From Candidatus Giovannonibacteria bacterium RIFCSPHIGHO2_01_FULL_45_24 (GTDB lineage: Bacteria; Patescibacteriota; Minisyncoccia; UBA11713; 2-01-FULL-45-33): a DNA stretch of 64,000 nt. How positions within the stretch are numbered: the stretch's first letter is position 1; every line of letters begins with the position of its first letter. The stretch is taken from the NCBI GenBank assembly GCA_001778495.1, contig MFHE01000002.1, positions 17,995 through 81,994 of the forward strand, read 5' to 3'. The position numbers were made by a program, and so were the translations under genes. A model generated the notes under the pieces. That model made no database searches. It was not told where the DNA came from and saw nothing but the letters and a program-made list of their open reading frames with translations. This document shows, in pieces, positions 1 to 64,000 of this stretch.

Positions 1-2
1 TG

Positions 3-1193
3 GTGCTTGACCCCAACAGCCCTGCTTACAAGATTGTGGGCGCCGGGCAGACGGGAGTTGAGCTTGTCAAGATTAAGTTCAGCGCTTCAAACGAAGACAT
101 TGACCTTAAACAGGTCGCTCTTCTAATCTCCAGCATCGCTACCAACACCCCGGTTGATTTGATAGGCAGGCAGGTAACCTTGTGGGACGGCAATCTCCAA
201 GTGGGAACGGCTGTCTTCCCGACGGACGACAATGCCACCTCCAGCGCGATTGGCACCGGCTCCTTCAGAATTCCCAGAGACGGAGCCAGAGTGCTCACCG
301 TCAAAGGCGACATTGCCGCAATCAGCGTATCCGGTCCTCGGACCGCTTCAGGCGATTTGCTCATTGTTGACTACGACGGAGCGAACGTCGGCCTCAACGG
401 CAACTACGGCACCGGAGTCGCTTCGGGCAGCACGATTAACGGCCCAACAGGAGTCAACGGCTCTTCGGCCGGGTCTTCGCAGGGAGTGAGAATTATGAAG
501 GCCTACCCGACAGTGGCTTACATAGCATTGCCGAGCACGGTTTTGCAGGCGGGAACGACTGCTAACCAAAAGCTGTATCGCTTTGCCGTAACTGCAAATA
601 ATGGCGACATCGCGCTTTACAAAGTGACCTTCCGCATCGGATCGTCCACCTTGTTCGCGACGACTTCGCTCTACAGCTTGTATGTTTACACCGACACGGG
701 CTTCAGCAACACCGACACAAACTTCTCGTCAACCGGTCTCATCAACGGCAGCCAATGTTTCAGCAATCGCGGAAGCACGGCAGCCGGGCCAAGAGATGTC
801 AGAATATATCCTGACAAGACCGGCTGCAACACCGCTACGACCACCTACATTATCTCCAGCGGCGTGGGCAACACCAGGTACTTTGAACTGCAGGCGACTG
901 TTGCCAATGTTGAATCCGGCACAACCAACACCGATTCAATCTCGGTTCAGCTGATGGGCGACACGGCTTACCCGACAGTGACCAATGTTCCTGCGGCGAA
1001 TGTCGCTATGGCTAACGCGGCCAGGATTGACAGCTACGACGGAACGGCGGGAGACGTCAACGACAACTTCATCTGGTCGCCGATTTCAACGACAACCAAC
1101 AACACCAGGTTTGACCAGGACTACACCAATAGTTACCAGGTTACGGGGTTGCCGGCATCAGGCGCTACGCAGGTGAACATGCAGTCGCAATAA
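3..1193 (+). CDS. C-terminal part of a large secreted/surface protein (5' end outside window)
   Basis: ORF is open from the window edge. Thr/Gly/Asn/Ser-rich, beta-rich composition like the surface proteins at 46.7-53.3 kb. A strong terminator follows. Confidence 0.5.
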   Translation: MLDPNSPAYKIVGAGQTGVELVKIKFSASNEDIDLKQVALLISSIATNTPVDLIGRQVTLWDGNLQVGTAVFPTDDNATSSAIGTGSFRIPRDGARVLTVKGDIAAISVSGPRTASGDLLIVDYDGANVGLNGNYGTGVASGSTINGPTGVNGSSAGSSQGVRIMKAYPTVAYIALPSTVLQAGTTANQKLYRFAVTANNGDIALYKVTFRIGSSTLFATTSLYSLYVYTDTGFSNTDTNFSSTGLINGSQCFSNRGSTAAGPRDVRIYPDKTGCNTATTTYIISSGVGNTRYFELQATVANVESGTTNTDSISVQLMGDTAYPTVTNVPAANVAMANAARIDSYDGTAGDVNDNFIWSPISTTTNNTRFDQDYTNSYQVTGLPASGATQVNMQSQ

Positions 1194-1217
1194 ATCCTAA
1201 TCTTGTGAGTTAGGTTC

Positions 1218-1242
1218 AAAAGCCCCCTTTACGGGGGTTTTT
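1218..1242 (+). terminator. Rho-independent terminator
   Basis: AAAAGCCCCC-tttac-GGGGGTTTTT hairpin plus T-tract, 25 nt after the stop codon. Confidence 0.8.
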
Positions 1243-1262
1243 GAATTGGGTATTATATCGTC

Positions 1263-1916
1263 ATGTCAAAGAGAAATATTGTAGTAGTCGCGGTTCTCGC
1301 GGCAGCCGCTCTAGGAACGGCAGGCTTTTTTATTTGGAGGAATATTAACTCGCCCGGGGGAATGCCTCGCTCCTCAACATCCGATGTTGAATCTCCAAAA
1401 ACATCGGATGTTTTCCCGCGAGACGTCAAAGAGAGCGATGAGCTTGAAACGTTAGCCAGGCAAGCTTTGGCCAGAAAAATCCCCTCCGGGAACGAGGCGG
1501 CGACAAAAGAATTAAAAGATATGTCTTTGCAGCTGGAGCGCGAGCCGAATTATCTTCAAGGATGGCTGCAGGTTGGGATTTTGCGCAAGTTTTTGGGCGA
1601 TTACGACGGCGCGTCTTTGGCTTGGCAGTACGCGTCTTTGATCCGCCCCCAAGAATATATCGCTTTTTCTAATCTCGGCGATCTTTACCATTATTACCTG
1701 AAGGATTTCCCCAAAGCCGAGAAATACCTGCGAAGGGCCGTGGATGTAAAACCGGATTATGTCGCCGGATACAAAAATTTATTTGACCTTTACACGCTCT
1801 CTTATAAGGAAAAGAAAAATTTAGCTGAATCTGTTTTGCTTGAAGGCATCAAAAAAAATCCAGGAGATAATTATCTGCAGGGGATTCTTACTTCTTATCG
1901 CGCGGGGGATCTTTAG
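1263..1916 (+). CDS. membrane-anchored TPR-repeat protein
   Basis: N-terminal TM helix (VVVAVLAAAALGTAGFFIW). C-terminal TPR-like repeats (GDYDGASLAWQYASLIRP, LGDLYHYYLKDFPKAEKYLRRAVDVKPDY). Confidence 0.7.
   Translation: MSKRNIVVVAVLAAAALGTAGFFIWRNINSPGGMPRSSTSDVESPKTSDVFPRDVKESDELETLARQALARKIPSGNEAATKELKDMSLQLEREPNYLQGWLQVGILRKFLGDYDGASLAWQYASLIRPQEYIAFSNLGDLYHYYLKDFPKAEKYLRRAVDVKPDYVAGYKNLFDLYTLSYKEKKNLAESVLLEGIKKNPGDNYLQGILTSYRAGDL
1371..1418 (+). repeat. 48-bp double-hairpin element, copy A, in frame in the TPR gene
   Basis: TCAACAT-CCG-ATGTTGA (1374-1390) plus AAAACAT-CGG-ATGTTTT (1398-1414). 46/48 nt identical to 53360-53407. Confidence 0.9.
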
Positions 1917-1918
1917 CT

Positions 1919-2782
1919 ATGCGCATTATTGATGCGAGAAAAATAAGCTACGCGTTTTCCGGGATATTGGTGCTGGCGAGCTTTTTGGCGGTGGCGGTTT
2001 GGGGGCTGAAGTTGGGGATAGATTTCACCGGCGGAACTTTGATGGAGGTGGAATACAAAACATCAAGGCCGGCTGTAAATTTGCCGGAAATTACAATACA
2101 GCCCGTTGGCGAGAGAGGGCTGATTTTGAGAATGCCGGCAATCGGCGAGCAGGAGCACCAGGCCCTGCTTGACGAGCTTAGAAGCTACGGCGATTTGGAC
2201 GAAAAACAATTTACTTCCATCGGGCCGACAATCGGGCAGGAATTAAAAAGAAATTCGCTTTACGCGATTATTCTGGTGATGCTGATGATCGCTCTCTACA
2301 TCGCCTGGGCTTTCCGCGAGGTTTCAAAGCCAATATCTTCCTGGAAATACGGCTTGGCCGCGCTCGTTGCTTTGGTGCACGATGTCTCCATCCCTATCGG
2401 CCTTTTTGCGGTTTTAGGGCGTTTTTACGGCGTCGCCGCGGATACGCTTTTTGTTACGGCGCTTTTAACTATTTTGGGTTTTTCCGTGCATGACACAATC
2501 GTGGTCTTTGACCGCATTAGGGAAAACTTAAAAAAGTCCGGAGCTAGGGAAGAATTTGAAAATATTGTTGAGCAAAGTTTGCGCCAAACAATCGGCCGCT
2601 CCATAAACACCTCGCTTACCGTGATGCTGGTGATGCTGGCGCTTTATTTTCTGGGAGGTGCCTCAACCAAACTTTTCGCGCTAGCCATACTCGTGGGCGT
2701 CTTTTTCGGAACGTATTCGTCAATTTTCATCGCCAGTTTCCTCTTGGTGAGCTGGCACAAGTGGGGTTTGAAACGCGCTTGA
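1919..2782 (+). CDS. secF: protein-export membrane protein SecF
   Basis: IDFTGGTLMEVEY motif, six TM segments, FSVHDTIVVFDRIRE motif typical of SecF. Confidence 0.85.
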   Translation: MRIIDARKISYAFSGILVLASFLAVAVWGLKLGIDFTGGTLMEVEYKTSRPAVNLPEITIQPVGERGLILRMPAIGEQEHQALLDELRSYGDLDEKQFTSIGPTIGQELKRNSLYAIILVMLMIALYIAWAFREVSKPISSWKYGLAALVALVHDVSIPIGLFAVLGRFYGVAADTLFVTALLTILGFSVHDTIVVFDRIRENLKKSGAREEFENIVEQSLRQTIGRSINTSLTVMLVMLALYFLGGASTKLFALAILVGVFFGTYSSIFIASFLLVSWHKWGLKRA

Positions 2783-2839
2783 ATAAAACCCCAAAATCAG
2801 CTAAGATTTAGGAGATTTATAAGAGCAAAAACTTAGTTT

Positions 2840-3460
2840 TTGAAAAATGACAAAACGATAATGAGATTCATTAATTTTTTAAAACAGTATCATAATCAAA
2901 TAATTTCTATAGCTGCGATAGGCGGTTTATTTTTTGGGGGATATCAGACATGGCAGTTTAGAGAAGATAAATACTTTCAGTACCGACCCTATGTGAATTT
3001 GGCAACAATCAATTTTTTATCATCGGATGGAATAGAAATAGAAATTAAAAATGATGGCTTGAGTACGGCTCAAGATATAATTTTGGGTTTATTTAGATTG
3101 GATAAAAGTGGGGAAAAGGAAGAAAGATTGACATATAGATTAACAAGTGGGGCGAATATGGAAGTGGTGGATGACGGAAAAGAATATGAGGTGACGATTA
3201 TAGGGTTAGTTGGAGATTTAAACCCAAATGCCATCAAAAAAATCAAAATTCAATTTTTAAGAGAGGAAGAAACAAGGACGATTAGAAACGAAAATTTTAT
3301 ATTAGTTATCAAAATTATATACGACGACTATTTACATAGAGGAAACGAGCATAATTATTATCTCCAATTTAATAGAGAGAATGAATCCTTTTATATTAGT
3401 GATGAATTTGAAGAAAGGGCTGGAAACGAAAGAACGCTGTTTATACATAAATTTTTATGA
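2840..3460 (+). CDS. hypothetical membrane-anchored protein (AT-rich orphan)
   Basis: Long ORF, visibly AT-richer than its flanks, with one N-terminal TM segment. No recognisable motif. Start uncertain (TTG 2840 or ATG 2861). Confidence 0.5.
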   Translation: MKNDKTIMRFINFLKQYHNQIISIAAIGGLFFGGYQTWQFREDKYFQYRPYVNLATINFLSSDGIEIEIKNDGLSTAQDIILGLFRLDKSGEKEERLTYRLTSGANMEVVDDGKEYEVTIIGLVGDLNPNAIKKIKIQFLREEETRTIRNENFILVIKIIYDDYLHRGNEHNYYLQFNRENESFYISDEFEERAGNERTLFIHKFL

Positions 3461-3684
3461 GTGTGTATTGAATAATCTAAAGACTACAACTTGAAAGTGC
3501 GCGTTTTAATCAATAAAAATTAAGTAAAATGCTAAACTAACTCATGACGCGGATTTTGATGATATTTATTTTTGGGTTCGCGGCGGGTAGAAAACAACTA
3601 AAAGAATTTTAGTTACTTTTGCTATCGCAAAAGTAATGCAAATCAATGATGGGGACACCTTTTCAGGAGAGGGTGAAGGCGGGC

Positions 3685-3761
3685 TTGACCCCGTTAGAGG
3701 TCGCGCCCGCGCTGCGCGCCCAAAGGGCCTCAAGGGCGGGCTACCTCTAACGGGGTTGACT
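3685..3761. repeat. long imperfect hairpin module TTGACCCCG...CGGGGTTGAC
   Basis: CCCCGTTAGAGGT (3689-3701) pairs with ACCTCTAACGGGG (3743-3755). Inner GCCCGC/GCGGGC adds pairing. Same terminal motifs as the GIY-YIG cassette at 30248-30571. Confidence 0.8.
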
Positions 3762-3784
3762 TATTTTTGGGGGTTTGCTAGAAT
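3756..3784 (+). promoter_or_regulatory. sigma70-type promoter of rpoBC
   Basis: TTGACT (3756-3761), 17-nt spacer, TAGAAT (3779-3784). The leader is about 165 nt and has hairpins at 3803-3817 and 3891-3919. Confidence 0.6.
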
Positions 3785-3954
3785 AGGCATTGTCTTATCC
3801 ACAGGCAAAATTTGCCTTATTTTATAAGAAACGCTAAAATAGCTCCTGTCGCTTTGAATACAAAAATCCGCACCTAAAGAGAATCTAAAAAGTCCTCGTT
3901 TTTAAGTTAAAAGAGGGCTGTTTTGCGTTTATTCGGGCTAATAAACAGAGCAAA

Positions 3955-6900
3955 ATGCCGATACAAAAAAAATACTTCTCCCGTTACCGGGAGCCGCTGG
4001 CCAATCTGCCCAATTTAGCTGAAATGCAGCTGAAGTCTTTTAACTGGCTGCTCAAAACGGGGATTCGCGAGATTTTGGACGAGTTTTCGCCGATTGTGGA
4101 TTACACCGGGGAGGAATTGGTCCTGGAATTTTTGGATTATTCTTTTGACGAGCCGAAGTACGACGAAAATTACGCCAGAGTAAACAACCTGTCTTTCGAA
4201 TCTTCTTTTAGAATCCGCATCCGGCTTACCAATAAACGCACGGGAGAAAAAAAAGAGCAGGAAATTTTTCTGGCCGACATGCCGATGATGACCCCACGCG
4301 GAACTTTTTTAATAAACGGCGTTGAGCGCGTGATTGTCTCGCAGTTGGCCAGGTCTTTCGGCGCTTACTTTACTCTGGTCAATGTTTTCAAAGGCAGAAA
4401 GCTTTTCGGCGCCAAAGTCATTCCTTCGCGCGGCGCCTGGCTGGAGTTTGAAACGGAAAGCGACGGGGCGATTTACGCTAAAGTTGACCGCAAAAGAAAA
4501 ATCGCCGCTACTGCCCTTATGCGAATTTTCGGGCTGGAGAAAAATGACGAGATAATAAACGCTTTTTCAGCGGTGGACAACGGAGAAGTTTCTTTCATCA
4601 AAAAAACTCTGGAAAAAGACCCGACTAAAACCGCCGACGACTCTTACGTGGAAATTTTCAAAAGAATCCGCCAGGGTGAGCTGGCAACTCCCGACAACGC
4701 CCGCGAGCTCATAGGCACCATGTTCGGGCCGGAGAGGTATGACCTGTCCGCCGTCGGCAGATACAAGCTCGGCCAGCGTTTGCTTTCTTTGGCCGGCGTT
4801 AAGGTCAAAAACCCGCGAATTTTAAACAAGGAAGATCTGGTAGCCATACTTTCGGAGGTGATTTCTTTAAATAATAACCCATTGTCCCTGCCGGACGACA
4901 TTGATAACCTTGGCAACCGCCGCGTGCGCTCGGTTGGCGAGATGCTCCAGCAAAGATTGCGAATCGGGCTCGCGCGCATGGAGCGGACGATAAAAGACCG
5001 CATGTCCACCTCCGACCTTGCCACGATTACTCCCGCCCAGCTTTTAAACGCCCGGCCGTTCGCCGCCGTTATCTCCGAATTTTTTATGACCAACCAGCTT
5101 TCCCAATTTATGGACCAAACAAATATTCTTTCCGAGCTTGAGCACAAGCGCAGGGTTTCGGCCTTGGGCCCCGGGGGGCTCACGCGCGAGCGCTCCGGCT
5201 TTGAAGTTCGGGATGTCCACCCCTCTTATTACGGGCGGCTCTGCCCGATTATGACCCCCGAGGGGCCGAATATCGGGCTTATCAACTATCTTGCGGGATA
5301 CGCGCTGGTAAACGATTTCGGCATTTTGGAGACTCCTTACAGAAAAGTCATAAACGGCAAGGTGACGAATGAAATCAATTACCTCACGGCTTTTGAAGAA
5401 GCCCGGCATAAAATTGCCCAAGCCGGAGTCGCCATAGACACGGAAGGGAATATTTTGGACGAAGAAACAGAGGGTCGCTCCAATGGCCAGCCGGCGCTGA
5501 TAGCGAAATCGGAGATTGACTACATAGACGTTTCTCCCCAGCAAGCGTTTTCTATAGCCACTTCCTTGGTGCCGTTTTTGGAGCACGACGATTCAACCCG
5601 CGCCATGATGGGTTCAAACATGCAGCGCCAGGCCGTGCCCTGCGTGCGCCCCCAGGCGCCATTGGTCGCCACCGGCATGGAAGAAAAAGCCGCCCGGGAT
5701 TCCGGCCGGCTGATAATATCGGATATGGACGGCGCGGTAAGCGCCGTTGACGCGAAGTCTGTCACGGTGAAATTCGGCCGCAAAGAAAAAACATATGAAT
5801 TGGTGAATTTTGTCCGCTCTAACCAGTCAACAGTCATACACCAGCGCCCCTCTGTGAAGTTGGGCGACAAAATAAAAAAAGGCGACGTGCTTGCCGATAC
5901 TTCGCTTACCGACCGCGGACATTTGGCGCTAGGCCAAAATCTCCTCGTGGCTTTTCTTTCCTGGGGCGGGGCGAATTTTGAGGATGCGATTATTCTTTCC
6001 GACCGTTTGGTAAAAAATGACACCTTTACCTCTGTTTTGGCGGAGGACTACACGGTGGATGTCCGGGACACGAAGCTCGGGTCCGAGATCACTACGCACG
6101 ACATCCCCAACGTCGGCGAGGAGAAACTCAAAGATTTGGACGAAGACGGCATCATCTGCGTCGGCGCGGAAGTAAGAGCCGGCGACATACTTGTGGGGAA
6201 AATTTCCCCGAAAGGCGAATCCGACCTTACGCCCGAGGAGCGGCTTCTGCGCGCGATTTTCGGGGAAAAAGCAAGAGACGTAAAAGACACTTCTTTCCGC
6301 CTCCAGCACGGCAGGCACGGCCGCGTGGTCGGCATTAAAGTTTTCTCAAGGGAAAAAGGCGACAAATTAGAAACCGGAGTAATCAAAGAAATCCGCGTGG
6401 AGGTGGCGGAGATGCGGAAGGTTTCTCCCGGCGACAAGCTCGCCGGCCGCCATGGCAACAAAGGCGTGATTTCCCGCATTCTTCCGCAAGAAGATATGCC
6501 TTACCTCGCGGACGGCACTCCGGTTGACGTTATTTTAAATCCTTTGGGCGTCGCCTCGCGCATGAACATAGGCCAGATTTTGGAAACCCATCTGGGATGG
6601 GCGGCGGAGAAGCAGGGCTATATGGCAATAACGCCAACTCTGCTCGGAGCGACGGAGACCGAAATCAAATCGGAGCTTAAAAAAGCAGGCCTTCCCGAAG
6701 ACGGCAAGGTCCGGCTTTTTGACGGCCGCACCGGGAAAGAATTTGACCAGAAAGTCACTGTCGGAATGGTTTATTTAATGAAGCTCTCGCACATGGTAGA
6801 AGACAAGCTCCACATGCGCTCAATCGGGCCGTATTCTTTGATAACCCAGCAGCCGCTTGGAGGAAAAGCGCAGGGCGGAGGGCAAAGATTCGGCGAAATG

Positions 6901-7233
6901 GAAGTCTGGGCCTTGGAAGGATACGGCGCCGCGCACACTCTGCAGGAGATGCTGACTATAAAATCGGACGACGTTTTGGGCCGCGCGTCCGCTTACGACG
7001 CGATCGTGCGGGGCGAGCCGTTCCGCACTCCGAACGTGCCGGCATCCTTCCATGTTTTAGTGAACGAGCTTAAGGGGCTGGCGCTGGACGTTGAGCTTAG
7101 GGGGGTGAAGGAAGCGCCCGAAGATTCTGAAGAGTATGCCGAAAAAGCGCAGAAAAGCAAAGGGCGGCAAAAAGAGCGCTTTGAAGAATATATTTTAGAA
7201 GAGGAGGAAAAAACATGGAGTCGCAAAAAATAG
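3955..7233 (+). CDS. rpoB: DNA-directed RNA polymerase subunit beta
   Basis: Full-length RpoB motifs (MMTPRGTFLINGVERVIVSQL, GRHGNKGVISRI, GGQRFGEMEVWALEGYGAA). Confidence 0.98.
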   Translation: MPIQKKYFSRYREPLANLPNLAEMQLKSFNWLLKTGIREILDEFSPIVDYTGEELVLEFLDYSFDEPKYDENYARVNNLSFESSFRIRIRLTNKRTGEKKEQEIFLADMPMMTPRGTFLINGVERVIVSQLARSFGAYFTLVNVFKGRKLFGAKVIPSRGAWLEFETESDGAIYAKVDRKRKIAATALMRIFGLEKNDEIINAFSAVDNGEVSFIKKTLEKDPTKTADDSYVEIFKRIRQGELATPDNARELIGTMFGPERYDLSAVGRYKLGQRLLSLAGVKVKNPRILNKEDLVAILSEVISLNNNPLSLPDDIDNLGNRRVRSVGEMLQQRLRIGLARMERTIKDRMSTSDLATITPAQLLNARPFAAVISEFFMTNQLSQFMDQTNILSELEHKRRVSALGPGGLTRERSGFEVRDVHPSYYGRLCPIMTPEGPNIGLINYLAGYALVNDFGILETPYRKVINGKVTNEINYLTAFEEARHKIAQAGVAIDTEGNILDEETEGRSNGQPALIAKSEIDYIDVSPQQAFSIATSLVPFLEHDDSTRAMMGSNMQRQAVPCVRPQAPLVATGMEEKAARDSGRLIISDMDGAVSAVDAKSVTVKFGRKEKTYELVNFVRSNQSTVIHQRPSVKLGDKIKKGDVLADTSLTDRGHLALGQNLLVAFLSWGGANFEDAIILSDRLVKNDTFTSVLAEDYTVDVRDTKLGSEITTHDIPNVGEEKLKDLDEDGIICVGAEVRAGDILVGKISPKGESDLTPEERLLRAIFGEKARDVKDTSFRLQHGRHGRVVGIKVFSREKGDKLETGVIKEIRVEVAEMRKVSPGDKLAGRHGNKGVISRILPQEDMPYLADGTPVDVILNPLGVASRMNIGQILETHLGWAAEKQGYMAITPTLLGATETEIKSELKKAGLPEDGKVRLFDGRTGKEFDQKVTVGMVYLMKLSHMVEDKLHMRSIGPYSLITQQPLGGKAQGGGQRFGEMEVWALEGYGAAHTLQEMLTIKSDDVLGRASAYDAIVRGEPFRTPNVPASFHVLVNELKGLALDVELRGVKEAPEDSEEYAEKAQKSKGRQKERFEEYILEEEEKTWSRKK

Positions 7234-10200
7234 CAGATTTTAAATCGTTGGTTATCCGCCTCGCTCCGCGCGAGAAGGTTTTAGCATGGTCTAGGGGGGA
7301 GATTACGAAGCCGGAAACCATTAATTATAGAACGCAGCGCCCGGAAAAAGACGGCCTCTTTGACGAGCGCATCTTCGGCCCGGAAAAAGATTACGAATGC
7401 TATTGCGGTAAGTACAAGCGCGTCCGGTACAAAGGCATCATCTGCGACAAATGCGGAGTGGAGGTGACCAGGTCAATCGTCCGCAGGGAAAGAATGGGGC
7501 ACATTGAACTTGCTTCCCCAGTTTCGCACATATGGTTTTTAAGGGGAGTGCCTTCAAGAATCGGCTTGGTTTTGGATATGTCCGTGCCGGATTTGGAAAA
7601 AGTAATTTATTTCGGAGGGTACATTATCACTAAAGTTGACGAAAGGTCGCGGAAAGAAGTTTTGGCCGCGGTTGAGAAAGAGTTTAAATCCAAGTTGAAA
7701 TCCGCCGCCCCGGCCGAAGCGGAAGCGCTGAAATCCGTTTACGACACCACACTCGGCGAAATCAAGGGGCTCTGTGAGAAGGCGGTTATCTCAGAGGTGG
7801 AATATCACCGCTTCAGCTTAAAGTACGCGCATATTTTTGAGGCGGGCATCGGCTCGGAAGCATTGAGAAAACTTGCGTCCGAAATTAATTTAAATCAGCT
7901 TGTTTCCCGGCTTTCCGCGGAATCAGAGAGCGCCTCGCCTCTTCAGAAAAAAAAGATTTTGCGGAGATTGCGTCTTATGCAGTCCATGTTGAGGTCCGGC
8001 GTCCGGCCGGAATGGATGTTTCTTACTGTGATACCAGTAATCCCGCCTGCTTTGCGCCCGATGGTGCAGTTGGAGGGCGGCAGGCATGCGACTTCTGACA
8101 TCAACGACCTTTACCGCCGCGTGATAAACAGAAATAATCGCCTAAAAAAACTTTTGGAGATAAAAGCGCCGGAAGTGATTGTCCGCAACGAAAAAAGAAT
8201 GCTTCAGGAATCTGTTGACGCTTTGATTGACAATTCCATCAAGCGCACGCAGGGTCCCGCGGCCACCTCGCAAGCCCAAAAAAGGCCGTTGCGCTCTTTG
8301 GCGGACATGTTGAAGGGCAAGCAGGGAAGGTTCAGGCAGAATCTTTTGGGCAAGCGCGTGGACTACTCCGGCAGATCGGTCATAGTGGTAGGGCCGGAGT
8401 TAAAGCTTCACCAATGCGGCCTTCCGAAACACATGGCGCTTGAGCTTTTCAGGCCGTTTGTCATACACGATTTGATAAACCGCGGCTTGGCGCACACGAT
8501 AAAAGGCGCGGGGCGGCTCATTGACGATCTCAAAGCGGAGATATGGGAGAGTTTGGAAAACGTCATTAAAGACAAATACGTGCTTTTAAACCGCGCGCCG
8601 ACCCTGCACCGCTTGGGCATACAGGCGTTCCAGCCAATACTTATTGAGGGCAGCGCCATACAGCTCCATCCTTTGGTTTGCGAAGCTTTTAACGCGGATT
8701 TTGACGGCGACCAGATGGCCGTGCACGTTCCACTGACGGATGAAGCGCAAAAAGAGGCGCGCGACATCATAGCATCCGTCAGAAATCTGCTCAAGCCCGG
8801 CAACGGCGAACCGGTGGCGACTCCGAGGCAGGACATAGTAATGGGCATCGCGTATCTCACCAGAATCAGGCCGGGCGCCAAGGGCGAGGGCAAATATTTC
8901 GCTTCGCCAAACGAGGCAATCTTGGCGCATGATTTTGAATGGGTGGACATCCACGCGAAAATCTTTGTTAAGATTACCAAAACGCCGAAATACCAGAGCG
9001 CCGGCAAGGAGATACTGGAAACTTCCGTCGGGAGATTGCTTTTCAACAGCGTCCTGCCAAGGGATTTTGCGTTTTTGAACCAGGAGATGAAAAAGAAAGA
9101 TTTGGACCGGCTGGTTTCTAATCTGATACAAAGATACGGAATTGACGAGACGCCCGGCATTTTAGACCGCATCAAATCCTTGGGCTTTAAGCACTCCACG
9201 GAATCCGGCATCAGCTGGGGGATGGATGACATACAAGTGCCTCAAGAAAAGCAGGCGTTTATTAAAAGAGCAAAAGAAGAAGCGCGCGTTATAGAAAAAC
9301 AATACGACCAGGGGCTGCTCACCGACCGCGAGCGCTACGAAAAAATAATAGAGGTTTGGACAAACGTTAAAACGGAAGTGGACAAGCTCGCCCAGGGCGC
9401 TATGGATCCTTTTGGCCCCGTTCAATACATGGTTTCTTCCGGTGCGAGAGGCAACTGGGCGCAGATAAACCAGCTGGCTTCAATGAAGGGCTTGGTGGTT
9501 AATCCTTCCGGGCGCACAATTGAGCTCCCAATACTCGCGAGCTTTAAAGAGGGGCTGGCGGTTTTGGAGTATTTCATATCCACCCACGCTTCCAGAAAAG
9601 GCACTGCAGATACGGCGCTTAAAACCGCAGCGGCGGGATATCTAACGCGCCGCTTGGTGGATGTTGTGCAGGACATCATAATAAGCGAGCCGGATTGCAA
9701 AGACGAAGTTGGTTTTGAGGTTAGAAGGGTTGATTACGAGCGGCTTGGCAAAGGATTTGCGACGCGCGTGTTCGGCAGGGTTTTGGCGGCAGATATCGCC
9801 GACCCGGAGTCCAAAAAGCCGCTATTTAAGCGCGGGCATCTGCTTACCATGGCCGACGCCGAGAAAATCGGCTCTTTGGAAATTCCGAGCGTGCTTTTGC
9901 GGTCTCCAATTTCGTGCCGAGCCGTGCGCGGCATCTGCCAGCTTTGCTACGGATACGATCTTGGCTCCAACGCCCCGGTTAAGCTTGGGGAAGCCGTAGG
10001 GATAGTCGCCGCGCAGGCCATCGGTGAGCCGGGCACGCAGCTGACAATGAGGACTTTCCATGTGGGAGGCATAGCCGGAGCGGCGGACATCACTATGGGT
10101 CTTCCGAGAGTGGAGGAAATCTTTGAGCTCCGCATGCCCCGGTCGCTGGCGATTATTTCCAACGTGTCCGGCACGGCGCTTTCGGTTGCGGACGCGGGAG

Positions 10201-10856
10201 ATACCAATGGCGGCGGCAGGGATAAAATAGTAAAAATTTTGGGAGATGCCGGAGGAGAATTTGAATTCATCGTTCCGTTCGGCAAGACGATACTTGTTTC
10301 CCCGGGCGAAAAAGTTGAACAGGGTTCGCGCATCACGGAGGGCTCCGTTGACATCAAAGAACTTTTGAGCGTGGCGGGCGCGAAAGCTGCGCAAAACTAT
10401 ATTTTGTCGGAAATCCAGCAGCTCTACACTTTTCAAGGCGCCTCAATAAACGATAAGCACATTGAGGCCATAGTCAGGCAGATGTTTTCCCGTGTAAGAG
10501 TCAAAGAGCCGGGGTCAACAAAACTTGCCGTCGGGGAAATTATTGAAAAATCAAAACTTCGCGAAGAAAACATGAAAGCCAGAAAAGAAAGCGGTGCCGG
10601 AGCCCTGCCGGCGAAAGCCGTGCAGCTTATGATGGGCATAACCAACGTGGCGCTGACCACCGAGAGCTTCCTTTCGGCCGCTTCATTTATGCAGACAATG
10701 CGCGTTTTGACCAACGCTTCCATTGAGGGCAAGGAAGACAAGCTACGCGGGCTTAAGGAAAACGTAATCATTGGCCGGCTCATCCCAGCCGGCACTGGCT
10801 ACCGAAAAGAATATCTCAAAAAACTGGAAGCTGCGGCGAAAGAAGAGGAGGAATAA
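7215..10856 (+). CDS. rpoC: DNA-directed RNA polymerase subunit beta'
   Basis: Zn finger [23 protein letters not shown] and catalytic [20 protein letters not shown] Shine-Dalgarno upstream. Overlaps rpoB by 19 nt. Confidence 0.98.
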
Positions 10857-10931
10857 TTTGGGCTTGACTTACCATCAATGCCAAATTTTGCCACAATTGC
10901 GGAGAGAAATGCGAGATAAAGAGCTTTATTT

Positions 10932-10940
10932 TGCTATAAT
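10932..10940 (+). promoter_or_regulatory. extended -10 (TGcTATAAT) 7 nt upstream of the ftsK ATG
   Basis: TATAAT 10935-10940, ATG at 10947, no Shine-Dalgarno. Predicts a leaderless mRNA. Confidence 0.5.
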
Positions 10941-10946
10941 AAGTAA

Positions 10947-13139
10947 ATGGCCAGAAAGAAACGGAATAACGGGAAAAGCGGAGCGGGGATTGGGGCTTGG
11001 CATCAGAATCTCCGGCCGGAGACGAAGCATTCGCTTTGGGCTGTCTTGTCGTTTGCGGTTTCGGCCATTTTGGCCATGGCTTATTTCGGCGGGGCGGGGA
11101 TGATAGGCAACGTCGTCCGCCGGTCGCTTTTTTTTGTTTTCGGCAAAGGGTTTTTCCTCGCGCCTTTGGCGTTTTTTTTGTCCGGTATTTCTTTTTTGCT
11201 CGCTTTGGGCAGCCATTTTGTAGCGACCACGGCCGTCGGCGGGACTTTGTTTTTAATAAGCTCGCTGGGGCTTGCGGACATCGTCTTCGGCGAATACACC
11301 GGAGGATACGTCGGTTTTTTGGTTTCTTACCCGTTTCTCCGGCTTTTTGATTTTTGGGCTTCGCTTCTTATTTTCTCCGCATTTCTTCTAGCGTCTTTTG
11401 TAATTGCCCTCAATGTTTCTTTAAAACCGAAAAGAAAAGAAAGTGTAGAAAAAGATGAAAAAAGGGCGGAAGAAAAAATTTTCACGCCGCTGCCGGCGCC
11501 TCTCGCGTACACCTTGCCTCCCGCGAAAATCGAAGAAAAAAAGGATGAAGAAGAAAATACTTTCTCCGCCTTTGGCGGAAAAAAATCTTATAAACAGCAG
11601 CGTTTGGACATAGGCAAGCCGTTTGAATACAATGCTCCGCCTCCGGATCTTTTGGAAGACGATAAGGGAACGCCCTCGTCCGGCGACATAAAAGCAAATG
11701 CAAACATCATAAAAAGGACATTGCAGAATTTCGGCATTGACGTGGAAATGTCGGAAGTGAACATCGGCCCCTCGGTTACGCAGTATACCTTAAAGCCGGC
11801 GGAGGGAGTAAAACTCTCCCGCATCACTGCCCTTCATAACGATTTGGCGCTGGCTTTGGCTGCGCATCCTTTGAGGATTGAGGCGCCGATTCCCGGAAAA
11901 TCTCTGGTCGGCATAGAAGTCCCTAACAGGTCAATCGCTCTCGTGGGGCTCCGCAGTCTGCTTTCTTTGGATGAATTTAAAAACGCGGCCCCTCTGACTT
12001 TTTCTTTAGGCCGCGATGTTTCCGGGCGGGCGATATTTGCCGACGTTGCCAGAATGCCGCACCTTTTAATCGCCGGCGCGACGGGTTCGGGCAAGTCAAT
12101 TGCTATTCACACTTTAATTGTCAGCATGCTTTATAAAAATTCTCCGGAGTTCCTCCGTTTTTTGATGGTTGACCCAAAAAGGGTTGAGCTCACGATTTAC
12201 AATTCCGCTCCTCACCTTCTCGCCCCGGTTATAACCGACGCGAAAAAGGCCATTATTTCACTGCGCTGGGCGGCGAGAGAGATGGAAAGAAGATATGAAC
12301 GACTTTCGGAAACCGGCGCGCGCGACATAAATTCTTATAACGCAGAGATGGTTAGAGAGAAAAATCGCGAGGAGATTTTGCCGAACATCGTAATCATTAT
12401 AGACGAGTTGGCTGACCTTATGGCCACATATCCGCGCGAGATGGAAGCATCAATCGTGCGCTTGGCGCAGATGTCCAGGGCGGTGGGGATTCATTTGGTT
12501 GTCTCTACCCAGCGCCCGTCGGTGGAGGTAATTACAGGGCTTATAAAAGCGAACATTACCTTCAGAATCGCCTTACAGGTTGCTTCCGGCGTGGATTCGC
12601 GGACAATTTTGGACATGTCAGGAGCGGAGAAGCTTTTGGGCAACGGAGACATGCTTTATCTGGCCGGCGATACTTCAAAACCAAAAAGAATCCAGGGAGC
12701 GTTTATTTCGGAGCGCGAAGTGAAAAAAGTGGCGAGTTATGTCGCCGAAGCTGGAGATAAATTTGAGGCGGAGAAGATTAACTTGGATATAAAATTGCCT
12801 GAAGTTGGAAATGGGAAGTGGGATGTTGGAGATGAGACGGAAATAGACGACGAGCTTTACGAGAAGGCGAAAAAACTGGTGGTTGAGGCGCAAAAAGCGT
12901 CGGCGTCCTACCTCCAGCGCCGGCTTCGCGTGGGCTACGCCCGCGCCGCGCGCCTTTTGGATATGCTGGAGGAGCGCGGCGTCATCGGCCCCGGCGATGG
13001 CGCCAAGCCGAGAGAGGTTTTGATTAAGCCGGAAAGTTTTGGCGGGAAAGATTTTGCGGATGAGGAAGAAGAAATTGAAGAAATAAAATCGGAACCGAAA
13101 AAGGATAGCGACGTGCCATACACTAACTTTGATTTTTGA
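10947..13139 (+). CDS. ftsK: DNA translocase FtsK/SpoIIIE
   Basis: N-terminal TM segments, Walker A GATGSGKS, DELADL Walker B, C-terminal gamma domain (SYLQRRLRVGYARAARLLDMLE). Confidence 0.95.
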   Translation: MARKKRNNGKSGAGIGAWHQNLRPETKHSLWAVLSFAVSAILAMAYFGGAGMIGNVVRRSLFFVFGKGFFLAPLAFFLSGISFLLALGSHFVATTAVGGTLFLISSLGLADIVFGEYTGGYVGFLVSYPFLRLFDFWASLLIFSAFLLASFVIALNVSLKPKRKESVEKDEKRAEEKIFTPLPAPLAYTLPPAKIEEKKDEEENTFSAFGGKKSYKQQRLDIGKPFEYNAPPPDLLEDDKGTPSSGDIKANANIIKRTLQNFGIDVEMSEVNIGPSVTQYTLKPAEGVKLSRITALHNDLALALAAHPLRIEAPIPGKSLVGIEVPNRSIALVGLRSLLSLDEFKNAAPLTFSLGRDVSGRAIFADVARMPHLLIAGATGSGKSIAIHTLIVSMLYKNSPEFLRFLMVDPKRVELTIYNSAPHLLAPVITDAKKAIISLRWAAREMERRYERLSETGARDINSYNAEMVREKNREEILPNIVIIIDELADLMATYPREMEASIVRLAQMSRAVGIHLVVSTQRPSVEVITGLIKANITFRIALQVASGVDSRTILDMSGAEKLLGNGDMLYLAGDTSKPKRIQGAFISEREVKKVASYVAEAGDKFEAEKINLDIKLPEVGNGKWDVGDETEIDDELYEKAKKLVVEAQKASASYLQRRLRVGYARAARLLDMLEERGVIGPGDGAKPREVLIKPESFGGKDFADEEEEIEEIKSEPKKDSDVPYTNFDF

Positions 13140-13142
13140 TTT

Positions 13143-13472
13143 ATGCACATTCGTCGTTGGATATTTTTGGGGATAATAATTTTGGCAGGGGGATATTTTT
13201 TTTATGAAGCAAGGGGGGTGCTTTTCGCGCCGAAGCTTGAAATCTTTGAGCCCCGGGATGGCGCGACGGTTTCCGGGGGGCGGATTCACGTCGCCGGGCG
13301 TACGGCCCCGATGCTGAAGGTCTGGATTTCCGGCCGCGAGGCGCAAGCTGACGAGCGTGGTATTTTTGAAGACGATTTGCCGGTTTGGCCGGGATACAAC
13401 GCAATCGGCGTTTCGGCTCGCGACCGTTTCGGCAACGAAACTCGCAAAGTTTTGAGGGTTGTAGTAAAATAG
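13143..13472 (+). CDS. small membrane-anchored protein with Ig-like/beta-sandwich domain
   Basis: N-terminal TM segment, then [25 protein letters not shown]...[14 protein letters not shown], a Big-like pattern. Confidence 0.5.
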
Positions 13473-13479
13473 TTTTATT

Positions 13480-14502
13480 ATGGCAAAACAAATAAAAGAC
13501 AAAGATTCGCGGTCGGATAAGTGGCATGATGTGGAGGTGGCGGTAAAGGATTTGCAGTCCAAATACGGCGAGGGGATTTTGATGAAATTGGGAGACGTGC
13601 CCAAGGTGGATGTGGATGTTATTCCCACTGGCGCCCTCTCCTTGGATATGGCTTTGGGGGTCGGCGGGATGCCGCGGGGAAGAATTATTGAGATTTTCGG
13701 CCCGGAGTCATCGGGGAAAACCACCCTGGCTCTTCACGTGGTTGCGGAGGCCCAAAAAAAAGGCGGCATCTGCGCTTTCGTTGACGCCGAGCATGCGCTG
13801 GACCCTGATTACGCCAAGAAAATAGGAGTAAAAATCGAAGACCTTCTGATTTCCCAGCCGGATACCGGCGAGCAGGCGCTGGAAATCATTGAATCTCTGG
13901 TGCGTTCCGGAAAAGTTGATGTTATCGTCGTTGACTCGGTTGCTGCGCTTACCCCTAAAGCGGAAATAGAAGGGGATATGGGCCAGCAACACGTGGGGCT
14001 TCAGGCGCGACTTATGTCGCACGCGCTCCGGAAGCTTACTGCCATAGTCGGCAAGTCCGACACTGCCGTGATTTTTCTAAACCAGATTCGCATGAAAATC
14101 GGGATTATGTTCGGCAATCCCGAAACCACCCCCGGCGGCAACGCGCTGAAATTTTATTCTTCGGTTAGAATTGATTTGCGCCGCCTTGCCCAGATTAAAA
14201 AGGGCGAGGACATCATAGGCAACCGCGTAAAAGCTAAAGTTGTTAAAAATAAAGTTGCCCCGCCGTTTAAAATCGCGGAGTTTGACATTTTATACAATGA
14301 AGGGATTTCCTATGAGGGCGACCTTTTGGGGCTCGGCGAAAAATACGGCGTGGTCACGAAATCCGGCGCCTCTTATAGTTTCGCCGACAACCCATTGGGC
14401 AGGGGGTATGACGCTGCCCGGCAGCATCTCCGTGAAAACAAAAAAATCGCACAAGAACTGGTGAAGACAATAAAAGAGAAAGTTAAAGCCGAGAGGCAAT
14501 AA
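13480..14502 (+). CDS. recA: recombinase RecA
   Basis: [13 protein letters not shown] Walker [32 protein letters not shown]. Confidence 0.98.
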
Positions 14503-14506
14503 TAAT

Positions 14507-14749
14507 CTATCGTGAGATAAACGGCGCGAAGCCCATTTGGCGGGCGCGCTTGATGGCTTTGGAGAGCTTCCGCTGGTGGAGCGAGCAGGCCCTCGTTTTT
14601 TTGCGCCTTTGAATCTGCGCTTGCGGGGTCATGAATTTCCGGAGCATCTGCGAGTCCTTAAAATCAACCACCTTGATGTTGGCCGCGCAAAAATAACACT
14701 GTTTAGAAAGGGATTTCATCTGGTTTAATTTCGTCTTCCGGGTATTCAA
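14507..14749 (-). CDS. rpsR: 30S ribosomal protein S18
   Basis: CYFC...DFKD...LRKFMT...RRKKTRACSLHQRKLSKAIKRARQMGF. The start may be the internal Met at 14719. Confidence 0.9.
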   Translation of the reverse strand: MNTRKTKLNQMKSLSKQCYFCAANIKVVDFKDSQMLRKFMTPQAQIQRRKKTRACSLHQRKLSKAIKRARQMGFAPFISR

Positions 14750-15149
14750 CGGTTGCTAAAATTTCCGGAGTTTCCTCCTCATGCTTAACAGGATTTTCAG
14801 CAAGAGGCTTACCCGCGCCGCCGCTTCTCGGGCCCATTTGCATGGCCTCGGCGACAATTTCTGTACGGTATTTTTTCTGGCCGTCCTGTCCTTCCCAGGA
14901 CCTGTTTTGAATTCTGCCTTCTATCATTGCCATGGCTCCTTTCTGCAGATATTGCTTGGCGATTTCCGCAAGGCGCCCGAACATTACGATGTTATGAAAT
15001 TCCGTCTGTTTTTGTTGCGAGCCGTCTTTTCCTTTCCACATCCTGTTGGTGGCAAGCCCGAAGCTTGCAACGGCGTTGCCGTTGGGCATAGTGCGGAGCT
15101 CCGGGTCCCGGGTAAGGTTTCCTATTAAAAATACTTTATTTAAATTCAT
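14703..15149 (-). CDS. ssb: single-stranded DNA-binding protein
   Basis: MNLNKVFLIGNLTRDPELR OB-fold N-terminus and acidic C-terminal tip DEIPF. Confidence 0.95.
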   Translation of the reverse strand: MNLNKVFLIGNLTRDPELRTMPNGNAVASFGLATNRMWKGKDGSQQKQTEFHNIVMFGRLAEIAKQYLQKGAMAMIEGRIQNRSWEGQDGQKKYRTEIVAEAMQMGPRSGGAGKPLAENPVKHEEETPEILATVEYPEDEIKPDEIPF

Positions 15150-15152
15150 AAA

Positions 15153-15632
15153 CTATTTTCCTAAAATTTCTTCTAATTTTTTATCAATTTCCTCAATATT
15201 GGCGGCCGCCTGCCCGTCCGGTAGGCGTGGTTCAATCTTGGGCCGCTCCGGTTTCAGCGCGGCGACAGTTTGTTCAAATTTTGGTTTTTCCGCGCCGGAA
15301 ACTTTTTCTATCCTCGGCCTGAAAGTTCTCGCGGGCTGCCTTTTGGTATGAACTATCATTGACCTTAGCACTTGCGGATTCTTGAGGCGCGATTCCAATT
15401 CGGCGATTTTTTCCGAGCCAAGAGTAAAACGAAACCCAGCCGCATGCGCCTCCGCCATTTTTTTTATCGGGTAAAACAGCCTGCGCTTTATAAGCTCTCC
15501 TTCGTGGTCAATGAACCCGCCTAACGCCTGAACCTGGTTTTTAACGTCCTGCTGGAAATTTTGGGCATCTTCCGCAGAATAGGCCGGGCTCACCAGATAG
15601 GCGATTTCATATAAATTTTGGTTTTTGTCCAT
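15153..15632 (-). CDS. rpsF: 30S ribosomal protein S6 with C-terminal extension
   Basis: YEIAYLVSP...RRLFYPIKK...LRSMIVHTK. I prefer the Met at 15632. The track start at 15668 would overlap ychF. Confidence 0.85.
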   Translation of the reverse strand: MDKNQNLYEIAYLVSPAYSAEDAQNFQQDVKNQVQALGGFIDHEGELIKRRLFYPIKKMAEAHAAGFRFTLGSEKIAELESRLKNPQVLRSMIVHTKRQPARTFRPRIEKVSGAEKPKFEQTVAALKPERPKIEPRLPDGQAAANIEEIDKKLEEILGK

Positions 15633-15651
15633 AGGGTTTATGGTAGCATGG

Positions 15652-16638
15652 TTATATTTTAAATTCAATCACATCCCCGTCTTTCACAGCATATTCTTTG
15701 CCTTCGGAGCGTAGCCGGCCCAGTTCCCGGGCTTTTGCCCACGAGCCCGCCTCCGTAAGCTTTTCCCAAAAAATGATGTCGGCGCGAATAAATTTTTCTT
15801 CAAAATCAGAGTGGATCGCGCGCCCGGCGCGTTTGGCCGTTGAGCCCGAGGGGATTGTCCAGGCGCGCGTTTCGTCTTCTCCGGTGGTGAAAAAAGTTAT
15901 AAGCCCCAGAAGCTCGTAAGCGGCTTTTATCAGCTTTGGCAGTTCCGATTCAACGCCCAATTCTTTTTTCTCATTTTCAGACATCGCCGAAATGTCATTT
16001 TCCTGGCCGATGTCCAGCGAAATGGCGTTCGGCAAATCCGGCAGAGGCAGATTGGCTTTTGAAGAAATATTGAAGGCATAAAGTGTTGGTTTGAAAGACA
16101 GGAGCTGATATTGCTCCGCCACGTTTTTTGGTATTTTTTCGAAATTCTCCAGCGCGCTAAGCATCTCTACTGCCTCTTTTTTACCAGCTTTAGCCTCTCG
16201 CGAAATTTTTTCTTTTATTTTATTTATTGTTTCCATATCTTTCAGCGCGAGCTCGGTTTTTATGGTTTCAATGTCGGAAAGGGGATTGGGCTTGCCTGAA
16301 ACATGGACAATATTTTCATTTTCAAACGCGCGCACAATGTGGCAGATAGCATCTACCTCGTGGATATGCGAAAGAAACTTATTTCCTAGCCCCTCGCCTT
16401 CGGCAGCTCCCCTTACAAGTCCAGCGATATCAACAAACTCAATTATTGCAGGAACTATCTTTTTAGAATGCGAAAGCGCTGCCAGTTTCTCTAGCCGGTC
16501 GTCGGGCACCTGAACCACGCCCACATTGGGGTCAATGGTCGCAAAAGGATAATTGGAAGTATCCACTTGTTTTTTTGTAAGCGCCTGAAAAAGCGTAGAT
16601 TTTCCCACATTCGGCAGACCAATAATTCCAATTTTCAT
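15652..16638 (-). CDS. ychF: ribosome-binding ATPase YchF (short form)
   Basis: MKIGIIGLPNVGKSTLFQALT and a C-terminal TGS-like region (RAWTIPSGSTAKRAGRAIHSDFEKFIRADII). Confidence 0.9.
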   Translation of the reverse strand: MKIGIIGLPNVGKSTLFQALTKKQVDTSNYPFATIDPNVGVVQVPDDRLEKLAALSHSKKIVPAIIEFVDIAGLVRGAAEGEGLGNKFLSHIHEVDAICHIVRAFENENIVHVSGKPNPLSDIETIKTELALKDMETINKIKEKISREAKAGKKEAVEMLSALENFEKIPKNVAEQYQLLSFKPTLYAFNISSKANLPLPDLPNAISLDIGQENDISAMSENEKKELGVESELPKLIKAAYELLGLITFFTTGEDETRAWTIPSGSTAKRAGRAIHSDFEEKFIRADIIFWEKLTEAGSWAKARELGRLRSEGKEYAVKDGDVIEFKI

Positions 16639-16644
16639 GGAGCC

Positions 16645-16653
16645 ATTTTAGCA
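16645..16653 (-). promoter_or_regulatory. extended -10 (TGcTAAAAT) 7 nt upstream of the ychF ATG
   Basis: Minus-strand TAAAAT = 16650..16645. Start A at 16638. No Shine-Dalgarno. Confidence 0.45.
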
Positions 16654-16671
16654 TTGCCACATTAAAAACTG

Positions 16672-16706
16672 AAGTGCAAATCTGACAGCTATAGCGTTGA
16701 AACTTG
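16672..16706. repeat. 35-bp direct repeat, copy 1 (upstream of ychF)
   Basis: AAGTGCAAATCTGACAGCTATAGC is identical to 17328-17351. 31/35 overall. Confidence 0.9.
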
Positions 16707-16732
16707 TAATTGGATTTTATAAACAATAATCG

Positions 16733-17335
16733 TTATAAATTAAACCGATTTTTCATATGAAGTTCATTATCAATTTCGGCAGCTGTAATAAATCGGACGT
16801 GAGGTCTTACATTAAAAAATTCTATTATAAAATCAACTTCATTTCTGCATTCAAATGGATGAATAAATACGCTTTTTTGGAATTTTATGAATCCTGCATT
16901 TTTTAATACTCTGGCTAAAGCGTCTCTGGCTCTTTTCATGTTTTCCGGTATATCAAAAAGGACTATACGCCATTTGTGGTCCCATCTTTTCATCGGCGGT
17001 ATTTTTAATTCATCAATTTGATAAGTCAGGGCTTTCTTTTTGCCGCGCTCGGTTAAGACAAGTGTGGTTGTGCCGTTTGCATTATCTTTGGCATCTATGA
17101 GACGAGAGCGGTATAAACTTTTTATGGCGTTGTAAAGCGCCCGTCGTTCAATATTGAGCCATTCTTTTCCAATCATTTTTATAATTTTAAAGTATCGCTG
17201 CGGGGAATGCGTAAGCCCAAGAGCCAAGCCACCCAAGAGCAAAAGTACCACTTTTTGAGCCGTCGGGCCTATGCGCGGTTCCGAATAACGTTTTCGCATA
17301 ATTGCCATGATAGCGCGCATCAGATGTAAGTGCAA
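16733..17335 (-). CDS. PaaX-like / Cas2-fold winged-helix regulator-like protein
   Basis: C-terminal KWRIVLFDIPENMKRARDALARVLKNAGFIKFQKSVFIHPFEC pattern (PaaX_C/Cas2-like). AT-rich. True start probably Met at 17308 or 17299. Confidence 0.6.
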   Translation of the reverse strand: MHLHLMRAIMAIMRKRYSEPRIGPTAQKVVLLLLGGLALGLTHSPQRYFKIIKMIGKEWLNIERRALYNAIKSLYRSRLIDAKDNANGTTTLVLTERGKKKALTYQIDELKIPPMKRWDHKWRIVLFDIPENMKRARDALARVLKNAGFIKFQKSVFIHPFECRNEVDFIIEFFNVRPHVRFITAAEIDNELHMKNRFNL

Positions 17336-17365
17336 ATCTGACAGCTATAGCTGTGAAGTTTGCAC
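17328..17365. promoter_or_regulatory. 35-bp direct repeat, copy 2 = nested palindrome (candidate operator)
   Basis: GTGCAAA-tctg-ACAGCTATAGCTGT-gaag-TTTGCAC, with a perfect 14-bp palindrome at 17341-17354. Sits at the 5' end of the regulator gene. Confidence 0.55.
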
Positions 17366-17407
17366 TACGGGTTTATTGTAGCTTTAACGTGCGTTTGATG
17401 TAAAAAT

Positions 17408-17509
17408 AAAAAAACCGCCGAGGCGTATTACTTTCGGCGGAGGCGGAGACGGTGATATTCGCGAAGCTCTGTTTCTTCTTCAAGCTCTCCATCGGCAAAG
17501 GCAATGTTA
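17408..17509 (-). ncRNA. candidate ~100-nt small RNA or 5' attenuator upstream of the regulator gene
   Basis: Minus-strand TTGACA (17544-17539), 17 nt, TAACAT (17521-17516). Then terminator CCGCCGA/TCGGCGG (17415-17440) followed by a run of seven U residues (plus-strand A-run 17408-17414). Confidence 0.2.
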
Positions 17510-17580
17510 TTATAAATGTTATTATATAAGTAATCTTTTGTCAAGTATCTTAAAATGAGGCTAAATCGTAGAATGTGGTA

Positions 17581-18816
17581 ATGCACAAGATTGCGCAAAA
17601 GAGTTGGAGCGAGGGGATTTTTAGGGCGTATGATATTCGGGGAAGATATCCGGAGGAGATTAATGAGGATTCGGCGTATAAAATCGCGCGAGCGTTCGCG
17701 CGGTATTTAAAGCTTAGCAACATGGAAGGAAGAATTCTGAAAGTAGTGATTAGCGCCGACGCGCGCGAATCGTCGCCAGCACTTAAAGAAGCGTTTTTGG
17801 AAGGGCTTTCGGATGAGGGCGCGGAGATTATTGACGCGGGGATTACGACGACGCCGATGCATTATTTTATCGTAAATAAAATGGATGCCGATGGCGGGGC
17901 GATGATTACAGCTTCGCACAATCCACCGGAGTTTAACGGAATCAAACTCTCAAAAAAAGGCGCGGTGTCAATCGGGTCGGGCGCGGGGTTGGAAGAGATC
18001 AAAAATGACGCCATAAGGGGCATTTTTCAGAATTCGGATGGCAAAACCAAGGGTAAAGTAACCAAAAAAGATTTTTTTGGCGAATATATTGAGTTTCTAA
18101 ACGGGTGTTTTCCGCATTTGAAATCTTATATCGCAAAACTTGTTGCGGGGAAGAAAGTCCCCGGTCTGTCTTTTGATTTTGACGGCGACAGGGTTTTGTT
18201 CCGGGACGAAAGCGGGAAGGCGGTTCCAGGCGACATTATTACCGCGCTTCTGGCGCAGAAATACGCCGAGCCGGGCGAAAAAATAGTTTGCGATTTGCGT
18301 TCAAGCCGCGCAGTCAAAGAGGAAGTAGAGGCGAAGGGAGGCGTTGCCATAGAAAGCAGAGTAGGGCATTCGTTTATTAAAGCGCTGATGAAAAAAGAGA
18401 ACGCGGTTTTCGGCGGCGAGCTCTCCGGACATTATTATTTCCGTGATTTTTTTTATTCAGATTCTGGGATTTTTGCCGCTTTGGCAGTATTGGATTTAAT
18501 AAAGACCGCTCAAAAATCTTTAAGCGAGCTTGTAAGGCCGCTGATGCGCCACTTTAAGTCCGAAGAAATAAATTTTGAGGTAAAAGATAAAGAAAAAATA
18601 CTAGACAAAGTCGCGGCATACTTTACGGACCTGCCTGCCGGCAGGCAGGCGCCAAAAATCTCTTATCTGGACGGAATTAAAGTTGAATACCCTGACTGGT
18701 GGTTTAATTTGCGCCCGTCCAATACAGAAGACTTTTTGCGTTTAAATATTGAGGCGTCCACTCCGGAGCTTCTGGAAGAAAAAAGAAGAATTCTCTCTGA
18801 TTTAATAATGAAGTAG
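17581..18816 (+). CDS. phosphomannomutase/phosphoglucomutase family protein
   Basis: Active-site ITASHNPPEFNGIK and metal site FDFDGDR. TAGAAT (17569-17574) is 7 nt before ATG 17581. The track GTG at 17575 is the alternative start. Confidence 0.85.
   Translation: MHKIAQKSWSEGIFRAYDIRGRYPEEINEDSAYKIARAFARYLKLSNMEGRILKVVISADARESSPALKEAFLEGLSDEGAEIIDAGITTTPMHYFIVNKMDADGGAMITASHNPPEFNGIKLSKKGAVSIGSGAGLEEIKNDAIRGIFQNSDGKTKGKVTKKDFFGEYIEFLNGCFPHLKSYIAKLVAGKKVPGLSFDFDGDRVLFRDESGKAVPGDIITALLAQKYAEPGEKIVCDLRSSRAVKEEVEAKGGVAIESRVGHSFIKALMKKENAVFGGELSGHYYFRDFFYSDSGIFAALAVLDLIKTAQKSLSELVRPLMRHFKSEEINFEVKDKEKILDKVAAYFTDLPAGRQAPKISYLDGIKVEYPDWWFNLRPSNTEDFLRLNIEASTPELLEEKRRILSDLIMK
18630..18649. repeat. 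perfect 20-bp palindrome, in frame in the phosphomutase gene
   Basis: CCTGCCTGCC|GGCAGGCAGG encodes LPAGRQA. Confidence 0.8.
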
Positions 18817-19797
18817 CCCAACCCTTTGGCGCACCTCGTGCATTTTTAGCTCGGCCGCGTCTTTTGCCGCATCCGCCCCGTTTTTTAGGATTTTAAGAAC
18901 ACTTTCTTTGCTCTTGGCCAGCGCTTTGTATTTTTTTTGAACGGGGGAGAGGGTTTTAACCAGCGCATCCGCCAAATCCGATTTAAATTCAGAGTAAGTC
19001 TTCCCTGCGTATTTTTTTTCAAGCTCTGAAATAGATATGGCCGCCGTATTGCTGTAAATAGCAAGCAAATTGGAAATGGCCGGCTTCATTTGGGGATTGA
19101 ATCTTATTTCTCTGCCGGAATCCGTCACGGCGATTTTAATTTTGCGCCGGATTTCGGCCTCCCCGTCCAAAAGCTCAATCCGGCTGGCCGCCGCGGCCGA
19201 CTTGGACATTTTTTTTGTTGGATCGTCCAAGCCCATAATCCTCGCGCCTTCTTTTTGGATGAGCGCTTTTGGCTCTTTGAATGTTTGGCCGAATTTTGCG
19301 TTAAACTTTCTTGCCAGCGTTCTGGCCAGTTCTACATGCTGAAGCTGGTCTTCCCCGACAGGCACCGCGTCCGGCTGGTAAAGTAAGATATCCGCTGCCA
19401 TCAAAGTCGGGTAATTTAAAAGCCCGGCCAAGACATTTTGCCCCGCCTTTTTTTCTTTAAATTGAGTCATTCTTTCAAGCTCGCCGAGCGGGGTTATTGT
19501 ATTTAAAATCCAGCCGAGTTCGGCGTGCTGGGGGACATGCGATTGTACAAAAATCGTAGTTTTTTCGGGGTCAAGCCCGCATGCGAGGTAAGTATAAACC
19601 GCGTCCAGCGCCTGCGCCTCCAGTTTTTTGGGGTCTTGGGGGACAGTTATGGCGTGGAGATCAGCCACAAAAACAAACATTTTATATTTGTTTTGCAGTT
19701 CAATAAATTGTTTTATCGCGCCGATATAATTTCCGATGTGTAGATTCCCGGACGCCTGTATCCCGCTTACCGCAACCTGTTTTCTTGCTTCTGGCAT
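18802..19797 (-). CDS. trpS: tryptophan--tRNA ligase
   Basis: GNLHIGNYIGA (HIGH) and KMSKS motifs. The 3' end overlaps the convergent phosphomutase gene by 15 nt. Confidence 0.95.
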   Translation of the reverse strand: MPEARKQVAVSGIQASGNLHIGNYIGAIKQFIELQNKYKMFVFVADLHAITVPQDPKKLEAQALDAVYTYLACGLDPEKTTIFVQSHVPQHAELGWILNTITPLGELERMTQFKEKKAGQNVLAGLLNYPTLMAADILLYQPDAVPVGEDQLQHVELARTLARKFNAKFGQTFKEPKALIQKEGARIMGLDDPTKKMSKSAAAASRIELLDGEAEIRRKIKIAVTDSGREIRFNPQMKPAISNLLAIYSNTAAISISELEKKYAGKTYSEFKSDLADALVKTLSPVQKKYKALAKSKESVLKILKNGADAAKDAAELKMHEVRQRVGLLHY

Positions 19798-19799
19798 TT

Positions 19800-19837
19800 T
19801 TTAATTATACCTCAATAATCACCGGCAAAACCATGGG
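19800..19837. repeat. 38-bp direct repeat, copy A
   Basis: TTTAATTATACCTCAATAATCAC(C/A)GGCAAAACCATGGG, 37/38 identical to 20520-20557, exactly 720 bp away. Confidence 0.95.
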
Positions 19838-20516
19838 GCTCTTTCATGATTAATTCCACAAAAAACATTGCCCAGAGCGCGGTAAAGCCAAGAAACATTA
19901 TGCCGAAACTGGCAGCCAGCAATATTGTGTTAGTGGTAAGAATCATGGACCATCCACCTATTCCACCAAGAAGAAAAGTTATGGAGAATAAGGTTTTTTT
20001 CACAGCCGTCTTTGCGTTCTTGGCCGGCATAGTAAAAAGAAAATATCCGGAGACCAAAGCCGCTGACATCCCAAGCGCGGCCACTACTATGTTAAAAGGA
20101 TACGACACGTTCCAGTGTATAATTCCATAAACATCAACGCTTGGCGCAGGGATGTGTACTGTGTGAACTGCGCCTAAAATCAATATAAACAAAGGCATGG
20201 CTATTTTGAAAAATTTAGTAAGCGCTATTTTATTCCACGATGTTAGCGTAACGAGTAATGGATTGTATATCGCGACAAAAAAAGCCAGCGTGCCTAATAT
20301 ATAAAATACGCCGTTTGCCCTTACCGTCTCGGCATTTATGAATATGGGTATTCCGTAAAAGCCGAGAGACAACGACTCTATCATGCCAAGCCGGAAGAAC
20401 ATTTTAGTATACTCGTTCCCAGTTTTTTTATACGCGCTCCGAAACCACAACCCGTACGAGAAAGTCGCCGCCATAGAATAAAAATACACCGCCGACGAAA
20501 CAGGAAAAGGATTCAT
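19812..20516 (-). CDS. polytopic membrane protein, unknown function
   Basis: About 7 hydrophobic segments. Bracketed by the 38-bp direct repeats. Confidence 0.6.
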   Translation of the reverse strand: MNPFPVSSAVYFYSMAATFSYGLWFRSAYKKTGNEYTKMFFRLGMIESLSLGFYGIPIFINAETVRANGVFYILGTLAFFVAIYNPLLVTLTSWNKIALTKFFKIAMPLFILILGAVHTVHIPAPSVDVYGIIHWNVSYPFNIVVAALGMSAALVSGYFLFTMPAKNAKTAVKKTLFSITFLLGGIGGWSMILTTNTILLAASFGIMFLGFTALWAMFFVELIMKEPHGFAGDY

Positions 20517-20519
20517 TGC

Positions 20520-20557
20520 TTTAATTATACCTCAATAATCACAGGCAAAACCATGGG
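20520..20557. repeat. 38-bp direct repeat, copy B (covers the RNase J 3' end)
   Basis: See 19800-19837. Confidence 0.95.
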
Positions 20558-22309
20558 CCGCCTTTTAGTTTTTTGGAAAAGGTAGGAGCCCAGCCGCTCG
20601 CGGACGTTGTCGCGGACGTGGGTATAATTTATGGGATGCATTTTATTCGTGGATTCTTCTACCACGCGCTTTACGAGATGCCGCGTGTGCGCAAGAAGCT
20701 CGTGGGATTCTTTGAGATAAATAAACCCTCGCGAGATTATGTCCGGTGAACCTTTTACCTGCCCGGTTTTTGAATCAACCGCCGCAATCACCACGAAAAT
20801 GCCGTCCTGTGAGAGCATCCGGCGGTCGCGCAGAACCACCTCTTGCACGTCTCCGATGCCGAGGCCGTCCACCATAACGTAAAAAGCGTCAACGGTTTTG
20901 TCGGTGATGACCACGCTGTTTTTGCCGAACTCCGCGACTTGGCCGTTGTCCATCAAAATGATACGTTCTTTGCCGATGCCTATTGGTTTCAAATTCTGAA
21001 TGTTAGCTGCGCGTTTGAAATAGAAGCCGTGGATGGGAATAATAAATTTCGGCTTGCAGATTTTAGCGACTATCGTCAGGTCGTCGCCGGGGGCGTGGCC
21101 GGATGAATGGATGTCCAGGTCGTCATTTGTGATGACAATCGCTCCTTGGCGGGTAAAGTTGTCTTTGAGGGTCTGTACGGCGCGCTCATTGCCGGGGATT
21201 ACCGAGGAAGAAAACATAATCGTGTCGCCCGGCTTAGCATGGATGTGTTTATGCTCGCGGTTCGCGATTCGCATGAGCCCGGAGTTTTCCTGCCCCTGCG
21301 CGCCGGTTGAGAGAATAAGTATTTCATTGTCTTTGTGTCTGCCTAACTCCTCAACTTGGATGAGCGTACCCGGTTTGTATTTTATGTAGCCGAGCTGTTT
21401 GGCGATTTCAAGATTGTCTTTCATGCTCCGCCCGTTGATTACGACTTTGCGCCCGATTTTTTCCGCGATTTTCACGATTTCGGCCATGCGGGTAATCATG
21501 GATGAAAATGTTGAGAGAATAATACGGCCCTTGGCTTCCAAAAAAGTTTTTTCAAGATTGGCCTCAACCAATTTTTCCGAAACAGAATGCCCCTCTATGT
21601 CCGCGTTGGTGCTGTCTAAAAACAGCGTATGGACGCCGAGCTTGGACAGCCGCTCAAATTCATGGATATTTTGAACCGTGTCTTCTTGGTCGTAATCAAG
21701 CCGGAAGTCGGCGAAATGCACCATAATGCCCGCGGGAGTATGGAACGCCACTCCGGTTGTGTCCGGCACGGTGTGGCTTACGCCGAAAAACTCGGCGGTC
21801 AAATGCTCGGAGAGCTTAACTTTGTCGCGGTTTTTTATTTCTACAAAGCGCATTTTCGGAACGTTCGGCATTTCGCTTAAGCGTTTTTGGAGGATTTCTC
21901 TGATGAGCCGCGTGCCGTAGATCGGCGGATTTCCGAGCCGCTCCAACACGTAGTGGACTGCGCCGAAATGGTCGTAGTGCCCGTGGGTTATGAGAAGCGC
22001 CCTGATGTTTTTCTTTTTTTTCTCAAGATAGCTCGTGTTAGGTATAATCCAATCCACGCCCGGGGTTTCTTCCTCGGGAAACTGTATGCCCATGTCAATG
22101 ATTACAATTTCATCATTGTATTCAAAAAACGAGCAGTTGCGACCGACTTCCTCCAGCCCGCCCAAGGGGACATAGTAAAGCGTGTCGCGCTTTAGAGCCG
22201 CGGCGTGGCCGCGAACTTCGCGGCCGGTCAGCGAGCCCTCTTTATAAAATTTGCGGTCGGAAGTTACATTTAATGTTCTGATTCTTGTTCTTGGTTGTCT
22301 TGGCGGCAT
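20525..22309 (-). CDS. rnj: ribonuclease J
   Basis: Metallo-beta-lactamase LITHGHYDHFGAV and beta-CASP/RMMBL layout. About 590 aa. Confidence 0.9.
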   Translation of the reverse strand: MPPRQPRTRIRTLNVTSDRKFYKEGSLTGREVRGHAAALKRDTLYYVPLGGLEEVGRNCSFFEYNDEIVIIDMGIQFPEEETPGVDWIIPNTSYLEKKKKNIRALLITHGHYDHFGAVHYVLERLGNPPIYGTRLIREILQKRLSEMPNVPKMRFVEIKNRDKVKLSEHLTAEFFGVSHTVPDTTGVAFHTPAGIMVHFADFRLDYDQEDTVQNIHEFERLSKLGVHTLFLDSTNADIEGHSVSEKLVEANLEKTFLEAKGRIILSTFSSMITRMAEIVKIAEKIGRKVVINGRSMKDNLEIAKQLGYIKYKPGTLIQVEELGRHKDNEILILSTGAQGQENSGLMRIANREHKHIHAKPGDTIMFSSSVIPGNERAVQTLKDNFTRQGAIVITNDDLDIHSSGHAPGDDLTIVAKICKPKFIIPIHGFYFKRAANIQNLKPIGIGKERIILMDNGQVAEFGKNSVVITDKTVDAFYVMVDGLGIGDVQEVVLRDRRMLSQDGIFVVIAAVDSKTGQVKGSPDIISRGFIYLKESHELLAHTRHLVKRVVEESTNKMHPINYTHVRDNVRERLGSYLFQKTKRRPMVLPVIIEV

Positions 22310-22358
22310 AATTTTTTATTTAATTTTTTTAATTATAATGTTAATTGATAATATTTTA

Positions 22359-22442
22359 TGGGCGAGAGAGGATTTGAACCTCCACGGGATTACTCCCACA
22401 CGGCCCTGAACCGTGTGCGTCTGCCAATTTCGCCACTCGCCC
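22359..22442 (-). tRNA. tRNA-Leu (anticodon CAG)
   Basis: Manual fold. Acceptor GGGCGAG/CTCGCCC. Anticodon arm CACGG-TTCAGGG-CCGTG. Long variable arm. T-loop TTCAAAT. No encoded CCA. Confidence 0.9.
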
Positions 22443-22446
22443 GCAT

Positions 22447-23211
22447 TTATATTTCCTGATATAAATTTTTAATTGTTAATAGCTCCTGATATTTTTCCGG
22501 ATGCGCGAGCCAATCTAGTTTTTCCGGAGAATTTTTTAAATTCAAAATCGGATATTGCGCGCCATTCTTAATCCCCAGTTCCGGAACATCCTTTAACTTT
22601 AGTTTTTTAAGTTCGGGAACGGATTTGTAATTTGGATTTTTTTCAAATTCTATCGCCTCGCCGGCCTGCCTCGCCGTCAGCCTCGTCGAGTCTAGACGGG
22701 AGTCAAGGCGGGCATCTATGACATAATAGCATCCTCCGCGCAGTTTTTTTATCGTCTCGTAATCGTATTCAACAAGACTCACCCAGTTCGCCAGAACTAA
22801 ATCTTTTTCCCCAACATTGACGGCTAGGTGGCCGAAGTTCGGCGGCGTTACGATTTTGTCGCCGGTCATCGCTTCAATAATGTAGGCCTCTTTAATATCG
22901 GCTGGATTATTTTCATATCTTTGAATCAGAAAATAAGCATATCCCTCCAAAACTTCGTAAAGGTCGGACTGCGGTCCGCGGTGGTAATGGCCGAAAGTCT
23001 TGGCGAATTCACCGCCAATTTTTTGCTGCGGTATTTCCGTAATGTCGTATCTGGCTTTTCCACCGACGATTTCAAGGTTTCTATAAACTTCGTAGAAAAC
23101 GCCGTTTTTCCCGACCGCCTCCGGATTTCTAAACACCGGCTTCATGTCAAAAACCATGCGTTTGGAAACATCGGGACTTCTCGCGCTATTTAATAAATAT
23201 TTTCCAGACAT
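22447..23211 (-). CDS. cupin-type glucose-6-phosphate isomerase (archaeal-type PGI)
   Basis: TFGHYH...YEVLEG...PPNFGHLAVNVG matches the cupin PGI metal-site pattern as I recall it from Pyrococcus PGI. Carries a 17-codon repeat insertion. Confidence 0.6.
   Translation of the reverse strand: MSGKYLLNSARSPDVSKRMVFDMKPVFRNPEAVGKNGVFYEVYRNLEIVGGKARYDITEIPQQKIGGEFAKTFGHYHRGPQSDLYEVLEGYAYFLIQRYENNPADIKEAYIIEAMTGDKIVTPPNFGHLAVNVGEKDLVLANWVSLVEYDYETIKKLRGGCYYVIDARLDSRLDSTRLTARQAGEAIEFEKNPNYKSVPELKKLKLKDVPELGIKNGAQYPILNLKNSPEKLDWLAHPEKYQELLTIKNLYQEI
22663..22713 (-). repeat. 51-bp imperfect-palindrome element, in frame in PGI
   Basis: Its reverse complement is 50/51 identical to 37642-37692. Encodes [17 protein letters not shown]. 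Confidence 0.95.
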
Positions 23212-24772
23212 ATATTCTTTCTAAATACCAATTATGAATGGTGTCAAACCGGTCTGAACCGGTGTTCACGCTTTTGATGTCTATGCCCCCCATATCGCGC
23301 GGGACCGCGTAAAGGTAAGAGGGAGAGAAAAGAAACACCGCTGGCTGGTCGCGCTTTATCTCGCGCTGGATGTTTCTGTAGAGCTCGGCGCGCTTTTCTT
23401 CGCTTTGTTCAACACGGACGTCTTCCAAAAGCTTATCCACCCGGGAATTTGCGTAAAGCGCAATGTTGTATCCCGGATGGTTCCTTTGGCTGGAATGCCA
23501 GAAGGCGAAGGGGTCGGGATTGTTGCCGACAAGCTCCTCGCCGTAAAGAAACGCGTCGTATCTTCTGGGCCCGATTACGCTTTGCTCAAGATCGCCTATG
23601 GGGAAATTTTTTACCTCAACTTTAAATCCGGCTTCGTTCCACATGTTTTTTAAAATCTCCGCAATCTCCAGAAGTTCCGCGGTCTTTGCCGTTGTGAGCG
23701 TGAAGCTGATTTCCGTCTTGCTTTTGCTGACAATGCTTTTTGCAGCGTCCGGGTCGTATAAATTATTTTCCGCGGCTTCCGGAAGCGGCCCATCAATTAT
23801 TTTCCCGCGCCCTCCAAGCACCCCGTCCAAAAGCGATTTTTTATCCACCGCGGCATTGAGCGCCTTGCGGACATCTGCGGAGGCGAACTCTTTTTTGGCC
23901 CCTTGGTTCAAAAAAACGGCGATTACGCGCTCCAGCGAAATTTCCTTAATTTCCGTCCGGCTCCCCAGCTTATCTATATTTTTCGGAGATATTGAGCCGT
24001 AAGCGTCTATCGCGCCGCTTTCCAGCCCTTTGAGCGCCGAATCTTCGTCGGGATAAAATTTCAGGAAGACAATTTTAATGTTTGGTCTGCCCAAAACGAA
24101 ATACCTATTTGCGGTAAGCGTTACGGAAACTATTGAGCCGCGCGAGTCCTTATCAATTGATTTTATTTTATAAGGTCCGGCTCCAACGGGGCTTGTGTTG
24201 AGCTCCGCCAGAGATATCTGTGACGCCGGGATTTTTTCCCAGACATGTTTCGGCAAAATGCCCAGCGTTAAATTTTCAAGAAACGGCGCATAGGCCTTGT
24301 TGAGACGGAAGCGGACCGTGCGCTCGTCTATTTTTTCGGCTTCAACGCCTTCCCAGTTGGCGCGGCGGATGCTTTGTACAAGCGGGTTTTTCGCCAGGCC
24401 GATTGTAAAAATTATATCGTCCGAGGTGAGTTTTTCGCCATCCGACCAGTAGAGTTTGTCTTTCAATGTCACTGTGTACTCCAGGCCGTCCGGGGAAGCT
24501 TCGTATTTTTCCGCGAGCGCCGGCCGTGGTTTGCCTTCACCGTCGTGGCGCAGGAGGTCAGCATAGAGCAGGGAAACCAAGTCGCGGTCGGTGTCCGATT
24601 GCGCAAGGAGCGGATTCATAAAACGCGGGCTTCCGACAACTGCTTCGCGCAGCGTCCCCCCGAAAGCCGGAGTTTCCACCCCGAATTTTTTGTTTATTTC
24701 AGTAAGTATGCCCAGAAACGACACCAGCGCTATGAGCGCGAGCACAATTAGCACAAGAATTTCAGCCCGCAT
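23186..24772 (-). CDS. ABC transporter substrate-binding protein, family 5 (peptide/nickel type)
   Basis: N-terminal anchor. Size and motifs (YEASPDGLEYTVTLKDKLYWSDGEKLTSDDIIF) are typical of SBP_bac_5. Confidence 0.75.
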   Translation of the reverse strand: MRAEILVLIVLALIALVSFLGILTEINKKFGVETPAFGGTLREAVVGSPRFMNPLLAQSDTDRDLVSLLYADLLRHDGEGKPRPALAEKYEASPDGLEYTVTLKDKLYWSDGEKLTSDDIIFTIGLAKNPLVQSIRRANWEGVEAEKIDERTVRFRLNKAYAPFLENLTLGILPKHVWEKIPASQISLAELNTSPVGAGPYKIKSIDKDSRGSIVSVTLTANRYFVLGRPNIKIVFLKFYPDEDSALKGLESGAIDAYGSISPKNIDKLGSRTEIKEISLERVIAVFLNQGAKKEFASADVRKALNAAVDKKSLLDGVLGGRGKIIDGPLPEAAENNLYDPDAAKSIVSKSKTEISFTLTTAKTAELLEIAEILKNMWNEAGFKVEVKNFPIGDLEQSVIGPRRYDAFLYGEELVGNNPDPFAFWHSSQRNHPGYNIALYANSRVDKLLEDVRVEQSEEKRAELYRNIQREIKRDQPAVFLFSPSYLYAVPRDMGGIDIKSVNTGSDRFDTIHNWYLERIYVWKIFIK

Positions 24773-24783
24773 GGGGGAGTAAT

Positions 24784-25002
24784 TTATTTGATAATCAGGG
24801 TGATAAAAGCGGTCAAAGTGAATAATACTCCGAGCACAATCGTAGCAATAAACAATCCTTTCTCCAGCCCCCTTTTTGACCTGTAAATCTGGCCGCTTCC
24901 GCCGAAAGCGGAGCCCAGGCCCACGCCTTTTTGCTGGAGCAAAATGGCCGCGACCAAGAGCGCGGAAATCATGATTTGAGCCCAGAGGAGTAAATTACGC
25001 AT
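24784..25002 (-). CDS. secG: preprotein translocase subunit SecG
   Basis: 72 aa, two TM segments, LLQQKGVGLGSAFGGSG motif. Confidence 0.85.
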   Translation of the reverse strand: MRNLLLWAQIMISALLVAAILLQQKGVGLGSAFGGSGQIYRSKRGLEKGLFIATIVLGVLFTLTAFITLIIK

Positions 25003-25031
25003 TATTTATTAAGGTTAGCATGTGGCAAGGG

Positions 25032-26315
25032 CTATGTCAACAAGCGCTTTCTGTGTAATTTTCTATAATGCGAAATCGCGAAGCGGTGGGCTTCGGAGTC
25101 CAGCATTAAAATAAAATTTTTGAGCGGTTCGGGGAGGCGCGGAAGGGGGACGGGAGACGTTTTACCATTTATAAAAATATGGTCACCAATATGTTTTTTG
25201 TTTTTGGTGAGAGCGATTATTTTACTTGGCGGTTTAACCGCCAAGGCCGCGCTAAGCTGTGCCCTGCCGCCGTCAACAATAATCACTTGCGGGTAAGGCC
25301 ATTCTTTATGTCTTAGTCGTCTGAAAATAATTTCGCGGAGCATCGCCGGGTCGTTTGAGGTTTTAATACTTCTGATTTTAAACAGCCGATAGCAATTTTT
25401 TTGAATTTTGCCGTCAGCGAAAACGGCCATAGAGCCGTAGGCGAATTGGCCATGAATATTGGCGATGTCGTAGGACTCTATTCTATTTATTGCGGGAATA
25501 TCCAAAATTGATTCCAAGGCCCTGCTGGCCTTGGCGAATTCGGTCGGAAGGTCCTGTTTAATTACTCCCCTGTGTTCAAAGATTTTTTCCAGCGCGCGGA
25601 TTTGGTCGCGGATTTTGCCGGCCTCTTCGTATTTTCTGGCGTCGGAGAGTTCGCGCATTTCTTTTTTGAGCGCGCGGGCAAGAGTTTTATTGTTGCCGGA
25701 GAGTATTTGCTTGATTGCGCGGATGTTTTTTTGGTATTTCCCCAGCGCAGAAAGATCCTGCTCTAAAAGCAGGGCTTTCTGCGCTACGCAACAATAGCCC
25801 AAACATCTCCCAATGCGCGCATTAAGGCACGGCCGCCTGTGAGGTTTTTTGCATGTGCAGTAGGGAAAAGCGCGGCGCAAGGTCTTGAGCGCCGAGCGTA
25901 AAACCCCGCCTTCAGTGAAGGGGCCGATGTAGTCGGCTTCGCGGTTTTTCTGATGCGTGATAAATATCTTTGAAAAATTTTCTTTAGAGAACCCGACATA
26001 AAAATACTGCTTATCGTCGCGCATCAGCACGTTGTATTTCGGCAGGTGTTTTTTAATGAGCCCCGCTTCGCGGATTAAGGCCTCGGTTTCGGAGTTTAAA
26101 ACCTCCCAATCCAATATTTTGGCTTTTTTTAGCAAGGCAATCAACTTGGCGGTTAAACCGCCAAGTGGCGGTTTAACCGCTTTTCCGAAATATGACCTGA
26201 TCCGCGCGCGCAGATTCGCCGCCTTTCCTATATATAGAATCTCCCCACTTTTGTTTCGGAAAAAATAAATCCCGGGCGCATTTGGCGCTTTTTTAAAGTC
26301 CTTTTTGGTGAGCAT
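25032..26315 (-). CDS. uvrC: excinuclease ABC subunit C (short form; I could not find a C-terminal (HhH)2 domain)
   Basis: GIY-YIG N-terminus (GIYFFRNKSGEILYIGKAANLRARIRSYF), a Cys cluster, a UVR domain and an RNase H-like domain. 427 aa. Confidence 0.9.
   Translation of the reverse strand: MLTKKDFKKAPNAPGIYFFRNKSGEILYIGKAANLRARIRSYFGKAVKPPLGGLTAKLIALLKKAKILDWEVLNSETEALIREAGLIKKHLPKYNVLMRDDKQYFYVGFSKENFSKIFITHQKNREADYIGPFTEGGVLRSALKTLRRAFPYCTCKKPHRRPCLNARIGRCLGYCCVAQKALLLEQDLSALGKYQKNIRAIKQILSGNNKTLARALKKEMRELSDARKYEEAGKIRDQIRALEKIFEHRGVIKQDLPTEFAKASRALESILDIPAINRIESYDIANIHGQFAYGSMAVFADGKIQKNCYRLFKIRSIKTSNDPAMLREIIFRRLRHKEWPYPQVIIVDGGRAQLSAALAVKPPSKIIALTKNKKHIGDHIFINGKTSPVPLPRLPEPLKNFILMLDSEAHRFAISHYRKLHRKRLLT
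25225..25245. repeat. REP-2-like palindrome, in frame in uvrC
   Basis: CTTGGCGGT-TTA-ACCGCCAAG. Confidence 0.8.
26145..26180. repeat. REP-2-like palindrome plus overlapping inverted half-copy, in frame in uvrC
   Basis: CTTGGCGGT-TAA-ACCGCCAAG followed by TGGCGGT-TTA-ACCGC. Confidence 0.8.
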
Positions 26316-26336
26316 GAATGGATAATAACATAACTA

Positions 26337-26387
26337 TAAAAAAGAAAGCCGCAAGCGAGATGGGATGTTTTCATCTTCGCCTGCGGC
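26337..26387 (-). terminator. Rho-independent terminator after the HTH gene
   Basis: Minus strand: GCCGCAGGCGA...TCGCTTGCGGC (10/11 bp) followed by TTTCTTTTTT. Confidence 0.6.
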
Positions 26388-26571
26388 GTTTGGCTAGTGT
26401 GAGATTGGAATGACTCATTAACCATTTCTCCACCATTTCAAGCTTAAAGCGCCATTGGCCGCCGACTTTAAAAGCCGGAATTTTTTTCTTGGCAGCGAGG
26501 CGGTAAATGGTGAATTTGTTCACCTGAAGATAGCGGGCGATTTCTTTTATGCTCTTGAGAGTTTCTTCCAT
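26371..26571 (-). CDS. excisionase-family helix-turn-helix DNA-binding protein
   Basis: IKEIARYLQVNKFTIYRLAAKKKIPAFKVGGQWRFKLEMVEKWL is an HTH_17/MerR-like pattern. Confidence 0.75.
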   Translation of the reverse strand: MEETLKSIKEIARYLQVNKFTIYRLAAKKKIPAFKVGGQWRFKLEMVEKWLMSHSNLTLAKRRRRR

Positions 26572-26576
26572 AAAGA

Positions 26577-26885
26577 TTACCTCGCTGTGCAGGGAACTCC
26601 GGTGCCAGATTTGGAGATACGAAAACCATTATTTCGACTCAAACTCGCCAAGGCGCGAAGTTGCCGTCCATCTTTTGTGCAGATGACAAACCGTCCGAAG
26701 ATCTGATTGACAAAAGGATTTTTCTGGAACTTTTCCGAGACAATCCTCCCATCTATTCCTTCCTCCGTCATCACCCAGCGACGGAGTTCTTCTTCGGACG
26801 GAGGCGTCAGCAAAGCACATCCCGGAAGCGGCAGGACAAGCCATAAAAAAAAGAACAGGAAATAGAACCACCACATTTTATTCAT
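26577..26885 (-). CDS. small putative lipoprotein
   Basis: Signal peptide ending in a lipobox-like LPGC. Confidence 0.45.
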   Translation of the reverse strand: MNKMWWFYFLFFFLWLVLPLPGCALLTPPSEEELRRWVMTEEGIDGRIVSEKFQKNPFVNQIFGRFVICTKDGRQLRALASLSRNNGFRISKSGTGVPCTAR

Positions 26886-26959
26886 TATTGACCCCCCTTT
26901 TCTTGGGCTATCCTATAATACTTGCAAGTTCTTGACAAGAGCCGTATAATTAAAACTTT

Positions 26960-29776
26960 ATGGAAGCGAAAGAGGACGGCAAAAATTTTATAAGGATTAA
27001 GGGAGCCAGGGCGCATAACCTGAAAAATATTGATTTGGATATTCCAAAAAATAAATTGGTGGTAATCACCGGCATCTCCGGTTCGGGAAAATCTTCTCTG
27101 GCTTTTGACACCGTCTACGCCGAGGCGGAGCGGAGGTTCGTTGAATCGCTTTCTTCTTACGCCCGGCAATTTTTAGGCGTGAAGGAAAAGCCAGATGTTG
27201 AATCAATTTCCGGCCTTTCGCCGGCCATCGCCATTGACCAGAAAAGCGTCACAAAAAATCCGCGCTCAACCGTGGGGACGATTACGGAGATTTATGATTA
27301 TTTAAGAATACTTTTTGCGCGCGCCGGAAGCCCGCATTGCTCAAAATGCGGCAAAAAAATAGGCAAGCAGAGCGCGGATGAAATTTTGAAGCACATTTTT
27401 AAATTGAAAAATAGTTCGCAGATAAATATTTTGGCGCCCGTGGTCAGGGGCAAAAAGGGCGAGCACAAAAGCGTTTTGGAAATGGTGCGCCGCGTAGGAT
27501 TTTTGCGGGTGCGCATTGACGGCGAAATTATGCGCTTGGACGAAGCCGAAGATAAATCTTTAGACCCGAAAAAAGCGCACAATGTCGAAGTCGTAGTGGA
27601 CAGGTTAATCATTGACAAGGAATTGGATAGGCCAAGATTAAGAGAATCGTTGGAGACTGCGCTGAAGATAGGGAAAGGGCTGGTGTTGATAAACGAGGCC
27701 ATTTTTTCCGAGCATTTTGCCTGCCCGGATTGCGGGATTTCGCTTCCGGAAATTGAGCCGCGGCTTTTTTCTTTCAATTCTCCCTATGGCGCCTGCCCGC
27801 ATTGCACCGGCTTGGGAAGCACTTTAGAAGTTGAGCCGGATTTAGTTATCCCGAATAAAAATCTGACTTTGGCGGAGGGCGCTATCCGCCCGTGGGCAAC
27901 TGCGTCTCACAAAGTCGGCAGGCAGTCATGGTATTGGTGGATTTTGTCGGACTTGGCGGAGAGGCATAAATTTTCTCTTAACACGCCATTCGGGAAGCTC
28001 CAGCCGAATATTCAAAAAATTGTTTTAAATGGAGATCCCTCTACAAGCTCGGGACAAGTTTTCGAAGGAGTAATCGAAAACTTGAAGCGCCGGTGGAAGG
28101 AAACGGAATCGGAATGGACGCGGGAGGAAATTGAAAAATATATGCGAGTGGAAGTTTGCCCGGTTTGCAAGGGCAGGCGGCTTAAGCCGGAAGCGCTGGC
28201 TGTGACTTACGCTGACAAAAATATTTCCGAGATTTCGGCGTTGACTATTGAAGAGGCAAAGAACTTTTTTACCCCGTCGCTTTCCTCAACGCCGCCCGCA
28301 GGTTTCTTCCCGCCGGGCGGCGCTTTGCGTCCGCTTCTTAAAGAAATTTCGCGCAGGCTGGAATTTCTACTGGAGGTCGGCTTGGATTATCTGACCATAG
28401 ACCGCGAATCCACCACGTTGGCAGGTGGCGAGGCGCAGAGAGTGCGGCTTGCCACCCAAATCGGTTCGTCTCTCACGGGAGTTGTTTATGTTTTGGACGA
28501 GCCCTCAATTGGGCTTCACGCCCGCGACCACGCGCGGCTGATTAAAACATTAAAAAATCTTCGTGATTTGGGGAATACGATTTTAGTTGTGGAGCACGAC
28601 GCTGAAACAATGAAAGAGGCCGATTGGATAATTGATTTGGGCCCTGGCGCGGGCAAGCACGGCGGGAAAGTTATTTTTGAAGGAGAGTACCGCGAGCTAT
28701 TGAAAGCAAAAACTTTGACAGGAGAATATTTGAGCGGGAAGAAAGAAGTTACTTCTATGCGTGTCCTTGCAAAGCCTGCGGCAAAGACCGAGCTTTTCAT
28801 ACGAGGCGCTTCCGAGCATAATCTGAAAAACATTGACGTGAAAATTCCTTTGTGCAAGATGGTTGTGGTTTCCGGCGTCTCCGGCTCCGGAAAATCCTCA
28901 CTTATCTCCGATATTTTAGCGCGCGCGCTTCTTAAATATTTTTACGGCTCAAAAGAAGAGCCAGGCAAACATAAAAAAATTGAGGGATTGGAACATATTG
29001 ATAAGGCGGTTTTAGTTGACCAGTCGCCCATAGGCCGCACGCCGCGCTCAAACCCCGCGACTTACACTGGAGTGTTTTCATTTATGCGCGAAATCTACGC
29101 GCGCACTGTGGAGGCGCGTGCGAGGGGATACAAATCCGGCCGGTTTTCATTCAACGTAAAAGGCGGAAGGTGCGAGGTTTGCGAAGGGCAGGGAGTGAAA
29201 AAAATAGAAATGTATTTTTTGCCGGACATTTACGCGGAGTGCGAGGAGTGCCACGGAAAAAGATACAGTAAAGAAGCGCTTGAGATTTTATACCAGAATA
29301 AAAACATCGCCGATGTTCTGGATTTCTCCATTGAAGAAGCGCATAAATTTTTCAAAGACATTCCGCAGATTGAGCAGCGCTTGAAAACCTTGGTAGACGT
29401 CGGGTTGGGATATATGAAGCTTGGCCAGCCCGCGACGACGCTTTCGGGAGGCGAAGCGCAGAGAGTGAAGCTCGCGTTTGAACTTTCTAAAAAAGCGACG
29501 GGCAGGACCCTTTATATTTTAGATGAACCAACAACCGGCCTCCATTTTGACGATATTCAAAAATTATTAAATATTCTCCGCGCCTTGGTGGACAAGGGCA
29601 ACAGCGTCGTGGTGATTGAGCATAATATGGACGTCTTAAAAAACGCCGATTGGATAATTGACCTCGGTCCGGACGGAGGAGGCAACGGCGGCGAAATTAT
29701 CGCCGAAGGCGCGCCCAAAGAAATCGCGGCGCACAAAAAATCATACACCGGGGCGTGGTTAAGGAAGGTTATTTAG
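26960..29776 (+). CDS. uvrA: excinuclease ABC subunit A
   Basis: Two ABC ATPase modules ([18 protein letters not shown]), zinc-finger cysteines and LSGGEAQR signatures. Confidence 0.98.
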
Positions 29777-29796
29777 CGATTTTGTGGTAATTTACC

Positions 29797-29901
29797 AATT
29801 TGCAGTTTATTTGCTATAGCGCGAATACTGCAAATTCAAGATATGATATATCATAGTGGTTATATGGGCGACACTTTCTTCCGATCGTGCGAAAGTGTCG
29901 C
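29797..29901. other. two long perfect hairpins in the uvrA-downstream spacer
   Basis: AATTTGCAGT/ACTGCAAATT (29797-29836) and GCGACACTTTC/GAAAGTGTCGC (29868-29901). Confidence 0.7.
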
Positions 29902-29963
29902 ATAATAAATCAAGCAAAAACAGAGCTATTGATTGTTGGGATAAACAGCAGTACCATAAACTT

Positions 29964-30197
29964 ATGAAAAAATTTATCCAAGAAAATTGGTTTAAAATTG
30001 GATTATTGGTTATTTTTGTTATCTCTATTGTTGGCGCTTTTTATTGGTTCCAATTAAGACCAGCCCGGATTAGAAATGAATGCTCACAGTATTTAAGAGA
30101 ACCCATAAAAGCTTCGTCGTCCGGACGTCTACCAGAACAAACGTCAGGTGAAGTGATTTATAAAAAATGTTTGTTAGAATACGGTTTAGAAAAATAA
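29964..30197 (+). CDS. small membrane-anchored hypothetical protein (AT-rich)
   Basis: MKKFIQENWFKIGLLVIFVISIVGAFYWF. The track start at 29856 would read through the hairpin region. Confidence 0.5.
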   Translation: MKKFIQENWFKIGLLVIFVISIVGAFYWFQLRPARIRNECSQYLREPIKASSSGRLPEQTSGEVIYKKCLLEYGLEK

Positions 30198-30247
30198 ATC
30201 TACGAAAGTAACGGATTTATTTTTAAATCCACAGCGGGGGAGAAACC

Positions 30248-30571
30248 TTGACCCCGCACCTTTTGTTTTGTAACAATTGCTTTGTGTACTGGGTTTATAT
30301 TATCAAGAGCAAAAAGAATGATTCGTTGTACATAGGCAGCACATCAAATTTAGTGCGAAGACTATCTGAACATAACACTGGCAAATCACCGTCCACCGCG
30401 CGTTATATGCCGTGGAAATTTGTTTATGTAGAAGGCTATTTTTTGAAAGAAGACGCTCTTTATCGTGAGCATAATCTTAAACATTTTGGCAAAGTTTATG
30501 CTCAACTTAAGCGTAAAATAAAAAATAGCCTTAGTGCTGCCTAACTAGACTCAAAAGGTGCGGGGTTGACC
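30248..30571 (+). mobile_element. GIY-YIG gene cassette bounded by TTGACCCCG...CGGGGTTGAC and 14-bp perfect inverted repeats
   Basis: CCCCGCACCTTTTG (30252-30265) and CAAAAGGTGCGGGG (30552-30565). Confidence 0.6.
30284..30544 (+). CDS. GIY-YIG nuclease family protein (small, UPF0213-like)
   Basis: WVYIIKSKKNDSLYIGSTSNLVRRLSEHN. GTG 30284 is preferred because the track TTG 30248 lies inside the left inverted repeat. Confidence 0.75.
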   Translation: MYWVYIIKSKKNDSLYIGSTSNLVRRLSEHNTGKSPSTARYMPWKFVYVEGYFLKEDALYREHNLKHFGKVYAQLKRKIKNSLSAA

Positions 30572-30594
30572 CCGAAAGGGCGTTCTGATAGTAT
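30566..30594 (+). promoter_or_regulatory. sigma70-type promoter of groES-groEL
   Basis: TTGACC (30566-30571), 17 nt, TAGTAT (30589-30594). Confidence 0.65.
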
Positions 30595-30598
30595 CTCA

Positions 30599-30625
30599 TT
30601 AGCACTCGGAGGTCAGGAGTGCTAA
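30599..30625 (+). promoter_or_regulatory. CIRCE operator (HrcA binding site)
   Basis: TTAGCACTC-N9-GAGTGCTAA is an exact match to the CIRCE consensus, placed at the predicted TSS. Confidence 0.9.
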
Positions 30626-30666
30626 CACTATTCGTAGCATTCGGATGAAATTAGTAGATTAGCATT

Positions 30667-30972
30667 ATGCTTATGAACATAAAACCATTGGGCGACAGGG
30701 TTTTGATTGAGCCGCTTTCTGATGAGGAAAAGGCAAAGCAGTCAAAGGGCGGGATTTTAATACCGGACACCGCGGACAAGGAAAAGCCGCAGGAAGGGAA
30801 GATTATTGCTGTGGGAGAAGGGAAAAGAATGGAGAACGGAACATTGCAGCCGCTTTCCGTGAAAGCCGGAGACAGAGTTTTATTTTCCAAATACGGGCCG
30901 ACGGAGATAAAAATTGACGACAAAGAATATTTAATAGCGAAGGAGGAGGATATTTTAGGAATAATTGAATAA
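30667..30972 (+). CDS. groES: co-chaperonin GroES
   Basis: [13 protein letters not shown]...GGILIPD. Start is ATG 30667 or 30673. Confidence 0.95.
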
Positions 30973-30973
30973 C

Positions 30974-32647
30974 ATGGCAAAACAAATTTTATTTAATGAA
31001 TCGGCGCGAAGCGCCATCAAAAAGGGCATAGACAAGCTGGCGGAAGCTGTGCGGATGACTTTGGGCCCGCGGGGCCGGGCGGTGGTTATTGAAAAAGGAT
31101 ATGGCGCCCCGCAGGTGACTTTTGACGGCGTGACCGTGGCCAAAGAAATTGAACTTTCGGACAAATGGGAAAATTTGGGCGCGGAGTTTATCAAGCAGGC
31201 AGCCGACAAAACCAACGACCGCGTGGGCGACGGAACGACCACGGCGGTTGTTTTGGCGCACGCGATTATTGAAGAAGGCGAGCGGGCGATTCATGAAAAG
31301 GGCTTTAACGTAATCCAGCTCGCTGAGGAACTTAGAAAAGGGAGCGAGGCGGTGGTGAAGGAATTGGAGCAGCAAAAAGAAGACGTTTCCGACAATAAAA
31401 AATTGCAGGAGGTGGCGACGCTTGCGGCGAAAGACGCCGAGATAGGGAAACTTCTTGCAGAAGTGATGTCCAAAGTCGGGAGGGACGGCGTTGTGACGAT
31501 TGAGGATTCCAACACCGTCGGCAGTTCGCATGAAATGGTTGAAGGTCTGCAGTTTGACCGCGGCTACGTCTCTCCTTACATGATTTCAAATCAGGAGAAG
31601 ATGGCGGCGGAGCTGGAGGACCCTTATATTTTGGTGACCGACAAAAAAATATCGTCCATTCAGGATATTTTGAAATTGTTGGAAAAAATCTTGGCGACGG
31701 GCAAAAAAGAGCTGGTTTTGATCGCCGATGAAATTGAGGGCGAGGCGCTGGCAGCCCTTTTGGTTAACAAACTCCGAGGCGTGCTTAATGTTTTAGGAGT
31801 AAAAGCGCCAGGCTTCGGCGACAGGAGAAAAGAGATGCTGCAGGATATCGCCGTTGTGACCGGCGCGGAATTTATCTCCGAGGACTTGGGAAGAAAGCCG
31901 GAAAACACGGAGGTGAGCCATTTAGGCCACGCGCACAGAGTCGTCGCCGATAAGGACAATACCACAATTGTTGGCGGAAAGGGAGACAAAAAAGCGATTG
32001 AGGAAAGGGTTGCCCAAATCCGCGCGCAAATCAAAAAGACGGACTCGGAATACGAAAAGAAAAATTTGCAGGAGCGTGTGGGCAAGCTCTCCGGCGGGGT
32101 TGCGGTAATCAAAGTCGGCGCTCCGACCGAATCCGCACAAAAAGAATTAAAACAAAGAGTGGAAGATGCTGTGGCCGCAACCCGCGCCGCGATGGAGGAA
32201 GGAATTGTCCCCGGCGGAGGCATCGCGCTTTTTAATTTGGTTGTTTCGGCTCAAGGAGAAATTATTGAGCATGCCGTTTCTGCTACCCTGGCCGCTACTG
32301 GAATTTTGAATAAAGCGCTAAGAGCACCCGTAGAAGCCATCATTCAAAATAGCGGAGAATCCGTAAATAAAATTATTGATGAATTGGTAAAGCAAAAAAA
32401 GGCAAACAAGGGAGAGAATAACAAAGCGCAATGGCTGGGGTTTAACGCCGTAACCAATAAAATCGGCGACCTCAAAGAAGCCGGCATCATTGACCCGCTT
32501 AAGGTCGTAAAAACCGCTTTTGCGAACGCCGTTTCCGTCGCCGCGAACTATCTTACCGTCGGCGCGGCCGTCACCGAAATTCCGGAGAAAAACCCATCAA
32601 CAAGCTCGGGGCAGGGAGGCATGGGCGGCGGCCATATGGACTATTGA
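30974..32647 (+). CDS. groEL: chaperonin GroEL
   Basis: MAKQILFNE...DGTTTA...C-terminal GGMGGG tail. The track TTG at 30965 is the alternative start. Confidence 0.98.
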   Translation: MAKQILFNESARSAIKKGIDKLAEAVRMTLGPRGRAVVIEKGYGAPQVTFDGVTVAKEIELSDKWENLGAEFIKQAADKTNDRVGDGTTTAVVLAHAIIEEGERAIHEKGFNVIQLAEELRKGSEAVVKELEQQKEDVSDNKKLQEVATLAAKDAEIGKLLAEVMSKVGRDGVVTIEDSNTVGSSHEMVEGLQFDRGYVSPYMISNQEKMAAELEDPYILVTDKKISSIQDILKLLEKILATGKKELVLIADEIEGEALAALLVNKLRGVLNVLGVKAPGFGDRRKEMLQDIAVVTGAEFISEDLGRKPENTEVSHLGHAHRVVADKDNTTIVGGKGDKKAIEERVAQIRAQIKKTDSEYEKKNLQERVGKLSGGVAVIKVGAPTESAQKELKQRVEDAVAATRAAMEEGIVPGGGIALFNLVVSAQGEIIEHAVSATLAATGILNKALRAPVEAIIQNSGESVNKIIDELVKQKKANKGENNKAQWLGFNAVTNKIGDLKEAGIIDPLKVVKTAFANAVSVAANYLTVGAAVTEIPEKNPSTSSGQGGMGGGHMDY

Positions 32648-32658
32648 TTTGATATGGC

Positions 32659-32692
32659 TTTTGCGCTAGTGTGTGCCTAGACGCAAAATTTT
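32659..32692 (+). terminator. Rho-independent terminator after groEL
   Basis: TTTTGCGCTAG...CTAGACGCAAAA followed by TTTT. Confidence 0.6.
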
Positions 32693-32716
32693 GATTTCGG
32701 AAGGAGGCGGGCAAAA

Positions 32717-33037
32717 ATGATTGATGAAAAGCAGTTTTTGAAGGGCTTACGCGAAGCCGTCAGGAAGCTTCGTTGTAAATCGGTTTTAGAAAGAGACAGC
32801 CGGCTAAGATTTCGCCTTGGCGATGGGGACGGGGGCAGATATTGTCCTATAACGCTCCTCTGTGTTCATCGGCGTCAGATTTTTTACAACCCATCGTTTG
32901 AAGTGCGTAAGGCGGCGAGGCTTGTAAAAATCCGCGCAGCGCTGCGAGAAAAAATCAACCATGCCGCGGACAGATACCCGGGCGGCTACGACAGGCGACT
33001 GCGGCGCAGGATTATGCGTGCCGCCGGACGCTGGTGA
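32717..33037 (+). CDS. hypothetical basic protein
   Basis: ORF with GGAGG upstream. Arg-rich. No recognisable motif. Confidence 0.45.
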   Translation: MIDEKQFLKGLREAVRKLRCKSVLERDSRLRFRLGDGDGGRYCPITLLCVHRRQIFYNPSFEVRKAARLVKIRAALREKINHAADRYPGGYDRRLRRRIMRAAGRW

Positions 33038-33049
33038 GTTTATTCGCTT

Positions 33050-33071
33050 GAGGGCCTAAAAGCCCTCTTTT
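33050..33071 (+). terminator. Rho-independent terminator
   Basis: GAGGGC-ctaaaa-GCCCTC followed by TTTT. Confidence 0.7.
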
Positions 33072-33086
33072 AATTTTTTACCTTTT

Positions 33087-33095
33087 TGCTATAAT
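33087..33095 (+). promoter_or_regulatory. extended -10 (TGcTATAAT) 7 nt upstream of the lemA ATG
   Basis: TATAAT 33090-33095. ATG at 33102. Confidence 0.5.
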
Positions 33096-33101
33096 TAAGC
33101 C

Positions 33102-33671
33102 ATGAACATTTTATATTGGATTTTGGGAATAGCGGTTTTAATCACGCTTTGGGTCATTTGGGCTTATAACCGGCTGGTGACTTTGAGTTATCGGGCGAAG
33201 GAAGCGCTTTCGGATATTGACGTGCAGCTCAAGCGCCGGTATGATTTAATCCCGAATGTCGTGGAAACCGTAAAAGGTTATATGCAGCACGAGAGACAGG
33301 TTTTTGAAAATGTGACAATGGCGCGCGCTAAAGCAATTTCCTTGGGCGATCCGCCAGCCGGCGGACTTAACGAAAAAGCTAAAGCGGAGGACGTCTTATC
33401 TTTAAATTTAAAAACCCTTTTTGCCGTGGCCGAAAATTATCCGGATTTGAAAGCCAACGCTAATTTTTTGGATTTGCAAAGAGAGCTTGCCGACACGGAA
33501 AATAAAATTCAGGCGGCGCGCAGGTTCTACAACGGCAATATTATGGAGCTGAATACCAAAATCGACGCTTTCCCGGCGAACCTCGTCGCCGGCCGGTTTG
33601 GATTTTCAAAAATGGAATTTTTCGGCGTAGAATCACAAACCGAAAAAGAACCCGTGAAGGTTAAGTTTTAA
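33102..33671 (+). CDS. lemA: LemA family protein
   Basis: N-terminal TM segment plus YNRLV...DVQLKRRYDLIPN...ENYPDLKAN...ENKI..ARRFYN. Confidence 0.9.
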   Translation: MNILYWILGIAVLITLWVIWAYNRLVTLSYRAKEALSDIDVQLKRRYDLIPNVVETVKGYMQHERQVFENVTMARAKAISLGDPPAGGLNEKAKAEDVLSLNLKTLFAVAENYPDLKANANFLDLQRELADTENKIQAARRFYNGNIMELNTKIDAFPANLVAGRFGFSKMEFFGVESQTEKEPVKVKF

Positions 33672-33673
33672 AC

Positions 33674-34564
33674 GTGACCATTTACTCGCACCGCGATTCA
33701 AATATCAGAAAGACCTTCGCGCTATTCGGAGTTTTTTTGCTCGTGGTTATAGGTTTAGGATGGATATTTTCGCAAATTTACGGCAACGCCTCCATTTTAC
33801 TTTTTGCGGTTATTTTCAGCTCTTTTATGAGCATAATTTCTTATTGGTATTCGGACAAAATCGTGCTTATGATGACGCGCGCGCGAGCGCTTCAAAAAAA
33901 AGACGCGCCGGAACTTTATAACATCGTGGAAAATCTTACTATCACGGCCGGGCTCCCCATGCCGCGGCTTTATTTGGTTGAGGACGGGTCTCCGAACGCT
34001 TTTGCCACGGGGAGAGATCCCAAGCACGCCGTCGTCGCGGTGACGTCCGGCATTTTGGATATTTTAGACCGCTCGGAGCTGGAGGGGGTATTGGCGCATG
34101 AACTTTCGCATATCGGAAACCGCGATATGCTTTTAAACACGGCTGCGGTGATTTTGGCCGGTTTTATTTCTCTGCTCGCGGATTTTTTTATGAGAAGCAT
34201 TTGGTTCGGCGGTTTCCGCCAGAGGGATAATGACAGGGGTGGCAACGCTCTGATTTTAATCGGCGTCGCGCTTTCAATCCTCGCGCCGATTGCGGCGACT
34301 TTGATGCAGCTTGCGATTTCCCGGAAACGCGAGTTTTTAGCTGACGCTTCCGGCGCACTTTTAACAAGGTACCCGGAGGGGCTGGCGCGGGCGCTTGAGA
34401 AAATTTCAAAATCGCCTATGCCGGTTAGCAACGCAATTCCTACCATGGCGCATCTCTGGATTGCGGACCCTCTCAAAAAAAAGCGCTACGGCATAACCAG
34501 ATTTTTTATGACCCACCCGCCGGTTGAAGAAAGAATCAGGGCATTAAGGGCTATGAGCGTATAA
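33674..34564 (+). CDS. htpX: zinc metalloprotease HtpX
   Basis: HELSHIGNRD (HExxH), four TM segments, C-terminal THPPVEERI. Confidence 0.92.
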   Translation: MTIYSHRDSNIRKTFALFGVFLLVVIGLGWIFSQIYGNASILLFAVIFSSFMSIISYWYSDKIVLMMTRARALQKKDAPELYNIVENLTITAGLPMPRLYLVEDGSPNAFATGRDPKHAVVAVTSGILDILDRSELEGVLAHELSHIGNRDMLLNTAAVILAGFISLLADFFMRSIWFGGFRQRDNDRGGNALILIGVALSILAPIAATLMQLAISRKREFLADASGALLTRYPEGLARALEKISKSPMPVSNAIPTMAHLWIADPLKKKRYGITRFFMTHPPVEERIRALRAMSV

Positions 34565-34570
34565 AGAATC

Positions 34571-35284
34571 GTGAATATTTTTGTTTCTTCGCTCTTTGAT
34601 GTATTTAATACGGCCGCCTGTTTGGTTGCCGCTTTGCGCCTGCGGCGGTCGCATAAACAAAAACCCAACGTCTTAGTCAGGGATTTTTTCTATTTTTATC
34701 TGCTTTTTACCGTATTTTTTGCTTTTTTGGCGGCTCCGGTTGTTTTCCACGGCGATTTGAAAATAGTGCAGCTCTTTTTTGTTTTCGGGCATCTCGTCCT
34801 TTATCTCGCGCTTTCTTATTTTATAAGAATTTTATTCGCCCTGATCGGCTGGAAGAAATTTTTGCTCCCGCTGCAATTGCTTCTTGCCGCGACGGGGGTC
34901 GTTGTGTTTTTGGTCAGTTTGCTGTCCGGAGACGCGGCCAGAATTTGGGAAATTGGTTTGGCGGGCCAGCGGCTGATTGCTTTTAGTCACGGCGGCGCTC
35001 CGTGGGCCCGCCTGCTCGTCGGGCTTGTCGGCGGGTTCTCCGGCATGTTTTTTGCCTTGGTTATGTTTATTCAAAGTTTGCGCCTGGAAGATAAATTTTT
35101 GCGCCGGCGTTCCAGATGGCTTTCCTACGGGACTTTTGTGCTGGGCTTTGCGGCTGTCTTCGCCTTTGAATTTTCAGTTTTTCCGTTTTATTCTTTTGGT
35201 ATTGCGGCGGCCGCCGAGGTGCTGGCGATTTCCGGGCTTCTTTTGATGTTGAAAGGAATTTTTTACAGCCGTGATAAAGTTTAA
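34571..35284 (+). CDS. polytopic membrane protein, unknown function
   Basis: GTG start and about 6 hydrophobic segments. Confidence 0.5.
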   Translation: MNIFVSSLFDVFNTAACLVAALRLRRSHKQKPNVLVRDFFYFYLLFTVFFAFLAAPVVFHGDLKIVQLFFVFGHLVLYLALSYFIRILFALIGWKKFLLPLQLLLAATGVVVFLVSLLSGDAARIWEIGLAGQRLIAFSHGGAPWARLLVGLVGGFSGMFFALVMFIQSLRLEDKFLRRRSRWLSYGTFVLGFAAVFAFEFSVFPFYSFGIAAAAEVLAISGLLLMLKGIFYSRDKV

Positions 35285-35301
35285 AAAATTATTGGGATTA
35301 T

Positions 35302-35388
35302 GGAAGGGTGGCTGAGCGGTCTAAGGCACTCGCTTGGAGAGCGAGCATCCCGGAAACGGGATCGCGAGTTCGAATCTCGCTCCTTCCG
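35302..35388 (+). tRNA. tRNA-Ser (anticodon GGA)
   Basis: Manual fold. Acceptor GGAAGGG/TCCTTCC. Anticodon arm CTCGC-TTGGAGA-GCGAG. Long variable arm. T-loop TTCGAAT. Confidence 0.9.
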
Positions 35389-35396
35389 AAAAACAA

Positions 35397-35912
35397 ATGA
35401 TGACTGTTGTGAAGTGTCTTAAAAAAATATTTTTTTATGGCTCGCTTGCGGCGCTTTTTGCCGCGCACGCGGCGCGGTATTTGGCGCGGCGCGTGTTTGG
35501 ACAGGAGCGCACTTCGCACGGCGCGCGAGTTATTCTTGTCCGCGAGGGGCGCGTTGTTTTGGTGCGGCATTGGTACGCTCCCGGAGTTTGGACGTTGCCG
35601 GGCGGGGGAGTGGGCGCGAATGAAACGTTGGAAGAAGCCGCCAAGAGGGAAGTTCTGGAAGAAACGGGGCTTGCGGTCAATTCATTCGGCGGGGAGCTGG
35701 GCACTTATCACGGACTTATGGGCAAGCGGGACACGGTCACGGTTCTTTTTACGGAAGATTTCGGCGGCAATCTTAAATTTTCCCCAAGTTTTGAAATTAT
35801 GGAGCGGGGATTTTTTGAATTTGATAATTTGCCAAAAACGCTCTCGCCGGCAAACCGCAGGCGGATTGAAGCGTATCTTAATGGAATCAGGAAGGAAAAG
35901 GGTATATGGTAA
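35397..35912 (+). CDS. NUDIX hydrolase
   Basis: Nudix box GGGVGANETLEEAAKREVLEETG. Start moved to ATG 35397 because the track start overlaps tRNA-Ser. Confidence 0.85.
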   Translation: MMTVVKCLKKIFFYGSLAALFAAHAARYLARRVFGQERTSHGARVILVREGRVVLVRHWYAPGVWTLPGGGVGANETLEEAAKREVLEETGLAVNSFGGELGTYHGLMGKRDTVTVLFTEDFGGNLKFSPSFEIMERGFFEFDNLPKTLSPANRRRIEAYLNGIRKEKGIW

Positions 35913-35944
35913 AAAATGAAAGCGTGTTATAATAATCGCACCTT

Positions 35945-37603
35945 ATGCCCTCTCAAATTGAAGAAATAAAAAGCCGCGTAAATGTCGTGGATTTGGTGGG
36001 CTCGTATGTCCGGCTTGCCAAAGCCGGCGCCAATTTCAGGGCGCTTTGCCCGTTCCACAGCGAGCGGACGCCGTCTTTTAACGTTTCTCCGGCCAGGCAG
36101 ATCTGGCATTGCTTCGGCTGCGGCAAGGGCGGGGACATTTTTGAATTTATCCAGCAGATTGAAGGGGTGGAGTTCGCGGACGCTCTGCGGACTTTGGCCG
36201 ACCGCGCCGGAGTGGAGCTCAAGCACGAAGACCCGCGATTTCGCACGGAGCGCGCGCGGCAGTTCGCGCTTCTGGAAGAAGCCGCGAAATTTTTTGAATC
36301 TAACTTAGCAATCGGATTGCTAAGTCCACTTAGCAATCCGATTGCTAAGTATCTTCATGCGCGTGGCCTGACTGATGACACCATCCGCGAATTCCGCTTG
36401 GGTTACGCGCAGGATGAATGGCGCTCTCTCTCCGCTCATTTAAAAAACAAGGATTTTTCCGCGGCGGAGATAGAAAAATCGGGGCTTGTTGTCAAAAATC
36501 AGCGCGATTTTTACGACCGCTTTCGCGGGCGGATAATGTTCCCGATTTTTGATTACAACGGCAGGGTAGCAGCTTTCGGCGGGAGAATTTTTCCGGAAAA
36601 AGATAACGAGTCAAAATATGTAAATTCGCCGGAAACTATTCTTTACCAAAAAAGCAAAACTTTGTATGCGCTCAACAAATCAAAAACGGAAATTATGCGC
36701 CAAAAAGAGTGCGTTGTGGTTGAGGGCTATATGGATGCGATTATGTCCTGGCAGGGCGGGGTAAAAAATGTCGCGGCATCTTCCGGAACGGCTTTCACTG
36801 AAGACCAGCTAAAGACAATCAAACGGCTTGCCGATAGGATGATTTTCTCTTTTGACGCCGACTCGGCCGGCGAGTCGGCGTCAAAACGCGGCATTGCTTT
36901 GGCCTTGGAGCGCGGATTTGAGGTGAGAGTGGCCGGAGGGTTGGGCGTTAAGGACCCGGCCGAAGCAGTCGCGAAAAATCCGGAGATTTGGCAAAAAGCC
37001 GTTTCCGCTTCGCGCCATATTGTTGAATTTTATCTGGATTCGGCCGTGAAAAAATTCCACCCTGCCTCCCCGGAAGCCAAACGTGAAATTCAAAAAACGG
37101 TTTTGCCGGTGGTTGCGTCCTTGGGCGAGCTTGAGCGCGCGCATTGGGCGAGGGAATTGAGCAATATTTTAAATATAAAAGAAGAAGCCGTCTGGGCGGC
37201 TTTGAAAAAAGCGAATACCGCCCTTTCACAGGAAGGAGAAAATGTTTTCGGAGATGAGCAAGGATCCGCGCGCAATAATAACAGAAAATCATTGCTTGAG
37301 GGCAGGATTTTAGCCATCGCCGCGGAATATCCGGCGCTTTCCCAAAAACTTGACCCGGCCTTTCAAAATCTGCTCGCCCAGAGCAACAAAACAGCCATCT
37401 TCGCGGAAATTTTACTCAACAATCTCGCTGACGCCGAAGTGGAATTCATAAAATGCCAGCGGGAGCTTAAAAAAGAGTATTTAAAAGAGCGTCTGGTTGC
37501 GCTTTCCGGAGAGATAAGCGGCGCGGAGCGCAAAGGCGCGGGAAATCTAAAAACGCTCCTGGGGGAATTTCATAAAATTTCCAAAGAATTAAATCAAATA
37601 TGA
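35945..37603 (+). CDS. dnaG: DNA primase
   Basis: Zn ribbon [30 protein letters not shown] and [14 protein letters not shown]...DADSAG. Confidence 0.95.
36304..36349. repeat. REPIN-like doublet, in frame in dnaG
   Basis: CTTAGCAAT-CGG-ATTGCTAAG, tcca, CTTAGCAAT-CCG-ATTGCTAAG. Confidence 0.95.
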
Positions 37604-38856
37604 CGAAAAAGGAAAAGAAAAAAAGTAAGCCGAAAAAATCGGCCCGCCTTGACTCCCGTCTAGACTTGACGAGGCTGACGGCGAGGCAGGCCAAGAGGAT
37701 TAAAGCGCTCGCAAAAAAGCCCAAACGCGCGCCGTCGGGGTTAAGCAAGGCGGAGCTGAAAAAAGAATTCAGCGAGGAAAGGGTTGAGGCGCTCTTTAAA
37801 AAAGGCAAAGAACGCGGTTTTTTGACTTACGCGGAGATTCTTTCGGCTTTCCCGCACGTTGAGTACAATGTGATTTTTTTGGAAGACCTTTATTCTCGGC
37901 TGGAGGTGGCTGGCGTGGACGTGCTTGAAGGGATGGAGCTTTTGGAAGTTCCCATAGAAAAAAAAGCGGAAGGAAAACCGGGGCGCAAGAAATCGCGCCA
38001 AAGCGTTTTGGCCACCGAAGACATCCCCGCCGCCGACTCTGTGCAGATGTATTTGAAAGAAATCGGGCGCATACCCTTGATTTCGGGCGAAGAGGAAAAA
38101 GAGCTCGCTAAAAAAATTGAAGCCGGCGAGGAGGACGCCAAGAACCAGCTGGCGCAGGCAAATCTGCGGCTGGTGGTTTCCATCGCCAAAAAATACGTTG
38201 GGCGGACGCCGAACCTCACCATGCTGGATTTGATTCAGGAGGGGAATCTGGGGCTTTTCAGAGCCGTGGAGAAATTTGACTGGCGGAAGGGCTATAAGTT
38301 CTCAACCTACGCCACCTGGTGGATAAGGCAGGCGGTTACCCGCGCGATTGCCGACCAAGGGAAAACCATCCGCATACCAGTGCACATGGTTGAAACTATC
38401 TCAAAATATCAGCAGGTGAGACGGCGCCTTACGCAGGATTTGGGCCGGGAGCCGCTGGCGGAGGAATTGGCGGCCGAGATGAATGTTGAGGTGGAAAAAA
38501 TTCACCATATCCAAAAAATTTCGCAGGACACGGTTTCTTTGGAGGCGCCGGTAGGGGAAGACGACGAGGATTCAACGCTTGGCGACTTTCTTCCGGACGA
38601 AAAAATGCTCACGCCAGCGCAGGAGGCGGCGCGGAAACTGCTTAAAGACCACCTTCGGGAAATTATGGTTGACCTTATGCCCCGGGAGCAGAAGATTTTG
38701 CGCATGCGCTTCGGCTTGGACGACGGCATCACCCACACCTTGGAGGAAGTCGGGAAAGAATTCGGCGTGACCCGCGAGCGAATCCGCCAGATTGAAGCGA
38801 AAGCGATAGAAAAAATCCGCCAGCACCACAAAGTCATAAAATTGCATGAGTATTAA
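37600..38856 (+). CDS. rpoD: RNA polymerase sigma factor RpoD/SigA
   Basis: Region 2 ([14 protein letters not shown]) and region 4.2 ([20 protein letters not shown]). Confidence 0.95.
37642..37692 (+). repeat. 51-bp imperfect-palindrome element, in frame in the rpoD N-terminus
   Basis: GCCCGCCTTGACTCCCGTCTAGACTTGACGAGGCTGACGGCGAGGCAGGCC. Encodes [17 protein letters not shown]. Confidence 0.95.
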
Positions 38857-40333
38857 AGCGTTTTTTTGTTTTTTTCTGGCGGCTGCGCTCTTTGCCGCGT
38901 TTTTGCACTTCGACTATCCATTAAGGCCGGAGGGGGACCAGCTTTATCATTTTGCCCACGCCGAGATATATAGAGATAATGGAATTTTTAACTCCGGTTT
39001 TCCGTGGCTGCCGTATTCCGTAATCGGCAAATACGGCGCGGACATATGGTACGGCTTCCATATTTTGCTGATTCCGTTCACTTTGTTTTCCGACCCGATT
39101 TTCGGCTTGCGCCTTGCTGGAGTTTTTGTAACCTCGCTCCTGCTTATAAATTTTTACTTCTCATCGGTGCGCCTGGGGGCCGCGGCAAAATACATCTGGC
39201 CGTTTTTATTTTTACTTTCTGGATTTTTCGCGCTTTTTCATATGACCACGGCGCGCCCGCACTCGCTTTCGCTCGCGTTTGATGTTCTGGCTTTTTCTTT
39301 CGCGGTTACGGGAAGCGTCTGGGGAGTTTTTTGGGCGTCTTTTGCCGTCGCGTTTTTCCACTTGAGCTTATTTTGGTCAACCCTCCTGATTTTGGGGATT
39401 TTTGCTATCGCAAAACTTCTTTCAAAAAAGTTTTTTGATTTCCGCATTATTTTATATTCAATCGGCGGGCTTATTTTGGGTTGGCTCGCGCGCCCCAATC
39501 CATTGGGCGCCGCGAAACTCGCTTATATCCAGATAGTTGAGCTTATGCTCGCAAAAAGCAGGGGCATCCCGCTAAATTTCGGGCTTGAGCTTTATCCTTT
39601 GGGCTGGCAGACACTTTACTTGTTTTTGCCGTTTACGCTTTTGTGGCTTTTGGCAATTTATATTTTTTTTAAACAACCGCAAAAAAGTTTGATTTTGTGG
39701 AGCAGTTTTTCTCTTTCCGCCATTTTCTTTTTAATGACCGTTTTTATCGCCCAGCGCTCGTTTGATTTTTGGGCGGCCTTCGGAGTTATTTTTATCGCTT
39801 TCATTTATCCGCGCGCCAAAAAGTTTGGCATTTGGGCCTTGAGCGCGGCCGTTATAATCGCGCTTTTTATGGCGGGCCAGAGTTTGTACCAAAATGACAA
39901 ATTTTTAAAAACGGCGGATTGGAGCCCGGAGCGCTTCCGGGGCGCTGGGGAGTGGCTAAAAAACAATTCCCGCGCCGGCGACATTGTTTTTAACGCAGGA
40001 TGGGATTATTTTCCGGAATTATTTTTCTGGGACCGGAAAAATTATTATGTCAGCGGCATGGACCCGATTTTCCAATATGCTTATGACCCGAAGCTTTATT
40101 GGGAAGCGTATTACTTGGAAACCGGCAAAACCGCAGAGTGGACCTGCCCCGCGACATCGTGCGACGAGAAAGCAATAGAAGACACTTACGCCGTTTTAAA
40201 AAATAATTTCAAAGCGCGCTACGTTGTTTTGCCCAAAAGCGAAACGCAGGTCTTTTATAATTACCTTTTGGCAAGCAAAAACTACTCATTAAAAAATGAA
40301 GATAAAAACACGGCCCTATTTGAGCTCCGCTAG
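38846..40333 (+). CDS. large polytopic membrane protein (possible GT-C-type glycosyltransferase)
   Basis: About 11 TM segments and a C-terminal soluble domain. The assignment is tentative. Confidence 0.4.
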
Positions 40334-40551
40334 GCCATCGGGCTTGGTCCGCCGCACGCCCTGCAGTTGGATTTGTGCGAGACGATTTCGGAAATCGCCG
40401 CAAGCCCAACCAGCACGTAGATGGCGCGGGAAACCAAGGCGCCCTGGCCGCCGAATATCGCCCCTATATCCCAGCCGAAAAGCCCGACCAAAAGCCAGTT
40501 GAGCCCGCCGGCCAAAAGGAGCGTAAAAGCGACTATATGCAGACCTTTCAT
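40330..40551 (-). CDS. DUF378-like small membrane protein
   Basis: LLLAGGLNWLLVGLFGWDIGAIFGG...RAIYVLVGLAA pattern. Confidence 0.7.
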   Translation of the reverse strand: MKGLHIVAFTLLLAGGLNWLLVGLFGWDIGAIFGGQGALVSRAIYVLVGLAAISEIVSHKSNCRACGGPSPMA

Positions 40552-40598
40552 AATGCTTTAATTATAGCAAATTGCGATACAACGGGCTACTCCTTATA

Positions 40599-40627
40599 TT
40601 GATGAAAACGAAATAAATTAGTATATT
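40599..40627 (+). promoter_or_regulatory. candidate promoter of tRNA-Asn
   Basis: TTGATG, 17 nt, TATATT. A leader hairpin GAGGAGC-ttt-GCTCCTC lies at 40631-40647. Confidence 0.4.
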
Positions 40628-40664
40628 TAAGAGGAGCTTTGCTCCTCTATTTAAAAATCAGCCC

Positions 40665-40736
40665 TCCGGCGTAGCTCAAAGGTAGAGCGACTCCCTGTTA
40701 AGGAGTGGGTTGCAGGTTCGAGTCCTGCCGCCGGAG
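40665..40736 (+). tRNA. tRNA-Asn (anticodon GUU)
   Basis: Manual fold. Acceptor TCCGGCG/CGCCGGA. Anticodon arm ACTCC-CTGTTAA-GGAGT. T-loop TTCGAGT. Confidence 0.9.
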
Positions 40737-40822
40737 GATTGGTTTTTATTCAGCGCGTTTTAATCAATAGAAAGCTTTAATCCGGTTATTCCGGGTTTTT
40801 ATTTTATGCTATAATTTCAATA

Positions 40823-42025
40823 ATGATTTTTGACCGGCAGCATTTCTATTTTTTCGGTAGCCGCGAGGTGACATCGCTCCATTTTACCCTTGCGCTGCTT
40901 TATTTCGCGGAGGGGCTTATCAGCGTGTTCGTGCCGATTTATTTTTGGAAGCTGGGGATACCGCTTTGGAAAATTTTGTTTTTTTATTTTTTAAACTCGC
41001 TTTATTTTTTGGTTCTGCTTTTCTTGTTTTTGCCGGCGCTTCGCAGATTAAGCGACAAAATGATGATGTTTCTTTCGCTGCCATTTTTGATACTTTATTA
41101 TTTCGGTTTGGGCTTTTTGGGCGATTTCCCGCGCATATTTTATGTCCTGCCCGCGGGGCTCGCGGCAAATATGCTGTTTTTTAACACCGGCTACCACGTT
41201 GATTTTTTGGGCGCTTCCGACAAAGGGCGTTTCGGCCAGGAGATGGGCCTCCGGCACATGCTGGCCTCTTTGGCGCAGTTTTCTTCGCCTTTTTTGGGCG
41301 CCGCGCTGATTGTTTCTTTCGGCTTCGCTTGGACTTTTTACGCCGGGTCGGCATTTTTGTTTTTAGCCGTTTTGCCGCTCTTTTTCTTCCCAAAGAGGAC
41401 GCTTTCGCCGAATCTCACCGCGAGCGCCGTGCTCGGATTTTTAAAAGAAAAAAAGCTCGTTCCGTTTACTTTGTCGGGAGTCGGGATGGCAACGGAAAAA
41501 ATGATCGGGCTTATTTTTTGGCCGCTTTTTATGTACTTCGCGTTCAGCGGCAGCATTGAGAATTTGGGCGGGGTTGTTTCTTTGGGAATTTTGGCGGGGT
41601 CGGTCGCGGCGTATCTTATAGGTTTTGTTTCTGACCACGGCAAAAGGCGGCGGATGCTTTTTTGGTCCGCGATAATATTCGCGGCAATTTGGGCAGACCG
41701 CCCGTTTTTGGAGTCCGCTTACCTTATCGCGGCGAGCAGCGTACTGGGGCACGCGGCTTATTCATCGCTCACGGTTGCCTGGTCCAGCCAGTACTACAAA
41801 ATCGCGGGAGCGGTTTCGGACGCCAGCGCTTTTATTTTGAGCCGCGAAGCGCTTTACCATATTGCCCGGGTGCCGTTTACGGCGGCGCTTGTTTTGGGGG
41901 CTTTTTACGTCCCGCAAGAAAAGCTTTTTGTTATCGGCTTTGTCGCGGCGGCGTGCGCGGCGCTATTTTTCCTTTTTGCCAATCGCATGCCGCACACCAA
42001 CCAGCTTTTTCATGGTGAAAGATAA
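40823..42025 (+). CDS. MFS-like transporter
   Basis: About 12 TM segments in two halves. TGcTATAAT lies 8 nt upstream of the ATG. Confidence 0.5.
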   Translation: MIFDRQHFYFFGSREVTSLHFTLALLYFAEGLISVFVPIYFWKLGIPLWKILFFYFLNSLYFLVLLFLFLPALRRLSDKMMMFLSLPFLILYYFGLGFLGDFPRIFYVLPAGLAANMLFFNTGYHVDFLGASDKGRFGQEMGLRHMLASLAQFSSPFLGAALIVSFGFAWTFYAGSAFLFLAVLPLFFFPKRTLSPNLTASAVLGFLKEKKLVPFTLSGVGMATEKMIGLIFWPLFMYFAFSGSIENLGGVVSLGILAGSVAAYLIGFVSDHGKRRRMLFWSAIIFAAIWADRPFLESAYLIAASSVLGHAAYSSLTVAWSSQYYKIAGAVSDASAFILSREALYHIARVPFTAALVLGAFYVPQEKLFVIGFVAAACAALFFLFANRMPHTNQLFHGER

Positions 42026-42728
42026 AAACGGGAGAATAGTTTTATCGCCGTCCGCCCTCAATCTTTTTTTGGAGTGCGCGAAATGCTTTTGGCTGGAAAA
42101 AAATCGCGGGATCCACCGGCCCTCGGGCGCCTTTCCGTCTTTGCCGGGGGGAATGGACGCTGTGCTCAAAAAATATTTTGACAAGTTTCGCGCGCAAGGC
42201 ACACTCCCGCCGGAGATTGAGGGAAAAGTAGAAGGTAAGCTTTTAGACGACCCGAGATTTTTGCGCGAGTGGCGGCTCAATATGAAAGGAATCAGATGGC
42301 GCGACGAAAAATTGGACGCGGAGCTGATGGGCGCTTTAGATGACTGCTTGGTTTCTAATAATTCTTACATCCCCGTTGATTATAAAACTAGAGGCTGGGC
42401 GGCGAAAGATGATTCACATTCTTATTATGTGAACCAATTAAATTGCTACACATTTTTGCTGCAAAAAAACGGATACAAAACTAAAAATTTCGCTTACTTG
42501 CTTTTTTATTCGCCTGAAGAGGTTTTGGACTTGGACGCCGGACGTCCAAGCGGACGTCCGGCGTCCTTAGTCGCATTCAACGTTGAGCCGCGCAAGGTTG
42601 AAGTGGAACCCGAAGCCGCCTACAAAGTTTTCAAATCTGCCGTCCAGCTTTTGCGCGGCCCCAAGCCCGCTTCGCACAGCGACTGCAAGTTTTGCAGCTG
42701 GGGAAACAATTTCTTGACTTTTGAATAA
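42012..42728 (+). CDS. PD-(D/E)XK (Cas4/RecB-like) nuclease family protein
   Basis: N-terminal SPSALNLFLECAKCFW, core IPVDYKT, C-terminal CKFCSW cysteines. The track start at 41862 is rejected because it overlaps the MFS gene. Confidence 0.65.
   Translation: MVKDKNGRIVLSPSALNLFLECAKCFWLEKNRGIHRPSGAFPSLPGGMDAVLKKYFDKFRAQGTLPPEIEGKVEGKLLDDPRFLREWRLNMKGIRWRDEKLDAELMGALDDCLVSNNSYIPVDYKTRGWAAKDDSHSYYVNQLNCYTFLLQKNGYKTKNFAYLLFYSPEEVLDLDAGRPSGRPASLVAFNVEPRKVEVEPEAAYKVFKSAVQLLRGPKPASHSDCKFCSWGNNFLTFE
42530..42566. repeat. REP-2-like double hairpin, in frame in the nuclease gene
   Basis: GGACGCCGGACGTCC-aagc-GGACGTCCGGCGTCC (15-bp arms). The first half reads CTTGGACG-ccgga-CGTCCAAG. Confidence 0.9.
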
Positions 42729-42808
42729 TATGGGCGTACACTTGTCTTATTGTCTTTAGTAGGTTGGTCTTCCTACGAAGCAGTAGTTTATTAGGTTAGT
42801 TTATTTAG

Positions 42809-43108
42809 ATGGCAAAAAAGCTATACGTAGGAAGTCTTTCCTACAACACCACCGACGACAGCTTGAGGTCTGCTTTTGAGCAGGCGGGCGCCGTCACTTC
42901 TGCCAGCGTGGTCATGGATCGCATGACCGGCAGAAGCAGAGGATTCGGCTTCATAGAGATGTCTTCCGATGAAGAGGCCGAGAAAGCCATTGAGATGTGG
43001 AACGGCAAAGAGCTGGACGGCAGAAGGGTGACAGTGAATGAAGCCCGCCCGATGACCGAGCGGCCTCCGCGCGAATCTCGAGGAGGCGGTTTCCGAAGCA
43101 GGTACTAA
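42809..43108 (+). CDS. RNA-binding protein (RRM domain)
   Basis: RNP2 KLYVGSL and RNP1 RGFGFIEM. Confidence 0.9.
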   Translation: MAKKLYVGSLSYNTTDDSLRSAFEQAGAVTSASVVMDRMTGRSRGFGFIEMSSDEEAEKAIEMWNGKELDGRRVTVNEARPMTERPPRESRGGGFRSRY

Positions 43109-43132
43109 TTATTTGGTATCTAGAGAGTCAGT

Positions 43133-43165
43133 CCAGCCCCGACGCATGTCGGGGCTGGGTTTTTT
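43133..43165 (+). terminator. Rho-independent terminator
   Basis: CCAGCCCCGAC-gcat-GTCGGGGCTGG followed by GTTTTTT. Confidence 0.85.
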
Positions 43166-43189
43166 GCGCTTTTGTGTTATTATAAAGCC

Positions 43190-43354
43190 ATGTGGAAACA
43201 ATGGACAGCGGGCATATTGGGGCTTCTGATTATGCTTTTGCCTTATTTGAGTTTTCCTTGGGGGGCGCATAAAATATCGCTGTTTGTTTTGGGCATAGGG
43301 GTGGCTGTCCTTTCTTTTTGGTCGGCATCGGAAAAAGAGGAAAAGCAATTATGA
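43190..43354 (+). CDS. small two-TM membrane protein
   Basis: MWKQWTAGILGLLIMLLPYL... TGtTATTAT ends 7 nt before ATG 43190. Confidence 0.45.
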   Translation: MWKQWTAGILGLLIMLLPYLSFPWGAHKISLFVLGIGVAVLSFWSASEKEEKQL

Positions 43355-43364
43355 TTTATTTTTT

Positions 43365-44507
43365 GTGGAAAAGGCAGACTATTTAATTTTAGGCGGCGGG
43401 ATTGCCGGGACCGCCGCCGCGGAAACTTTGCGCGAGGCTGACCAGCGCGCCAAGATAGTCATTTTGGAAGACGAGCCGCATGTTTTGTATTCGCGCGTTA
43501 TGATCCCTAAATACCTCAAGGGGCTTATCCCGCGCGAAAATCTTTTTTTGAGGAATATCGGCGACTACGAAAAGCGCGCTTTGGATTTTTATCCTTCTAC
43601 CAAGGCGGTAAAAATAGATTTCGCGCGCAGGGAAGTGCGCGCGGAGACCGGACTCGCCGTGTCTTATAAAAAACTTCTGATTGCATCCGGCGGGCGGCCT
43701 CGGCCCCCGCCGGAGCCGTTTTTGTCGGCCGCTGCGTCTGCAAAAATTTTGAGAATGCACACATTGGAAGACGCGGATTTGATAAAAAAAGAATTGGCAA
43801 GCGGTGCGCACCAAAGCGCACTGGTCGCCGGTGAGAGCTTCATCGCGCTTGAGTTTATAGAAATTCTAAGCTTGGCCGGCGTCGGCGTCCATATTGCGGC
43901 GAAGGGAGACGTTTGGGGCGAGGAAAGATTTGGAAAGGCGTGCGGCGAGCTTCTGGAGGAAAATTTTAAAAAGCACGGAATCGTAATTCACAAAAATACA
44001 GAGGACTTTCTTTTTAAAACCTCTCTGGTGTGCTTGGGAATAGGCCTTTCCAGCGGCTTGAATATTTTCCCTGGCCTTGAGGTCGGCAGTGGCGTGCTTA
44101 CGGATGAGTTTTTAAAAACTTCCGACAGCAATACTTTCGCGGCGGGAGACGTAGCGGAGTTTTTTGACGTTGTTTTGGGCAAGAAAAGAATCGTCGGCAA
44201 TTGGACGAACGCCTTTTTGCAGGGCAAAACCGCGGCTTTGAATATGGCGGGCGGCGGCAAGATTTTCCGGGCCGTGTCCGCTTACAACATATCCAATTTG
44301 GGCCTCCGGCTGACTGCTTTGGGCGACACGGCGGGTTTTGACGAAGAAAAAATAATTTCCGGCGAAAATAATTGCGCGCGGCTTCTCTTCGTAGCGGGCA
44401 GGTTGGTTGGCGCTACTTTAATCAACCGGTTTAATGATAAAATAATATTGTCGGAGCTTATAGAAAAAGGCGCGAACCGCGATGAAACGTCAAAAATATT
44501 TTCATAA
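43365..44507 (+). CDS. FAD-dependent pyridine nucleotide-disulfide oxidoreductase
   Basis: DYLILGGGIAGTAAA dinucleotide fold, a second GESFIALE fold, and AAGDVAE. Confidence 0.75.
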   Translation: MEKADYLILGGGIAGTAAAETLREADQRAKIVILEDEPHVLYSRVMIPKYLKGLIPRENLFLRNIGDYEKRALDFYPSTKAVKIDFARREVRAETGLAVSYKKLLIASGGRPRPPPEPFLSAAASAKILRMHTLEDADLIKKELASGAHQSALVAGESFIALEFIEILSLAGVGVHIAAKGDVWGEERFGKACGELLEENFKKHGIVIHKNTEDFLFKTSLVCLGIGLSSGLNIFPGLEVGSGVLTDEFLKTSDSNTFAAGDVAEFFDVVLGKKRIVGNWTNAFLQGKTAALNMAGGGKIFRAVSAYNISNLGLRLTALGDTAGFDEEKIISGENNCARLLFVAGRLVGATLINRFNDKIILSELIEKGANRDETSKIFS

Positions 44508-45648
44508 ACTGACATTCGGCCGCCACAACGCGACTTTCGCGGTGCTTGGGGTGGCGCTTGTGGCGACGGCATCGTGGTCTTTCGTGAAAACTTACGGGGC
44601 GGGAGACGGGGGCGCGTTTCAGACGACTCCGGCTGTCATTTCCGAACCCGAAAAGCCAAAACACATAAAAACCCCTGAACCGGTGAAGGCGATTTATATG
44701 ACCAGCTGGGTTGCCGGCACGAAAGATTGGCGTAGAGAACTGGTTGAGTTCGTTAAAAAATCCGAAATCAATAGCATTGTCATTGACGTAAAAGATTACA
44801 CTGGCAGAGTTTCTTTTAACACAGGGAATCAGAAAGTAAAAGAATTCGGTTCGGAGGAAATGCGCGTGGGAGACATGAAAGATTTTATTGAAACGCTACA
44901 CGACGCCGGCATCTACGCCATTGCCCGCATTGCCGTGTTTCAGGACCCGTTTTACGCAAAAAAACATCCGGAGATCGCCGTGCAGAAAAAAAATGGAGCG
45001 GTATGGAAAGACAAAAAGGGGCTTTCATATCTAGACCCGGGCGCGCGCGAATTTTGGGACTATATAATAGAAGTCGCCAAAGCGTCGGAGGCAGCCGGGT
45101 TTGACGAGCTGAATTTTGACTATATCCGCTATCCATCGGACGGCAATATGTCCGACATAATGTTTCCGGTATCAGGCAAAAGAAATAAAGTTGAAGTCAT
45201 GTCAGAATTTTTTGCCTATTTAAGTAATGCGCTAAGCGATCTGCCAGTCCCAATCTCTGCGGATGTTTTCGGAATGGTTGCCACCAATCCCGACGATTTG
45301 AACATCGGGCAGGTTTTGGAAAGCATCGCCCCGCATTTTGATTATGTTTCTCCAATGGTTTATCCGTCGCACTACCCGCCGGGATTTCAAAATTATAAAA
45401 ATCCCGCGGCGCATCCTTACGAGGTAGTGCGTTTTTCAATGAACAAGGCGGTGGAACGACTTTCAGCGCCGACTTCAACTCCTTCCAAACTCCGCCCTTG
45501 GATTCAGGATTTTGATTTGGGAGCAAATTACGATGCCTCGAAAGTCCGTGCGCAGATTCAGGCGGTTTACGACTCCGGCCTTACGTCTTGGATGAGCTGG
45601 GATGCCGGGAATAAATACACAAGGGATGCTTACACCTCTGATCCTTGA
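44482..45648 (+). CDS. putative glycoside-hydrolase-like TIM-barrel protein (DUF4015-like)
   Basis: N-terminal anchor, then VKAIYMTSWVAG...INSIVIDVKDYTG...DELNFDYIRYP pattern. Confidence 0.55.
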   Translation: MKRQKYFHKLTFGRHNATFAVLGVALVATASWSFVKTYGAGDGGAFQTTPAVISEPEKPKHIKTPEPVKAIYMTSWVAGTKDWRRELVEFVKKSEINSIVIDVKDYTGRVSFNTGNQKVKEFGSEEMRVGDMKDFIETLHDAGIYAIARIAVFQDPFYAKKHPEIAVQKKNGAVWKDKKGLSYLDPGAREFWDYIIEVAKASEAAGFDELNFDYIRYPSDGNMSDIMFPVSGKRNKVEVMSEFFAYLSNALSDLPVPISADVFGMVATNPDDLNIGQVLESIAPHFDYVSPMVYPSHYPPGFQNYKNPAAHPYEVVRFSMNKAVERLSAPTSTPSKLRPWIQDFDLGANYDASKVRAQIQAVYDSGLTSWMSWDAGNKYTRDAYTSDP

Positions 45649-46372
45649 CCCAAATCCGATTTAGGGCAATCATATAATAATCATAGCATTGATATATGCG
45701 AAAAAACCCTTTTATCACTGGCAGTTTTTATCATGTTTACGCGCACACAATAAGTGATTTAGCGCTTTTTCGTAACGAGTGGGACTATAAAAGATTTTTA
45801 TGCACGTTTTTCGCTGCTAATGGAGATGGCGCTGTTCTTCGTTTGGATCGCCAGAATGACCTAAATCCGATTTGGGGCATACGGGATGGGACAGTAGATA
45901 TCGGAAAGCCGCTTGTAGATATAGTTTGTTTTTGTCTCATGAACACCCATTTCCACTTGCTTTTGGGAGAGCGTGGAGATGGAAATATTTCTAAATTTAT
46001 GCAAAAGCTTATGATCAGCTATGCCAAATATCTAAATCTAAAGTACGAACGCCGAGGGCACGTGTTTGAAAGCAGATTTCATTCCAAGCTTTTGGATGAT
46101 AATGAATATTTTTTGCGGGCTTCGTGCTATATTCACTTGAATCCAAAAGATGCACGCGGATGGAAAAATATTGAGTATAAATATCCTTGGTCAAGCTACC
46201 AAGACTACCTCGGCGATTCTCGCTGGGGCAGACTTTTGAAAGACGAGACTATACTTTCACAATTTAAAACCAAACTGGCGTATAGGGAATTTGTGAGAGA
46301 AGCGCGCCCGGAATTATCCGATTATGCAGAGCATGTTGTTTTTCTAAACTGACCCAAATCGGATTTGGGGCA
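45646..46372 (+). mobile_element. RAYT-1 unit: Y1/HUH transposase gene bracketed by 23-nt REP-1 hairpin copies
   Basis: TGACCCAAATC(C/G)GATTT(A/G)GGGCA at 45646-45668 and 46350-46372. A third copy lies at 45857-45879 inside the ORF. Confidence 0.75.
45696..46352 (+). CDS. REP-associated tyrosine transposase-like protein (IS200/Y1_Tnp family)
   Basis: FYHVY..., HUH motif in CLMNTHFHLLL, C-terminal Tyr motif ASCYIHLNP. Confidence 0.8.
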   Translation: MRKNPFITGSFYHVYAHTISDLALFRNEWDYKRFLCTFFAANGDGAVLRLDRQNDLNPIWGIRDGTVDIGKPLVDIVCFCLMNTHFHLLLGERGDGNISKFMQKLMISYAKYLNLKYERRGHVFESRFHSKLLDDNEYFLRASCYIHLNPKDARGWKNIEYKYPWSSYQDYLGDSRWGRLLKDETILSQFKTKLAYREFVREARPELSDYAEHVVFLN

Positions 46373-46432
46373 GGTGTGGATATCTTTTGTTTGCGCTAGA
46401 TGCCGCAATGAGTTTAAAATCAAAGTGATACT

Positions 46433-46705
46433 ATGAACGATGATTCTGTCAGCATAGTTAATTTTAACCTCGCGCTTTATGTTGTTATTTCCGTCATCAT
46501 CGGGTTTGTTTTCGGGTTTTATTTTAATTGGAGTCGGATCAGGGGCCTTGAGAGCAGGCTTGAACCATATTTGCAAAGAGACTCTGAAATTAAAAGGGCC
46601 GAGGAAGATGTTATTAAAAGTTTGGAACAAAGCAAGCTCGCGCCCGCTCAAATTAAAAAAGCCGAGCAAGATGTTATTAAAAGTTTAACTGCTCCCTCGC
46701 GATAA
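46433..46705 (+). CDS. small single-pass membrane protein with repeated tail (module 1, gene a)
   Basis: TM segment LALYVVISVIIGFVFGFYF. Internal 66-nt periodic repeat (AE(E/Q)DVIKSL). The stop is 1 nt before the next start. Confidence 0.55.
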   Translation: MNDDSVSIVNFNLALYVVISVIIGFVFGFYFNWSRIRGLESRLEPYLQRDSEIKRAEEDVIKSLEQSKLAPAQIKKAEQDVIKSLTAPSR

Positions 46706-46706
46706 T

Positions 46707-47471
46707 ATGAAAAACTTTTTAAAAGAGTCTTTAAAAGTAATTGTTCTTGGCGGAGCGCTTTTGGCATTCCAGGCGCTCGCGATTACCGGACCTTCCGCGG
46801 TGTTCCCTGGCGGAAATGTTCCGGCGCCCCTGAATGTTGGATCTGTATCGCAAGATAAAGTTGGAGGGCTTACAGCGGGCAGTCTTGGATCTAGGGGCGG
46901 CGCTTATTTTGCGACCAATCCGGGGAGCATGGTTGGCATTGGGACCGCCAATCCTTCTCCTTCGCAGAAACTGGATGTGGCCGGTACCTTACAGACCTTG
47001 GGCTTTAAGATGCCAACCGGAGCTACCGGAGGTAAGGTTCTGACATCTTCCGATTCTTCGGGTCTCGCCGCCTGGAGGTCCGCTACGAAGTTAATACAAA
47101 TAGAGTTTGCCCAGGGGTTCCGGCGAGAGCAGTCGAAACGTGGAGGGGCCATTGTGGCTATCAGCGGGCCGTCGAGCGCTTTTGTGCCTCTGGATGGTGT
47201 CAGTGCCTATGCGGGCTCAATGTTTGTTGATAAATGGAAGCAGATGGACGGGGTAAGATGCTATCAGGAGGAGGGTTGGGTATTAAGCGGTTGCTGGGAA
47301 GCCCGATCCGCTAGCGCCAATATAGATCTTGTAGCTTATCCAAACGGCTGCATTACACCCAACTATCGCGGCGAGGGCAAGGTGGAGCTTAGCATTGCCT
47401 GCATTAGAATTATTAATGTTGATTTGCCGGAGGACCCTGCTCCCTACGTTCAGGTTAAAGTGCAGCAATGA
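46707..47471 (+). CDS. secreted fibre-like protein (module 1, gene b)
   Basis: Signal peptide ...FQALA|ITGPS, then GGNVPAPLNVGS..Q.K.GGL and VGIGTANPSPSQKLDVAG motifs (tail-fibre-like). Cys-rich C-terminus. Confidence 0.7.
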   Translation: MKNFLKESLKVIVLGGALLAFQALAITGPSAVFPGGNVPAPLNVGSVSQDKVGGLTAGSLGSRGGAYFATNPGSMVGIGTANPSPSQKLDVAGTLQTLGFKMPTGATGGKVLTSSDSSGLAAWRSATKLIQIEFAQGFRREQSKRGGAIVAISGPSSAFVPLDGVSAYAGSMFVDKWKQMDGVRCYQEEGWVLSGCWEARSASANIDLVAYPNGCITPNYRGEGKVELSIACIRIINVDLPEDPAPYVQVKVQQ

Positions 47472-47481
47472 ACCAGCGGCG

Positions 47482-47508
47482 CCGGGCTGGCAAATAGCCC
47501 GGTTTTTT
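47482..47508 (+). terminator. Rho-independent terminator
   Basis: CCGGGCT-ggcaaat-AGCCCGG followed by TTTTTT. Confidence 0.85.
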
Positions 47509-47563
47509 CATTGTGAATATCAATGGATTGCCTCATTTTTCAAAGTCTTTTAAAATTAAGTTA

Positions 47564-49915
47564 ATGAAGTTTTTAGCCAAGCCGCTTTTAGCTTTTGCTT
47601 TTCTCTTTCTTTTTGCCGCGCCCGCCTTTGCCGGCCCCAACGATAATCTCTCCGGCGGGGCATGGGCCGATAATATCGGCGCGATCAGTTTTAATTCCAC
47701 AAATCATGATGGCGACGTAGATTACGGCGTTAGCGTTGATCAAGCTGGAAATCTCTCCGGAGAAGCATGGTCCGACAATGCAGGATGGATAAGTTTTAAC
47801 GCAGGGGACGTTGCGGGGTGTCCGCAGGACCCGCCGGCGGTTCCGTGCGCGCCGAAATTGAATCGCGAAACGGGAGTTGTTTCCGGTTGGGCAAGGGCTT
47901 ATCGCGCCATAGAGCCGGAAGGTCAGACACTCGGCGGCTGGGATGGATGGATTCATCTTAGGGGAAAGGTCCAAAGCGATAATTCAGATTTTGGTGTTTT
48001 GGCAAGCGGCTGTGATTGGGGCGGGCTTGCCTGGGGCGGCACTGATTATAGTCTGGGTTTTACCGGCTGGGTTCAATTTGACGCCGAAGGCACCGGCTTT
48101 GCCTGCGTTGAAGTTGTTCAACCCGGACTGCGCGTCGTTCCACATTCCGCCGATCTTGAAGTCGGAGGGCAAATGCCTTTCCAAGCTCTTTACGACCCGG
48201 ATGGTTCCAGCCCACAGCCGGAAACAGACGTTACTGAATCGGCTTCCTGGTCTTCTTCAGGCCCCGCAGTAGCCGTCGTAACAAATATTTCTCCCAAGGG
48301 CATAGTAACGGGTGTATCGCCCGGGGATGCCAATATCACCGCGACTTATCTCGGAACAAACGACTCGGCTTTGGTTAATGTTACTCAATCACCGCCATCT
48401 GTTCCCAAATGCGAACCAACTTCTCAATCAGGGAAAGTCGGCGATCCATTCGGTTTCACCGCCAAGGACGGCTCATCTCCATACAGCTGGTCCGCTCCTT
48501 CGGGGACTCCATCTTCCGGCGCGGGATCTTCTTTCATCACAAGATACTCTTCCCCCGGCAACTACGTTGTTACTCTCACTGACTCCGCAAGTAGGTCCGA
48601 CACTTGCTCCGTGAGCGCAGAGAGGGTTGAGGACCCTGAAAACCGCGTTCCGGTTGCCGAAGCCGGCATTTCAACGGACGGCTCAACTTACTCAAGCAAA
48701 ATCATTGTTACAAAAGGGGTCCCGACCAGAATTTACTTTTCTGCCGATGAAGATGTAACCGGAGATGGAGCCGCGAGCCGCGACCCGGACGGCTGGACTC
48801 ACCCGACTCTGGGAGTTTCCAACGGAGGAAGTTGCGCGTGGAACGCCGACCTCAATCAAGGAACTCCGACTTTTGAAAAAACTTTTGGCAGTCCGCCATC
48901 GCCGTCCGGCTGCAATTTCAATCAAGAATACACTTTTAACGATGACCTTGAGGGGCAGCAATCCAAAACCTTCACTTACGAGGTGCTTAAAATCACAGAC
49001 GCAAGAGGGGCGGTTTCAAACATAGGATTCGTGCAAGTGGAGGTGAGAGCCGAGGGCGGATTTACCTGCAACTCATTGAAGCAGTGCGTCTTTGGCGGCG
49101 GGGGAGAAAGTTGTAGGATTACTCCGGAGTGCGAAAGCGTTATTGTAGACCCGCCTGTCTGCACAAGCAACTGCGGAGGAGGCGGAGGAGGCGGAGGAGG
49201 CTGCACTGATCCGGTAACATGCCCTGTTGTTACAGATCCCAACGCTTTAGAGCTTGGCTCCGACACCAGTTTTTTCTGCCCGTCTCATCAGGTTGAACTT
49301 AAATGGAATTACTCCGATCCAAACGGCGACCAGCAAGCGTCTTTTAGATTACAGGTTGATAACAATTCAGATTTTTCATCAATGATTGTTGACGTTTACC
49401 AAGACTCTTCAAATAAACTTTTTATTGTCCCGCCGAATGTGCTTTCTTTCAGCACAACGTATTATTTCAGAGTCGCGGTAAAAGATTCAACCGGCGCGTG
49501 GTCAAACTGGTCTTCTTCCGCCAATTTCACGACGCCGGCAAGTTGTCCTCCGGCGGCGAGCTTTAAACTCCGCAGAACGAAAGACATCTCTGTGAATGTC
49601 ACTGGCGTAGGCGCTGGAACAAGCGATTCAACGACGATTTGGGTTGAGAAGATCGGAGCGTTTTCCGGCACGGTAATACTCGTTCCGCAATCCATCTCGC
49701 CGAATATTCCCGGCGCGTCTTTCAGTTTCGCAACCGCTTCGCTGGATCAAGATCATTATTCGTCCGGTTTTAGCTTCAAGGTCACGGTTCCGGGGTCTAC
49801 CGCGCCTGGCAATTACACTATTAAAATTAAAGGGACGAGCGGCGGCGTGCCGGACGCTTTTGTTGACGTCCTGCTTAGAGTAAATTTTACCAGCCCGGAT
49901 TTTAGGGAAATATAA
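47564..49915 (+). CDS. large secreted multi-domain surface protein (module 1, gene c)
   Basis: Signal peptide MKFLAKPLLAFAFLFLFAAPAFA. Repeated G.AW...GWISFN motifs, a Big_2-like segment and many Cys pairs. The C-terminal domain is shared with 52021-53265. Confidence 0.75.
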   Translation: MKFLAKPLLAFAFLFLFAAPAFAGPNDNLSGGAWADNIGAISFNSTNHDGDVDYGVSVDQAGNLSGEAWSDNAGWISFNAGDVAGCPQDPPAVPCAPKLNRETGVVSGWARAYRAIEPEGQTLGGWDGWIHLRGKVQSDNSDFGVLASGCDWGGLAWGGTDYSLGFTGWVQFDAEGTGFACVEVVQPGLRVVPHSADLEVGGQMPFQALYDPDGSSPQPETDVTESASWSSSGPAVAVVTNISPKGIVTGVSPGDANITATYLGTNDSALVNVTQSPPSVPKCEPTSQSGKVGDPFGFTAKDGSSPYSWSAPSGTPSSGAGSSFITRYSSPGNYVVTLTDSASRSDTCSVSAERVEDPENRVPVAEAGISTDGSTYSSKIIVTKGVPTRIYFSADEDVTGDGAASRDPDGWTHPTLGVSNGGSCAWNADLNQGTPTFEKTFGSPPSPSGCNFNQEYTFNDDLEGQQSKTFTYEVLKITDARGAVSNIGFVQVEVRAEGGFTCNSLKQCVFGGGGESCRITPECESVIVDPPVCTSNCGGGGGGGGGCTDPVTCPVVTDPNALELGSDTSFFCPSHQVELKWNYSDPNGDQQASFRLQVDNNSDFSSMIVDVYQDSSNKLFIVPPNVLSFSTTYYFRVAVKDSTGAWSNWSSSANFTTPASCPPAASFKLRRTKDISVNVTGVGAGTSDSTTIWVEKIGAFSGTVILVPQSISPNIPGASFSFATASLDQDHYSSGFSFKVTVPGSTAPGNYTIKIKGTSGGVPDAFVDVLLRVNFTSPDFREI
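49175..49201 (+). repeat. tandem (GGAGGAGGC)x3 encoding Gly9 between two Cys codons
   Basis: A perfect 9-nt unit repeated three times, in frame. Confidence 0.9.
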
Positions 49916-49925
49916 TAAAATTGGG

Positions 49926-50261
49926 ATGGAAGAGCAATTTTCAAAAACAATAAGAACGACCACCCTGATTTTAATCGCGGCTTTGGCCATTGCGGCAATT
50001 TATTATTATTGGACTCAATTGTCCGGAATTGAACCCGCAAAAGAAGAAAGGCCGTTTTATGTGCCCGCGCCAACTAACGCCCCGCCATTGCCGGAAACGA
50101 AAGAGTTTATCCCGGAGCCCACTAAAGCCCCGCCTCTTCCAGCAAGCAAGGCGCCGGAGCCGACTAATGCACCCACTCTTGAAGAATTAGGAACACCACC
50201 ATCTTCCACACCGCTTCCGGAGGGCTCCGCTCCTCCTCCCACCGGCGCACCTGCTTTATAA
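49926..50261 (+). CDS. small single-pass membrane protein with Pro-rich repeated tail (module 2, gene a)
   Basis: TM segment [17 protein letters not shown], then (A/E)PT(N/K)APPLP repeats. The stop overlaps the next start (TAATG). Confidence 0.55.
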
Positions 50262-51937
50262 TGAATCTTATGAAGAACCAAACTAACAATTTATTAAAAG
50301 ATGTGGCTAAAGTGGCGGTTTTCGGAGTTGCGTTTTTGGTGTTGCAGGCGCTTGCGTTTACAGAGCCCTCGCAATCTCCTCCCTGGGGCAATACTCCTGC
50401 TCCGTTAAATGTTTCCGGCTCAACGCAAGCTAAAAGCGGAGAGCTTCAGATTCCAATTCTCCGCGACTACAACAATCCCGGCTATTACGTTGACCCCGAT
50501 GCCAATTCGTGGCTCTACCGGCTTTATTCTTTTGAATTAAGATCGGAGGATAAAATCTGTTTTAAAGGGGACTGCAGGACATCATGGCCCTCCAGCGGTA
50601 CCGACAGCCAAACCCTTTCCATCAGTGGGCAAACTCTTTCTATTTCCGGCGGAAATAGCGTCGCTTTGCCGGCGGGGGGAGATATTACCGCGGTTAATGC
50701 GGGAGCTGGTCTTTCTGGGGGAGGAGCTTCCGGCGATGTCGCGCTTTTCGCAGACACCGGCTATCTGCAAAGAAGAATAAGTGACACGTGCGGCGCCGGT
50801 TCGTCCATTCGGGCAATAAATTCTGACGGCTCTGTTGTTTGCGAAGCGGATGACGCCGGTACTGGAGGTATTGGAGCAGAATCCGACACTTTACAAAGCG
50901 TAACCGACCGCGGCAATTCAACCTCTCAAAATTTGACCTCTCCGATAGTCTATGACTACAACAATGCTGGCTACTACGTTGACCCCGCAGCCAACTCGTG
51001 GCTTTACAGATTATATTCTTACGAACTTTGTCTTCGCAACGATTGCGTCACTTCTTGGCCTCCCGGTCCGCCGGGACCGCAAGGTCCGGCAGGCCCGACT
51101 GGACCCACTGGCGCAACCGGAGCAACGGGAGCTGCCGGACCACAGGGCCTCAAAGGGGATACTGGAGCAGCTGGTTCAAAAGGCGACACAGGGGCGACTG
51201 GCACGACGGGCCTCCAAGGTCCGCAAGGTCCTGCAGGACCAGCTGGCGACATTACGGGTTCAAATCCCAACTGGTTGCGCGCTCTTTGGCTGGAGGCGAC
51301 CAATTATCTTAAGGCTCCGATTCTTTACGATCGCGACAATGAGGGATATTATGTTGATCCCGCTTCCAACTCAATATTTTTTAGGTTATATTCCTATGAT
51401 TTAAAGTCGCTAGACCGGATTTGCCTTCGCGGCGATTGCCGCACCTCGTGGCCATCCGGCGGCGGCTCTGACAGCCAGACGCTTTCCATAAGCGGTCACA
51501 CTTTATCTATTTTCGGCGGCAACAGCGTCTCATTACCCGATAATGACAGCCAGACTTTATCTCTAAGCGGCCAGACGCTTTCCATCTCCGGCGGCAACAG
51601 CGTTAGTTTGCCATCCGGCGGCGGCTCTGACAGTCAGACGCTTTCTTTTAATCCAGATACCTATAATCTTAATATTTCTGGCGGAAACAGCGTGACATTG
51701 CCCGGGCAAAAAGTTTGCATCGGTTATCATACCGAAGGAGATAATTGGCACGACATTTTGCAAGTGCCGACTGGCTGGACGATATCAACATGCCGCAACG
51801 GGTTAAAAACATTCAGTAGTTCCATAAAGAAGTTTATGTTGGGGTGCATTTTTACAAATTCCTTCTCAAAATCGCCGGGCGACTTTGTGGGCATTAACAA
51901 TAATCCAAGTTTGCCTTCACCAAATTGCGGCTGGTAA
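50261..51937 (+). CDS. secreted collagen-like fibre protein (module 2, gene b)
   Basis: Signal ...LQALA|FTEPS and [20 protein letters not shown]. 20 G-X-Y triplets (about 51065-51247). Repeated [14 protein letters not shown] and [19 protein letters not shown] units. Confidence 0.8.
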
Positions 51938-51956
51938 ATTATTAATCCTTAGGAAG

Positions 51957-51977
51957 TTAGGAAGTCCGACTTCCTAA
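51957..51977. repeat. intergenic REP-like hairpin
   Basis: TTAGGAAGT-CCG-ACTTCCTAA, preceded by a partial duplication of the left arm. Confidence 0.8.
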
Positions 51978-52020
51978 TGATTTTGCTTGCTTGATAGATT
52001 GAATTTGATAGAATTAAAAT

Positions 52021-53265
52021 ATGGTTAAAAATTTCAGAGTTGGCGCGGTTTTGGCGACTTTGGTTTTCGGGGCGGCTTTTTATTTTCTTCCGACTTTTCA
52101 CTCTCCAGAAGTCCAAGCGGGCTCCGAGCATAATCTTTCCGGGTGGGCGTGGTCGGAAAATATCGGCTGGATAAGTTTTAACTCAACCAATCAGGGTGGT
52201 GGGGCGAACTACGGCGTGACGGTTGACAGTGGCGGCAATCTTTCCGGCTACGCCTGGTCGGAAAACATCGGCTGGATTGATTTTAATGAGAATACCGGAT
52301 GCCCATCTTCTCCCTGCCGGCCGAAACTGAACCGTTCCAGCGGGCAAGTTTCCGGATGGGTTAAGGCCTTGGCGGCGGGCGGCAGCGGTTGGGACGGCTG
52401 GATTCGCCTTCGTGGATCTAATTACGGAGTTGGTGTTAACGGCTGTGACTGGGATGGGTATGCTTGGGGGTCTGATGTTGTGGGATGGATTCATTTTAAG
52501 GGATCAAATTACGGCGTTTCGGGAACTGGATCCGGCTGCGGCGTTCAGCCCGATTTGCTCGTTTCAAGCGGCCCGCTGCTTAATTTCGGCGTTTTGGTCG
52601 GAGGGACGACGGTCAATTTCAAGGGCACCGTGCGCAATCAGGGCGACGCAGAAGCCGTAGGCGCTTTTTCTAATCGCTTTCAGGTTGACATTGATAATAA
52701 CGGCTCGGTTGATTTAACGCTTACTCCAAATCCAACATTGAGCGGCCTCGCCGCCGGAAGATTTTCTGAAGTGGTTTCCGGAAACTGGAGCAATATCCCC
52801 GTCGGCACGCACCGCGTTGTTCTTTGCGCCGACCAGCCCGGCCCGACTATTGCCGAATCCAACGAAAATAACAACTGCTCGGAAAGCTTATTCACCGTCT
52901 CCGTGCCGGAGTTTTACCTATTAAGCTCAAACGAGCTTGATATTGATGTCACCGGCGTGGGAGATTCTTCAAGCGGCACTACCAAAATAACCGTGATTCC
53001 GGTCGGAGCTTTTACCGATGACGTCGCATTGTCTGTACAGTCCGTTTCGCCGTCTTTGCCTGCTGGGACAATTTATAATTTCGTGCCGCAAACCCTGAAG
53101 AAAAATCAGTATTCTTCCGGTTCAAATTTTAAAGTGACGGTTCCCGGAGACACCGCGGAGGACGAGTATATTATTACCATTGTAGGCCAAAGCCCTGGAC
53201 TCAACCGGACAATCAATGTTACACTTCATGTTAATTTAAAGATTCCGGAATTTAAAGAAATTTAA
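52021..53265 (+). CDS. secreted surface protein, paralogue of 47564-49915 (module 2, gene c)
   Basis: Same N-terminal GWAWSENIGWISFN repeat domain and same C-terminal domain, ending PEFKEI versus PDFREI. Confidence 0.75.
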   Translation: MVKNFRVGAVLATLVFGAAFYFLPTFHSPEVQAGSEHNLSGWAWSENIGWISFNSTNQGGGANYGVTVDSGGNLSGYAWSENIGWIDFNENTGCPSSPCRPKLNRSSGQVSGWVKALAAGGSGWDGWIRLRGSNYGVGVNGCDWDGYAWGSDVVGWIHFKGSNYGVSGTGSGCGVQPDLLVSSGPLLNFGVLVGGTTVNFKGTVRNQGDAEAVGAFSNRFQVDIDNNGSVDLTLTPNPTLSGLAAGRFSEVVSGNWSNIPVGTHRVVLCADQPGPTIAESNENNNCSESLFTVSVPEFYLLSSNELDIDVTGVGDSSSGTTKITVIPVGAFTDDVALSVQSVSPSLPAGTIYNFVPQTLKKNQYSSGSNFKVTVPGDTAEDEYIITIVGQSPGLNRTINVTLHVNLKIPEFKEI

Positions 53266-53266
53266 C

Positions 53267-53950
53267 ATGGATCAAAAATTTTTAATTCCGTCTTCTATTA
53301 TTTTGGCTGGTGTAGTAATTGCCTTGGCGGTTTTGTATAGCAAAATCCCGTCCGCGCCCTCCTCAACATCCGATGTTAAATCTGCAAAAACATCGGATGT
53401 TTTCCCGGGCGCGGAAGCTCTACGTATCCGCCGAGACGATTTTGTTTTGGGAAGTCCCGCCGCGAAAGTCGCCATTATTGAATATGGAGATTTTCAGTGC
53501 CCGTTTTGCGGAAGATTTTTTCAAACTACCGAAAAGGAGATTATAGAAAAGTACGTGAAGACCGGCAAAGCCGCGTTTTTGTGGCGCGACTTCGCGTTTT
53601 TGGGAGAAGAGTCTTTCCGCGCCGCCGAGGCGGCGCGTTGCGCCGGAGAGCAGGGGAAGTTTTGGGAATATCACGACTATCTTTTTAATGGTCAGCGGGG
53701 GGAAAATGAGGGCGCGTTTTCCGACCAAAATTTGAAACGTTTCGCGAAAGAGCTGAAACTGGACGAATCTAAATTTAATTCCTGTTTTGATTCCGGAAAA
53801 TACAGAAAAGCGGTTGAGGAAACGTCAAATACGGGGAGAGCGGTTGGGGTGAACGGCACCCCGGCCACTTTCGTAAACGGGCAGTTAATTTCCGGAGCGC
53901 AGCCGTTTGCCGTGTTTCAGAAAATTATAGATGAAGAGCTCAAAAAATAA
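53267..53950 (+). CDS. DsbA-family thiol:disulfide oxidoreductase (membrane-anchored)
   Basis: Thioredoxin-fold CPFC active site and an N-terminal TM segment. Confidence 0.85.
   Translation: MDQKFLIPSSIILAGVVIALAVLYSKIPSAPSSTSDVKSAKTSDVFPGAEALRIRRDDFVLGSPAAKVAIIEYGDFQCPFCGRFFQTTEKEIIEKYVKTGKAAFLWRDFAFLGEESFRAAEAARCAGEQGKFWEYHDYLFNGQRGENEGAFSDQNLKRFAKELKLDESKFNSCFDSGKYRKAVEETSNTGRAVGVNGTPATFVNGQLISGAQPFAVFQKIIDEELKK
53360..53407 (+). repeat. 48-bp double-hairpin element, copy B, in frame in the DsbA-like gene
   Basis: 46/48 identical to 1371-1418. Encodes SSTSDVKSAKTSDVFP. Confidence 0.9.
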
Positions 53951-54446
53951 TTTTTTTGTCTTGGCAGCGATTATTTTGATTCTGGCCGCGGCCGGATATT
54001 TTGTTTTTAATTATTTTTCCAAGCTTGCCTCTGTGCCGGAAATGGGGGAGAGTTATCCGATAGAGGGCGCGGCGCATGTCGCCGATGGCGTAAAAGTTGA
54101 CTACCGCACAAACCCGCCGTCTTCCGGAGCGCACTACCGGAGCTCGGCGCGCTGGGGTGTTTATGACAAAGCGCTTCCGGACGAAACTTTAGTGCATAAT
54201 CTTGAGCACGGCGGAGTCTGGATTTCTTACAAGCCCTCAATTCCCCGGGACGAAATAAAAAAACTTGAGGATTCGGCGCGAAGCTACAAAAGCAAAGTCA
54301 TTTTGACGCCCAGAGAAAAAAACGACTCGCCAATAGCCATTGTAAGCTGGGGCAGAATTTATAAAATGGATTCTTTTAGTGAAGAAATGATTAAAAATTT
54401 TGTATTAAAATATAAAAATACCGGCCCGGAATTGGTGCCGGACTAA
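53931..54446 (+). CDS. DUF3105-like membrane-anchored protein
   Basis: PPSSGAHY...HNLEHGGVWISY pattern. Confidence 0.65.
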   Translation: MKSSKNNFFVLAAIILILAAAGYFVFNYFSKLASVPEMGESYPIEGAAHVADGVKVDYRTNPPSSGAHYRSSARWGVYDKALPDETLVHNLEHGGVWISYKPSIPRDEIKKLEDSARSYKSKVILTPREKNDSPIAIVSWGRIYKMDSFSEEMIKNFVLKYKNTGPELVPD

Positions 54447-54447
54447 C

Positions 54448-55416
54448 ATGCTTTATGATGTTATAATTATCGGCGGGGGCCCTGCCGGAGCGGCGGCGGC
54501 AGTGTATGCTGCCAGAAAAAAACTAAAAACGCTTTTAATTACCGATTCTTTCGGCGGGCAATCGCTTGTTTCCAGCGATATCCAAAACTGGATAGGCGAG
54601 CCGCATATTTCCGGATTTGACCTTGCGCAAAAACTTGAAGCGCACGTGCGCTCCTTTCCGGACGCTGTTGAGATAAAGACATCGGAGAGGGCGACGGCAA
54701 TTCGCAGCATCAAGTGCAGTGAAGAGAGGATTTGTGATTTTGAGGTCAAAACCGACCAAAATAATGTTTATGAAGCTAAAACGCTGATTTTAACAATCGG
54801 CGCAAGAAGAAAAAAACTCGGCGTGCCAGGAGAAGAGAAATTTGAAGGCAAGGGCGTGGCTTATTGCTCAACCTGCGACGCGCCGCTTTTTTCCGGGAAG
54901 CGAGTCGCGGTTGTGGGCGGCGGCAATGCCGGATTGGAAGCAGTAGTTGACCTTTTCCCTTATGCTTCGGAAATTTATTTAATCCATCGCGGAGACGCTC
55001 TAAAAGGGGACCCGGCGGAGCAAGAAAAAATCAAGAAAAATCCTAAACTTAAAGAGATAATCTTGAATGCGGAGACATTGGAAATTTTGGGGGACAGGTT
55101 TGTTGCCGGATTGAAATATAAAAATTCAAAGACCGGAGAAGAAAAAGCGTTGAGCGTTGAGGGGGTTTTTGTGGAAATTGGCTCCCAGCCCAATTCTGAA
55201 ATAGTTAAAGATTTGGTTCTTTTAGACCAATGGGGGCAGATAAAAATTGACCCGCGGCACGGTTCAACCTCGCACCCGGGAATTTTCGCGGCCGGAGACG
55301 TCACCGACGACCCGTACAAACAAAACAATATTTCGGTAGGCGACGCCGTAAAAGCGGCTTTGGCGGCATATAATTATTTACTCAAGCGCGAAAAACAACC
55401 CCCCGCGGCCGGTTAG
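54448..55416 (+). CDS. trxB: thioredoxin-disulfide reductase
   Basis: DVIIIGGGPAGAAAA, redox CSTC, second GGGNAGLE fold, and AAGDVTD. Confidence 0.88.
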   Translation: MLYDVIIIGGGPAGAAAAVYAARKKLKTLLITDSFGGQSLVSSDIQNWIGEPHISGFDLAQKLEAHVRSFPDAVEIKTSERATAIRSIKCSEERICDFEVKTDQNNVYEAKTLILTIGARRKKLGVPGEEKFEGKGVAYCSTCDAPLFSGKRVAVVGGGNAGLEAVVDLFPYASEIYLIHRGDALKGDPAEQEKIKKNPKLKEIILNAETLEILGDRFVAGLKYKNSKTGEEKALSVEGVFVEIGSQPNSEIVKDLVLLDQWGQIKIDPRHGSTSHPGIFAAGDVTDDPYKQNNISVGDAVKAALAAYNYLLKREKQPPAAG

Positions 55417-55420
55417 TTCC

Positions 55421-56128
55421 CACTTGGCTGTCCGACAGCCAAGTGTTATATTTTATTTATGAGAAAAACTCGTTTTGGTAACGGAGAATTTTATCATATT
55501 TATAATCGCGGTACCGATAAGCGTCGGGTATTTTTAGACCAAGAAGATTTTAAGCGTTTTTTGCAGAGCATGAACGAATTTAACAGCCAAATACCTATCG
55601 GCAGTTTATTTGAGAACTCTTTTAGGGGCGAAACTAAACTTGGCAGTCGGACTGTTAAGTTGGTTGATATCGTTTGCTATTGTCTTAATCCTAACCACTA
55701 TCATTTAATGCTTCGTCAGCGCATTGAAAATGGAGTTAGTGAGTTTATGAAACGATTGAGTGGTGGTTATACTCAATATTTCAATATTAAATATAAAAGA
55801 AGCGGCGTGCTTTTTCAAGGTAAATTTAAGGCGACGCACATAGATTCTAATGAATATCTTTTACATGCCAGCGCATATGTTAATTTGAATAACCGCGTTC
55901 ATCATATTAATGACAGATCATCACGATCAAGTTGGGGAGAATGTCTCGATGACAATAGCGGTATGTGCGCTAAAGATATTATATTGAAGCAATTTAAGAA
56001 GCCCGTCGAGTATAAAGAATTTGCTGAAAGTTCGCTAAGAGATATTTTAGAGCGGAAACAACTGCATAAAGAACTGGAAAAAATATTACTAGAAAATTAG
56101 CCACTTAGCTGTCGGACAGCTAAGTGGC
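55421..56128 (+). mobile_element. RAYT-2 unit: Y1/HUH transposase gene bracketed by REP-2 hairpins
   Basis: CACTTGGCTGT-CCG-ACAGCCAAGTG (55421-55445) and CCACTTAGCTGT-CGG-ACAGCTAAGTGG (56101-56127). Internal copy at 55638-55660. Confidence 0.8.
55459..56100 (+). CDS. REP-associated tyrosine transposase-like protein (IS200/Y1_Tnp family)
   Basis: FYHIYNRG..., HUH motif in CLNPNHYHLML, Tyr motif ASAYVNLN. TGtTATATT ends 7 nt before the ATG. Confidence 0.8.
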   Translation: MRKTRFGNGEFYHIYNRGTDKRRVFLDQEDFKRFLQSMNEFNSQIPIGSLFENSFRGETKLGSRTVKLVDIVCYCLNPNHYHLMLRQRIENGVSEFMKRLSGGYTQYFNIKYKRSGVLFQGKFKATHIDSNEYLLHASAYVNLNNRVHHINDRSSRSSWGECLDDNSGMCAKDIILKQFKKPVEYKEFAESSLRDILERKQLHKELEKILLEN

Positions 56129-56285
56129 ATGTGGTCACGAAAAATGCCCCCTATGCTGCAGGATGACCTCCTGATGCTCTAGAAGTGTTAATTGGACTTT
56201 TTAGTAAACTTTATTATGATATAAATATGTAGGTGTGGCAATTTCTTTATACATCAAGAGTTTTATTGGTAAAATGTAATTACAT

Positions 56286-57257
56286 ATGGCGAAAATCGCG
56301 ATAAATGGATTTGGGAGGATTGGGAGGTCGTTTTTTAGAGTTGCGTTCGGCAATCAAGACATTGATATTGTTGCTGTAAATGACCTGGCGGACGAGAAAA
56401 CGCTTCGCTATTTGCTCAAATACGATTCGGCTTACGGGCGTTTTCTAAAAGAGCCAAAAGGCGTTAAATTTCTGGCGGAAAAAGACCCAGCAAAACTTCC
56501 GTGGAAAAAATTGGGCGTTGACGTTGTAGTAGAATCCACTGGCCTTTTTACGGACGGAGGAAAAGCGAAAGTCCATTTGGATGCTGGAGCTAAACGTGTG
56601 GTAATAACTGCTCCGGCGACTGGAGATGTGGTGACAGCGCTGGTTGGCGTAAATGACGAACTTTTTGCGAAGGGACATCATTTGACCTGCAACGCTTCCT
56701 GCACGACAAATTCCGTAGCTCCGATTTTGAAAATTCTTCTGGAAAATTTCGGGATTAAAAAAGCGGTAATGACGACTATCCACGGATATACTGCCACGCA
56801 AAAGCTGGTGGATGGGCCGGATATGAAAGATCCGCGAAGTGGAAGGGCTGCCGCTTTGAACATTGTGCCTTCAACAACCGGCGCGGCGGAAGCGGTGATT
56901 CAATCCATTCCGGAGCTTGAAGGAAAATTCCAGGCGGAATCTATCCGCGTTCCCGTGATTACGGGATCAATCAGCGTAACCACCGCGATAGTTGAGAAAA
57001 AAACCATGCGCGAAGAGGTAAATGAACTTTTCAAAAAAGAAGCCGCGAAGCCCCGCTGGGCGCATGTTTTGAAAGTCACCGAAGACCCGATTGTCGTCAC
57101 CGACATAGTCGGCGAGCCATACGGCGCGATTGTGGATTTGTCTCTCACGCAGGTTTTAGATGGCGACCTTGCCAAAGTTTTCTCTTGGTACGACAACGAA
57201 GCCGGATACACAGCGACATTGGTGGAGCATGTGAGGAGAGTGGCAGAGAGCATATGA
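56286..57257 (+). CDS. gap: type I glyceraldehyde-3-phosphate dehydrogenase
   Basis: INGFGRIGR, catalytic SCTTNS, and WYDNE. Confidence 0.95.
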   Translation: MAKIAINGFGRIGRSFFRVAFGNQDIDIVAVNDLADEKTLRYLLKYDSAYGRFLKEPKGVKFLAEKDPAKLPWKKLGVDVVVESTGLFTDGGKAKVHLDAGAKRVVITAPATGDVVTALVGVNDELFAKGHHLTCNASCTTNSVAPILKILLENFGIKKAVMTTIHGYTATQKLVDGPDMKDPRSGRAAALNIVPSTTGAAEAVIQSIPELEGKFQAESIRVPVITGSISVTTAIVEKKTMREEVNELFKKEAAKPRWAHVLKVTEDPIVVTDIVGEPYGAIVDLSLTQVLDGDLAKVFSWYDNEAGYTATLVEHVRRVAESI

Positions 57258-57697
57258 AAATCTATATCGGGGCGGATCACGCGGGGTATGAATTGAAAGA
57301 AACTTTAAAAAAGTTCCTTTCGGGTTTGGGTTACGAGATTGAGGATAAAGGCGCGTTTAAATACGAGCCGGAGGATGATTATCCGGATTTTATATTCCTG
57401 GTGGCAAGAGCCGTTGCCGCTGACCCTGAAAGTTGGGGGATTATCATTGGAGGATCCGGGCATGGTGAGGCAATGTGCGCGAATCGTGTCAGAGGCGCGC
57501 GGGCCGCGGTATACTACGGAGGACTTCTGGAAATCGTGGGACTGTCGCGCAAACATAATAACGCCAATATTTTGGCGTTGGGCGCGCGGTTTATTGATGA
57601 CGAGCTTGCCAAGAAAGCGGTGAAATTATGGCTGGAGACTGGCTTTGAAGGTGGACGGCACGAAAGAAGAATTGCTAAAATTGACAATAATGGTTGA
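57254..57697 (+). CDS. rpiB: ribose-5-phosphate isomerase B
   Basis: MKIYIGADHAGYELKE...GSGHGEAMCANR. ATGA overlap with the gap stop. The track start at 57185 is rejected. Confidence 0.9.
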   Translation: MKIYIGADHAGYELKETLKKFLSGLGYEIEDKGAFKYEPEDDYPDFIFLVARAVAADPESWGIIIGGSGHGEAMCANRVRGARAAVYYGGLLEIVGLSRKHNNANILALGARFIDDELAKKAVKLWLETGFEGGRHERRIAKIDNNG

Positions 57698-58334
57698 AAT
57701 AATACCATCAATCAATGTTTCTGATTTTGAAGAGCTAAAAAAGCGGATTAAAAAAATTGAACCATACGCCAAATGGGCGCATTTGGACGTGTCGGACGGA
57801 GTTTTTACAAAACATGTCAGCTGGCATGAGCCGAAAGGTTTGGTGGGGTTTAAAACCAAACTTAAATTAGAGGTTCATTTGATGATTGATAAACCAGAAA
57901 AAGAAATTGAAGAGTGGCTGATAAAACCAATCTCTCGGGTTATTTTTCATCAGGAGGCGACCAGAGAACACGCTTTCTTAATAGATAAAATTCACGGCGT
58001 AAAAAAAGAAGCAGGGATTGCGATTCGCCCGGAGACTTCATGGCTTAAACTTTTCCCGTATTTGGACAAGGTTGAAATTTTACAGCTTTTGGCGGTTTCC
58101 CCCGGGATGTCAGGGCAACCGTTTGATGAGGGGGAATTCAACGAAGGTATTCTCCACAAACTCGGCCACATCCGATCGCTTTGCAAAAGTTGTATAATAG
58201 AAATTGACGGCGGAGTAAATAAAAGAGTCGCCGCCAGATGCGTTCGCGAAGGCGCGAATCTGCTCGTCGCCGGAAAGTATTTATTTGAGTCAAAAAATAT
58301 TAAAAAAGCTGTTACAGAATTAAAAAATGAATAA
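57690..58334 (+). CDS. rpe: ribulose-phosphate 3-epimerase
   Basis: IIPSIN...HLDVSDGVFT...SPGMSGQ...IDGG. Confidence 0.88.
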   Translation: MVEIIPSINVSDFEELKKRIKKIEPYAKWAHLDVSDGVFTKHVSWHEPKGLVGFKTKLKLEVHLMIDKPEKEIEEWLIKPISRVIFHQEATREHAFLIDKIHGVKKEAGIAIRPETSWLKLFPYLDKVEILQLLAVSPGMSGQPFDEGEFNEGILHKLGHIRSLCKSCIIEIDGGVNKRVAARCVREGANLLVAGKYLFESKNIKKAVTELKNE

Positions 58335-58677
58335 CATTATTATGGCAGAATTAAATAGTGAACAAAAGCAATATATCGAACACTGGTCTCCAGAAGTTGC
58401 TCTAGGAACAATAATTTGGACTATAGGTCACAAACAATGGCTCTATACTTTACTTCTTTTGGTGCCAGGAGTGAATTTTTTCCTTTGGCTTTTCTTAATT
58501 TTTAAGGGGCGAAAGAAAGTTTGGGAATCTGGTAGATACTTAACATTCGAAGCATTCAAAACATTCGAAGCATTCAAAGATCGCGAGGATAAGCTACGAA
58601 TCGTTGTTATAACCATTGTCATAATTTTGATTTTGTTAGGAATATTAGAGGTTGTAGTTGATTTTTGGATAGTATAG
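58327..58677 (+). CDS. hypothetical membrane protein with tandem TFEAFK repeat (AT-rich)
   Basis: Hydrophobic segments. An exact 18-bp tandem duplication lies at 58543-58578. Confidence 0.5.
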   Translation: MNNIIMAELNSEQKQYIEHWSPEVALGTIIWTIGHKQWLYTLLLLVPGVNFFLWLFLIFKGRKKVWESGRYLTFEAFKTFEAFKDREDKLRIVVITIVIILILLGILEVVVDFWIV

Positions 58678-58692
58678 CTGTATTATAAATAT

Positions 58693-58902
58693 ATGACCAC
58701 ACAAGCTATTTCAAAAGCGATAAAAAGCAGTAAACCGGCCGTGATTAAAGAACACGGTAATCCGCGATATGTTGTTTTAGATTGGAAAACCTATCAAGCA
58801 TGGGCAGAATTGCGCGATGAAATGGAGGACTCCGTGCGGTTAAATGAGGCATTGCGCGATCCAAAAAACCAGCGGCGTGTAAAATATAACGGCAAATTCT
58901 AA
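58693..58902 (+). CDS. type II antitoxin (Phd/YefM-like)
   Basis: 69 aa. KPAVIKEHGNPRYVVLDWKTYQAW. Sits upstream of a RelE-like ORF with a 9-nt gap. Confidence 0.65.
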   Translation: MTTQAISKAIKSSKPAVIKEHGNPRYVVLDWKTYQAWAELRDEMEDSVRLNEALRDPKNQRRVKYNGKF

Positions 58903-58911
58903 AATATCTTC

Positions 58912-59184
58912 ATGGCCGAGATATTTATTAGGCCGCGGGCTACTGACGGGTTTAAATCGGCAGGCAAAGAAGAACAACAAAAAATTAAAGCCGCTATAGA
59001 AGTTTTAAGAAACGGAAAATTGCCAGCGCATACTAAAAAATTAAGTGGCACAACTTCCGGCTACAGAATCCGCGTTGGCAAATGGCGGATTTTATTTGTT
59101 TTATGGAGAGGAGAAATTGATATCGTAGATATTTTTATTAAAAAAGCAAAGATGATTACAAAAAATTATAGTATAATTAAATAA
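58912..59184 (+). CDS. type II toxin (RelE/ParE family)
   Basis: 90 aa. SGYRIRVGKWRILFVLWRGEIDIVDIFIKK pattern. Confidence 0.7.
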   Translation: MAEIFIRPRATDGFKSAGKEEQQKIKAAIEVLRNGKLPAHTKKLSGTTSGYRIRVGKWRILFVLWRGEIDIVDIFIKKAKMITKNYSIIK

Positions 59185-60044
59185 TGCCGCATCTACATGA
59201 AGATAAAATTAAATTTTTAGAAGAAAAAGCGAATGCCGTAAGGCAGTCCATTATTGAAATGCTTGTTGAGGCGGGGAGCGGGCATACGGCCGGGCCTTTG
59301 GGAATGACGGATGTTTTTACCGCTTTTTATTTTCATATTTTAAACCACGACCCGAAAAACCCGGAGTGGGAGGAGCGCGATCGTTTGATACTTTCCAACG
59401 GCCACATCTGCCCGGTGAGATACGCCGCGATGGCTCACGCGGGATATTTTCCGCTGGAAGAACTTAAAACCTTAAGAAAATTTGGGACACGCCTTCAGGG
59501 GCATCCGCATCGCACCGCTTTGCCGGGCGTTGAGACGACCTCGGGTCCGTTGGGGAGCGGGTTGGGGCAGGCGGCCGGGTACGCTTACGCCGCGAAAATG
59601 GACAAGCGCAAGTTTAAAGTGTACTGTTTTATGTCTGACGGCGAGCAGGATGCTGGAAACACTTGGGAGTCGGCAATGTTTGCCGGGAAATATAAATTAA
59701 ATAATCTTATCGGGCTTATTGACCGCAATAATATTCAGATTGATGGGATGACCGAAGATATAATGCCGCTGGAGCCGCTGCGAGACAAATACGAATCCTT
59801 TGGCTGGCACGTTCTGGAAATCAACGGGCATGATTTTGAGGAAATTGTGAACGCAGTTGAGGAAGCGAAGGCGATTTATGAAAAGCCGACAGTTATTGTT
59901 TCGCACAATATTCCCGGAAAAGGAATAAAAGAAATAGAGTTTGATTATGAGTGGCACGGCGTCCCGCCAAATAAAGAACAGGCCGCGAAGTTTTTAGCGG
60001 AGCTCCGTACGCTGGGCGGTAAAATAAAGAGCGAACATGAATAA
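59184..60044 (+). CDS. transketolase, N-terminal (TPP-binding) subunit
   Basis: GHTAGPLGMTDV...SNGH...GHPH...SGPLGSGLGQAAG...DGEQDAGNTWE. Confidence 0.92.
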   Translation: MPHLHEDKIKFLEEKANAVRQSIIEMLVEAGSGHTAGPLGMTDVFTAFYFHILNHDPKNPEWEERDRLILSNGHICPVRYAAMAHAGYFPLEELKTLRKFGTRLQGHPHRTALPGVETTSGPLGSGLGQAAGYAYAAKMDKRKFKVYCFMSDGEQDAGNTWESAMFAGKYKLNNLIGLIDRNNIQIDGMTEDIMPLEPLRDKYESFGWHVLEINGHDFEEIVNAVEEAKAIYEKPTVIVSHNIPGKGIKEIEFDYEWHGVPPNKEQAAKFLAELRTLGGKIKSEHE

Positions 60045-60087
60045 GGGTATTTCAGTAGTTTGGCTGATTGTTGATAGAAATTACTTT

Positions 60088-60711
60088 ATGACGAGTAAAA
60101 TCCAAAAAATCTTCCCAGTGATCATCGTAGTGTTTTTGAGTTTGTATTCGCTAGGGCGACCGTTGTCGGCCTTCGCCTATCAATGCGAACAATCGAAGTC
60201 TTTTGTTGAGGACTTTGAACAATCCTCTGCTGTTTTCGTTGGCGAGATAACTCAAATTGTTAAAATAGAGCCCGTTGGAACACCGGAAGGCGGACCTTCG
60301 GTAAGATTCGAAGTAAACAGGACATACAAGGGGAATTTGGAAAAAACAGTTGATATAAGGGTAGATGGTATCGGTGGTCTTGGCTATGGCTTTTGTGACG
60401 TTCATCTTAAAGAGGGTGAAACTTATTTAGTATATGCCTCCGGAAATCCGTTAAGCACGAATATTTGCACACGCGGAATCGGTAGTTGTAATAGGACTAG
60501 ACTTTTGAAATATGCTTCAGAGGATTTAGCTATCCTTACTGGGGAAGCAACAACTCCCATGCCGGTGGAGGATAGAGAAGAAGTCGGGTCACCAGAACCA
60601 AAAACAAGTTTGCTTTCCACAGAGGCGCTTATCATAGGATCTGCTATGTTGATAATCGGAATTTTTATAGGGAGGACTTTTGGTGGCAAAATTAAGAGCG
60701 AACACCAGTGA
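60088..60711 (+). CDS. secreted, C-terminally anchored protein (possible TIMP/NTR-like OB module)
   Basis: Signal peptide ...SAFA|YQC. Cys pattern and VFVGEI... resemble NTR/TIMP-like modules (weak). C-terminal TM segment plus tail RTFGGKIKSEHQ. Confidence 0.5.
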   Translation: MTSKIQKIFPVIIVVFLSLYSLGRPLSAFAYQCEQSKSFVEDFEQSSAVFVGEITQIVKIEPVGTPEGGPSVRFEVNRTYKGNLEKTVDIRVDGIGGLGYGFCDVHLKEGETYLVYASGNPLSTNICTRGIGSCNRTRLLKYASEDLAILTGEATTPMPVEDREEVGSPEPKTSLLSTEALIIGSAMLIIGIFIGRTFGGKIKSEHQ

Positions 60712-60758
60712 AAATTCAAAAATCAAAGGTCAAATTATTGGATTAAATTTCTAAGTTT

Positions 60759-60938
60759 ATGGACGCGATGAAAAAATTGAGCATGGTGCTGTGGATAGTT
60801 GCCGTGCTCATGTATCTCGGCGGACTTCTTGCCTACTGGCAGGGCGGGGAATTTTGGAGCGTCTCGGGGATGACTTGGTATTGGAATGCGCTCATTGTAG
60901 GCGTCTTGGTGCTCGGCGCTAAAAAGGCCTTGGCGTAA
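60759..60938 (+). CDS. 59-aa two-TM membrane protein (below the ORF-track cutoff)
   Basis: Manual translation MDAMKKLSMVLWIVAVLMYLGGLLAYW...LIVGVLVLGAKKALA. The stop overlaps the next ATG (TAATG). Confidence 0.4.
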   Translation: MDAMKKLSMVLWIVAVLMYLGGLLAYWQGGEFWSVSGMTWYWNALIVGVLVLGAKKALA

Positions 60939-61171
60939 TGTTCTTAAATCCCAAAGCGCAAGGGCTGGTCATTTTATGGTTGATTATTGCGGGCGTGATT
61001 TTAATCGCCGGAAGCGCCTATTGGTATTACAAGGATGAAATAAAACCGAACGCGCAGTGTCCAGAGGACCAGTCCTATGTTAGACAGGTAATCGGAGGAT
61101 GGAGAGAAGTCGTTCCTTCTGACCCCGAAGGTCGATGCGTGTCCAACCAAATTATTGAACGGACTTTTTGA
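60938..61171 (+). CDS. small membrane-anchored protein, N-terminal paralogue of 61183
   Basis: MFLNPKAQGLVILWLIIAGVILIAGSAYWYY. Confidence 0.55.
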   Translation: MFLNPKAQGLVILWLIIAGVILIAGSAYWYYKDEIKPNAQCPEDQSYVRQVIGGWREVVPSDPEGRCVSNQIIERTF

Positions 61172-61182
61172 TTTTTTAGAAT

Positions 61183-62100
61183 ATGCCTTTAAATTCGAAA
61201 GCACAAGGAATATCGGTTATCTGGTTAATCATTGCTGGCATAATTTTGTTTTCTGGCAGCGCTTATTGGTATTACGCGGGTGATATCAAGCCGTATCTTG
61301 GAAATATTGATGGCGATGGTAAGAATGGCGTCGCTTGTACTCAAGAGGCCAAGCAATGCCCCGACGGCTCCTACGTAGGCCGCATAGGTCCTAATTGTGA
61401 ATTTGCGGAATGCTCCGGAGAAAATTCCGCAAGCCTGGGCCAATCTCTGTGGAATCCTTATCTGGTGCGGGGCTCCGAGTCGCCCACAGTTGAGGTGCCA
61501 GCGGGAGTCGCGAGAAGCATCGGCTGGCCAGCGAAAAGCGAAGACATAGTAAAGATACCGTTAAGGGAGCTCGCGCCGCTTCAACTTGCAAAATTAGGCG
61601 CGTATTTTGCCTATCCTGCGGGCGTTCCAGTGAGCCTTCAGCAGGCGCTGACTAAAAATGAAATTCCTCCGTCACTTAAATTTTGGCTTTTGTTGCCATC
61701 TATTGATCAGGATATTTCAAAACAGAGCGAACGTGACGCAGATATTGAGAAGGCTAGAGTAGTAAGTCGTGATGCCAGGCGAGTAGCTGATCTTAAACAG
61801 CTCCAGCTGGCGCTTGAACTTTATTTTGACACAAACGGCAGCTATCCTAAACAGCTTGGACCTCTTGCAACGGAATTTATACCTTTTATACCAAAAGATC
61901 CGGAAACCCAATCTCAATATTATTATTTTCTATGCCCCAATGATCTTTATCATCTAGGCGCAGATTTGGAAAATTATGATAATGTTGCTTTAACCAACGA
62001 TTCCGATAAAAGTCAGTGCGGCGCAGACAATATAAAGTTTAATGATCGTCTTTCTTGCAAGGGTCTCGCGGGGCGTTATTGTTATGATTTAACACGATAA
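61183..62100 (+). CDS. membrane-anchored protein with pilin-like globular domain
   Basis: MPLNSKAQGISVIWLIIAGIILFSGSAYWYY, then DARRVADLKQLQLALELYFDTNGSYP (a pseudopilin-type motif) at residue ~195. Confidence 0.6.
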   Translation: MPLNSKAQGISVIWLIIAGIILFSGSAYWYYAGDIKPYLGNIDGDGKNGVACTQEAKQCPDGSYVGRIGPNCEFAECSGENSASLGQSLWNPYLVRGSESPTVEVPAGVARSIGWPAKSEDIVKIPLRELAPLQLAKLGAYFAYPAGVPVSLQQALTKNEIPPSLKFWLLLPSIDQDISKQSERDADIEKARVVSRDARRVADLKQLQLALELYFDTNGSYPKQLGPLATEFIPFIPKDPETQSQYYYFLCPNDLYHLGADLENYDNVALTNDSDKSQCGADNIKFNDRLSCKGLAGRYCYDLTR

Positions 62101-62101
62101 T

Positions 62102-63100
62102 ATGCCCATAAATCCGAAAGTAAAATTAGTCCCCAATGCGCTGGATATAAAATCCATTGAACAAGCGCCGACCAGAAAGGGTTACGGCGAAGGACTTTTG
62201 GCCGCCGGCGAAGCAAATGAAAAAATCGTCGCGCTCTGCGCCGACCTTACCGAATCAACCCAGATGCACTTGTTCGCAAAGAAATTCCCGCAAAGATTTA
62301 TTGAAATGGGCGTAGCCGAGCAGAACATGGCGACGGTCGCCGCCGGACTGGCGAACTATGGCAAGATTCCGTTTATGTCTTCTTATGCGATGTTTTCTCC
62401 AGGAAGAAACTGGGAGCAGATTCGGACTACGATTTGCTATAATGATGTTCCTGTGAAAATTGCCGGATCCCATGCCGGTGTTTCCGTGGGTCCTGACGGC
62501 GCCACGCACCAGGCCATTGAAGACATCGCTCTCATGCGGCCGATTCCGAATATGGCGGTTATTAATCCGTGCGACGCGCACGAAGCAAAAAAAGCTACAA
62601 TGGCCGCTGTTAGCGTCAACGGGCCGGTTTATCTCCGTTTCGCGCGTGAAAAGACGCCGGTTTTTACTACACCAGATACGCCGTTTGAGGTGGGTCGGGC
62701 TGAAACGTTCTTCGATTCCGGCGGGAAGTTGGACGTGAGTATTATCGCTTGCGGCCCGCTTGTTCACAATGCTATTTTAGCTGCGGCGGAGTTGGAAAAA
62801 GAAGGGATTAGGGTCAGAGTAATAAATAACCACACCATAAAGCCGATGGACGAAAAAACAATTATTCAAGCCGCCAGAGACGCGGGCGCGGTGGTGACAG
62901 TTGAGGAGCATCAAGTGGCGGGTGGAATGGGCTCTGCGGTCGCCGAAGTTTTGGCGAAAAATTATCCCGTGCCGATGGAGTTCGTCGGCGTCCAAAACCG
63001 CTTCGGAGAGTCCGGCGAGCCGAACGAACTCATAGAGCATTTCGGCATGGGGGTTTTACACATTAAAGAGGCGGTTAAAAAAGTTTTAAAAAGAAAATAA
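62102..63100 (+). CDS. transketolase, C-terminal (pyrimidine-binding) subunit
   Basis: GVAEQNM...GPDGATHQAIEDIA... Confidence 0.92.
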   Translation: MPINPKVKLVPNALDIKSIEQAPTRKGYGEGLLAAGEANEKIVALCADLTESTQMHLFAKKFPQRFIEMGVAEQNMATVAAGLANYGKIPFMSSYAMFSPGRNWEQIRTTICYNDVPVKIAGSHAGVSVGPDGATHQAIEDIALMRPIPNMAVINPCDAHEAKKATMAAVSVNGPVYLRFAREKTPVFTTPDTPFEVGRAETFFDSGGKLDVSIIACGPLVHNAILAAAELEKEGIRVRVINNHTIKPMDEKTIIQAARDAGAVVTVEEHQVAGGMGSAVAEVLAKNYPVPMEFVGVQNRFGESGEPNELIEHFGMGVLHIKEAVKKVLKRK

Positions 63101-63111
63101 GAATAAAAATT

Positions 63112-63144
63112 CCCCATGGCCGGTGATATTCACCAGCCATGGGG
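63112..63144. terminator. bidirectional terminator hairpin between convergent genes
   Basis: CCCCATGGCCGGTG-atatt-CACCAGCCATGGGG, with an A-run before it. No T-run follows on the plus strand. Confidence 0.6.
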
Positions 63145-63158
63145 GTTAAGAACAAACA

Positions 63159-63881
63159 CTATTCCTTCAGCGCGCAAAATCCGTTTTGGGCATATACCCG
63201 GAAAGGGTTTCCTCTCTCTCTGACCGCGATGCTTACACAGAAAGAGTATCCGTCAGGCAGAGGATCGGGTATCTTAAATTTTCCAGCCCATGCGCTGGTC
63301 TGACCGGATTTCAGGTTCGCCTTCACGGTTTTCAGGGGGAAGTTCACCCAAGAAATGGTCTCGCCAGGAGCGCTGATCTCCGACAAGACTTCCAGCTTCA
63401 AGGCCTTTTCGCTAAGATTTGTCAGATGGTAGGACCACTCGAAAGTGTCGGAAAATGCTGTAGGTAAATCCTCGAATTCAATCCGGACAGGCTGCGGATC
63501 TAGCTGGACCACCCCCAGATAGATGTCAAAGCCAAATAAGTCGAACTCCTTTCTCTTGAGCAGATAGTCGTTTGCCCAGAGCTCGCCGATGTATTGTCCG
63601 TTCTCGAACCCCTTTCCGTCATATTTGGCGGAGAATTCGAACCGGCCGTTTTTATCAACGCAGCCCTGGCCAGTCCCCCAGCAATCCGTGCTGGAGACGT
63701 ATTCAAGCTGCGCGGAAAGCGGGTTTTTACGCAATAGATATAGCGAGGAGTAGGGCCACTCCGCAGATGGGAGCGGCTTTCCCTCATCATCCAGCAGAAA
63801 GCCCGAAATTGTTTGGGCTTCTGCTGTGCCCCAGATTGATAAAACTAGCGCCAGCAAAAGAACCATTAATTTCATAACCAT
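63159..63881 (-). CDS. secreted hypothetical protein
   Basis: Signal peptide MVMKLMVLLLALVLSIWGTAEA|Q and a beta-rich sequence. Confidence 0.6.
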   Translation of the reverse strand: MVMKLMVLLLALVLSIWGTAEAQTISGFLLDDEGKPLPSAEWPYSSLYLLRKNPLSAQLEYVSSTDCWGTGQGCVDKNGRFEFSAKYDGKGFENGQYIGELWANDYLLKRKEFDLFGFDIYLGVVQLDPQPVRIEFEDLPTAFSDTFEWSYHLTNLSEKALKLEVLSEISAPGETISWVNFPLKTVKANLKSGQTSAWAGKFKIPDPLPDGYSFCVSIAVRERGNPFRVYAQNGFCALKE

Positions 63882-64000
63882 AGCCCTCCTTTGAAATTTT
63901 CAAACTTCCCTCCCGAATACGTTCGGGATATCCGTGCCGCTTACTTAAAGTTCAGCGGTTAATTCAAAAGGGAGCATAGCATATAGGTGGTTATCTTGTC

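Follow-up and report, generated by a model that had tools for sequence, protein, structure and literature searches.

How do the primary sigma factor and a glycolytic enzyme of one bacterium come to share a stretch of 51 nucleotides inside their coding sequences? The case comes from a member of the Giovannonibacteria, from which one stretch of DNA of 64,000 nucleotides, here called the window, was analysed. In-frame palindromic parasites of coding DNA are a textbook curiosity, known essentially from Rickettsia, with scattered intragenic REPs in addition, and the original prediction had taken the repeat for an element of this kind.

Two in-frame copies of a 51-nt repeat

The two host genes and the copies they contain are the following.

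22447..23211, minus strand: cupin-type glucose-6-phosphate isomerase (PGI, PF06560), ORF of 254 aa
22663..22713, minus strand: PGI copy of the 51-nt composite, codons 167-183
37600..38856, plus strand: primary sigma factor RpoD, ORF of 418 aa
37642..37692, plus strand: rpoD copy of the 51-nt composite, codons 15-31 of RpoD, N-terminal to sigma region 1.1

The repeat reads GCCCGCCTTGACTCCCGTCTAGACT(T/C)GACGAGGCTGACGGCGAGGCAGGCC. It was recovered on the strands and at the coordinates that had been claimed for it, the two copies being identical at 50 of 51 positions with a sole mismatch at position 26, and none of 100 dinucleotide-preserving shuffles produced a match. Both copies span 17 codons in the identical frame of their ORFs and give the peptide ARLDSRLD(L/S)TRLTARQA, again as predicted. 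Within the window there are no extra copies of either half of the 51-mer at up to 3 mismatches, and substring scans of genome, viral and metagenome contigs found no exact 51-mer beyond rpoD and PGI; the exact composite is known from these two copies only. Searches of the genome and metagenome collections do not retrieve even the window's own sequence or the source contig, so that these null results say little about the source genome itself.

In RpoD, sigma region 1.1 begins at residue 59, i.e. after the insert. The Pfam match of PGI stops at residue 167, which is where the insert starts, and the HMMER alignment to solved cupin PGIs runs only to residue 161. In the AlphaFold model of PGI (mean pLDDT 89 overall) the insert appears as a low-confidence loop between strands 162-166 and 187-191. 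The hairpin potential noticed at the outset is real and moderate: the two copies fold at -12.5 and -13.3 kcal/mol as DNA (z = -3.0 and -2.4) and at -23.8 and -24.2 kcal/mol as RNA (z = -3.0 and -2.3).

A short, GC-rich and palindromic sequence resembles a library linker, and an assembly, adaptor or chimera artefact has to be considered. The identical rpoD copy is found on at least 8 independently assembled contigs from different projects (ENA, JGI), and the PGI protein with the insert is recorded on 11 contigs, which argues against an assembly artefact; the insert is also present in every member of the 90% clusters. Moreover, the flanking sequence runs on contiguously in orthologues, one base separates the two copies, and members of the same family occur in isolate genomes as well as in the closed sister genome CP066687.1. 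Adaptor or linker contamination is ruled out by the agreement of independent assemblies, the contiguous flanks and the closed and isolate genomes, and the chance that any artefact produced the repeat is negligible.

A nested dimer and its parent family

The repeat had been described as a 51-bp imperfect palindrome. The repeat stands; the palindrome is not its primary structure, since the 51-mer is a nested dimer: a canonical element, CCCGCCTTGACTC^GGCGAGGCAGG, carries a diverged copy of 24 nt in its apical loop. The parts of the dimer are:

37642..37655, plus strand: left arm of the outer element, GCCCGCCTTGACTC, agreeing at every base with the left part of the canonical 24-mer CCCGCCTTGACTCGGCGAGGCAGG
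37656..37679, plus strand: nested inner copy of 24 nt, CCGTCTAGACTTGACGAGGCTGAC, which interrupts the outer element at its apex, ACTC^GGCG
37680..37692, plus strand: right arm of the outer element, GGCGAGGCAGGCC
22700-22713, 22676-22699 and 22663-22675, minus strand: outer-left, inner and outer-right parts of the PGI copy

The inner copy matches the canonical unit CCGCCTTGACTCGGCGAGGCAGGC in register at 18 of 24 positions, and the canonical C at the sole variable position is kept in the PGI copy. The composite retains the outer ends and folds as one longer hairpin. The canonical 24-mer is found at 55+ metagenome loci, and one metagenome contig (L225) carries a perfect nested dimer, joined at the same point ACTC^GGCG, in which the inner copy is undiverged. 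Another locus (L155) is also nested, and a further one (L151) has tandem copies. We therefore read the 51-nt repeat as a nested-dimer composite of a miniature, non-autonomous, GC-rich hairpin element, and put the probability of this explanation as a whole at roughly 70%.

Members of the parent family have the ends CCCGCCT...GGCAGG with a variable terminal pair, (R)CCCGCC and GGCAGG(Y). They are 18-48 nt long, mostly 21 or 24 and mostly multiples of three, and the canonical forms are the 21-mer CCCGCCTTGCCGTCGGGCAGG and the 24-mer given above. While the exact 51-mer has turned up nowhere else, the search for further copies that had been proposed did reveal an abundant parent family. The pattern CCGCCTTGACTC-N(0-30)-GCGAGGCAGG, which defines the 24-mer subfamily with its variable apical segment, is present at 120 or more loci in metagenomes; for the related 21-mer CCCGCCTTGCCGNCGGGCAGG, at least 120 loci were found in genomes. 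The exact 21-mer extends across classes of Patescibacteria and to some Bacteroidota, Ignavibacteria and Elusimicrobiota. Viral contigs contain neither the 21-mer nor the 24-mer subfamily, and plasmid and phage collections gave partial, chance-level matches only (E ~1-4). No description of the hairpin family was found in the searchable literature.

About half of the 21-mer matches listed lie in low-GC genomes with unrelated flanks. Among these listed low-GC matches, 46 of 65 are inside ORFs of at least 150 codons, where all six frames are used and LPDGKAG (31) is the commonest peptide. For the 24-mer subfamily, 75 of the 124 matches listed are in long ORFs, the peptides being PASPSQGG (38), LPRRVKAG (15), RLDSARQ (12) and PALTRRGR (9). 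Frames without a stop number six out of six in the 21-mer, five in the 24-mer and three in the composite, and it is because just three composite frames are open that the rpoD and PGI 51-mers share theirs. The proposed check of whether all copies keep one reading frame gives a yes for the two 51-mers and a no for the family, whose members are dispersed, tandem or nested and are read in four to six frames of many unrelated proteins. It is the DNA that is conserved, not the peptide.

This bears on whether the shared 17 residues might be a peptide module with a function of its own, for instance in targeting or interaction, that both proteins acquired. The common frame and the preserved ORFs would agree with such a module, but the identity is at the nucleotide level and the single difference is non-synonymous, the insert is missing from orthologues and modelled as a low-confidence loop, and a search of 5.8 billion proteins with three concatenated open-frame peptides gave 6 word-sharing candidates, none of them scoring. 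The use of at least four frames with unrelated peptides effectively refutes the idea, and we regard it as very improbable.

Insertion between adjacent nucleotides

An insertion should be visible as a presence in one genome and an absence in its relatives, and for PGI this is the case. Giovannonibacteria orthologues show the contiguity of the protein across the insert site. The insert is missing in 17 of 20 aligned orthologues, including the closest, and the remaining three have different inserts there. Orthologues that are 81-84% identical lack it, and in the sister genome the site reads GAC GTC GGT GAA without interruption (empty in the sister loci L002 and L003). Compared with the empty site, a net 48 nt have been gained (16 codons and one replaced codon), and the flanking G and CC may be part of the element's variable terminal pair or of the target. 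Two distant orthologues (L001, L004) have other CCCGCC-initiated inserts at exactly the same position. At the rpoD site the 92%-identical sister, the only relative of this RpoD with any insert there, holds a different and shorter member, the 24-nt mini-hairpin GCCCGCCTTGCCGGCGGGCAGGCC, whose 10-nt and 8-nt ends are identical.

Comparison of the window with ~27 kb of the sister genome revealed clean, GC-rich indels of 18 and 21 nt that preserve the frame in groES, rpsF and further genes; each has ends of the CCCGCCT/GGCAGG type, and none is accompanied by a duplication. Two related members of the window are:

15207..15227, no strand assigned: CGCCTGCCCGTCCGGTAGGCG, 21 nt, read in frame as RLPDGQA within the C-terminal tail of ribosomal protein S6; absent from the sister genome
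18630..18649, no strand assigned: CCTGCCTGCCGGCAGGCAGG, a perfect palindrome of 20 nt, read in frame as LPAGRQA within the phosphoglucomutase gene; the sister version is shorter and different

The sister genome has several family members within 39 kb. In the source contig no other member of the 24-mer subfamily occurs across ~82 kb (the window and an extension of ~17 kb), which suggests that activity in the source genome is low. As a side observation, a scan of the window for GC islands gave 167, mainly ordinary coding sequence, and a crude regular expression for family members was too unspecific there.

Family members insert between two adjacent nucleotides. None of five pairs of filled and empty sites has a target-site duplication, and a flanking direct repeat is absent at 85 of 107 copies. 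Upstream CAGG is enriched (13%), which is due to tandem copies.

The repeated occupation of the same nucleotide suggests another route, in which the composite overwrote a resident short member by short-homology template switching or gene conversion through the shared 10-14-nt ends. The sister rpoD, with its different member at exactly the same nucleotide and its identical ends, fits this, as do the other inserts of the two distant PGI orthologues, and GC-rich hairpins are plausible sites of fork stalling. Conversion, or a strong hot spot, would explain the same-nucleotide occupancy in rpoD and PGI equally well as repeated transposition. However, the closest PGI orthologues including the sister are empty, so that one must further assume a resident element in the direct PGI ancestor; 8-14 nt is very little for homology arms, and clean de novo insertions at empty sites elsewhere are left unexplained. 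We consider this route unlikely, though it is the strongest of the competitors to insertion of a mobile element.

The element could also be a functional DNA or RNA motif under selection. It might bind a protein, serve as an uptake-type site, or act as an mRNA hairpin with an influence on translation or stability, and would be located in coding sequence because these genomes have almost no intergenic space. In favour of such a motif, the 21-mer is conserved exactly across the groups named above, the hairpin is stable as RNA (-24 kcal/mol) and is located 42 nt from the start of rpoD, and REPs elsewhere bind gyrase and IHF and stabilise mRNA (PMC3733652). On the other hand, positions differ between sister genomes, copies may be nested or in tandem, their placement follows no pattern with respect to the starts or ends of genes, no element matches Rfam or another known RNA family, and at the rpoD copy no promoter or terminator signal exceeds that of shuffles. 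We judge selection for such a motif to be improbable.

If the repeat is a composite of a mobile hairpin element, as we favour, it would have been copied as a unit between the rpoD and PGI sites, or into them from a third copy, after the split from the lineage of CP066687.1. The insert would then be translated, forming a surface loop of 16-17 residues in PGI and lengthening the disordered tail of RpoD, and would persist because it is nearly neutral. The most speculative step is mobilisation, which could be brought about in trans by an HUH/Y1 (IS200/RAYT-like) transposase acting on single-stranded DNA. This is proposed because, among the mechanisms considered, it best fits a hairpin of ~20-50 nt that inserts and excises precisely without duplication; we hold it to be rather doubtful. 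Two RAYT-like Y1 genes are present in the window, at 45696-46352 and 55459-56100, each flanked by a different hairpin family, and such genes are found in six of the fetched loci that bear the element, where the flanks are other, lineage-specific hairpins. None of these eight genes is flanked by copies of the family. The only partial likeness is at locus L072, where the hairpins flanking the RAYT-like gene share 10-12 nt with the 5' end of the element. Element orientation has no bias with respect to local GC skew, and this counts against Y1, since lagging-strand-specific insertion might give such a bias. We do not class the family as a RAYT-dependent REP.

Relation to known elements and wider meaning

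RPEs (Ogata et al. 2000, reviewed in PMC2229807) are palindromic elements of 105-146 bp that are specific to Rickettsia and are fused in frame within conserved protein genes and elsewhere. They are tolerated at protein surfaces and are counted as selfish DNA whose effects are neutral or slightly harmful (PMC2229807). The present elements, too, keep the frame of the conserved protein genes that they interrupt and are missing from the orthologues, and the RPE-like, in-frame selfish reading of the original prediction is supported. Membership of the RPEs is not: the family, at 18-51 nt (48-51 for the composite, 21 or 24 for the canonical forms), is far smaller than RPEs with their long stem-loop, it is spread across Patescibacteria and beyond with a host in the CPR, its 21-mer is open in all six frames, and no common sequence was recognised, the distinction being drawn from RPE size and distribution as described.

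Intragenic REPs (GTAG- and CGTC-tagged superfamilies, REPtrons; Di Nocera et al. 2013, PMC3733652) are hairpin repeats of 20-40 nt, some of them inside genes, often those of replication and repair, where dimers encode 20-30 residues. They may be in tandem or grouped, and mobilisation by Y1 (RAYT) has been hypothesised (PMC3733652). The present family resembles them in its repeated 21-24-nt hairpins, with at least 120 loci per subfamily, and in its tandem copies. Unlike REPs, its elements do not end in a GTAG or CGTC tag (the only CGTC is central to the 21-mer), a large share of its copies is coding rather than extragenic, and the same sequence is found in different classes and phyla, whereas a REP is usually confined to one species; unlike REPtrons, it does not flank the RAYT-like genes examined here.

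MITEs with open frames fused to genes include the 107-bp form of Correia, ERIC and YPAL (PMC2229807) and the QMITEs of Coxiella (PMC5896051); they are 100-400 bp long and have target-site duplications of TA or 2-11 nt (PMC2229807, PMC5896051). PARCEL repeats are ruled out, being tandem amphipathic repeats of 25 residues (PMC2996958). Like MITEs, the present elements are small and non-autonomous, have terminal inverted repeats (imperfect here) and can be co-translated with host ORFs, but they are 5-10 times smaller and lack target duplication. With palindrome-associated elements derived from IS200/IS605 they share hairpin ends and the lack of duplication. Insertion 3' of a fixed tetranucleotide and a strand bias also characterise that group; the corresponding observations here are the CAGG enrichment from tandem copies and an orientation without bias relative to GC skew. 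In yeast mitochondria, GC clusters or 'byp' hairpins are short, GC-rich, palindromic mobile elements that invade coding sequences in a genome of lower GC; byps are skipped by the ribosome, and their length need not be a multiple of three. The elements described here differ in being bacterial, multiples of three in length, open-framed and presumably translated.

RPE-like behaviour is seen here in members of the Candidate Phyla Radiation, and the elements involved are one fifth the size. The targets are essential genes of streamlined genomes, i.e. those for the primary sigma factor, GroES, ribosomal protein S6 and a glycolytic isomerase. For annotation, this means that short GC-rich inserts of the type PAGG, LPDGKAG, PASPSQGG or RLDSARQA in CPR proteins are to be read as scars of the element and not as functional motifs. 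If confirmed, the finding would set a new lower size bound for mobile DNA, account for part of the many short lineage-specific insertions in CPR proteins, provide an easily searched marker of recent DNA exchange in uncultivated groundwater bacteria, and yield natural maps of permissive sites for protein engineering. More tentatively, the 51-mer may be the visible part of a so far undescribed cross-phylum family of 'nano-elements': 21-24-nt hairpins adapted to the coding genes of gene-dense genomes by lengths divisible by three and stop-free frames, capable of seamless insertion and excision, loop nesting and movement as composites, and spread horizontally among Patescibacteria and on to Bacteroidota, Ignavibacteria and Elusimicrobiota. 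If this possible extension were true, they would rank with the smallest known mobile DNAs and would give a steady supply of loop insertions in essential proteins such as RpoD, GroES, S6, LeuRS and PGI.

Two in-frame copies in rpoD and the PGI gene

As originally predicted, the 51-mer, GCCCGCCTTGACTCCCGTCTAGACT(T/C)GACGAGGCTGACGGCGAGGCAGGCC, is found at 37642-37692 (plus strand) and 22663-22713 (minus strand) with 50/51 identity. No match occurred in 100 shuffled sequences, and no weaker copies of either half were found elsewhere in the window. The host genes are:

37600-38856, plus strand: RpoD, primary sigma factor, long ORF with all sigma-70 regions present
22447-23211, minus strand: cupin-type glucose-6-phosphate isomerase (PGI), long ORF, PF06560

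The common reading frame was confirmed in both ORFs, and the peptide is ARLDSRLD(L/S)TRLTARQA. The proposed hairpin potential was also borne out, with a single imperfect hairpin of -12.5 and -13.3 kcal/mol as DNA (z about -3 and -2.4) and about -24 kcal/mol as RNA. The rpoD copy is unchanged across at least eight independently assembled contigs, and all members of the 90% clusters of both RpoD and PGI keep the insert; it is thus genuine and, in the population sampled, fixed.

The insert is absent from close relatives. When 21 PGI sequences are aligned, no close orthologue has the 17 residues, not even those that are 81-84% identical. The PGI site in the sister genome, a close relative (CP066687.1, closed, 651 kb), reads GAC GTC GGT GAA, and that in the window reads GAT-[51 nt]-GGC GAG, a net gain of 48 nt. 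Three more distant orthologues (P0016, P0008 and P0022/26) have different GCCCGCC-initial inserts at exactly the same nucleotide position. Distant PGI orthologues at loci L001 (5933-6709) and L004 (564-1343) contain other CCCGCC-initiated inserts of 39-60 nt, exactly at the nucleotide position of the window element; either this site is a hot spot for insertion, or the insertion is old and precise losses came later. The RpoD site is occupied elsewhere only in the 92% identical sister protein (SARLAGGQAKR), where the DNA reads TCG-GCCCGCCTTG-CCGGCG-GGCAGGCC-AAG. This is a different, 24-nt mini-hairpin, of which the first 10 and last 8 nt are the same as in the 51-mer. More distant RpoD N-termini are without this type of insert; many have other short inserts (PALPAGR, SLPAGRQ, ARAGG), and PRLDSARQA is seen in one.

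We infer that the insert is translated in the host proteins. In the AlphaFold model of PGI (mean pLDDT 89, pTM 0.86), residues 167-183 are placed with low confidence (<50 at residues 180-182) between strands 162-166 and 187-191, and thus the insert is predicted to enlarge a hairpin turn outside the cupin core; the alignment to solved archaeal cupin PGIs covers residues 16-161 only. In RpoD, it lies in a lysine-rich tail, well N-terminal to residue 59, the start of region 1.1.

A family of short hairpin elements and its nested form

An alignment of about 27 kb of the window with the sister genome was used to list every indel of 9 nt or more. Several were clean, GC-rich, in-frame indels of 18 and 21 nt without target duplication, and ends of the CCCGCCT...GGCAGG type are common to all the elements found in this census:

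groES: sister only, +21, CCTGCCTCGTCGGCAGGCGGG
Corresponding to window 15741: sister only, +21, CCTGCCCGACGGCAAGGCGGG
Corresponding to window 27403: sister only, +18, CCCGCCTGCGCGGGCAGG
15207-15227, rpsF tail: window only, +21, CGCCTGCCCGTCCGGTAGGCG
18630-18649, phosphoglucomutase gene: 20-nt perfect palindrome

Two canonical short forms were searched for with exact-match scans, so that the copy numbers given are minimum values and diverged members escape detection. The 21-mer pattern CCCGCCTTGCCGNCGGGCAGG gave at least 120 matches in one genome per species, those in high-GC genomes probably being due to chance. Among the matches listed, the low-GC genomes have mostly N = T, between unrelated AT-rich flanks, and include many Patescibacteria classes, Bacteroidota, Ignavibacteria, Elusimicrobiota and low-GC Gammaproteobacteria. 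Some matches in MAGs outside the CPR could be binning errors, yet the 21-mer is also found in isolate and closed genomes (Arenibacter isolates and one closed Flavobacteriaceae chromosome among the listed Bacteroidota). Of the listed low-GC copies, 46/65 are inside ORFs of 150 codons or more, every one of the six reading frames is used (most commonly LPDGKAG, 31, and TRLAVGQ, 7), and the sequence itself can be read without a stop in every frame.

A gapped metagenome scan, CCGCCTTGACTC-N(0-30)-GCGAGGCAGG, gave at least 120 loci, whose GC content has a median of 0.41. Most frequent is the 24-mer CCCGCCTTGACTCGGCGAGGCAGG (at least 58 copies), from which longer forms among the matches listed differ in the apical segment alone. 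Here, 75/124 listed copies of the subfamily are inside long ORFs of unrelated proteins, in four main frames (PASPSQGG 38, LPRRVKAG 15, RLDSARQ 12, PALTRRGR 9); therefore, the DNA is conserved and no peptide is. A shared frame thus holds for the two 51-mers but not for the short family members. The base preceding the scanned pattern is C in 97% of the listed copies and is itself preceded by G in 65%; a pyrimidine follows the element in 89%. Given these biases, the extra G and CC common to both 51-mers may be the element's variable terminal pair. No flanking direct repeat was present in 85/107 copies, and CAGG upstream in 13% is an effect of tandem copies. No orientation bias relative to local GC skew was seen, 2.9 million viral contigs contained neither subfamily, matches in annotated plasmids and phages were at chance level only, and Rfam contained no matching family.

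The fetched loci also include CCGCCTTGACTCGGCGAGGCAGG, which is the 51-mer without its central 24 nt. In contig L225, CCCGCCTTGACTC[CCGCCTTGACTCGGCGAGGCAGGC]GGCGAGGCAGG is a perfect copy nested inside another at ACTC^GGCG; nesting is also seen in L155, and L151 has a head-to-tail pair. The rpoD composite has the same architecture as L225:

37642-37655, plus strand: outer left arm
37656-37679, plus strand: inner 24 nt, CCGTCTAGACTTGACGAGGCTGAC, matching the canonical unit in register at 18/24 positions
37680-37692, plus strand: outer right arm

The 51-bp palindrome, originally taken as the unit, does form an imperfect hairpin, but it is a nested dimer, the underlying unit being a widespread 24-nt hairpin element. 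The single long hairpin is the pairing of outer and inner arms, and nesting also explains the internal peptide repeat ARLDS|RLDLTRLT|ARQA. At the sole position that differs between the copies, PGI retains the canonical C, and therefore the rpoD copy mutated after duplication. Further copies thus exist as an abundant related short family, but about 82 kb of the source genome contained just two composites and two related minis.

It is worth noting some local contexts. In L019, L048, L054, L097, L052 and L084 (Paceibacterota and others), the 21-mer is bracketed by locus-specific short tandem or direct repeats (e.g. CAAGCTA x2-3, CTGAAAG x2), all translated within genes such as glycosyltransferase and LeuRS. 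In the Arenibacter isolates (L027, L041, L068, L078, L081, L124), it lies within a larger multi-copy repeat. A GC-rich stretch at window 3678-3746 starts with GGCGGGCTTGACCCCGTTAGAGGTC, which by eye matches the left half of the 51-mer at about two-thirds of positions, and terminates in a second GGCGGGC; neither an Rfam family nor a tRNA was matched there.

Possible mobilisation and RAYT-like genes

The tiny hairpin inserts seamlessly and without duplication, both nesting into another copy's apex and tandem copies are seen, presence differs between sister genomes, and the composite moves with its outer ends kept. In single-strand HUH/Y1 transposition (IS200/IS605, RAYT-REP), excision is likewise seamless. 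Such transposition would mobilise the hairpin elements, and it is the best fit among the known mechanisms considered, if a doubtful one, at roughly three chances in ten. As a rival explanation of the rpoD-PGI event, family members already resident at the sites may have undergone conversion via their shared ends. This would account for the presence of different members at exactly the same nucleotide of rpoD, and likewise of PGI, but the closest PGI orthologues have an empty site. For the Y1 reading, the window contains two candidate genes for a RAYT (REP-associated tyrosine transposase):

45696-46352: RAYT-like Y1 transposase, 218 aa, Pfam Y1_Tnp 25.6 bits (cut-off 23)
55459-56100: second RAYT-like gene, 213 aa, motifs NHYHLML and AYVNLN, weak Y1_Tnp match for the same gene in locus L259

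The first has visible HUH and Y motifs (HFHLLL, YIHLNP) and scores 38 bits against NCBIfam REP_Tyr_transpos, under the cut-off of 80. Of about 240 loci that carry the element, 6 also have RAYT-like homologues; perfect hairpins of 22-23 nt, specific to the lineage, flank each RAYT-like gene (...ATCSGAT... in the window). The sole link to the element family is L072, where the flanking hairpins have 10-12 nt (CCGCCTTGAC, CCGCCTTGCCGG) in common with the element's 5' part; through this shared sequence, its RAYT homologue may point to the cognate transposase. Y1 transposition is therefore kept as the best available guess. At L072 5770-6610 (Paceibacterota), the RAYT-flanking hairpins TTGTCAAGGCGGTGCCTTGACA and upstream repeats CCGGCAAGGCGG have 10-12 nt in common with the 5' part of the 21- and 24-nt elements, and the 21-mer is present four or more times in this MAG.

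Around the 45696-46352 gene, inverted 23-nt hairpins TGACCCAAATCCGATTTAGGGCA (45646-45668) and TGACCCAAATCGGATTTGGGGCA (46350-46372), with a third copy inside it (45857-45879), resemble a REPtron (45646-46372) in a CPR genome. The 55459-56100 gene lies between the hairpins ACTTGGCTGTCCGACAGCCAAGT and ACTTAGCTGTCGGACAGCTAAGT (55420-55454, 56093-56127), with relatives of these hairpins at 55638-55660, 25224-25245 and 26144-26165. In dnaG, 36303-36350 holds two tandem 23-nt perfect palindromes, ACTTAGCAATC(G/C)GATTGCTAAGT, in frame and of the RAYT-flanking type, so that a second repeat family also invades coding DNA here; at this place the sister has unrelated sequence, longer by about 26 residues, and further on there is a second indel, of 10 aa. 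The dnaG Toprim motif (36851-36885) is encoded by a palindrome of 35 nt whose 15-nt arms are perfect (TTTGACGCCGACTCG...CGAGTCGGCGTCAAA); the peptide of this conserved catalytic motif is the same in the sister, so it is not an obvious insertion. A 49-nt repeat (1370-1418 and 53359-53407, 96% identical) is part of a hairpin at 53351-53415, with arms AACATCCGATGTT / AACATCGGATGTT, and has the TCSGA-centred style of RAYT-associated hairpins. Perfect GC-rich hairpins lie at 42533-42566 (15-bp arms GGACGCCGGACGTCC, loop AAGC) and 43131-43159 (11-bp arms CCAGCCCCGAC, loop GCAT).

Relation to known repeat families

The elements behave as RPEs do (PMC2229807), as the original prediction proposed, but they are not RPEs, membership being rejected on size and host. 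They are also similar in behaviour to intragenic REPs (Di Nocera et al., PMC3733652), but have neither the terminal GTAG/CGTC tag nor the flanking of a RAYT gene that characterise REPs and REPtrons, and they are without the target duplication of MITEs. Among 8 million papers, none was found to describe the sequences, the encoded peptides, or REP, RAYT or MITE with CPR, within a coverage that is incomplete, so that an earlier description may exist. Orthologue absence, sister-genome differences and a family read in many frames support the reading as a selfish in-frame element, and the present elements are a much smaller form of a known kind.

What the first reader, a model, noticed from the sequence alone, without database searches (positions are those of the whole stretch)
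45646..46372. RAYT-like HUH transposase gene bracketed by its own REP hairpin, with a third copy inside the ORF (family REP-1)
ORF 45696-46352 has Y1/HUH transposase hallmarks: FYHVY near the N-terminus, H-F-H in CLMNTHFHLLL, and the Tyr motif CYIHLNP. It is bracketed by two copies of a 23-mer, TGACCCAAATCCGATTTAGGGCA (45646-45668) and TGACCCAAATCGGATTTGGGGCA (46350-46372). Each copy folds as CCCAAAT-CSG-ATTTGGG, and the central triplet is flipped (CCG versus CGG), so the hairpin cores are inverted relative to each other. Each copy begins with the TGA stop of the gene before it, so the stop codon plus hairpin appears to have been duplicated on insertion. A third copy, TGACCTAAATCCGATTTGGGGCA (45857-45879), lies in frame inside the transposase ORF (NDLNPIWGI), upstream of the HUH motif. 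This is the RAYT/REP arrangement known from proteobacteria, here in what looks like a CPR genome, and I am not aware of it being described there.
Basis: partly seen in the sequence, partly recalled or inferred. Interest (0 to 1): 0.8.

Follow-up and report, generated by a model that had tools for sequence, protein, structure and literature searches.

The report
Hairpin-flanked RAYT-like transposase in Giovannonibacteria
A small single-strand-DNA nuclease gene of an ultra-small (CPR) bacterium carries three copies of its own target-like DNA hairpin, one before it, one at its end and one kept inside its coding sequence, extending the known REP/RAYT repeat system to this phylum in an unusual form.

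Summary
Three copies of a 23-nt palindrome lie at 45646, 45857 and 46350, where chance predicts none. The ORF at 45696-46352 is an intact Y1/HUH protein. Its predicted fold is closest to E. coli RAYT bound to a REP hairpin.

The organism is Candidatus Giovannonibacteria. A second paralogue (55459-56100, 34% identical) has the same three-hairpin layout with a different stem.

All 12 close relatives examined carry 5', internal and 3' copies at fixed spacing. At least 34 of 80 distant relatives have matching flanking hairpins with locus-specific stems.

The internal copy is not a recent insertion:
- Its stem codons are frozen (CTA, AAC, GTT, GAC) while other synonymous sites are scrambled.
- Its loop co-varies with the flanking loops.
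- In an orthologous pair, all three copies changed together.

Solo copies with the genome-specific loop occur elsewhere in relatives, including at the site that lacks the gene in the nearest genome. TGA belongs to the repeat, so the two stop codons are not a target duplication.

Verdict: a REPtron-like RAYT/REP system, atypical in having no GTAG tag, low copy number and often intragenic copies. The conserved in-frame copy is its unusual feature. In-frame REPs inside RAYT genes are already known elsewhere.

The parts
44482..45648 (+). Upstream neighbour, a DUF4015 putative glycoside hydrolase. Its TGA stop (45646-45648) is the first three bases of the 5' hairpin copy.
   Evidence: Pfam DUF4015, 349.6 bits. 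It is 89% identical to the Ca. Giovannonibacteria CP066687 orthologue. In CP066687 and in L092 the orthologue ends inside a solo hairpin of the same family.
45646..45668 (.). 5' copy of the palindromic repeat, TGACCCAAATCCGATTTAGGGCA (stem CCCAAAT/ATTTAGG, loop CCG).
   Evidence: dG -3.8. The stem carries one C.A mismatch, which is the reverse-complement signature of the internal copy's T.G wobble.
45645..45678 (+). Promoter-like elements overlapping the 5' hairpin: TTGACC (45645-45650, in the left arm), and TATAAT (45673-45678) 17 nt before the ATG.
   Evidence: The promoter scan reports TTGACC, a 17-nt spacer and AATCAT. TATAAT was read directly and gives a 22-nt spacer. This is inference only. 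The T2 element has TTGGCT, a 17-nt spacer and TATATT in the same position.
45696..46352 (+). T1, a 218-aa class-2 Y1/HUH (RAYT-like) gene.
   Evidence: Pfam Y1_Tnp 25.6 bits against a cut-off of 23. NCBIfam REP_Tyr_transpos 38.2 bits, below the cut-off of 80. H85, H87 and Y145 are invariant in 83 homologues. AlphaFold2 pLDDT 94.4. The best PDB fold match is 4ER8, E. coli RAYT with REP.
45857..45879 (.). Internal in-frame copy, TGACCTAAATCCGATTTGGGGCA, encoding N54-I62. This peptide is part of helix 57-64, which lies between helix 28-40 and the HUH strand.
   Evidence: The stem codons are frozen across 12 orthologues. The position is conserved, 164-170 nt after the ATG, in 12 of 12 close relatives.
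45948..45956 (+). HUH motif codons (H85-F86-H87).
   Evidence: Translation. Invariant columns in the alignments.
46128..46130 (+). Putative catalytic Tyr145, in YIHLNP (the class-2 'Y---NP' signature).
   Evidence: Invariant Y145 and N149. The signature is defined in PMC6006769.
46350..46372 (.). 3' copy, TGACCCAAATCGGATTTGGGGCA (loop CGG, flipped). Its first three bases are the T1 stop codon.
   Evidence: dG -9.2, z -5.5.
55420..56128 (+). Second element of the same design (T2). 5' hairpin CCACTTGGCTGTCCGACAGCCAAGTG at 55420-55445; gene at 55459-56100 (213 aa, 34% identical to T1); internal in-frame copy ACTTGGCAGTCGGACTGTTAAGT at 55638-55660 (peptide KLGSRTVKL); 3' hairpin at 56100-56128.
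   Evidence: (Y1_Tnp 32.3 bits). In the orthologue in CP066687 all three copies have changed together.

Best explanation
The locus is a REPtron-like module of Candidatus Giovannonibacteria. It is a RAYT-class (TnpAY1 class 2) single-strand-DNA nuclease/transposase gene together with three copies of its cognate palindromic hairpin:
- one overlaps the stop of the upstream gene and the gene's own probable promoter;
- one is kept in frame inside the coding sequence;
- one overlaps the gene's own stop codon.

By analogy with E. coli TnpAREP and IS608/ISDra2 TnpA, the enzyme would recognise the hairpin when DNA is single-stranded and cut and rejoin DNA beside it (inferred, not shown here). This would copy or exchange hairpins. 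It would explain the genome-specific solo copies at gene ends and inside genes, and why all copies in a genome share the same loop.

The gene-plus-hairpins unit is inherited mostly vertically as a single copy. It is occasionally lost, leaving a solo hairpin, or relocated.

The internal copy is an old part of the gene that is constrained at the nucleic-acid level. Its stem is kept by selection or by continual copying, and its loop tracks the flanking copies.

Shown: the anatomy, the fold, the conservation, the co-variation and the solo copies. Inferred: cleavage and strand transfer at the hairpins, a regulatory or template role for the internal copy, and the promoter overlap.
For: Protein:
- Pfam Y1_Tnp above its cut-off.
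- H85, H87, Y145 and N149 invariant in 83 homologues.
- The class-2 signature YIHLNP.
- AlphaFold2 pLDDT 94.4. Best PDB match is 4ER8, RAYT with REP, at E 1.2e-5 and TM 0.64, ahead of the IS200/IS605 transposases.

Generality:
- 2326 homologues, where named almost all from Patescibacteria.
- A paralogue in the window has the same design with a different stem.
- At least 34 of 80 distant loci have matching up/down hairpins with locus-specific stems.
- 11 of 80 also have an internal copy matching 16-19 of 19 positions, always at aa 51-71.
- The strongest intragenic hairpins pile up 60-90 nt before the HUH codons: 12 of 44 fall in one 30-nt bin.
- All 12 close relatives have all three copies at fixed spacing.

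Nucleic-acid constraint:
- Stem codons are frozen: L56 CTA in 12/12, N57 AAC in 11/12, V59 GTT in 11/11, D61 GAC in 10/10.
- Other conserved Leu columns use 3-6 different codons, and AAT and GAT are the preferred codons elsewhere.
- The loop codon varies (CTG, CTT, TTA).

Co-variation:
- 5' and 3' flank loops fall in the same class in 12/12 loci (expected 3.5).
- The internal loop matches the flank class in 9/12 (expected 3.4, permutation p about 0.0015).

Concerted change: between the window and CP066687, all three T2 copies switched inner stem from TGT/ACA to AAC/GTT, while neighbouring genes are 81-94% identical.

Dispersal:
- Solo T1-type copies carry the genome's own loop in L084 (3 copies), L089 and L092, against a chance rate of 0.05 per 100 kb.
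- T2-type copies lie in frame in dnaG, uvrC and a PDDEXK gene.

Inheritance:
- T2 is syntenic in CP066687 at 72.6% identity.
- P0003, P0004 and P0009 all lie after secDF.
- T1 itself is at one fixed site in 23 contigs.
Against: - No GT[AG]G guide tetranucleotide lies next to the hairpins.
- No extra T1-type copy exists in the 64-kb window, and solo copies in relatives are few (about 2-3 per 100 kb).
- The NCBIfam RAYT equivalog scores 38 bits against a cut-off of 80.
- The sequence motifs (NHFH / FE-FQ / YIHLNP, SS tail) best fit TnpAY1 subclass 2.1, for which Quentin et al. found no REPs.
- The fixed 31-nt spacing of the 5' hairpin and the presence/absence differences between close genomes resemble the ends of an insertion sequence.
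- No biochemical or expression data exist.
- The co-variation statistics ignore phylogenetic non-independence.
Confidence: 0.75

Rival explanations
1. It is an autonomous IS200/IS605-type insertion sequence. The two outer hairpins are its left and right ends, and the whole 727-bp unit transposes by single-strand 'peel and paste'. The solo hairpins would be excision or deletion scars.
For: - The unit length is close to that of IS200, with hairpins at both ends at fixed distances from the gene in 12 relatives.
- T1 is present in the window but absent at the same site in CP066687, where the neighbouring gene is 89% identical.
- A third Y1 unit in CP066687 is precisely absent from the window.
- T1-type units sit in many different gene contexts.
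- The trxB-gap site holds T2 in the window and a T1-type gene in the opposite orientation in L085.
Against: - The Tyr motif is Y---NP (class 2), not the IS200 signature Y---Q, and the protein is 218 aa rather than about 150.
- The fold is closer to RAYT than to IS608 or ISDra2 TnpA.
- There are no near-identical copies: the two paralogues in the window are 34% identical.
- The exact T1 protein occurs in a single context in 23 contigs.
- Synteny is kept across genomes.
- Hairpins with the same loop occur alone, including in frame inside genes.
- The two ends are often in inverted rather than direct orientation.
Confidence: 0.15
2. The internal copy is a recent, neutral in-frame REP insertion into a tolerant loop of the transposase. 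This is how TnpAY1 subclass 2.4 and other REP-decorated proteins have been interpreted.
For: - In-frame REPs in RAYT genes and in other genes are documented.
- Family members with an internal hairpin have a slightly longer segment between the N-terminal YH motif and HUH (median 73 against 67.5 aa).
- This genome tolerates in-frame hairpins in dnaG, uvrC, PDDEXK, DsbA and a TPR protein.
Against: - The peptide DLN(L/P)(V/I)W(D/G) and its DNA stem are conserved in all 12 relatives at 50-65% protein identity, using non-preferred codons.
- The segment is modelled as a confident helix (pLDDT above 90), not a disordered loop.
- Internal copies occur at the same place in very distant members with unrelated stems.
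Confidence: 0.04
3. The hairpins are ordinary transcription terminators or mRNA-stabilising stem-loops with no functional tie to the HUH protein, and the similarity between copies is incidental.
For: Two copies sit exactly at gene ends. A solo copy ends the DUF4015 gene in genomes that lack T1 at that site. REPs elsewhere are known to act as RNA elements.
Against: - No T-tract follows the stems, and the terminator scan does not call them.
- There is no Rfam match.
- One copy lies inside the ORF.
- Stems differ from locus to locus but match within a locus in dozens of relatives.
- Loops co-vary.
- The solo copy in L092 shares its loop with the RAYT-like gene 1.7 kb away.
Confidence: 0.03

Closest known systems
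REPtron: TnpAREP/RAYT flanked by REP/BIME (E. coli yafM, Pseudomonas; Nunvar 2010 PMC2817692; Messing 2012 PMC3479197)
   Same: - A single-copy Y1/HUH gene with the Y---NP Tyr motif.
- Flanked on both sides by its own genome-specific palindromes, often inverted.
- The repeats also occur alone elsewhere.
- Mostly vertical inheritance.
- The best structural match is 4ER8.
   Different: - No 5' GT[AG]G tag.
- Near-perfect palindromes with a 3-nt loop rather than bulged imperfect ones.
- Very low copy number.
- Copies sit on stop codons or in frame in genes rather than in intergenic space.
- Fixed spacing to the gene.
- A conserved internal copy.
- 14% sequence identity to 4ER8, and a sub-threshold NCBIfam score.
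TnpAY1 subclass 2.4 (Cyanobacteria/Bacteroidetes) with REPs inserted in frame inside tnpAREP (Quentin et al. 2018, PMC6006769)
   Same: The cognate palindrome is found inside the transposase gene without breaking the reading frame, in addition to the flanking copies.
   Different: [quoted passage not shown]
- Here the copy lies 23-33 codons upstream of HUH and encodes a conserved helix.
- Its stem codons are frozen, and it co-varies with the flanks.
- The protein motifs also differ: NH[IFV]H / WQ / YIxNNP against NHFH / FE / YIHLNP.
TnpAY1 subclass 2.1 / TIRYT-TIRtron (Di Nocera 2013 PMC3733652; Quentin 2018)
   Same: - The best motif match (NH[YF]H, FQ, Y[IV]HLNP).
- Length of about 220-240 aa, with a C-terminal tail carrying the 'SS' motif (WSSY here).
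- TIRtrons are flanked by inverted repeats, some self-complementary, that form moderately abundant families.
- The right arm TTGGGTCAG / TGGGACAA loosely resembles the TIR consensus GGGGWSAS.
   Different: - Quentin et al. found no REP-like structures for subclass 2.1.
- No DnaA_C/HTH-like C-terminal domain is detected by Pfam here.
- The GGGGWSAS match is imperfect.
- Assignment to this subclass was not tested by phylogeny.
IS200/IS605 insertion sequences (IS200, IS608, ISDra2)
   Same: The Y1/HUH fold, subterminal hairpins at both ends of a roughly 0.7-kb unit, and a presumed single-strand mechanism.
   Different: - The Tyr motif is Y---Q.
- The transposase is about 150 aa.
- Copies within a genome are many and near-identical.
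- The two hairpins are in direct orientation.
- No dispersed solo hairpins.
- No internal copy.
Intragenic palindromic repeats: Rickettsia RPEs and intragenic GTAG/CGTC REPs (Di Nocera 2013; Ogata et al. 2000 from my own knowledge)
   Same: - Short palindromes are carried in frame inside housekeeping genes.
- They are notably found in replication and repair genes (here dnaG, uvrC and a PDDEXK nuclease).
- Repeat ends supply stop codons.
   Different: - Different sequence families and a different host phylum.
- Here the same site in orthologous genes holds different inner stems in related genomes.

Membership tests
Y1/HUH transposase superfamily (Pfam PF01797, TnpAY1) | HUH metal-binding motif and a single catalytic Tyr in the IS200-like fold | tested here: met
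   Y1_Tnp 25.6 bits (cut-off 23) for T1 and 32.3 bits for T2. H85, H87 and Y145 are invariant in 83 sequences. The AF2 model has pLDDT 94.4, and its top PDB hits are all Y1 transposases.
RAYT / TnpAREP (TnpAY1 class 2) | Tyr motif Y-x-x-x-N-P (IS200 has Y-x-x-x-Q) | tested here: met
   YIHLNP in T1, with Y145 and N149 invariant in the family. The criterion comes from PMC6006769. T2 has YVNLNN.
RAYT / TnpAREP (TnpAY1 class 2) | Score above the NCBIfam equivalog NF047646 cut-off | tested here: not met
   38.2 bits against a cut-off of 80. The match covers residues 74-165 only.
RAYT / TnpAREP (TnpAY1 class 2) | Gene flanked on both sides by its cognate palindromic repeat (REPtron), typically inverted | tested here: met
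   Shown for T1 and T2, for 12 of 12 close relatives, and for at least 34 of 80 distant relatives. Flank loops are the same or reverse complements.
RAYT / TnpAREP (TnpAY1 class 2) | Low copy number, divergent paralogues, vertical inheritance | tested here: met
   T1 and T2 are 34% identical. The T2 orthologue is syntenic at 72.6% identity. T1 occurs in one context in 23 contigs. The secDF-linked orthologues are found in 3 genomes. Presence/absence differences also exist.
REP (repetitive extragenic palindrome) | Many dispersed copies in the genome, away from the RAYT gene | tested here: inconclusive
   The T1 family has 0 extra copies in the 64-kb window. Relatives carry solo copies with the genome-specific loop: L084 has 3, L089 has 1 and L092 has 1. 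The T2 family has about 5 extra copies in the window, all intragenic. The whole genome was not available.
REP (repetitive extragenic palindrome) | Conserved 5' GT[AG]G tetranucleotide at the foot of an imperfect (bulged) hairpin | tested here: not met
   No GTAG or GTGG lies beside any copy. The stems are near-perfect with 3-nt loops. Subclasses 2.6 and 3 also lack it.
IS200/IS605 insertion sequence | Y---Q Tyr motif, a transposase of about 150 aa, and multiple near-identical copies per genome | tested here: not met
   The Tyr motif is YIHLNP and the protein is 218 aa. The window holds only two copies, 34% identical, and T1 has a single context across assemblies.
IS200/IS605 insertion sequence | Subterminal hairpins at both ends of the unit | tested here: met
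   Hairpins at 45646-45668 and 46350-46372, with fixed spacing in relatives.
TnpAY1 subclass 2.1 / TIRYT | Motifs NH[YF]H, FQ and Y[IV]HLNP, an SS tail, and a C-terminal HTH (DnaA_C-like) domain | tested here: inconclusive
   The family consensus is PNHFH, HVFES (FQ in T2), YIHLNP and WSSY. Pfam detects no HTH domain. No phylogeny with reference members was made.

The most novel reading that the evidence does not exclude
The in-frame hairpin may be the protected master copy and cis-acting site of the system. Because it is embedded in a selected helix of the enzyme, the repeat cannot decay. The flanking and dispersed hairpins would then be copied from it, in either orientation, by the enzyme acting in cis on its own gene. 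This would resemble the replication origins that lie inside the rep genes of pT181 or phiX174.

Three observations fit this reading:
1. The loops seen anywhere in the family are almost only Leu codons or their reverse complements (CTG/CAG, CTT/AAG, TTA/TAA). The exceptions are CCG/CGG (Pro) in this window's T1 and a CAG (Gln) internal loop in L084.
2. 7 of 12 5' flanks, and a solo copy, carry the T (or its complement A) that only the internal copy needs, for its CTA Leu codon, although this weakens their stems.
3. Flank loops follow synonymous changes of the internal loop codon.

If true, this would be a self-templating REP/RAYT system with an overlapping protein and DNA-structure code.
Probability: 0.2. 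Interest if true: 0.8.

Novelty: new variant of a known kind. Interest (0 to 1): 0.55.

Why it matters
- It places a REP/RAYT-type system in the Candidate Phyla Radiation. These bacteria have tiny, gene-dense genomes that are usually thought to carry few mobile elements. The family behind it has more than 2000 members.
- With almost no intergenic space available, the palindromes survive on stop codons and in frame inside proteins, including DnaG, UvrC and the transposase itself. They therefore shape protein sequences.
- The internal copy is a clean natural example of one stretch of DNA serving two roles. It codes for a protein helix and forms a DNA or RNA hairpin. The evidence is frozen synonymous sites and co-variation with non-coding copies.
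- Each gene displays its presumed cognate hairpin next to it. The family is therefore a ready catalogue of small HUH enzymes paired with candidate DNA targets, which is of interest for orthogonal protein-ssDNA tagging.
- For annotation, these hairpins should not be read as plain terminators, and the genes should not be called IS200.

Tried and rejected
- The metagenome scan with the T1 protein returned only one locus, L081, so close relatives had to be fetched one at a time by exact-protein look-ups.
- A profile search of PDB sequences gave only weak ISDra2 hits (E 0.05). The link to RAYT needed a predicted structure and Foldseek.
- Rfam found nothing relevant in the locus or in the whole window: one chance sub-threshold hit and three tRNAs.
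- The terminator scan did not call any of the hairpins.
- My automatic flank-hairpin detector (at least 7 pairs, at most 1 mismatch) misses imperfect stems, including T1's own. Its counts are therefore lower bounds.
- I considered that the encoded peptide itself reads the hairpin, so that protein and target would change together. This does not fit the loop changes CTG/CTT/TTA, which are synonymous yet still tracked by the flanks.
- Target-site duplication of 'TGA plus hairpin' is rejected, because TGA is part of every copy in every relative.
- Assembly artefact is rejected, because three independent assemblies are identical.
- Orientation cannot be assigned cleanly for T1. The loop centre and the stem mismatch give conflicting orientations for the 5' copy.
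Full report
**1.

The three 23-mers are at 45646-45668, 45857-45879 and 46350-46372. A search allowing 3 mismatches finds only these sites in 64 kb, where shuffles give none.

ORF 45696-46352 (218 aa, called T1 here) carries FYHVY, the HUH motif (H85, H87) and CYIHLNP (Y145). It hits Pfam Y1_Tnp at 25.6 bits, just above the cut-off of 23.

The 5' copy starts with the TGA stop of the DUF4015 gene (44482-45648). The 3' copy starts with T1's own TGA. The internal copy is in frame and encodes N54-I62.

As single-stranded DNA all three fold as a stem with a CSG triloop, at -3.8, -5.2 and -9.2 kcal/mol. The unit is base-identical in three other public assemblies and always lies in the same context.

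**2. Organism and setting.**

The neighbouring genes are 81-94% identical to those of Candidatus Giovannonibacteria CP066687.1 (651 kb) and appear in the same order. The CPR assignment is therefore correct.

T1 has 2326 homologues at E <= 1e-3. Those that carry a name are almost all from Patescibacteria MAGs. JGI labels one of them 'REP element-mobilizing transposase RayT'.

**3. A second element in the window has the same design.**

Palindromes centred on TCSGA are over-represented in the window: 15 with at least 6 pairs, against 0.55 expected.

One family brackets a second Y1 gene, T2 (55459-56100, 213 aa). T2 is 34% identical to T1 and scores 32.3 bits against Y1_Tnp. Its copies are:
- 5' copy: CCACTTGGCTGTCCGACAGCCAAGTG
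- 3' copy: GCCACTTAGCTGTCGGACAGCTAAGTGGC
- internal in-frame copy: ACTTGGCAGTCGGACTGTTAAGT, which encodes KLGSRTVKL and ends three bases into the codons of the HUH strand.

The stem is completely different from T1's, but the architecture is the same.

**4. The design is general in the family.**

In 80 loci from GTDB species genomes, most genes have a palindrome just upstream and just downstream. At least 34 of the 80 pairs match each other by a strict automatic test, and the stems differ from locus to locus.

In 11 of the 80, the ORF also holds a copy matching its own flank at 16-19 of 19 positions, where shuffles reach at most 15. These copies always lie at residues 51-71.

The strongest intragenic hairpins cluster 60-90 nt before the HUH codons, with 12 of 44 in a single 30-nt bin.

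Among close relatives of T1 (50-65% identity, 12 loci including the window), every one has all three copies:
- the 5' copy starts 31-32 nt before the ATG in 10 of 12 loci (41 nt in L096 and 47 nt in the window itself);
- the internal copy is 164-170 nt inside the gene;
- the 3' copy lies on or just inside the end of the ORF.

**5. The internal copy is old and constrained as nucleic acid.**

The peptide DLN(L/P)(V/I)W(D/G) is conserved. AlphaFold2 models it with confidence as a short helix (57-64) between helix 28-40 and the HUH strand, with overall pLDDT 94.4.

In a codon alignment of the 12 genes:
- The stem codons are frozen: L56 is CTA in 12/12, N57 is AAC in 11/12, V59 is GTT in 11/11 and D61 is GAC in 10/10.
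- Other conserved Leu columns use 3-6 codons, and elsewhere Asn prefers AAT and Asp prefers GAT.
- The loop codon is free (CTG in 2, CTT in 4, TTA in 4).

Synonymous sites are therefore randomised everywhere except in the stem.

**6. The copies evolve together.**

The loop classes of the 5' and 3' flanks agree in 12/12 loci (expected 3.5). The internal loop agrees with them, either directly or as its reverse complement, in 9/12 (expected 3.4, permutation p about 0.0015, not corrected for phylogeny).

The cleanest case is T2. In the syntenic orthologue in CP066687 (72.6% identical), all three copies read GGCAAC-CSR-GTTGCC, where the window has GGCTGT-CSG-ACAGCC. The encoded peptide changes from KLGSRTVKL to KLGNRVAKL.

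Because CTG, CTT and TTA are synonymous, the matching operates on DNA or RNA, not through the protein.

**7. The hairpins also occur alone.**

In CP066687 the DUF4015 gene is followed directly by the next gene. T1 is absent there, but one hairpin, CTTGACCGAAACTAAGTTTCGGACAA, overlaps the stop codon, and TAA is its loop.

L092 has a similar solo copy at the same gene end. Its TAA loop is the one used by that genome's T1-type gene 1.7 kb away. L084 has three solo copies with its own AAG/CTT loop. Chance gives 0.05 such hits per 100 kb.

A more distant genome, L094, again has a T1-type gene right after DUF4015. The likeliest history at this site is an old residence with losses that leave one hairpin.

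T2-type palindromes lie in frame in dnaG, uvrC (twice) and a PDDEXK gene. In the PDDEXK and DsbA orthologues of CP066687, the same site holds a palindrome with a different inner stem.

**8. Classification.**

The Tyr motif Y---NP places the protein in TnpAY1 class 2 (RAYT-like), not with IS200, which has Y---Q.

The best structural match is 4ER8, E. coli RAYT bound to a REP (E 1.2e-5, TM 0.64 normalised to the target). ISDra2 and IS608 TnpA follow.

The NCBIfam RAYT equivalog is matched only at 38 bits against a cut-off of 80.

The motifs NHFH / FE-FQ / YIHLNP and the WSSY tail best resemble subclass 2.1 (TIRYT). Quentin et al. report that subclass as lacking REPs. Subclass 2.4 is the one with in-frame REPs inside the gene, but those lie between HuH and Y. 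Intragenic REPs, their enrichment in replication and repair genes, and REP ends that supply stop codons are all described by Di Nocera et al..

I found no paper linking REP/RAYT to CPR.

**9.

TGA is part of the conserved left arm ((C)TTGACC, or ATGACC internally) in every copy of every relative. Relatives place their stops in the stem, in the loop or after the hairpin. The shared TGA is therefore a co-opted stop, not a duplication made on insertion.

The flipped loop centre is a genuine orientation mark, as the reverse-complement loops in relatives show. For T1 itself, however, the stem mismatch and the loop give conflicting orientations for the 5' copy.

**10. Mechanism.**

Shown: a RAYT-fold gene, three co-evolving hairpins, low-copy solo hairpins that share the genome's loop, mostly vertical single-copy inheritance, and occasional gain or loss.

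Inferred from E. coli TnpAREP and IS608 (PMC3479197): the enzyme binds the extruded hairpin in single-stranded DNA and cuts and rejoins beside it, which spreads or exchanges hairpins.

The 5' hairpin overlaps promoter-like hexamers: TTGACC in its left arm, and TATAAT 17 nt before the ATG. T2 has TTGGCT, a 17-nt spacer and TATATT. Binding there could feed back on expression, but this is inference only.

For the internal copy, the data favour a maintained cis element, whether a regulatory handle or a template, over a neutral insertion. Its role is untested.

An IS200-like reading of the whole unit remains a minority alternative. It is supported by the fixed geometry and the presence/absence polymorphisms. 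It is opposed by the class-2 motif, the single-copy state, the synteny and the solo hairpins.

**11. Verdict.**

This is a real and well-supported REPtron-like system in a CPR bacterium. The overall kind is known. It is unusual in having no GTAG tag, in its low copy number, and in its largely intragenic or stop-overlapping copies. Its most distinctive feature is a conserved, position-fixed, in-frame copy of the repeat with frozen stem codons that co-varies with the flanks.

Noticed in passing
window 55420-56128: A second RAYT-like gene (T2, 55459-56100) has its own hairpin family at both ends and an in-frame internal copy (55638-55660). In the orthologue in CP066687 (L089 17588-18288) all three copies changed together.
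   Followed up: yes
window 36303-36350: An inverted doublet, ACTTAGCAATCGGATTGCTAAGT-ca-ACTTAGCAATCCGATTGCTAAGT, lies in frame in the DnaG primase (aa 120-136), in the linker between the zinc ribbon and the catalytic core. Its outer stem is that of the T2 family.
   Followed up: partly
window 25224-25245 and 26144-26166: Two palindromes, ACTTGGCGGTT(T/A)AACCGCCAAG, lie in frame inside UvrC (aa 357-364 and 50-58). They share the T2-type outer stem but have a TTWAA centre.
   Followed up: partly
window about 42550-42605, inside the PDDEXK gene (42012-42728); L089 8065-8100: An in-frame palindrome doublet (CTTGGACGCCGGACGTCCAAG C GGACGTCCGGCGTCC) sits inside a PDDEXK nuclease gene. The 83%-identical orthologue in CP066687 has a doublet at the same site with a different inner stem (ACTTGGCGGCTAAGCCGCCAAGT GGCGGTTTCACCGCC).
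   Followed up: partly
window 1370-1418 and 53359-53407: A 49-nt doublet of CAACATCCGATGTT / AACATCGGATGTT hairpins, 96% identical between the two sites, lies in frame just after the N-terminal membrane helix of two unrelated proteins, a TPR protein and a DsbA-like protein. It encodes SSTSDVxSxKTSDVFP. DsbA orthologues in L089 and L091 carry other palindromic sequences at the same linker.
   Followed up: partly
window 51950-51977: An intergenic palindrome, TTAGGAAGTCCGACTTCCTAA, is preceded by a direct repeat of its left arm (TTAGGAAG). It is another TCSGA-centred family with no transposase gene nearby.
   Followed up: no
window 22663-22713 and 37642-37692: A 51-nt inverted repeat, 98% complementary and 14.9 kb apart, encodes the same peptide ARLDSRLD(S/L)TRLTARQA in two unrelated ORFs on opposite strands (254 aa and 418 aa). 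It is not a tRNA and has no Rfam match.
   Followed up: partly
L089 6700-7480 (CP066687.1): A third Y1 gene (226 aa, minus strand) has its own hairpin, TAACGACATCGCAAGTCGTTA, at both ends and an internal copy at about aa 48-55. It is precisely absent from the window, where the two neighbouring genes abut at 42012-42025.
   Followed up: partly
L085 9842-10690, compared with window 55416-56286: The trxB-gap intergenic site holds T2 in the window and in CP066687. In another Giovannonibacteria genome it holds a T1-type gene in the opposite orientation. This suggests either a preferred landing site or a replacement.
   Followed up: partly
window 47513-53265: A run of large secreted or surface proteins carries internal repeats. 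These include collagen-like GGNCCN nonamer repeats (51065-51246) and 50-85-nt repeat families shared between ORFs (47645-47799 and 52132-52286; 50452-51400).
   Followed up: no

Follow-up and report, generated by a model that had tools for sequence, protein, structure and literature searches.

Why should the gene for a Y1 HUH nuclease carry hairpins of one type in front of its start codon, at its stop codon and within its own reading frame? RAYT/REP systems and IS200 are the textbook cases of a single-strand DNA enzyme that co-evolves with a hairpin, and in both the hairpins lie outside the gene. The locus that raises the question is found in the genome of an ultra-small (CPR) bacterium, Candidatus Giovannonibacteria, from which a stretch of 64,000 nucleotides (the window) was analysed. 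An earlier note on this DNA had described a RAYT-like gene between two hairpins, with a third copy in the coding sequence, and had taken this arrangement to point to a conserved feature such as autoregulation or self-recognition. The gene is referred to here as RAYT-2.

The encoded enzyme

RAYT-2 (positions 55459–56100, plus strand) encodes a protein of 213 amino acids with the motifs FYHIYNRG, NPNHYHLML and AYVNLN; both the reading frame and the motifs had been reported correctly. The protein scores 32.3 bits against the Pfam family Y1_Tnp (PF01797; curated cutoff of 23, E = 1.2e-7), and its paralogue in the window, RAYT-1, scores 25.6 bits against the same cutoff. The two histidines of the HUH motif (H80 and H82) and the catalytic tyrosine (Y140) are invariant in 116 sequences. 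A sequence search against solved structures returned at best a match to ISDra2 TnpA with an E value of about 0.5, and a fold search was therefore needed. In the predicted structure (mean pLDDT of 86.8) H80 and H82 are located on the strand formed by residues 80–87 and Y140 on the helix formed by residues 131–142. The top Foldseek match is the E. coli RAYT structure 4ER8 (E = 5.5e-6, TM-score of 0.62 normalised to the target), followed by the ISDra2 and IS608 TnpA structures. The family score and the fold match bear out the description as RAYT-like: RAYT-2 is a RAYT/IS200-type Y1 HUH enzyme. Both window proteins nevertheless miss the cutoff of 80 for the NCBIfam RAYT equivalog NF047646 (24.1 bits for RAYT-2 and 38.2 bits for RAYT-1). 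The Patescibacteria family to which it belongs is very large, with more than 3000 database relatives and several paralogues per genome. Searches against defence and phage protein families gave no matches.

Palindromes around and within the gene

The upstream palindrome (UP; CACTTGGCTGTC-C-GACAGCCAAGTG, positions 55421–55445) is perfect, with a 12-bp stem, and begins 5 nt past the final base of the trxB stop codon (55416). The downstream palindrome (DN; GCCACTTAGCTGTC-G-GACAGCTAAGTGGC, positions 56100–56128) is likewise perfect, with a 14-bp stem, and overlaps the end of the gene, its first base being the G of the TAG stop codon. Together they delimit a unit of 708 bp (55421–56128). The two differ by a compensated change from G..C to A..T, as the earlier note had pointed out, and by the orientation of the loop (CCG in UP and CGG in DN). 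DN is of the same hairpin type as that of a homologous locus (L007).

The third copy also stands as it was described, in frame on the plus strand at positions 55638–55660 (ACTTGGCAGT-CGG-ACTGTTAAGT) and encoding KLGSRTVKL. This internal slot, S1, is imperfect, with eight Watson–Crick and two G:T pairs. It does not directly precede the HUH strand, as had been thought: in the predicted structure it falls in a loop at residues ∼58–68 ahead of strand 69–76, which itself comes before the HUH strand. The window copy of S1 agrees with the flank palindrome at 15 of 19 positions, a level reached by about 5% of non-cognate comparisons; its significance therefore rests on the exact slot, the codon phase and the homologues rather than on this match. 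A second internal slot, S2, was located on the plus strand by alignment at approximately 55903–55925 (t att aat gac aga tca tca cga t, encoding I-N-D-R-S-S-R), in a loop past the catalytic tyrosine helix and ahead of the SSW motif. It matches the palindrome at 8 of 19 positions, which is the null level, and is homologous to a dead slot in the orthologue L167. In the window gene S1 is thus decaying and S2 is dead.

Folding of the DNA, which the earlier note had proposed as a check, gave negative energies and z scores for all three copies that it had named (UP, −12.1 kcal/mol, z = −8.4; S1, −5.6 kcal/mol, z = −3.8; DN, −15.1 kcal/mol, z = −8.3).

The upstream palindrome and the promoter

A promoter-like site on the plus strand (positions 55424–55452) combines a −35 element, TTGGCT, taken from the left arm of UP with a 17-nt spacer and a TG-extended −10 element, TATATT, and has 9 of 12 matches together with the TG. 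The −10 element occupies positions 55447–55452 and ends 6 nt ahead of the ATG; the TG preceding it comes from the right arm. The palindrome thus covers the promoter from the −35 element through position −12. The contribution of the right arm to the extended −10 had been noticed in this gene, and it extends to the whole family: a −10 hexamer scoring at least 4/6 is present in 49 of 51 homologous loci, its start lies most often 14 nt past the palindrome centre, the most frequent distance to the ATG is 6 nt, and the left arm supplies a −35 pattern of TTGGNN. On this consensus, from which we also infer the start site, the UP palindrome is the core of the gene's own putative promoter, and a −10 element that ends 6 nt from the ATG implies a leaderless mRNA. 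No claim is made for an internal promoter at S1, where the spacing of a −10-like hexamer (19 nt) makes for poor geometry.

Four palindrome slots across homologous loci

The arrangement was surveyed in 65 homologous loci and the two window genes (67 in all). UP is filled in 59 of the 67, S1 in 44, S2 in 43 and DN in 58. S2, which had escaped the first reading of the window, holds the locus's own palindrome and is centred sharply 79.5 codons past the YCLN motif. A single codon phase accounts for 37 of 41 copies at S1, and a common phase also holds for S2 and for UP, where it follows from the fixed promoter geometry. The DN copy shows no common phase (24/57, P = 0.1), and its interpretation as a translated relic was dropped on these grounds. 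The earlier note had asked whether homologues always encode the hairpin in this loop; the internal hairpin does recur, as the count for S1 shows, but it is not present in every homologue.

The arms of a locus resemble each other far more than they resemble those of other loci, with identities of 0.75–0.89 within and 0.46–0.48 between loci (maximum of 0.60 in 2000 permutations), and 38 of 43 loci have distinct arms. The state of the internal slots is bimodal: all 19 positions match in 23 loci at S1 and in 22 loci at S2, and the remaining slots are null-like. All four Watson–Crick pair types occur at stem pairs 5, 7, 8, 9 and 10, and pairing is kept in 102–114 of 116 distinct hairpins compared with 35–71 in shuffles; the conserved part of the stem reads ACTTRG/CYAAGT. 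The change of type can be followed in the orthologue L167, which also lies after trxB. It has a perfect S1 copy, and its UP, S1 and DN palindromes have all switched to GGCAAC/GTTGCC; its dead S2 has drifted through point changes. Taken together, the alignments show that the copies within a locus evolve in concert, with covarying base pairs, and that the stems differ even between positional orthologues. This constitutes a clear case of concerted evolution in which, within 700 bp, copies inside and outside the coding sequence change together. A chance origin of the palindromes was rejected, both from the within-locus stem identity and from the three matches to the palindrome pattern in the window against 0.00 expected. 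Further, the view that the internal hairpin is no accident is upheld by a slot that is conserved in homologues and covaries with the flanking hairpins.

The length of a slot is the same whether its hairpin is intact or decayed, so that no insertion polymorphism is seen in the nuclease gene. The orientation of the loop differs among slots, so that the fixed strand polarity expected for IS200-type cleavage is not visible. Stem mismatches across 156 hairpins show no excess of G:T over A:C (15 versus 22). Six sample-independent copies of the locus had zero differences.

The paralogue RAYT-1

The RAYT-1 unit (positions 45646–46373, plus strand; gene 45696–46352) is 34% identical to RAYT-2 and has a hairpin type of its own, CCYAAATCSGATTTRGG. 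Its hairpins lie upstream (45649–45665), within the gene (45860–45876, encoding DLNPIWG) and downstream (46353–46369). Two diverged paralogues thus each carry their own hairpin type inside the coding sequence, as had been proposed. The homologous loci already collected included no members of the RAYT-1 clade. In a survey of that clade the type of the flank hairpins is conserved, the internal copy is intact in five loci and a peptide footprint, DLNLVWDI, is widespread.

Repeat status and genomic setting

The name REP, which the earlier note had given to the hairpin, is not supported. There are no further copies in the 64-kb window, and 940 kb of homologous flanks contain 15 extra copies, compared with 2.4 for non-cognate controls, with any at all in 9 of 63 loci; a dispersed REP family was rejected on these counts. 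Each unit is single, with no second identical copy in the window. Positional orthologues with 99% and 78% identity also follow trxB, and in distant genomes trxB, gap, rpiB or rpe adjoins members of the family. As read from gene order and copy number, the gene is stationary and vertically inherited and is not duplicated in the manner of an insertion sequence.

Interpretation of the locus

We consider the locus to be best described, with a probability of roughly 0.45, as a stationary REPtron-like unit of ∼708 bp whose enzyme acts on its own palindromes and is probably regulated by them. Like TnpA-REP of E. coli and the TnpA proteins of IS200/IS608, the enzyme would recognise its own palindrome in hairpin form, either extruded or single-stranded, and every copy would be a substrate. 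By binding or nicking the copy in its promoter, the enzyme would regulate its own gene negatively. The copies inside and downstream of the gene would serve as auxiliary sites or be by-products, and their position in two surface loops would explain why they are tolerated. Copying between slots, either by enzyme-mediated strand exchange or by template switching on the ACTTGG/CCAAGT arms, would keep the copies identical, and a new palindrome variant would in this way replace the whole set. Autoregulation or self-recognition, as originally suggested, is a plausible reading. However, S1 and S2 are each absent in about one third of the loci and both are degraded in the window gene, which indicates that the internal copies have at most a weak or conditional function. 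As a hypothesis autoregulation is concrete and open to testing, in organisms that are difficult to work with.

A somewhat unlikely but serious alternative is that the internal copies are a neutral by-product: functionless old insertions in two tolerant loops, with only the flank copies, at the promoter and the gene end, being of consequence. The flank copies would overwrite the internal slots by template switching or short-tract conversion, and quasipalindrome correction would restore palindromy; such template-switch correction can produce perfect palindromy and compensated changes without selection. An internal occupancy of only ∼65%, split between perfect and null-like states, fits overwriting followed by decay, and the unchanged slot length also counts in favour of this alternative, but both slots remain at exactly the same codon in lineages down to ∼47% identity and 57 loci hold 45 perfect copies, so that a high rate of conversion for 23-bp repeats would be needed. 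The window gene, with S1 decaying and S2 dead, has kept its catalytic residues, pLDDT is lower in the loops that contain the slots and the balance of G:T and A:C mismatches gives no visible sign of strand-specific selection. Nearest-neighbour conversion does not, however, predict the alternation of two different perfect types seen in some loci (L029), and in the diverged paralogue clade, too, an internal copy or the peptide footprint of one persists.

Two further readings are improbable. In the first, the palindromes may be working recombination or nicking sites through which the enzyme swaps hairpins among the slots and may remove or substitute its own catalytic core. The sites would split the gene into N-terminal strand and helices, the HUH–Tyr catalytic core and a C-terminal helical domain, and copying or swapping of hairpins would bring about the concerted switching of type. 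Since S1 and S2 share a codon phase, exchange or excision between them would give an in-frame product. If this were true, the gene would be self-editing and self-limiting, with its specificity label written in promoter and protein alike. In the second, which we judge quite improbable, the flank hairpins would be the ends of an active IS200-like insertion sequence that moves whole. In its size of 708 bp and its anatomy, one tnpA-like gene bounded by perfect palindromes, the unit does resemble IS200 (PMC8266576), and genomes hold several members of what is a very large family. Against this reading, the window paralogues are diverged and have separate hairpins, no identical second copy accompanies either, arms are mostly distinct between loci and the neighbours described above are conserved. 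An element acting in the mRNA, as a translation attenuator, stabiliser or terminator, is very improbable: transcription covers the internal and downstream copies, two G:U-compatible positions preserve pairing in the internal copy of the window and a terminator scan flagged both flank hairpins, but UP lies 5′ of the inferred start and would be outside the mRNA, DN has no T-run on the coding strand (the flagged match is on the minus strand), the G:U bias looked for as a signature of RNA structure on the coding strand of the 156 hairpins is absent, and there is no Rfam match, the only known RNA families in the window being three tRNAs elsewhere.

Relation to known systems

A REPtron consists of a RAYT (TnpA-REP) gene with flanking REP or BIME sequences (Nunvar 2010, PMC2817692; Ton-Hoang 2012, PMC3333891; Corneloup 2021, PMC8266576), and TnpA-REP binds REP only in single-stranded form and co-evolves with its own REP (PMC3333891, PMC8266576). 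The stationary unit proposed here shares with it a Y1 HUH enzyme (fold match to 4ER8), cognate flanking palindromes, a vertically inherited locus and covariation of enzyme and hairpin; paralogues that each have their own hairpin type are also reported for Pseudomonas and Stenotrophomonas. In contrast to a REP, the hairpin is private to its gene rather than a high-copy genomic repeat, as judged from the 64-kb window and the 940 kb of flanks. E. coli TnpA-REP requires an imperfect stem and a 5′ GTAG, whereas the stems here are perfect and lack a GTAG or GTGG foot. Further differences are that the NCBIfam RAYT cutoff is missed, that the palindrome forms the promoter core and that up to two more copies are in frame in the ORF. 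The RAYT/REP/HUH literature searched contained no mention of hairpins inside an ORF or promoter, and a literature search on RAYT in Patescibacteria returned nothing relevant.

The ends of IS200-type elements, a subgroup of IS200/IS605, are perfect palindromes (PMC8266576). The present unit is similar in its size (∼700 bp), in having one Y1 transposase gene with a perfect hairpin on either side and in having a hairpin that adjoins the start of the gene. IS200 itself carries regulatory hairpins at its left end. The units differ from IS200 in the lack of multiple identical copies, in their conserved synteny, in a hairpin unique to each gene and in the in-frame internal copies. The origin in phiX174 gene A and that in pT181 repC are precedents for a tyrosine nicking enzyme whose cognate site lies within its own coding sequence, and in the pT181 family the specificities of site and protein covary among relatives. 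Those are, however, single-site origins of autonomous replicons, whereas there are up to four sites here, in a chromosomal gene with no replicon. What the family adds is a set of cognate palindromes in the gene's own promoter, at up to two in-frame positions in the protein and at the stop codon, all of which switch type together. With dozens of variants in which enzyme and hairpin are matched, it constitutes a natural data set for the rules of recognition.

Short palindromic units that lie in frame in protein genes, strikingly often replication or repair genes and at recurrent sites, are known as intragenic REPs (Di Nocera 2013, PMC3733652) and as Rickettsia palindromic elements. The copies described here differ from these in that the host is the nuclease's own gene and the copies match its own flanks, and they are shorter (23–29 bp compared with ∼100–150 bp for the Rickettsia elements). 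Related in-frame hairpins are nonetheless present in the window in dnaG and uvrC, which ties the locus to an unexplained preference of short palindromes for in-frame positions in such replication and repair genes. Among orthologues the dnaG slot is empty in P0122–P0125 and P0129 and is filled differently in others; the presence and absence of the dnaG and uvrC hairpins among orthologues suggests a low-level mobility of such units.

The RAYT-2 gene and its palindromes

RAYT-2, a Y1 HUH nuclease gene at 55459–56100 (+), encodes a protein of 213 residues with the motifs FYHIYNRG, NPNHYHLML and AYVNLN. Pfam Y1_Tnp recognizes the protein at 32.3 bits (cutoff, 23). For the NCBIfam RAYT equivalog the score is only 24 bits, below the cutoff of 80; full membership of the RAYT family, to which an earlier note likened the gene, is unsupported. 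His80, His82 and Tyr140 are invariant in an alignment of 116 sequences, and in the AlphaFold model (mean pLDDT of 86.8) the HUH motif lies on strand 80–87 and Tyr140 on helix 131–142. The closest solved structure is that of an Escherichia coli RAYT with a REP hairpin bound (PDB entry 4ER8), followed by the ISDra2 and IS608 transposases. The family has more than 3000 relatives, with several per genome. Searches for defence systems, phage genes and Rfam families gave no matches.

A perfect palindrome (UP; 55421–55445, CACTTGGCTGTC-C-GACAGCCAAGTG) lies upstream of the gene, just 3' of trxB (54448–55416). The downstream palindrome (DN; 56100–56128, GCCACTTAGCTGTC-G-GACAGCTAAGTGGC) has a 14 bp stem and begins on the final base of the stop, and an imperfect copy (S1; 55638–55660, ACTTGGCAGT-CGG-ACTGTTAAGT) is carried in frame. 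The positions of the gene, its motifs and these palindromes had been placed correctly in the earlier note. A degenerate palindrome pattern has three matches in the 64 kb window, where 0.00 are expected. Folded as single-stranded DNA, as proposed in that note, the three elements give UP at −12.1 kcal/mol (z = −8.4), S1 at −5.6 kcal/mol (z = −3.8) and DN at −15.1 kcal/mol (z = −8.3).

Four palindrome slots in homologous genes

Relatives at 47–72% identity were taken from one-per-species genomes, and each of the 79 loci fetched was searched for hairpins. Occupancy was counted in 67 genes with a recognized HUH motif (65 of the fetched loci and the two window genes). The UP slot, at most 90 nt 5' of the ATG, is occupied in 59 genes and DN, at the stop codon or just 3' of it, in 58. 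There are two internal slots: S1, centred 9.5–20 codons before the YCLN motif, is filled in 44 genes and S2, centred sharply 79.5 codons past this motif, in 43, with both filled in 27. As judged from these counts the internal slots are dispensable.

The internal copies keep a single codon phase, x-CTT-GGN...NCC-AAG-x (S1, 37/41; S2, 33/34), and give peptides such as KLGNRVAKL, LLSSRTAKL and KLGRPTSKL; these translated palindromes explain a variable segment of the protein alignment. In the AlphaFold model S1 forms a loop at about residues 58–68, before strand 69–76, and S2 a loop at about residues 148–157, right after the catalytic tyrosine helix.

Concerted evolution of the slots

Within a locus, the inner 8 nt arms of S1 or S2 have a mean identity of 0.75–0.85 to the flanking copies, and those of UP and DN an identity of 0.89 to each other, compared with 0.46–0.48 (s.d. 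of 0.03, maximum of 0.60) when loci are permuted (2000 runs). The 43 loci compared have 38 distinct arms. The slot state is bimodal: 23 loci have an S1 identical to the flanking 19-mer (19/19) and seven an S1 with a single mismatch (18/19), S2 is identical (19/19) in 22, and the remaining loci resemble the null. Among 116 distinct 23-mers, the outer arms ACTTRG/CYAAGT are near-constant, whereas stem pairs 5, 7, 8, 9 and 10 each occur as all four Watson–Crick types and are paired in 102–114 sequences, versus 35–71 in shuffles. The comparison of loci thus establishes pair covariation and evolution of the slots in concert. The earlier note had argued for a conserved feature rather than an accident, and recurrence and co-variation in homologues make this case stronger than was claimed.

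The most clear-cut example is the positional orthologue L167 (78% amino-acid identity to RAYT-2), which also lies directly 3' of trxB. Its UP, S1 and DN are all GGCAAC/GTTGCC, whereas RAYT-2 has GGCTGT/ACAGCC at UP and AGCTGT/ACAGCT at DN. The dead S2 is homologous in the two genes, being identical at 18/21 positions with ordinary point changes only. All live slots have changed and the dead one has only drifted; live slots therefore switch type together. At RAYT-2, S1 matches the flank at 15/19 positions, a rare intermediate state, and is a decaying copy; the internal copies of this gene are degenerating, and the decay of S2 explains why it was previously missed. A less similar gene that is not beside trxB (L007; 72%) has exactly the DN hairpin type of RAYT-2, so that type does not simply track protein similarity. 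Some loci (L029, L013 and L014) hold two or three types among the four slots, each perfect; in L029 UP equals S2 and S1 equals DN, and the odd DN hairpin of L013 may instead belong to the following gene, as its promoter palindrome.

A predicted promoter built on the upstream palindrome

In 49 of 51 loci the UP palindrome is followed by a −10-like hexamer with a score of 4/6 or better. Its modal start is 14 nt past the palindrome centre and its modal end 6 nt before the ATG. At this geometry the left arm supplies a −35 element (TTGGNN, 17 nt spacing) and the right arm (..AAGTG) the TG of an extended −10; a consensus scan picks up the RAYT-2 site, TTGGCT-17-TATATT with the TG. UP is therefore embedded in a predicted promoter. 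The earlier remark that the right arm provides the TG of an extended −10 is correct and extends to the family. The arrangement leaves no space for a Shine–Dalgarno sequence, and the mRNA is thus most likely leaderless. Elsewhere in the window, an intergenic hairpin (TTAGGAAGTC-C-GACTTCCTAA; 51945–51977 and 52000–52023) has a partly duplicated left arm. In the next gene, with its ATG at 52021, TAGAAT ends 6 nt before the ATG, and leaderless-type promoters may therefore be general in this genome.

A private palindrome at a stationary locus

Neither window hairpin type has a copy outside its own gene in the 64 kb window. A search of ±10 kb around each locus (940 kb in total) gave 15 matches to the locus's own hairpin outside the gene, versus 2.4 for noncognate arms, with any match in 9/63 loci. 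The palindrome is thus, at this scale, private to its locus, and the `REP' label used previously is not supported. An active insertion sequence is unlikely: diverged paralogues have their own hairpins, orthologues stay 3' of trxB and, in distant genomes, family members adjoin trxB, gap, rpiB or rpe. The locus is stationary.

The paralogue RAYT-1 (45696–46352; 34% identity to RAYT-2) carries a hairpin type of its own, both within the gene and on either side of it. Its relatives were collected from 80 metagenome loci, about 60 of which belong to the RAYT-1 clade (49–65% identity), the remainder being more distant. The clade flanks carry one conserved type, TGACCYAAAC..GTTTRGGTCA, and DN often extends into the final codons (..FDPNQVWDI). 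That both paralogues contain their cognate hairpin holds, but in the RAYT-1 clade the internal copy is mostly a relic: it is intact in five loci, some 20 codons ahead of the HUH motif, and elsewhere the peptide footprint DLNLVWDI persists. In distant relatives (33–38% identity) the flank palindromes are long and different, and the gene lacks an internal hairpin copy.

Possible mechanism

Systems in which a Y1 HUH gene is flanked by cognate palindromes are already known, and nicking enzymes with their site inside their own gene include those of phiX174 gene A and pT181 repC. Our preferred reading, tentatively held at a probability of roughly 0.45, is that the enzyme acts on its own palindromes, which it would recognize as hairpins. 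By binding or nicking the promoter copy it would autoregulate the gene; the remaining copies would serve as auxiliary substrates or be by-products, any function of the internal ones being putative, and copying between slots would keep them identical. In E. coli, TnpA-REP co-evolves with REP and binds it solely in single-stranded form, and the ends of IS200-type elements are perfect palindromes (PMC3333891; PMC8266576).

The main rival, which we consider somewhat less probable, is neutral: template switching would overwrite relic palindromes that sit in tolerant loops, with decay to follow. The bimodal slot state and the dispensable internal slots fit such a history; two slots kept at an exact place across the family, and two perfect types alternating within L029, fit it less well. 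An RNA-level role for the hairpins agrees poorly with the position of UP 5' of the inferred transcript start and with stem mismatches that lack a G:T excess (15 G:T versus 22 A:C). In the RAYT, REPtron, REPIN and HUH Y1 superfamily literature searched, this Patescibacteria clade is not described, nor are hairpins within a transposase ORF or a hairpin-built promoter. New relative to that literature are the presence of in-frame copies within the gene, the embedding of a palindrome in the promoter and the switching of whole sets.

Related hairpins elsewhere in the window

Two further genes carry in-frame hairpins with the same outer arms and different inner stems. In dnaG a tandem pair (36303–36350, ACTTAGCAATC[G/C]GATTGCTAAGT) encodes 16 residues of the linker that joins the zinc ribbon to the primase core. 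A uvrC-like gene (25032–26315, minus strand) has hairpins at 26144–26180 and 25224–25246 (ACTTGGCGGTT[A/T]AACCGCCAAG(T)), giving the peptides AVKPPLGGLTAK and AVKPPSK, together with an overlapping 15 bp inverted repeat. The dnaG slot is empty in some DnaG orthologues, including close ones, and holds different inserts in others; compared as protein, some of these look palindrome-encoded, and the AVKPPSGGLTA that fills it in other Giovannonibacteria is almost the same as the uvrC-like peptides and could be encoded by the uvrC palindrome. This suggests low-level mobility of such palindromic units. Intragenic REPs concentrate at recurrent sites in replication and repair genes (PMC3733652), a pattern that the dnaG and uvrC hairpins fit.

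A composite palindrome at 42529–42570 (ACTTGGACGCCGGACGTCCAAGCGGACGTCCGGCGTCCTTAGT) shares the ACTTGG outer arm. At 36850–36886 dnaG also contains a perfect 16 bp stem of a type other than the ACTTRG family (TTTTGACGCCGACTCG-GCCGG-CGAGTCGGCGTCAAAA), encoding 12 residues. The hairpin CCAGCCCCGAC-GCAT-GTCGGGGCTGG at 43133–43158, followed by TTTTTT, resembles an ordinary intrinsic terminator and is unrelated to the palindrome family.
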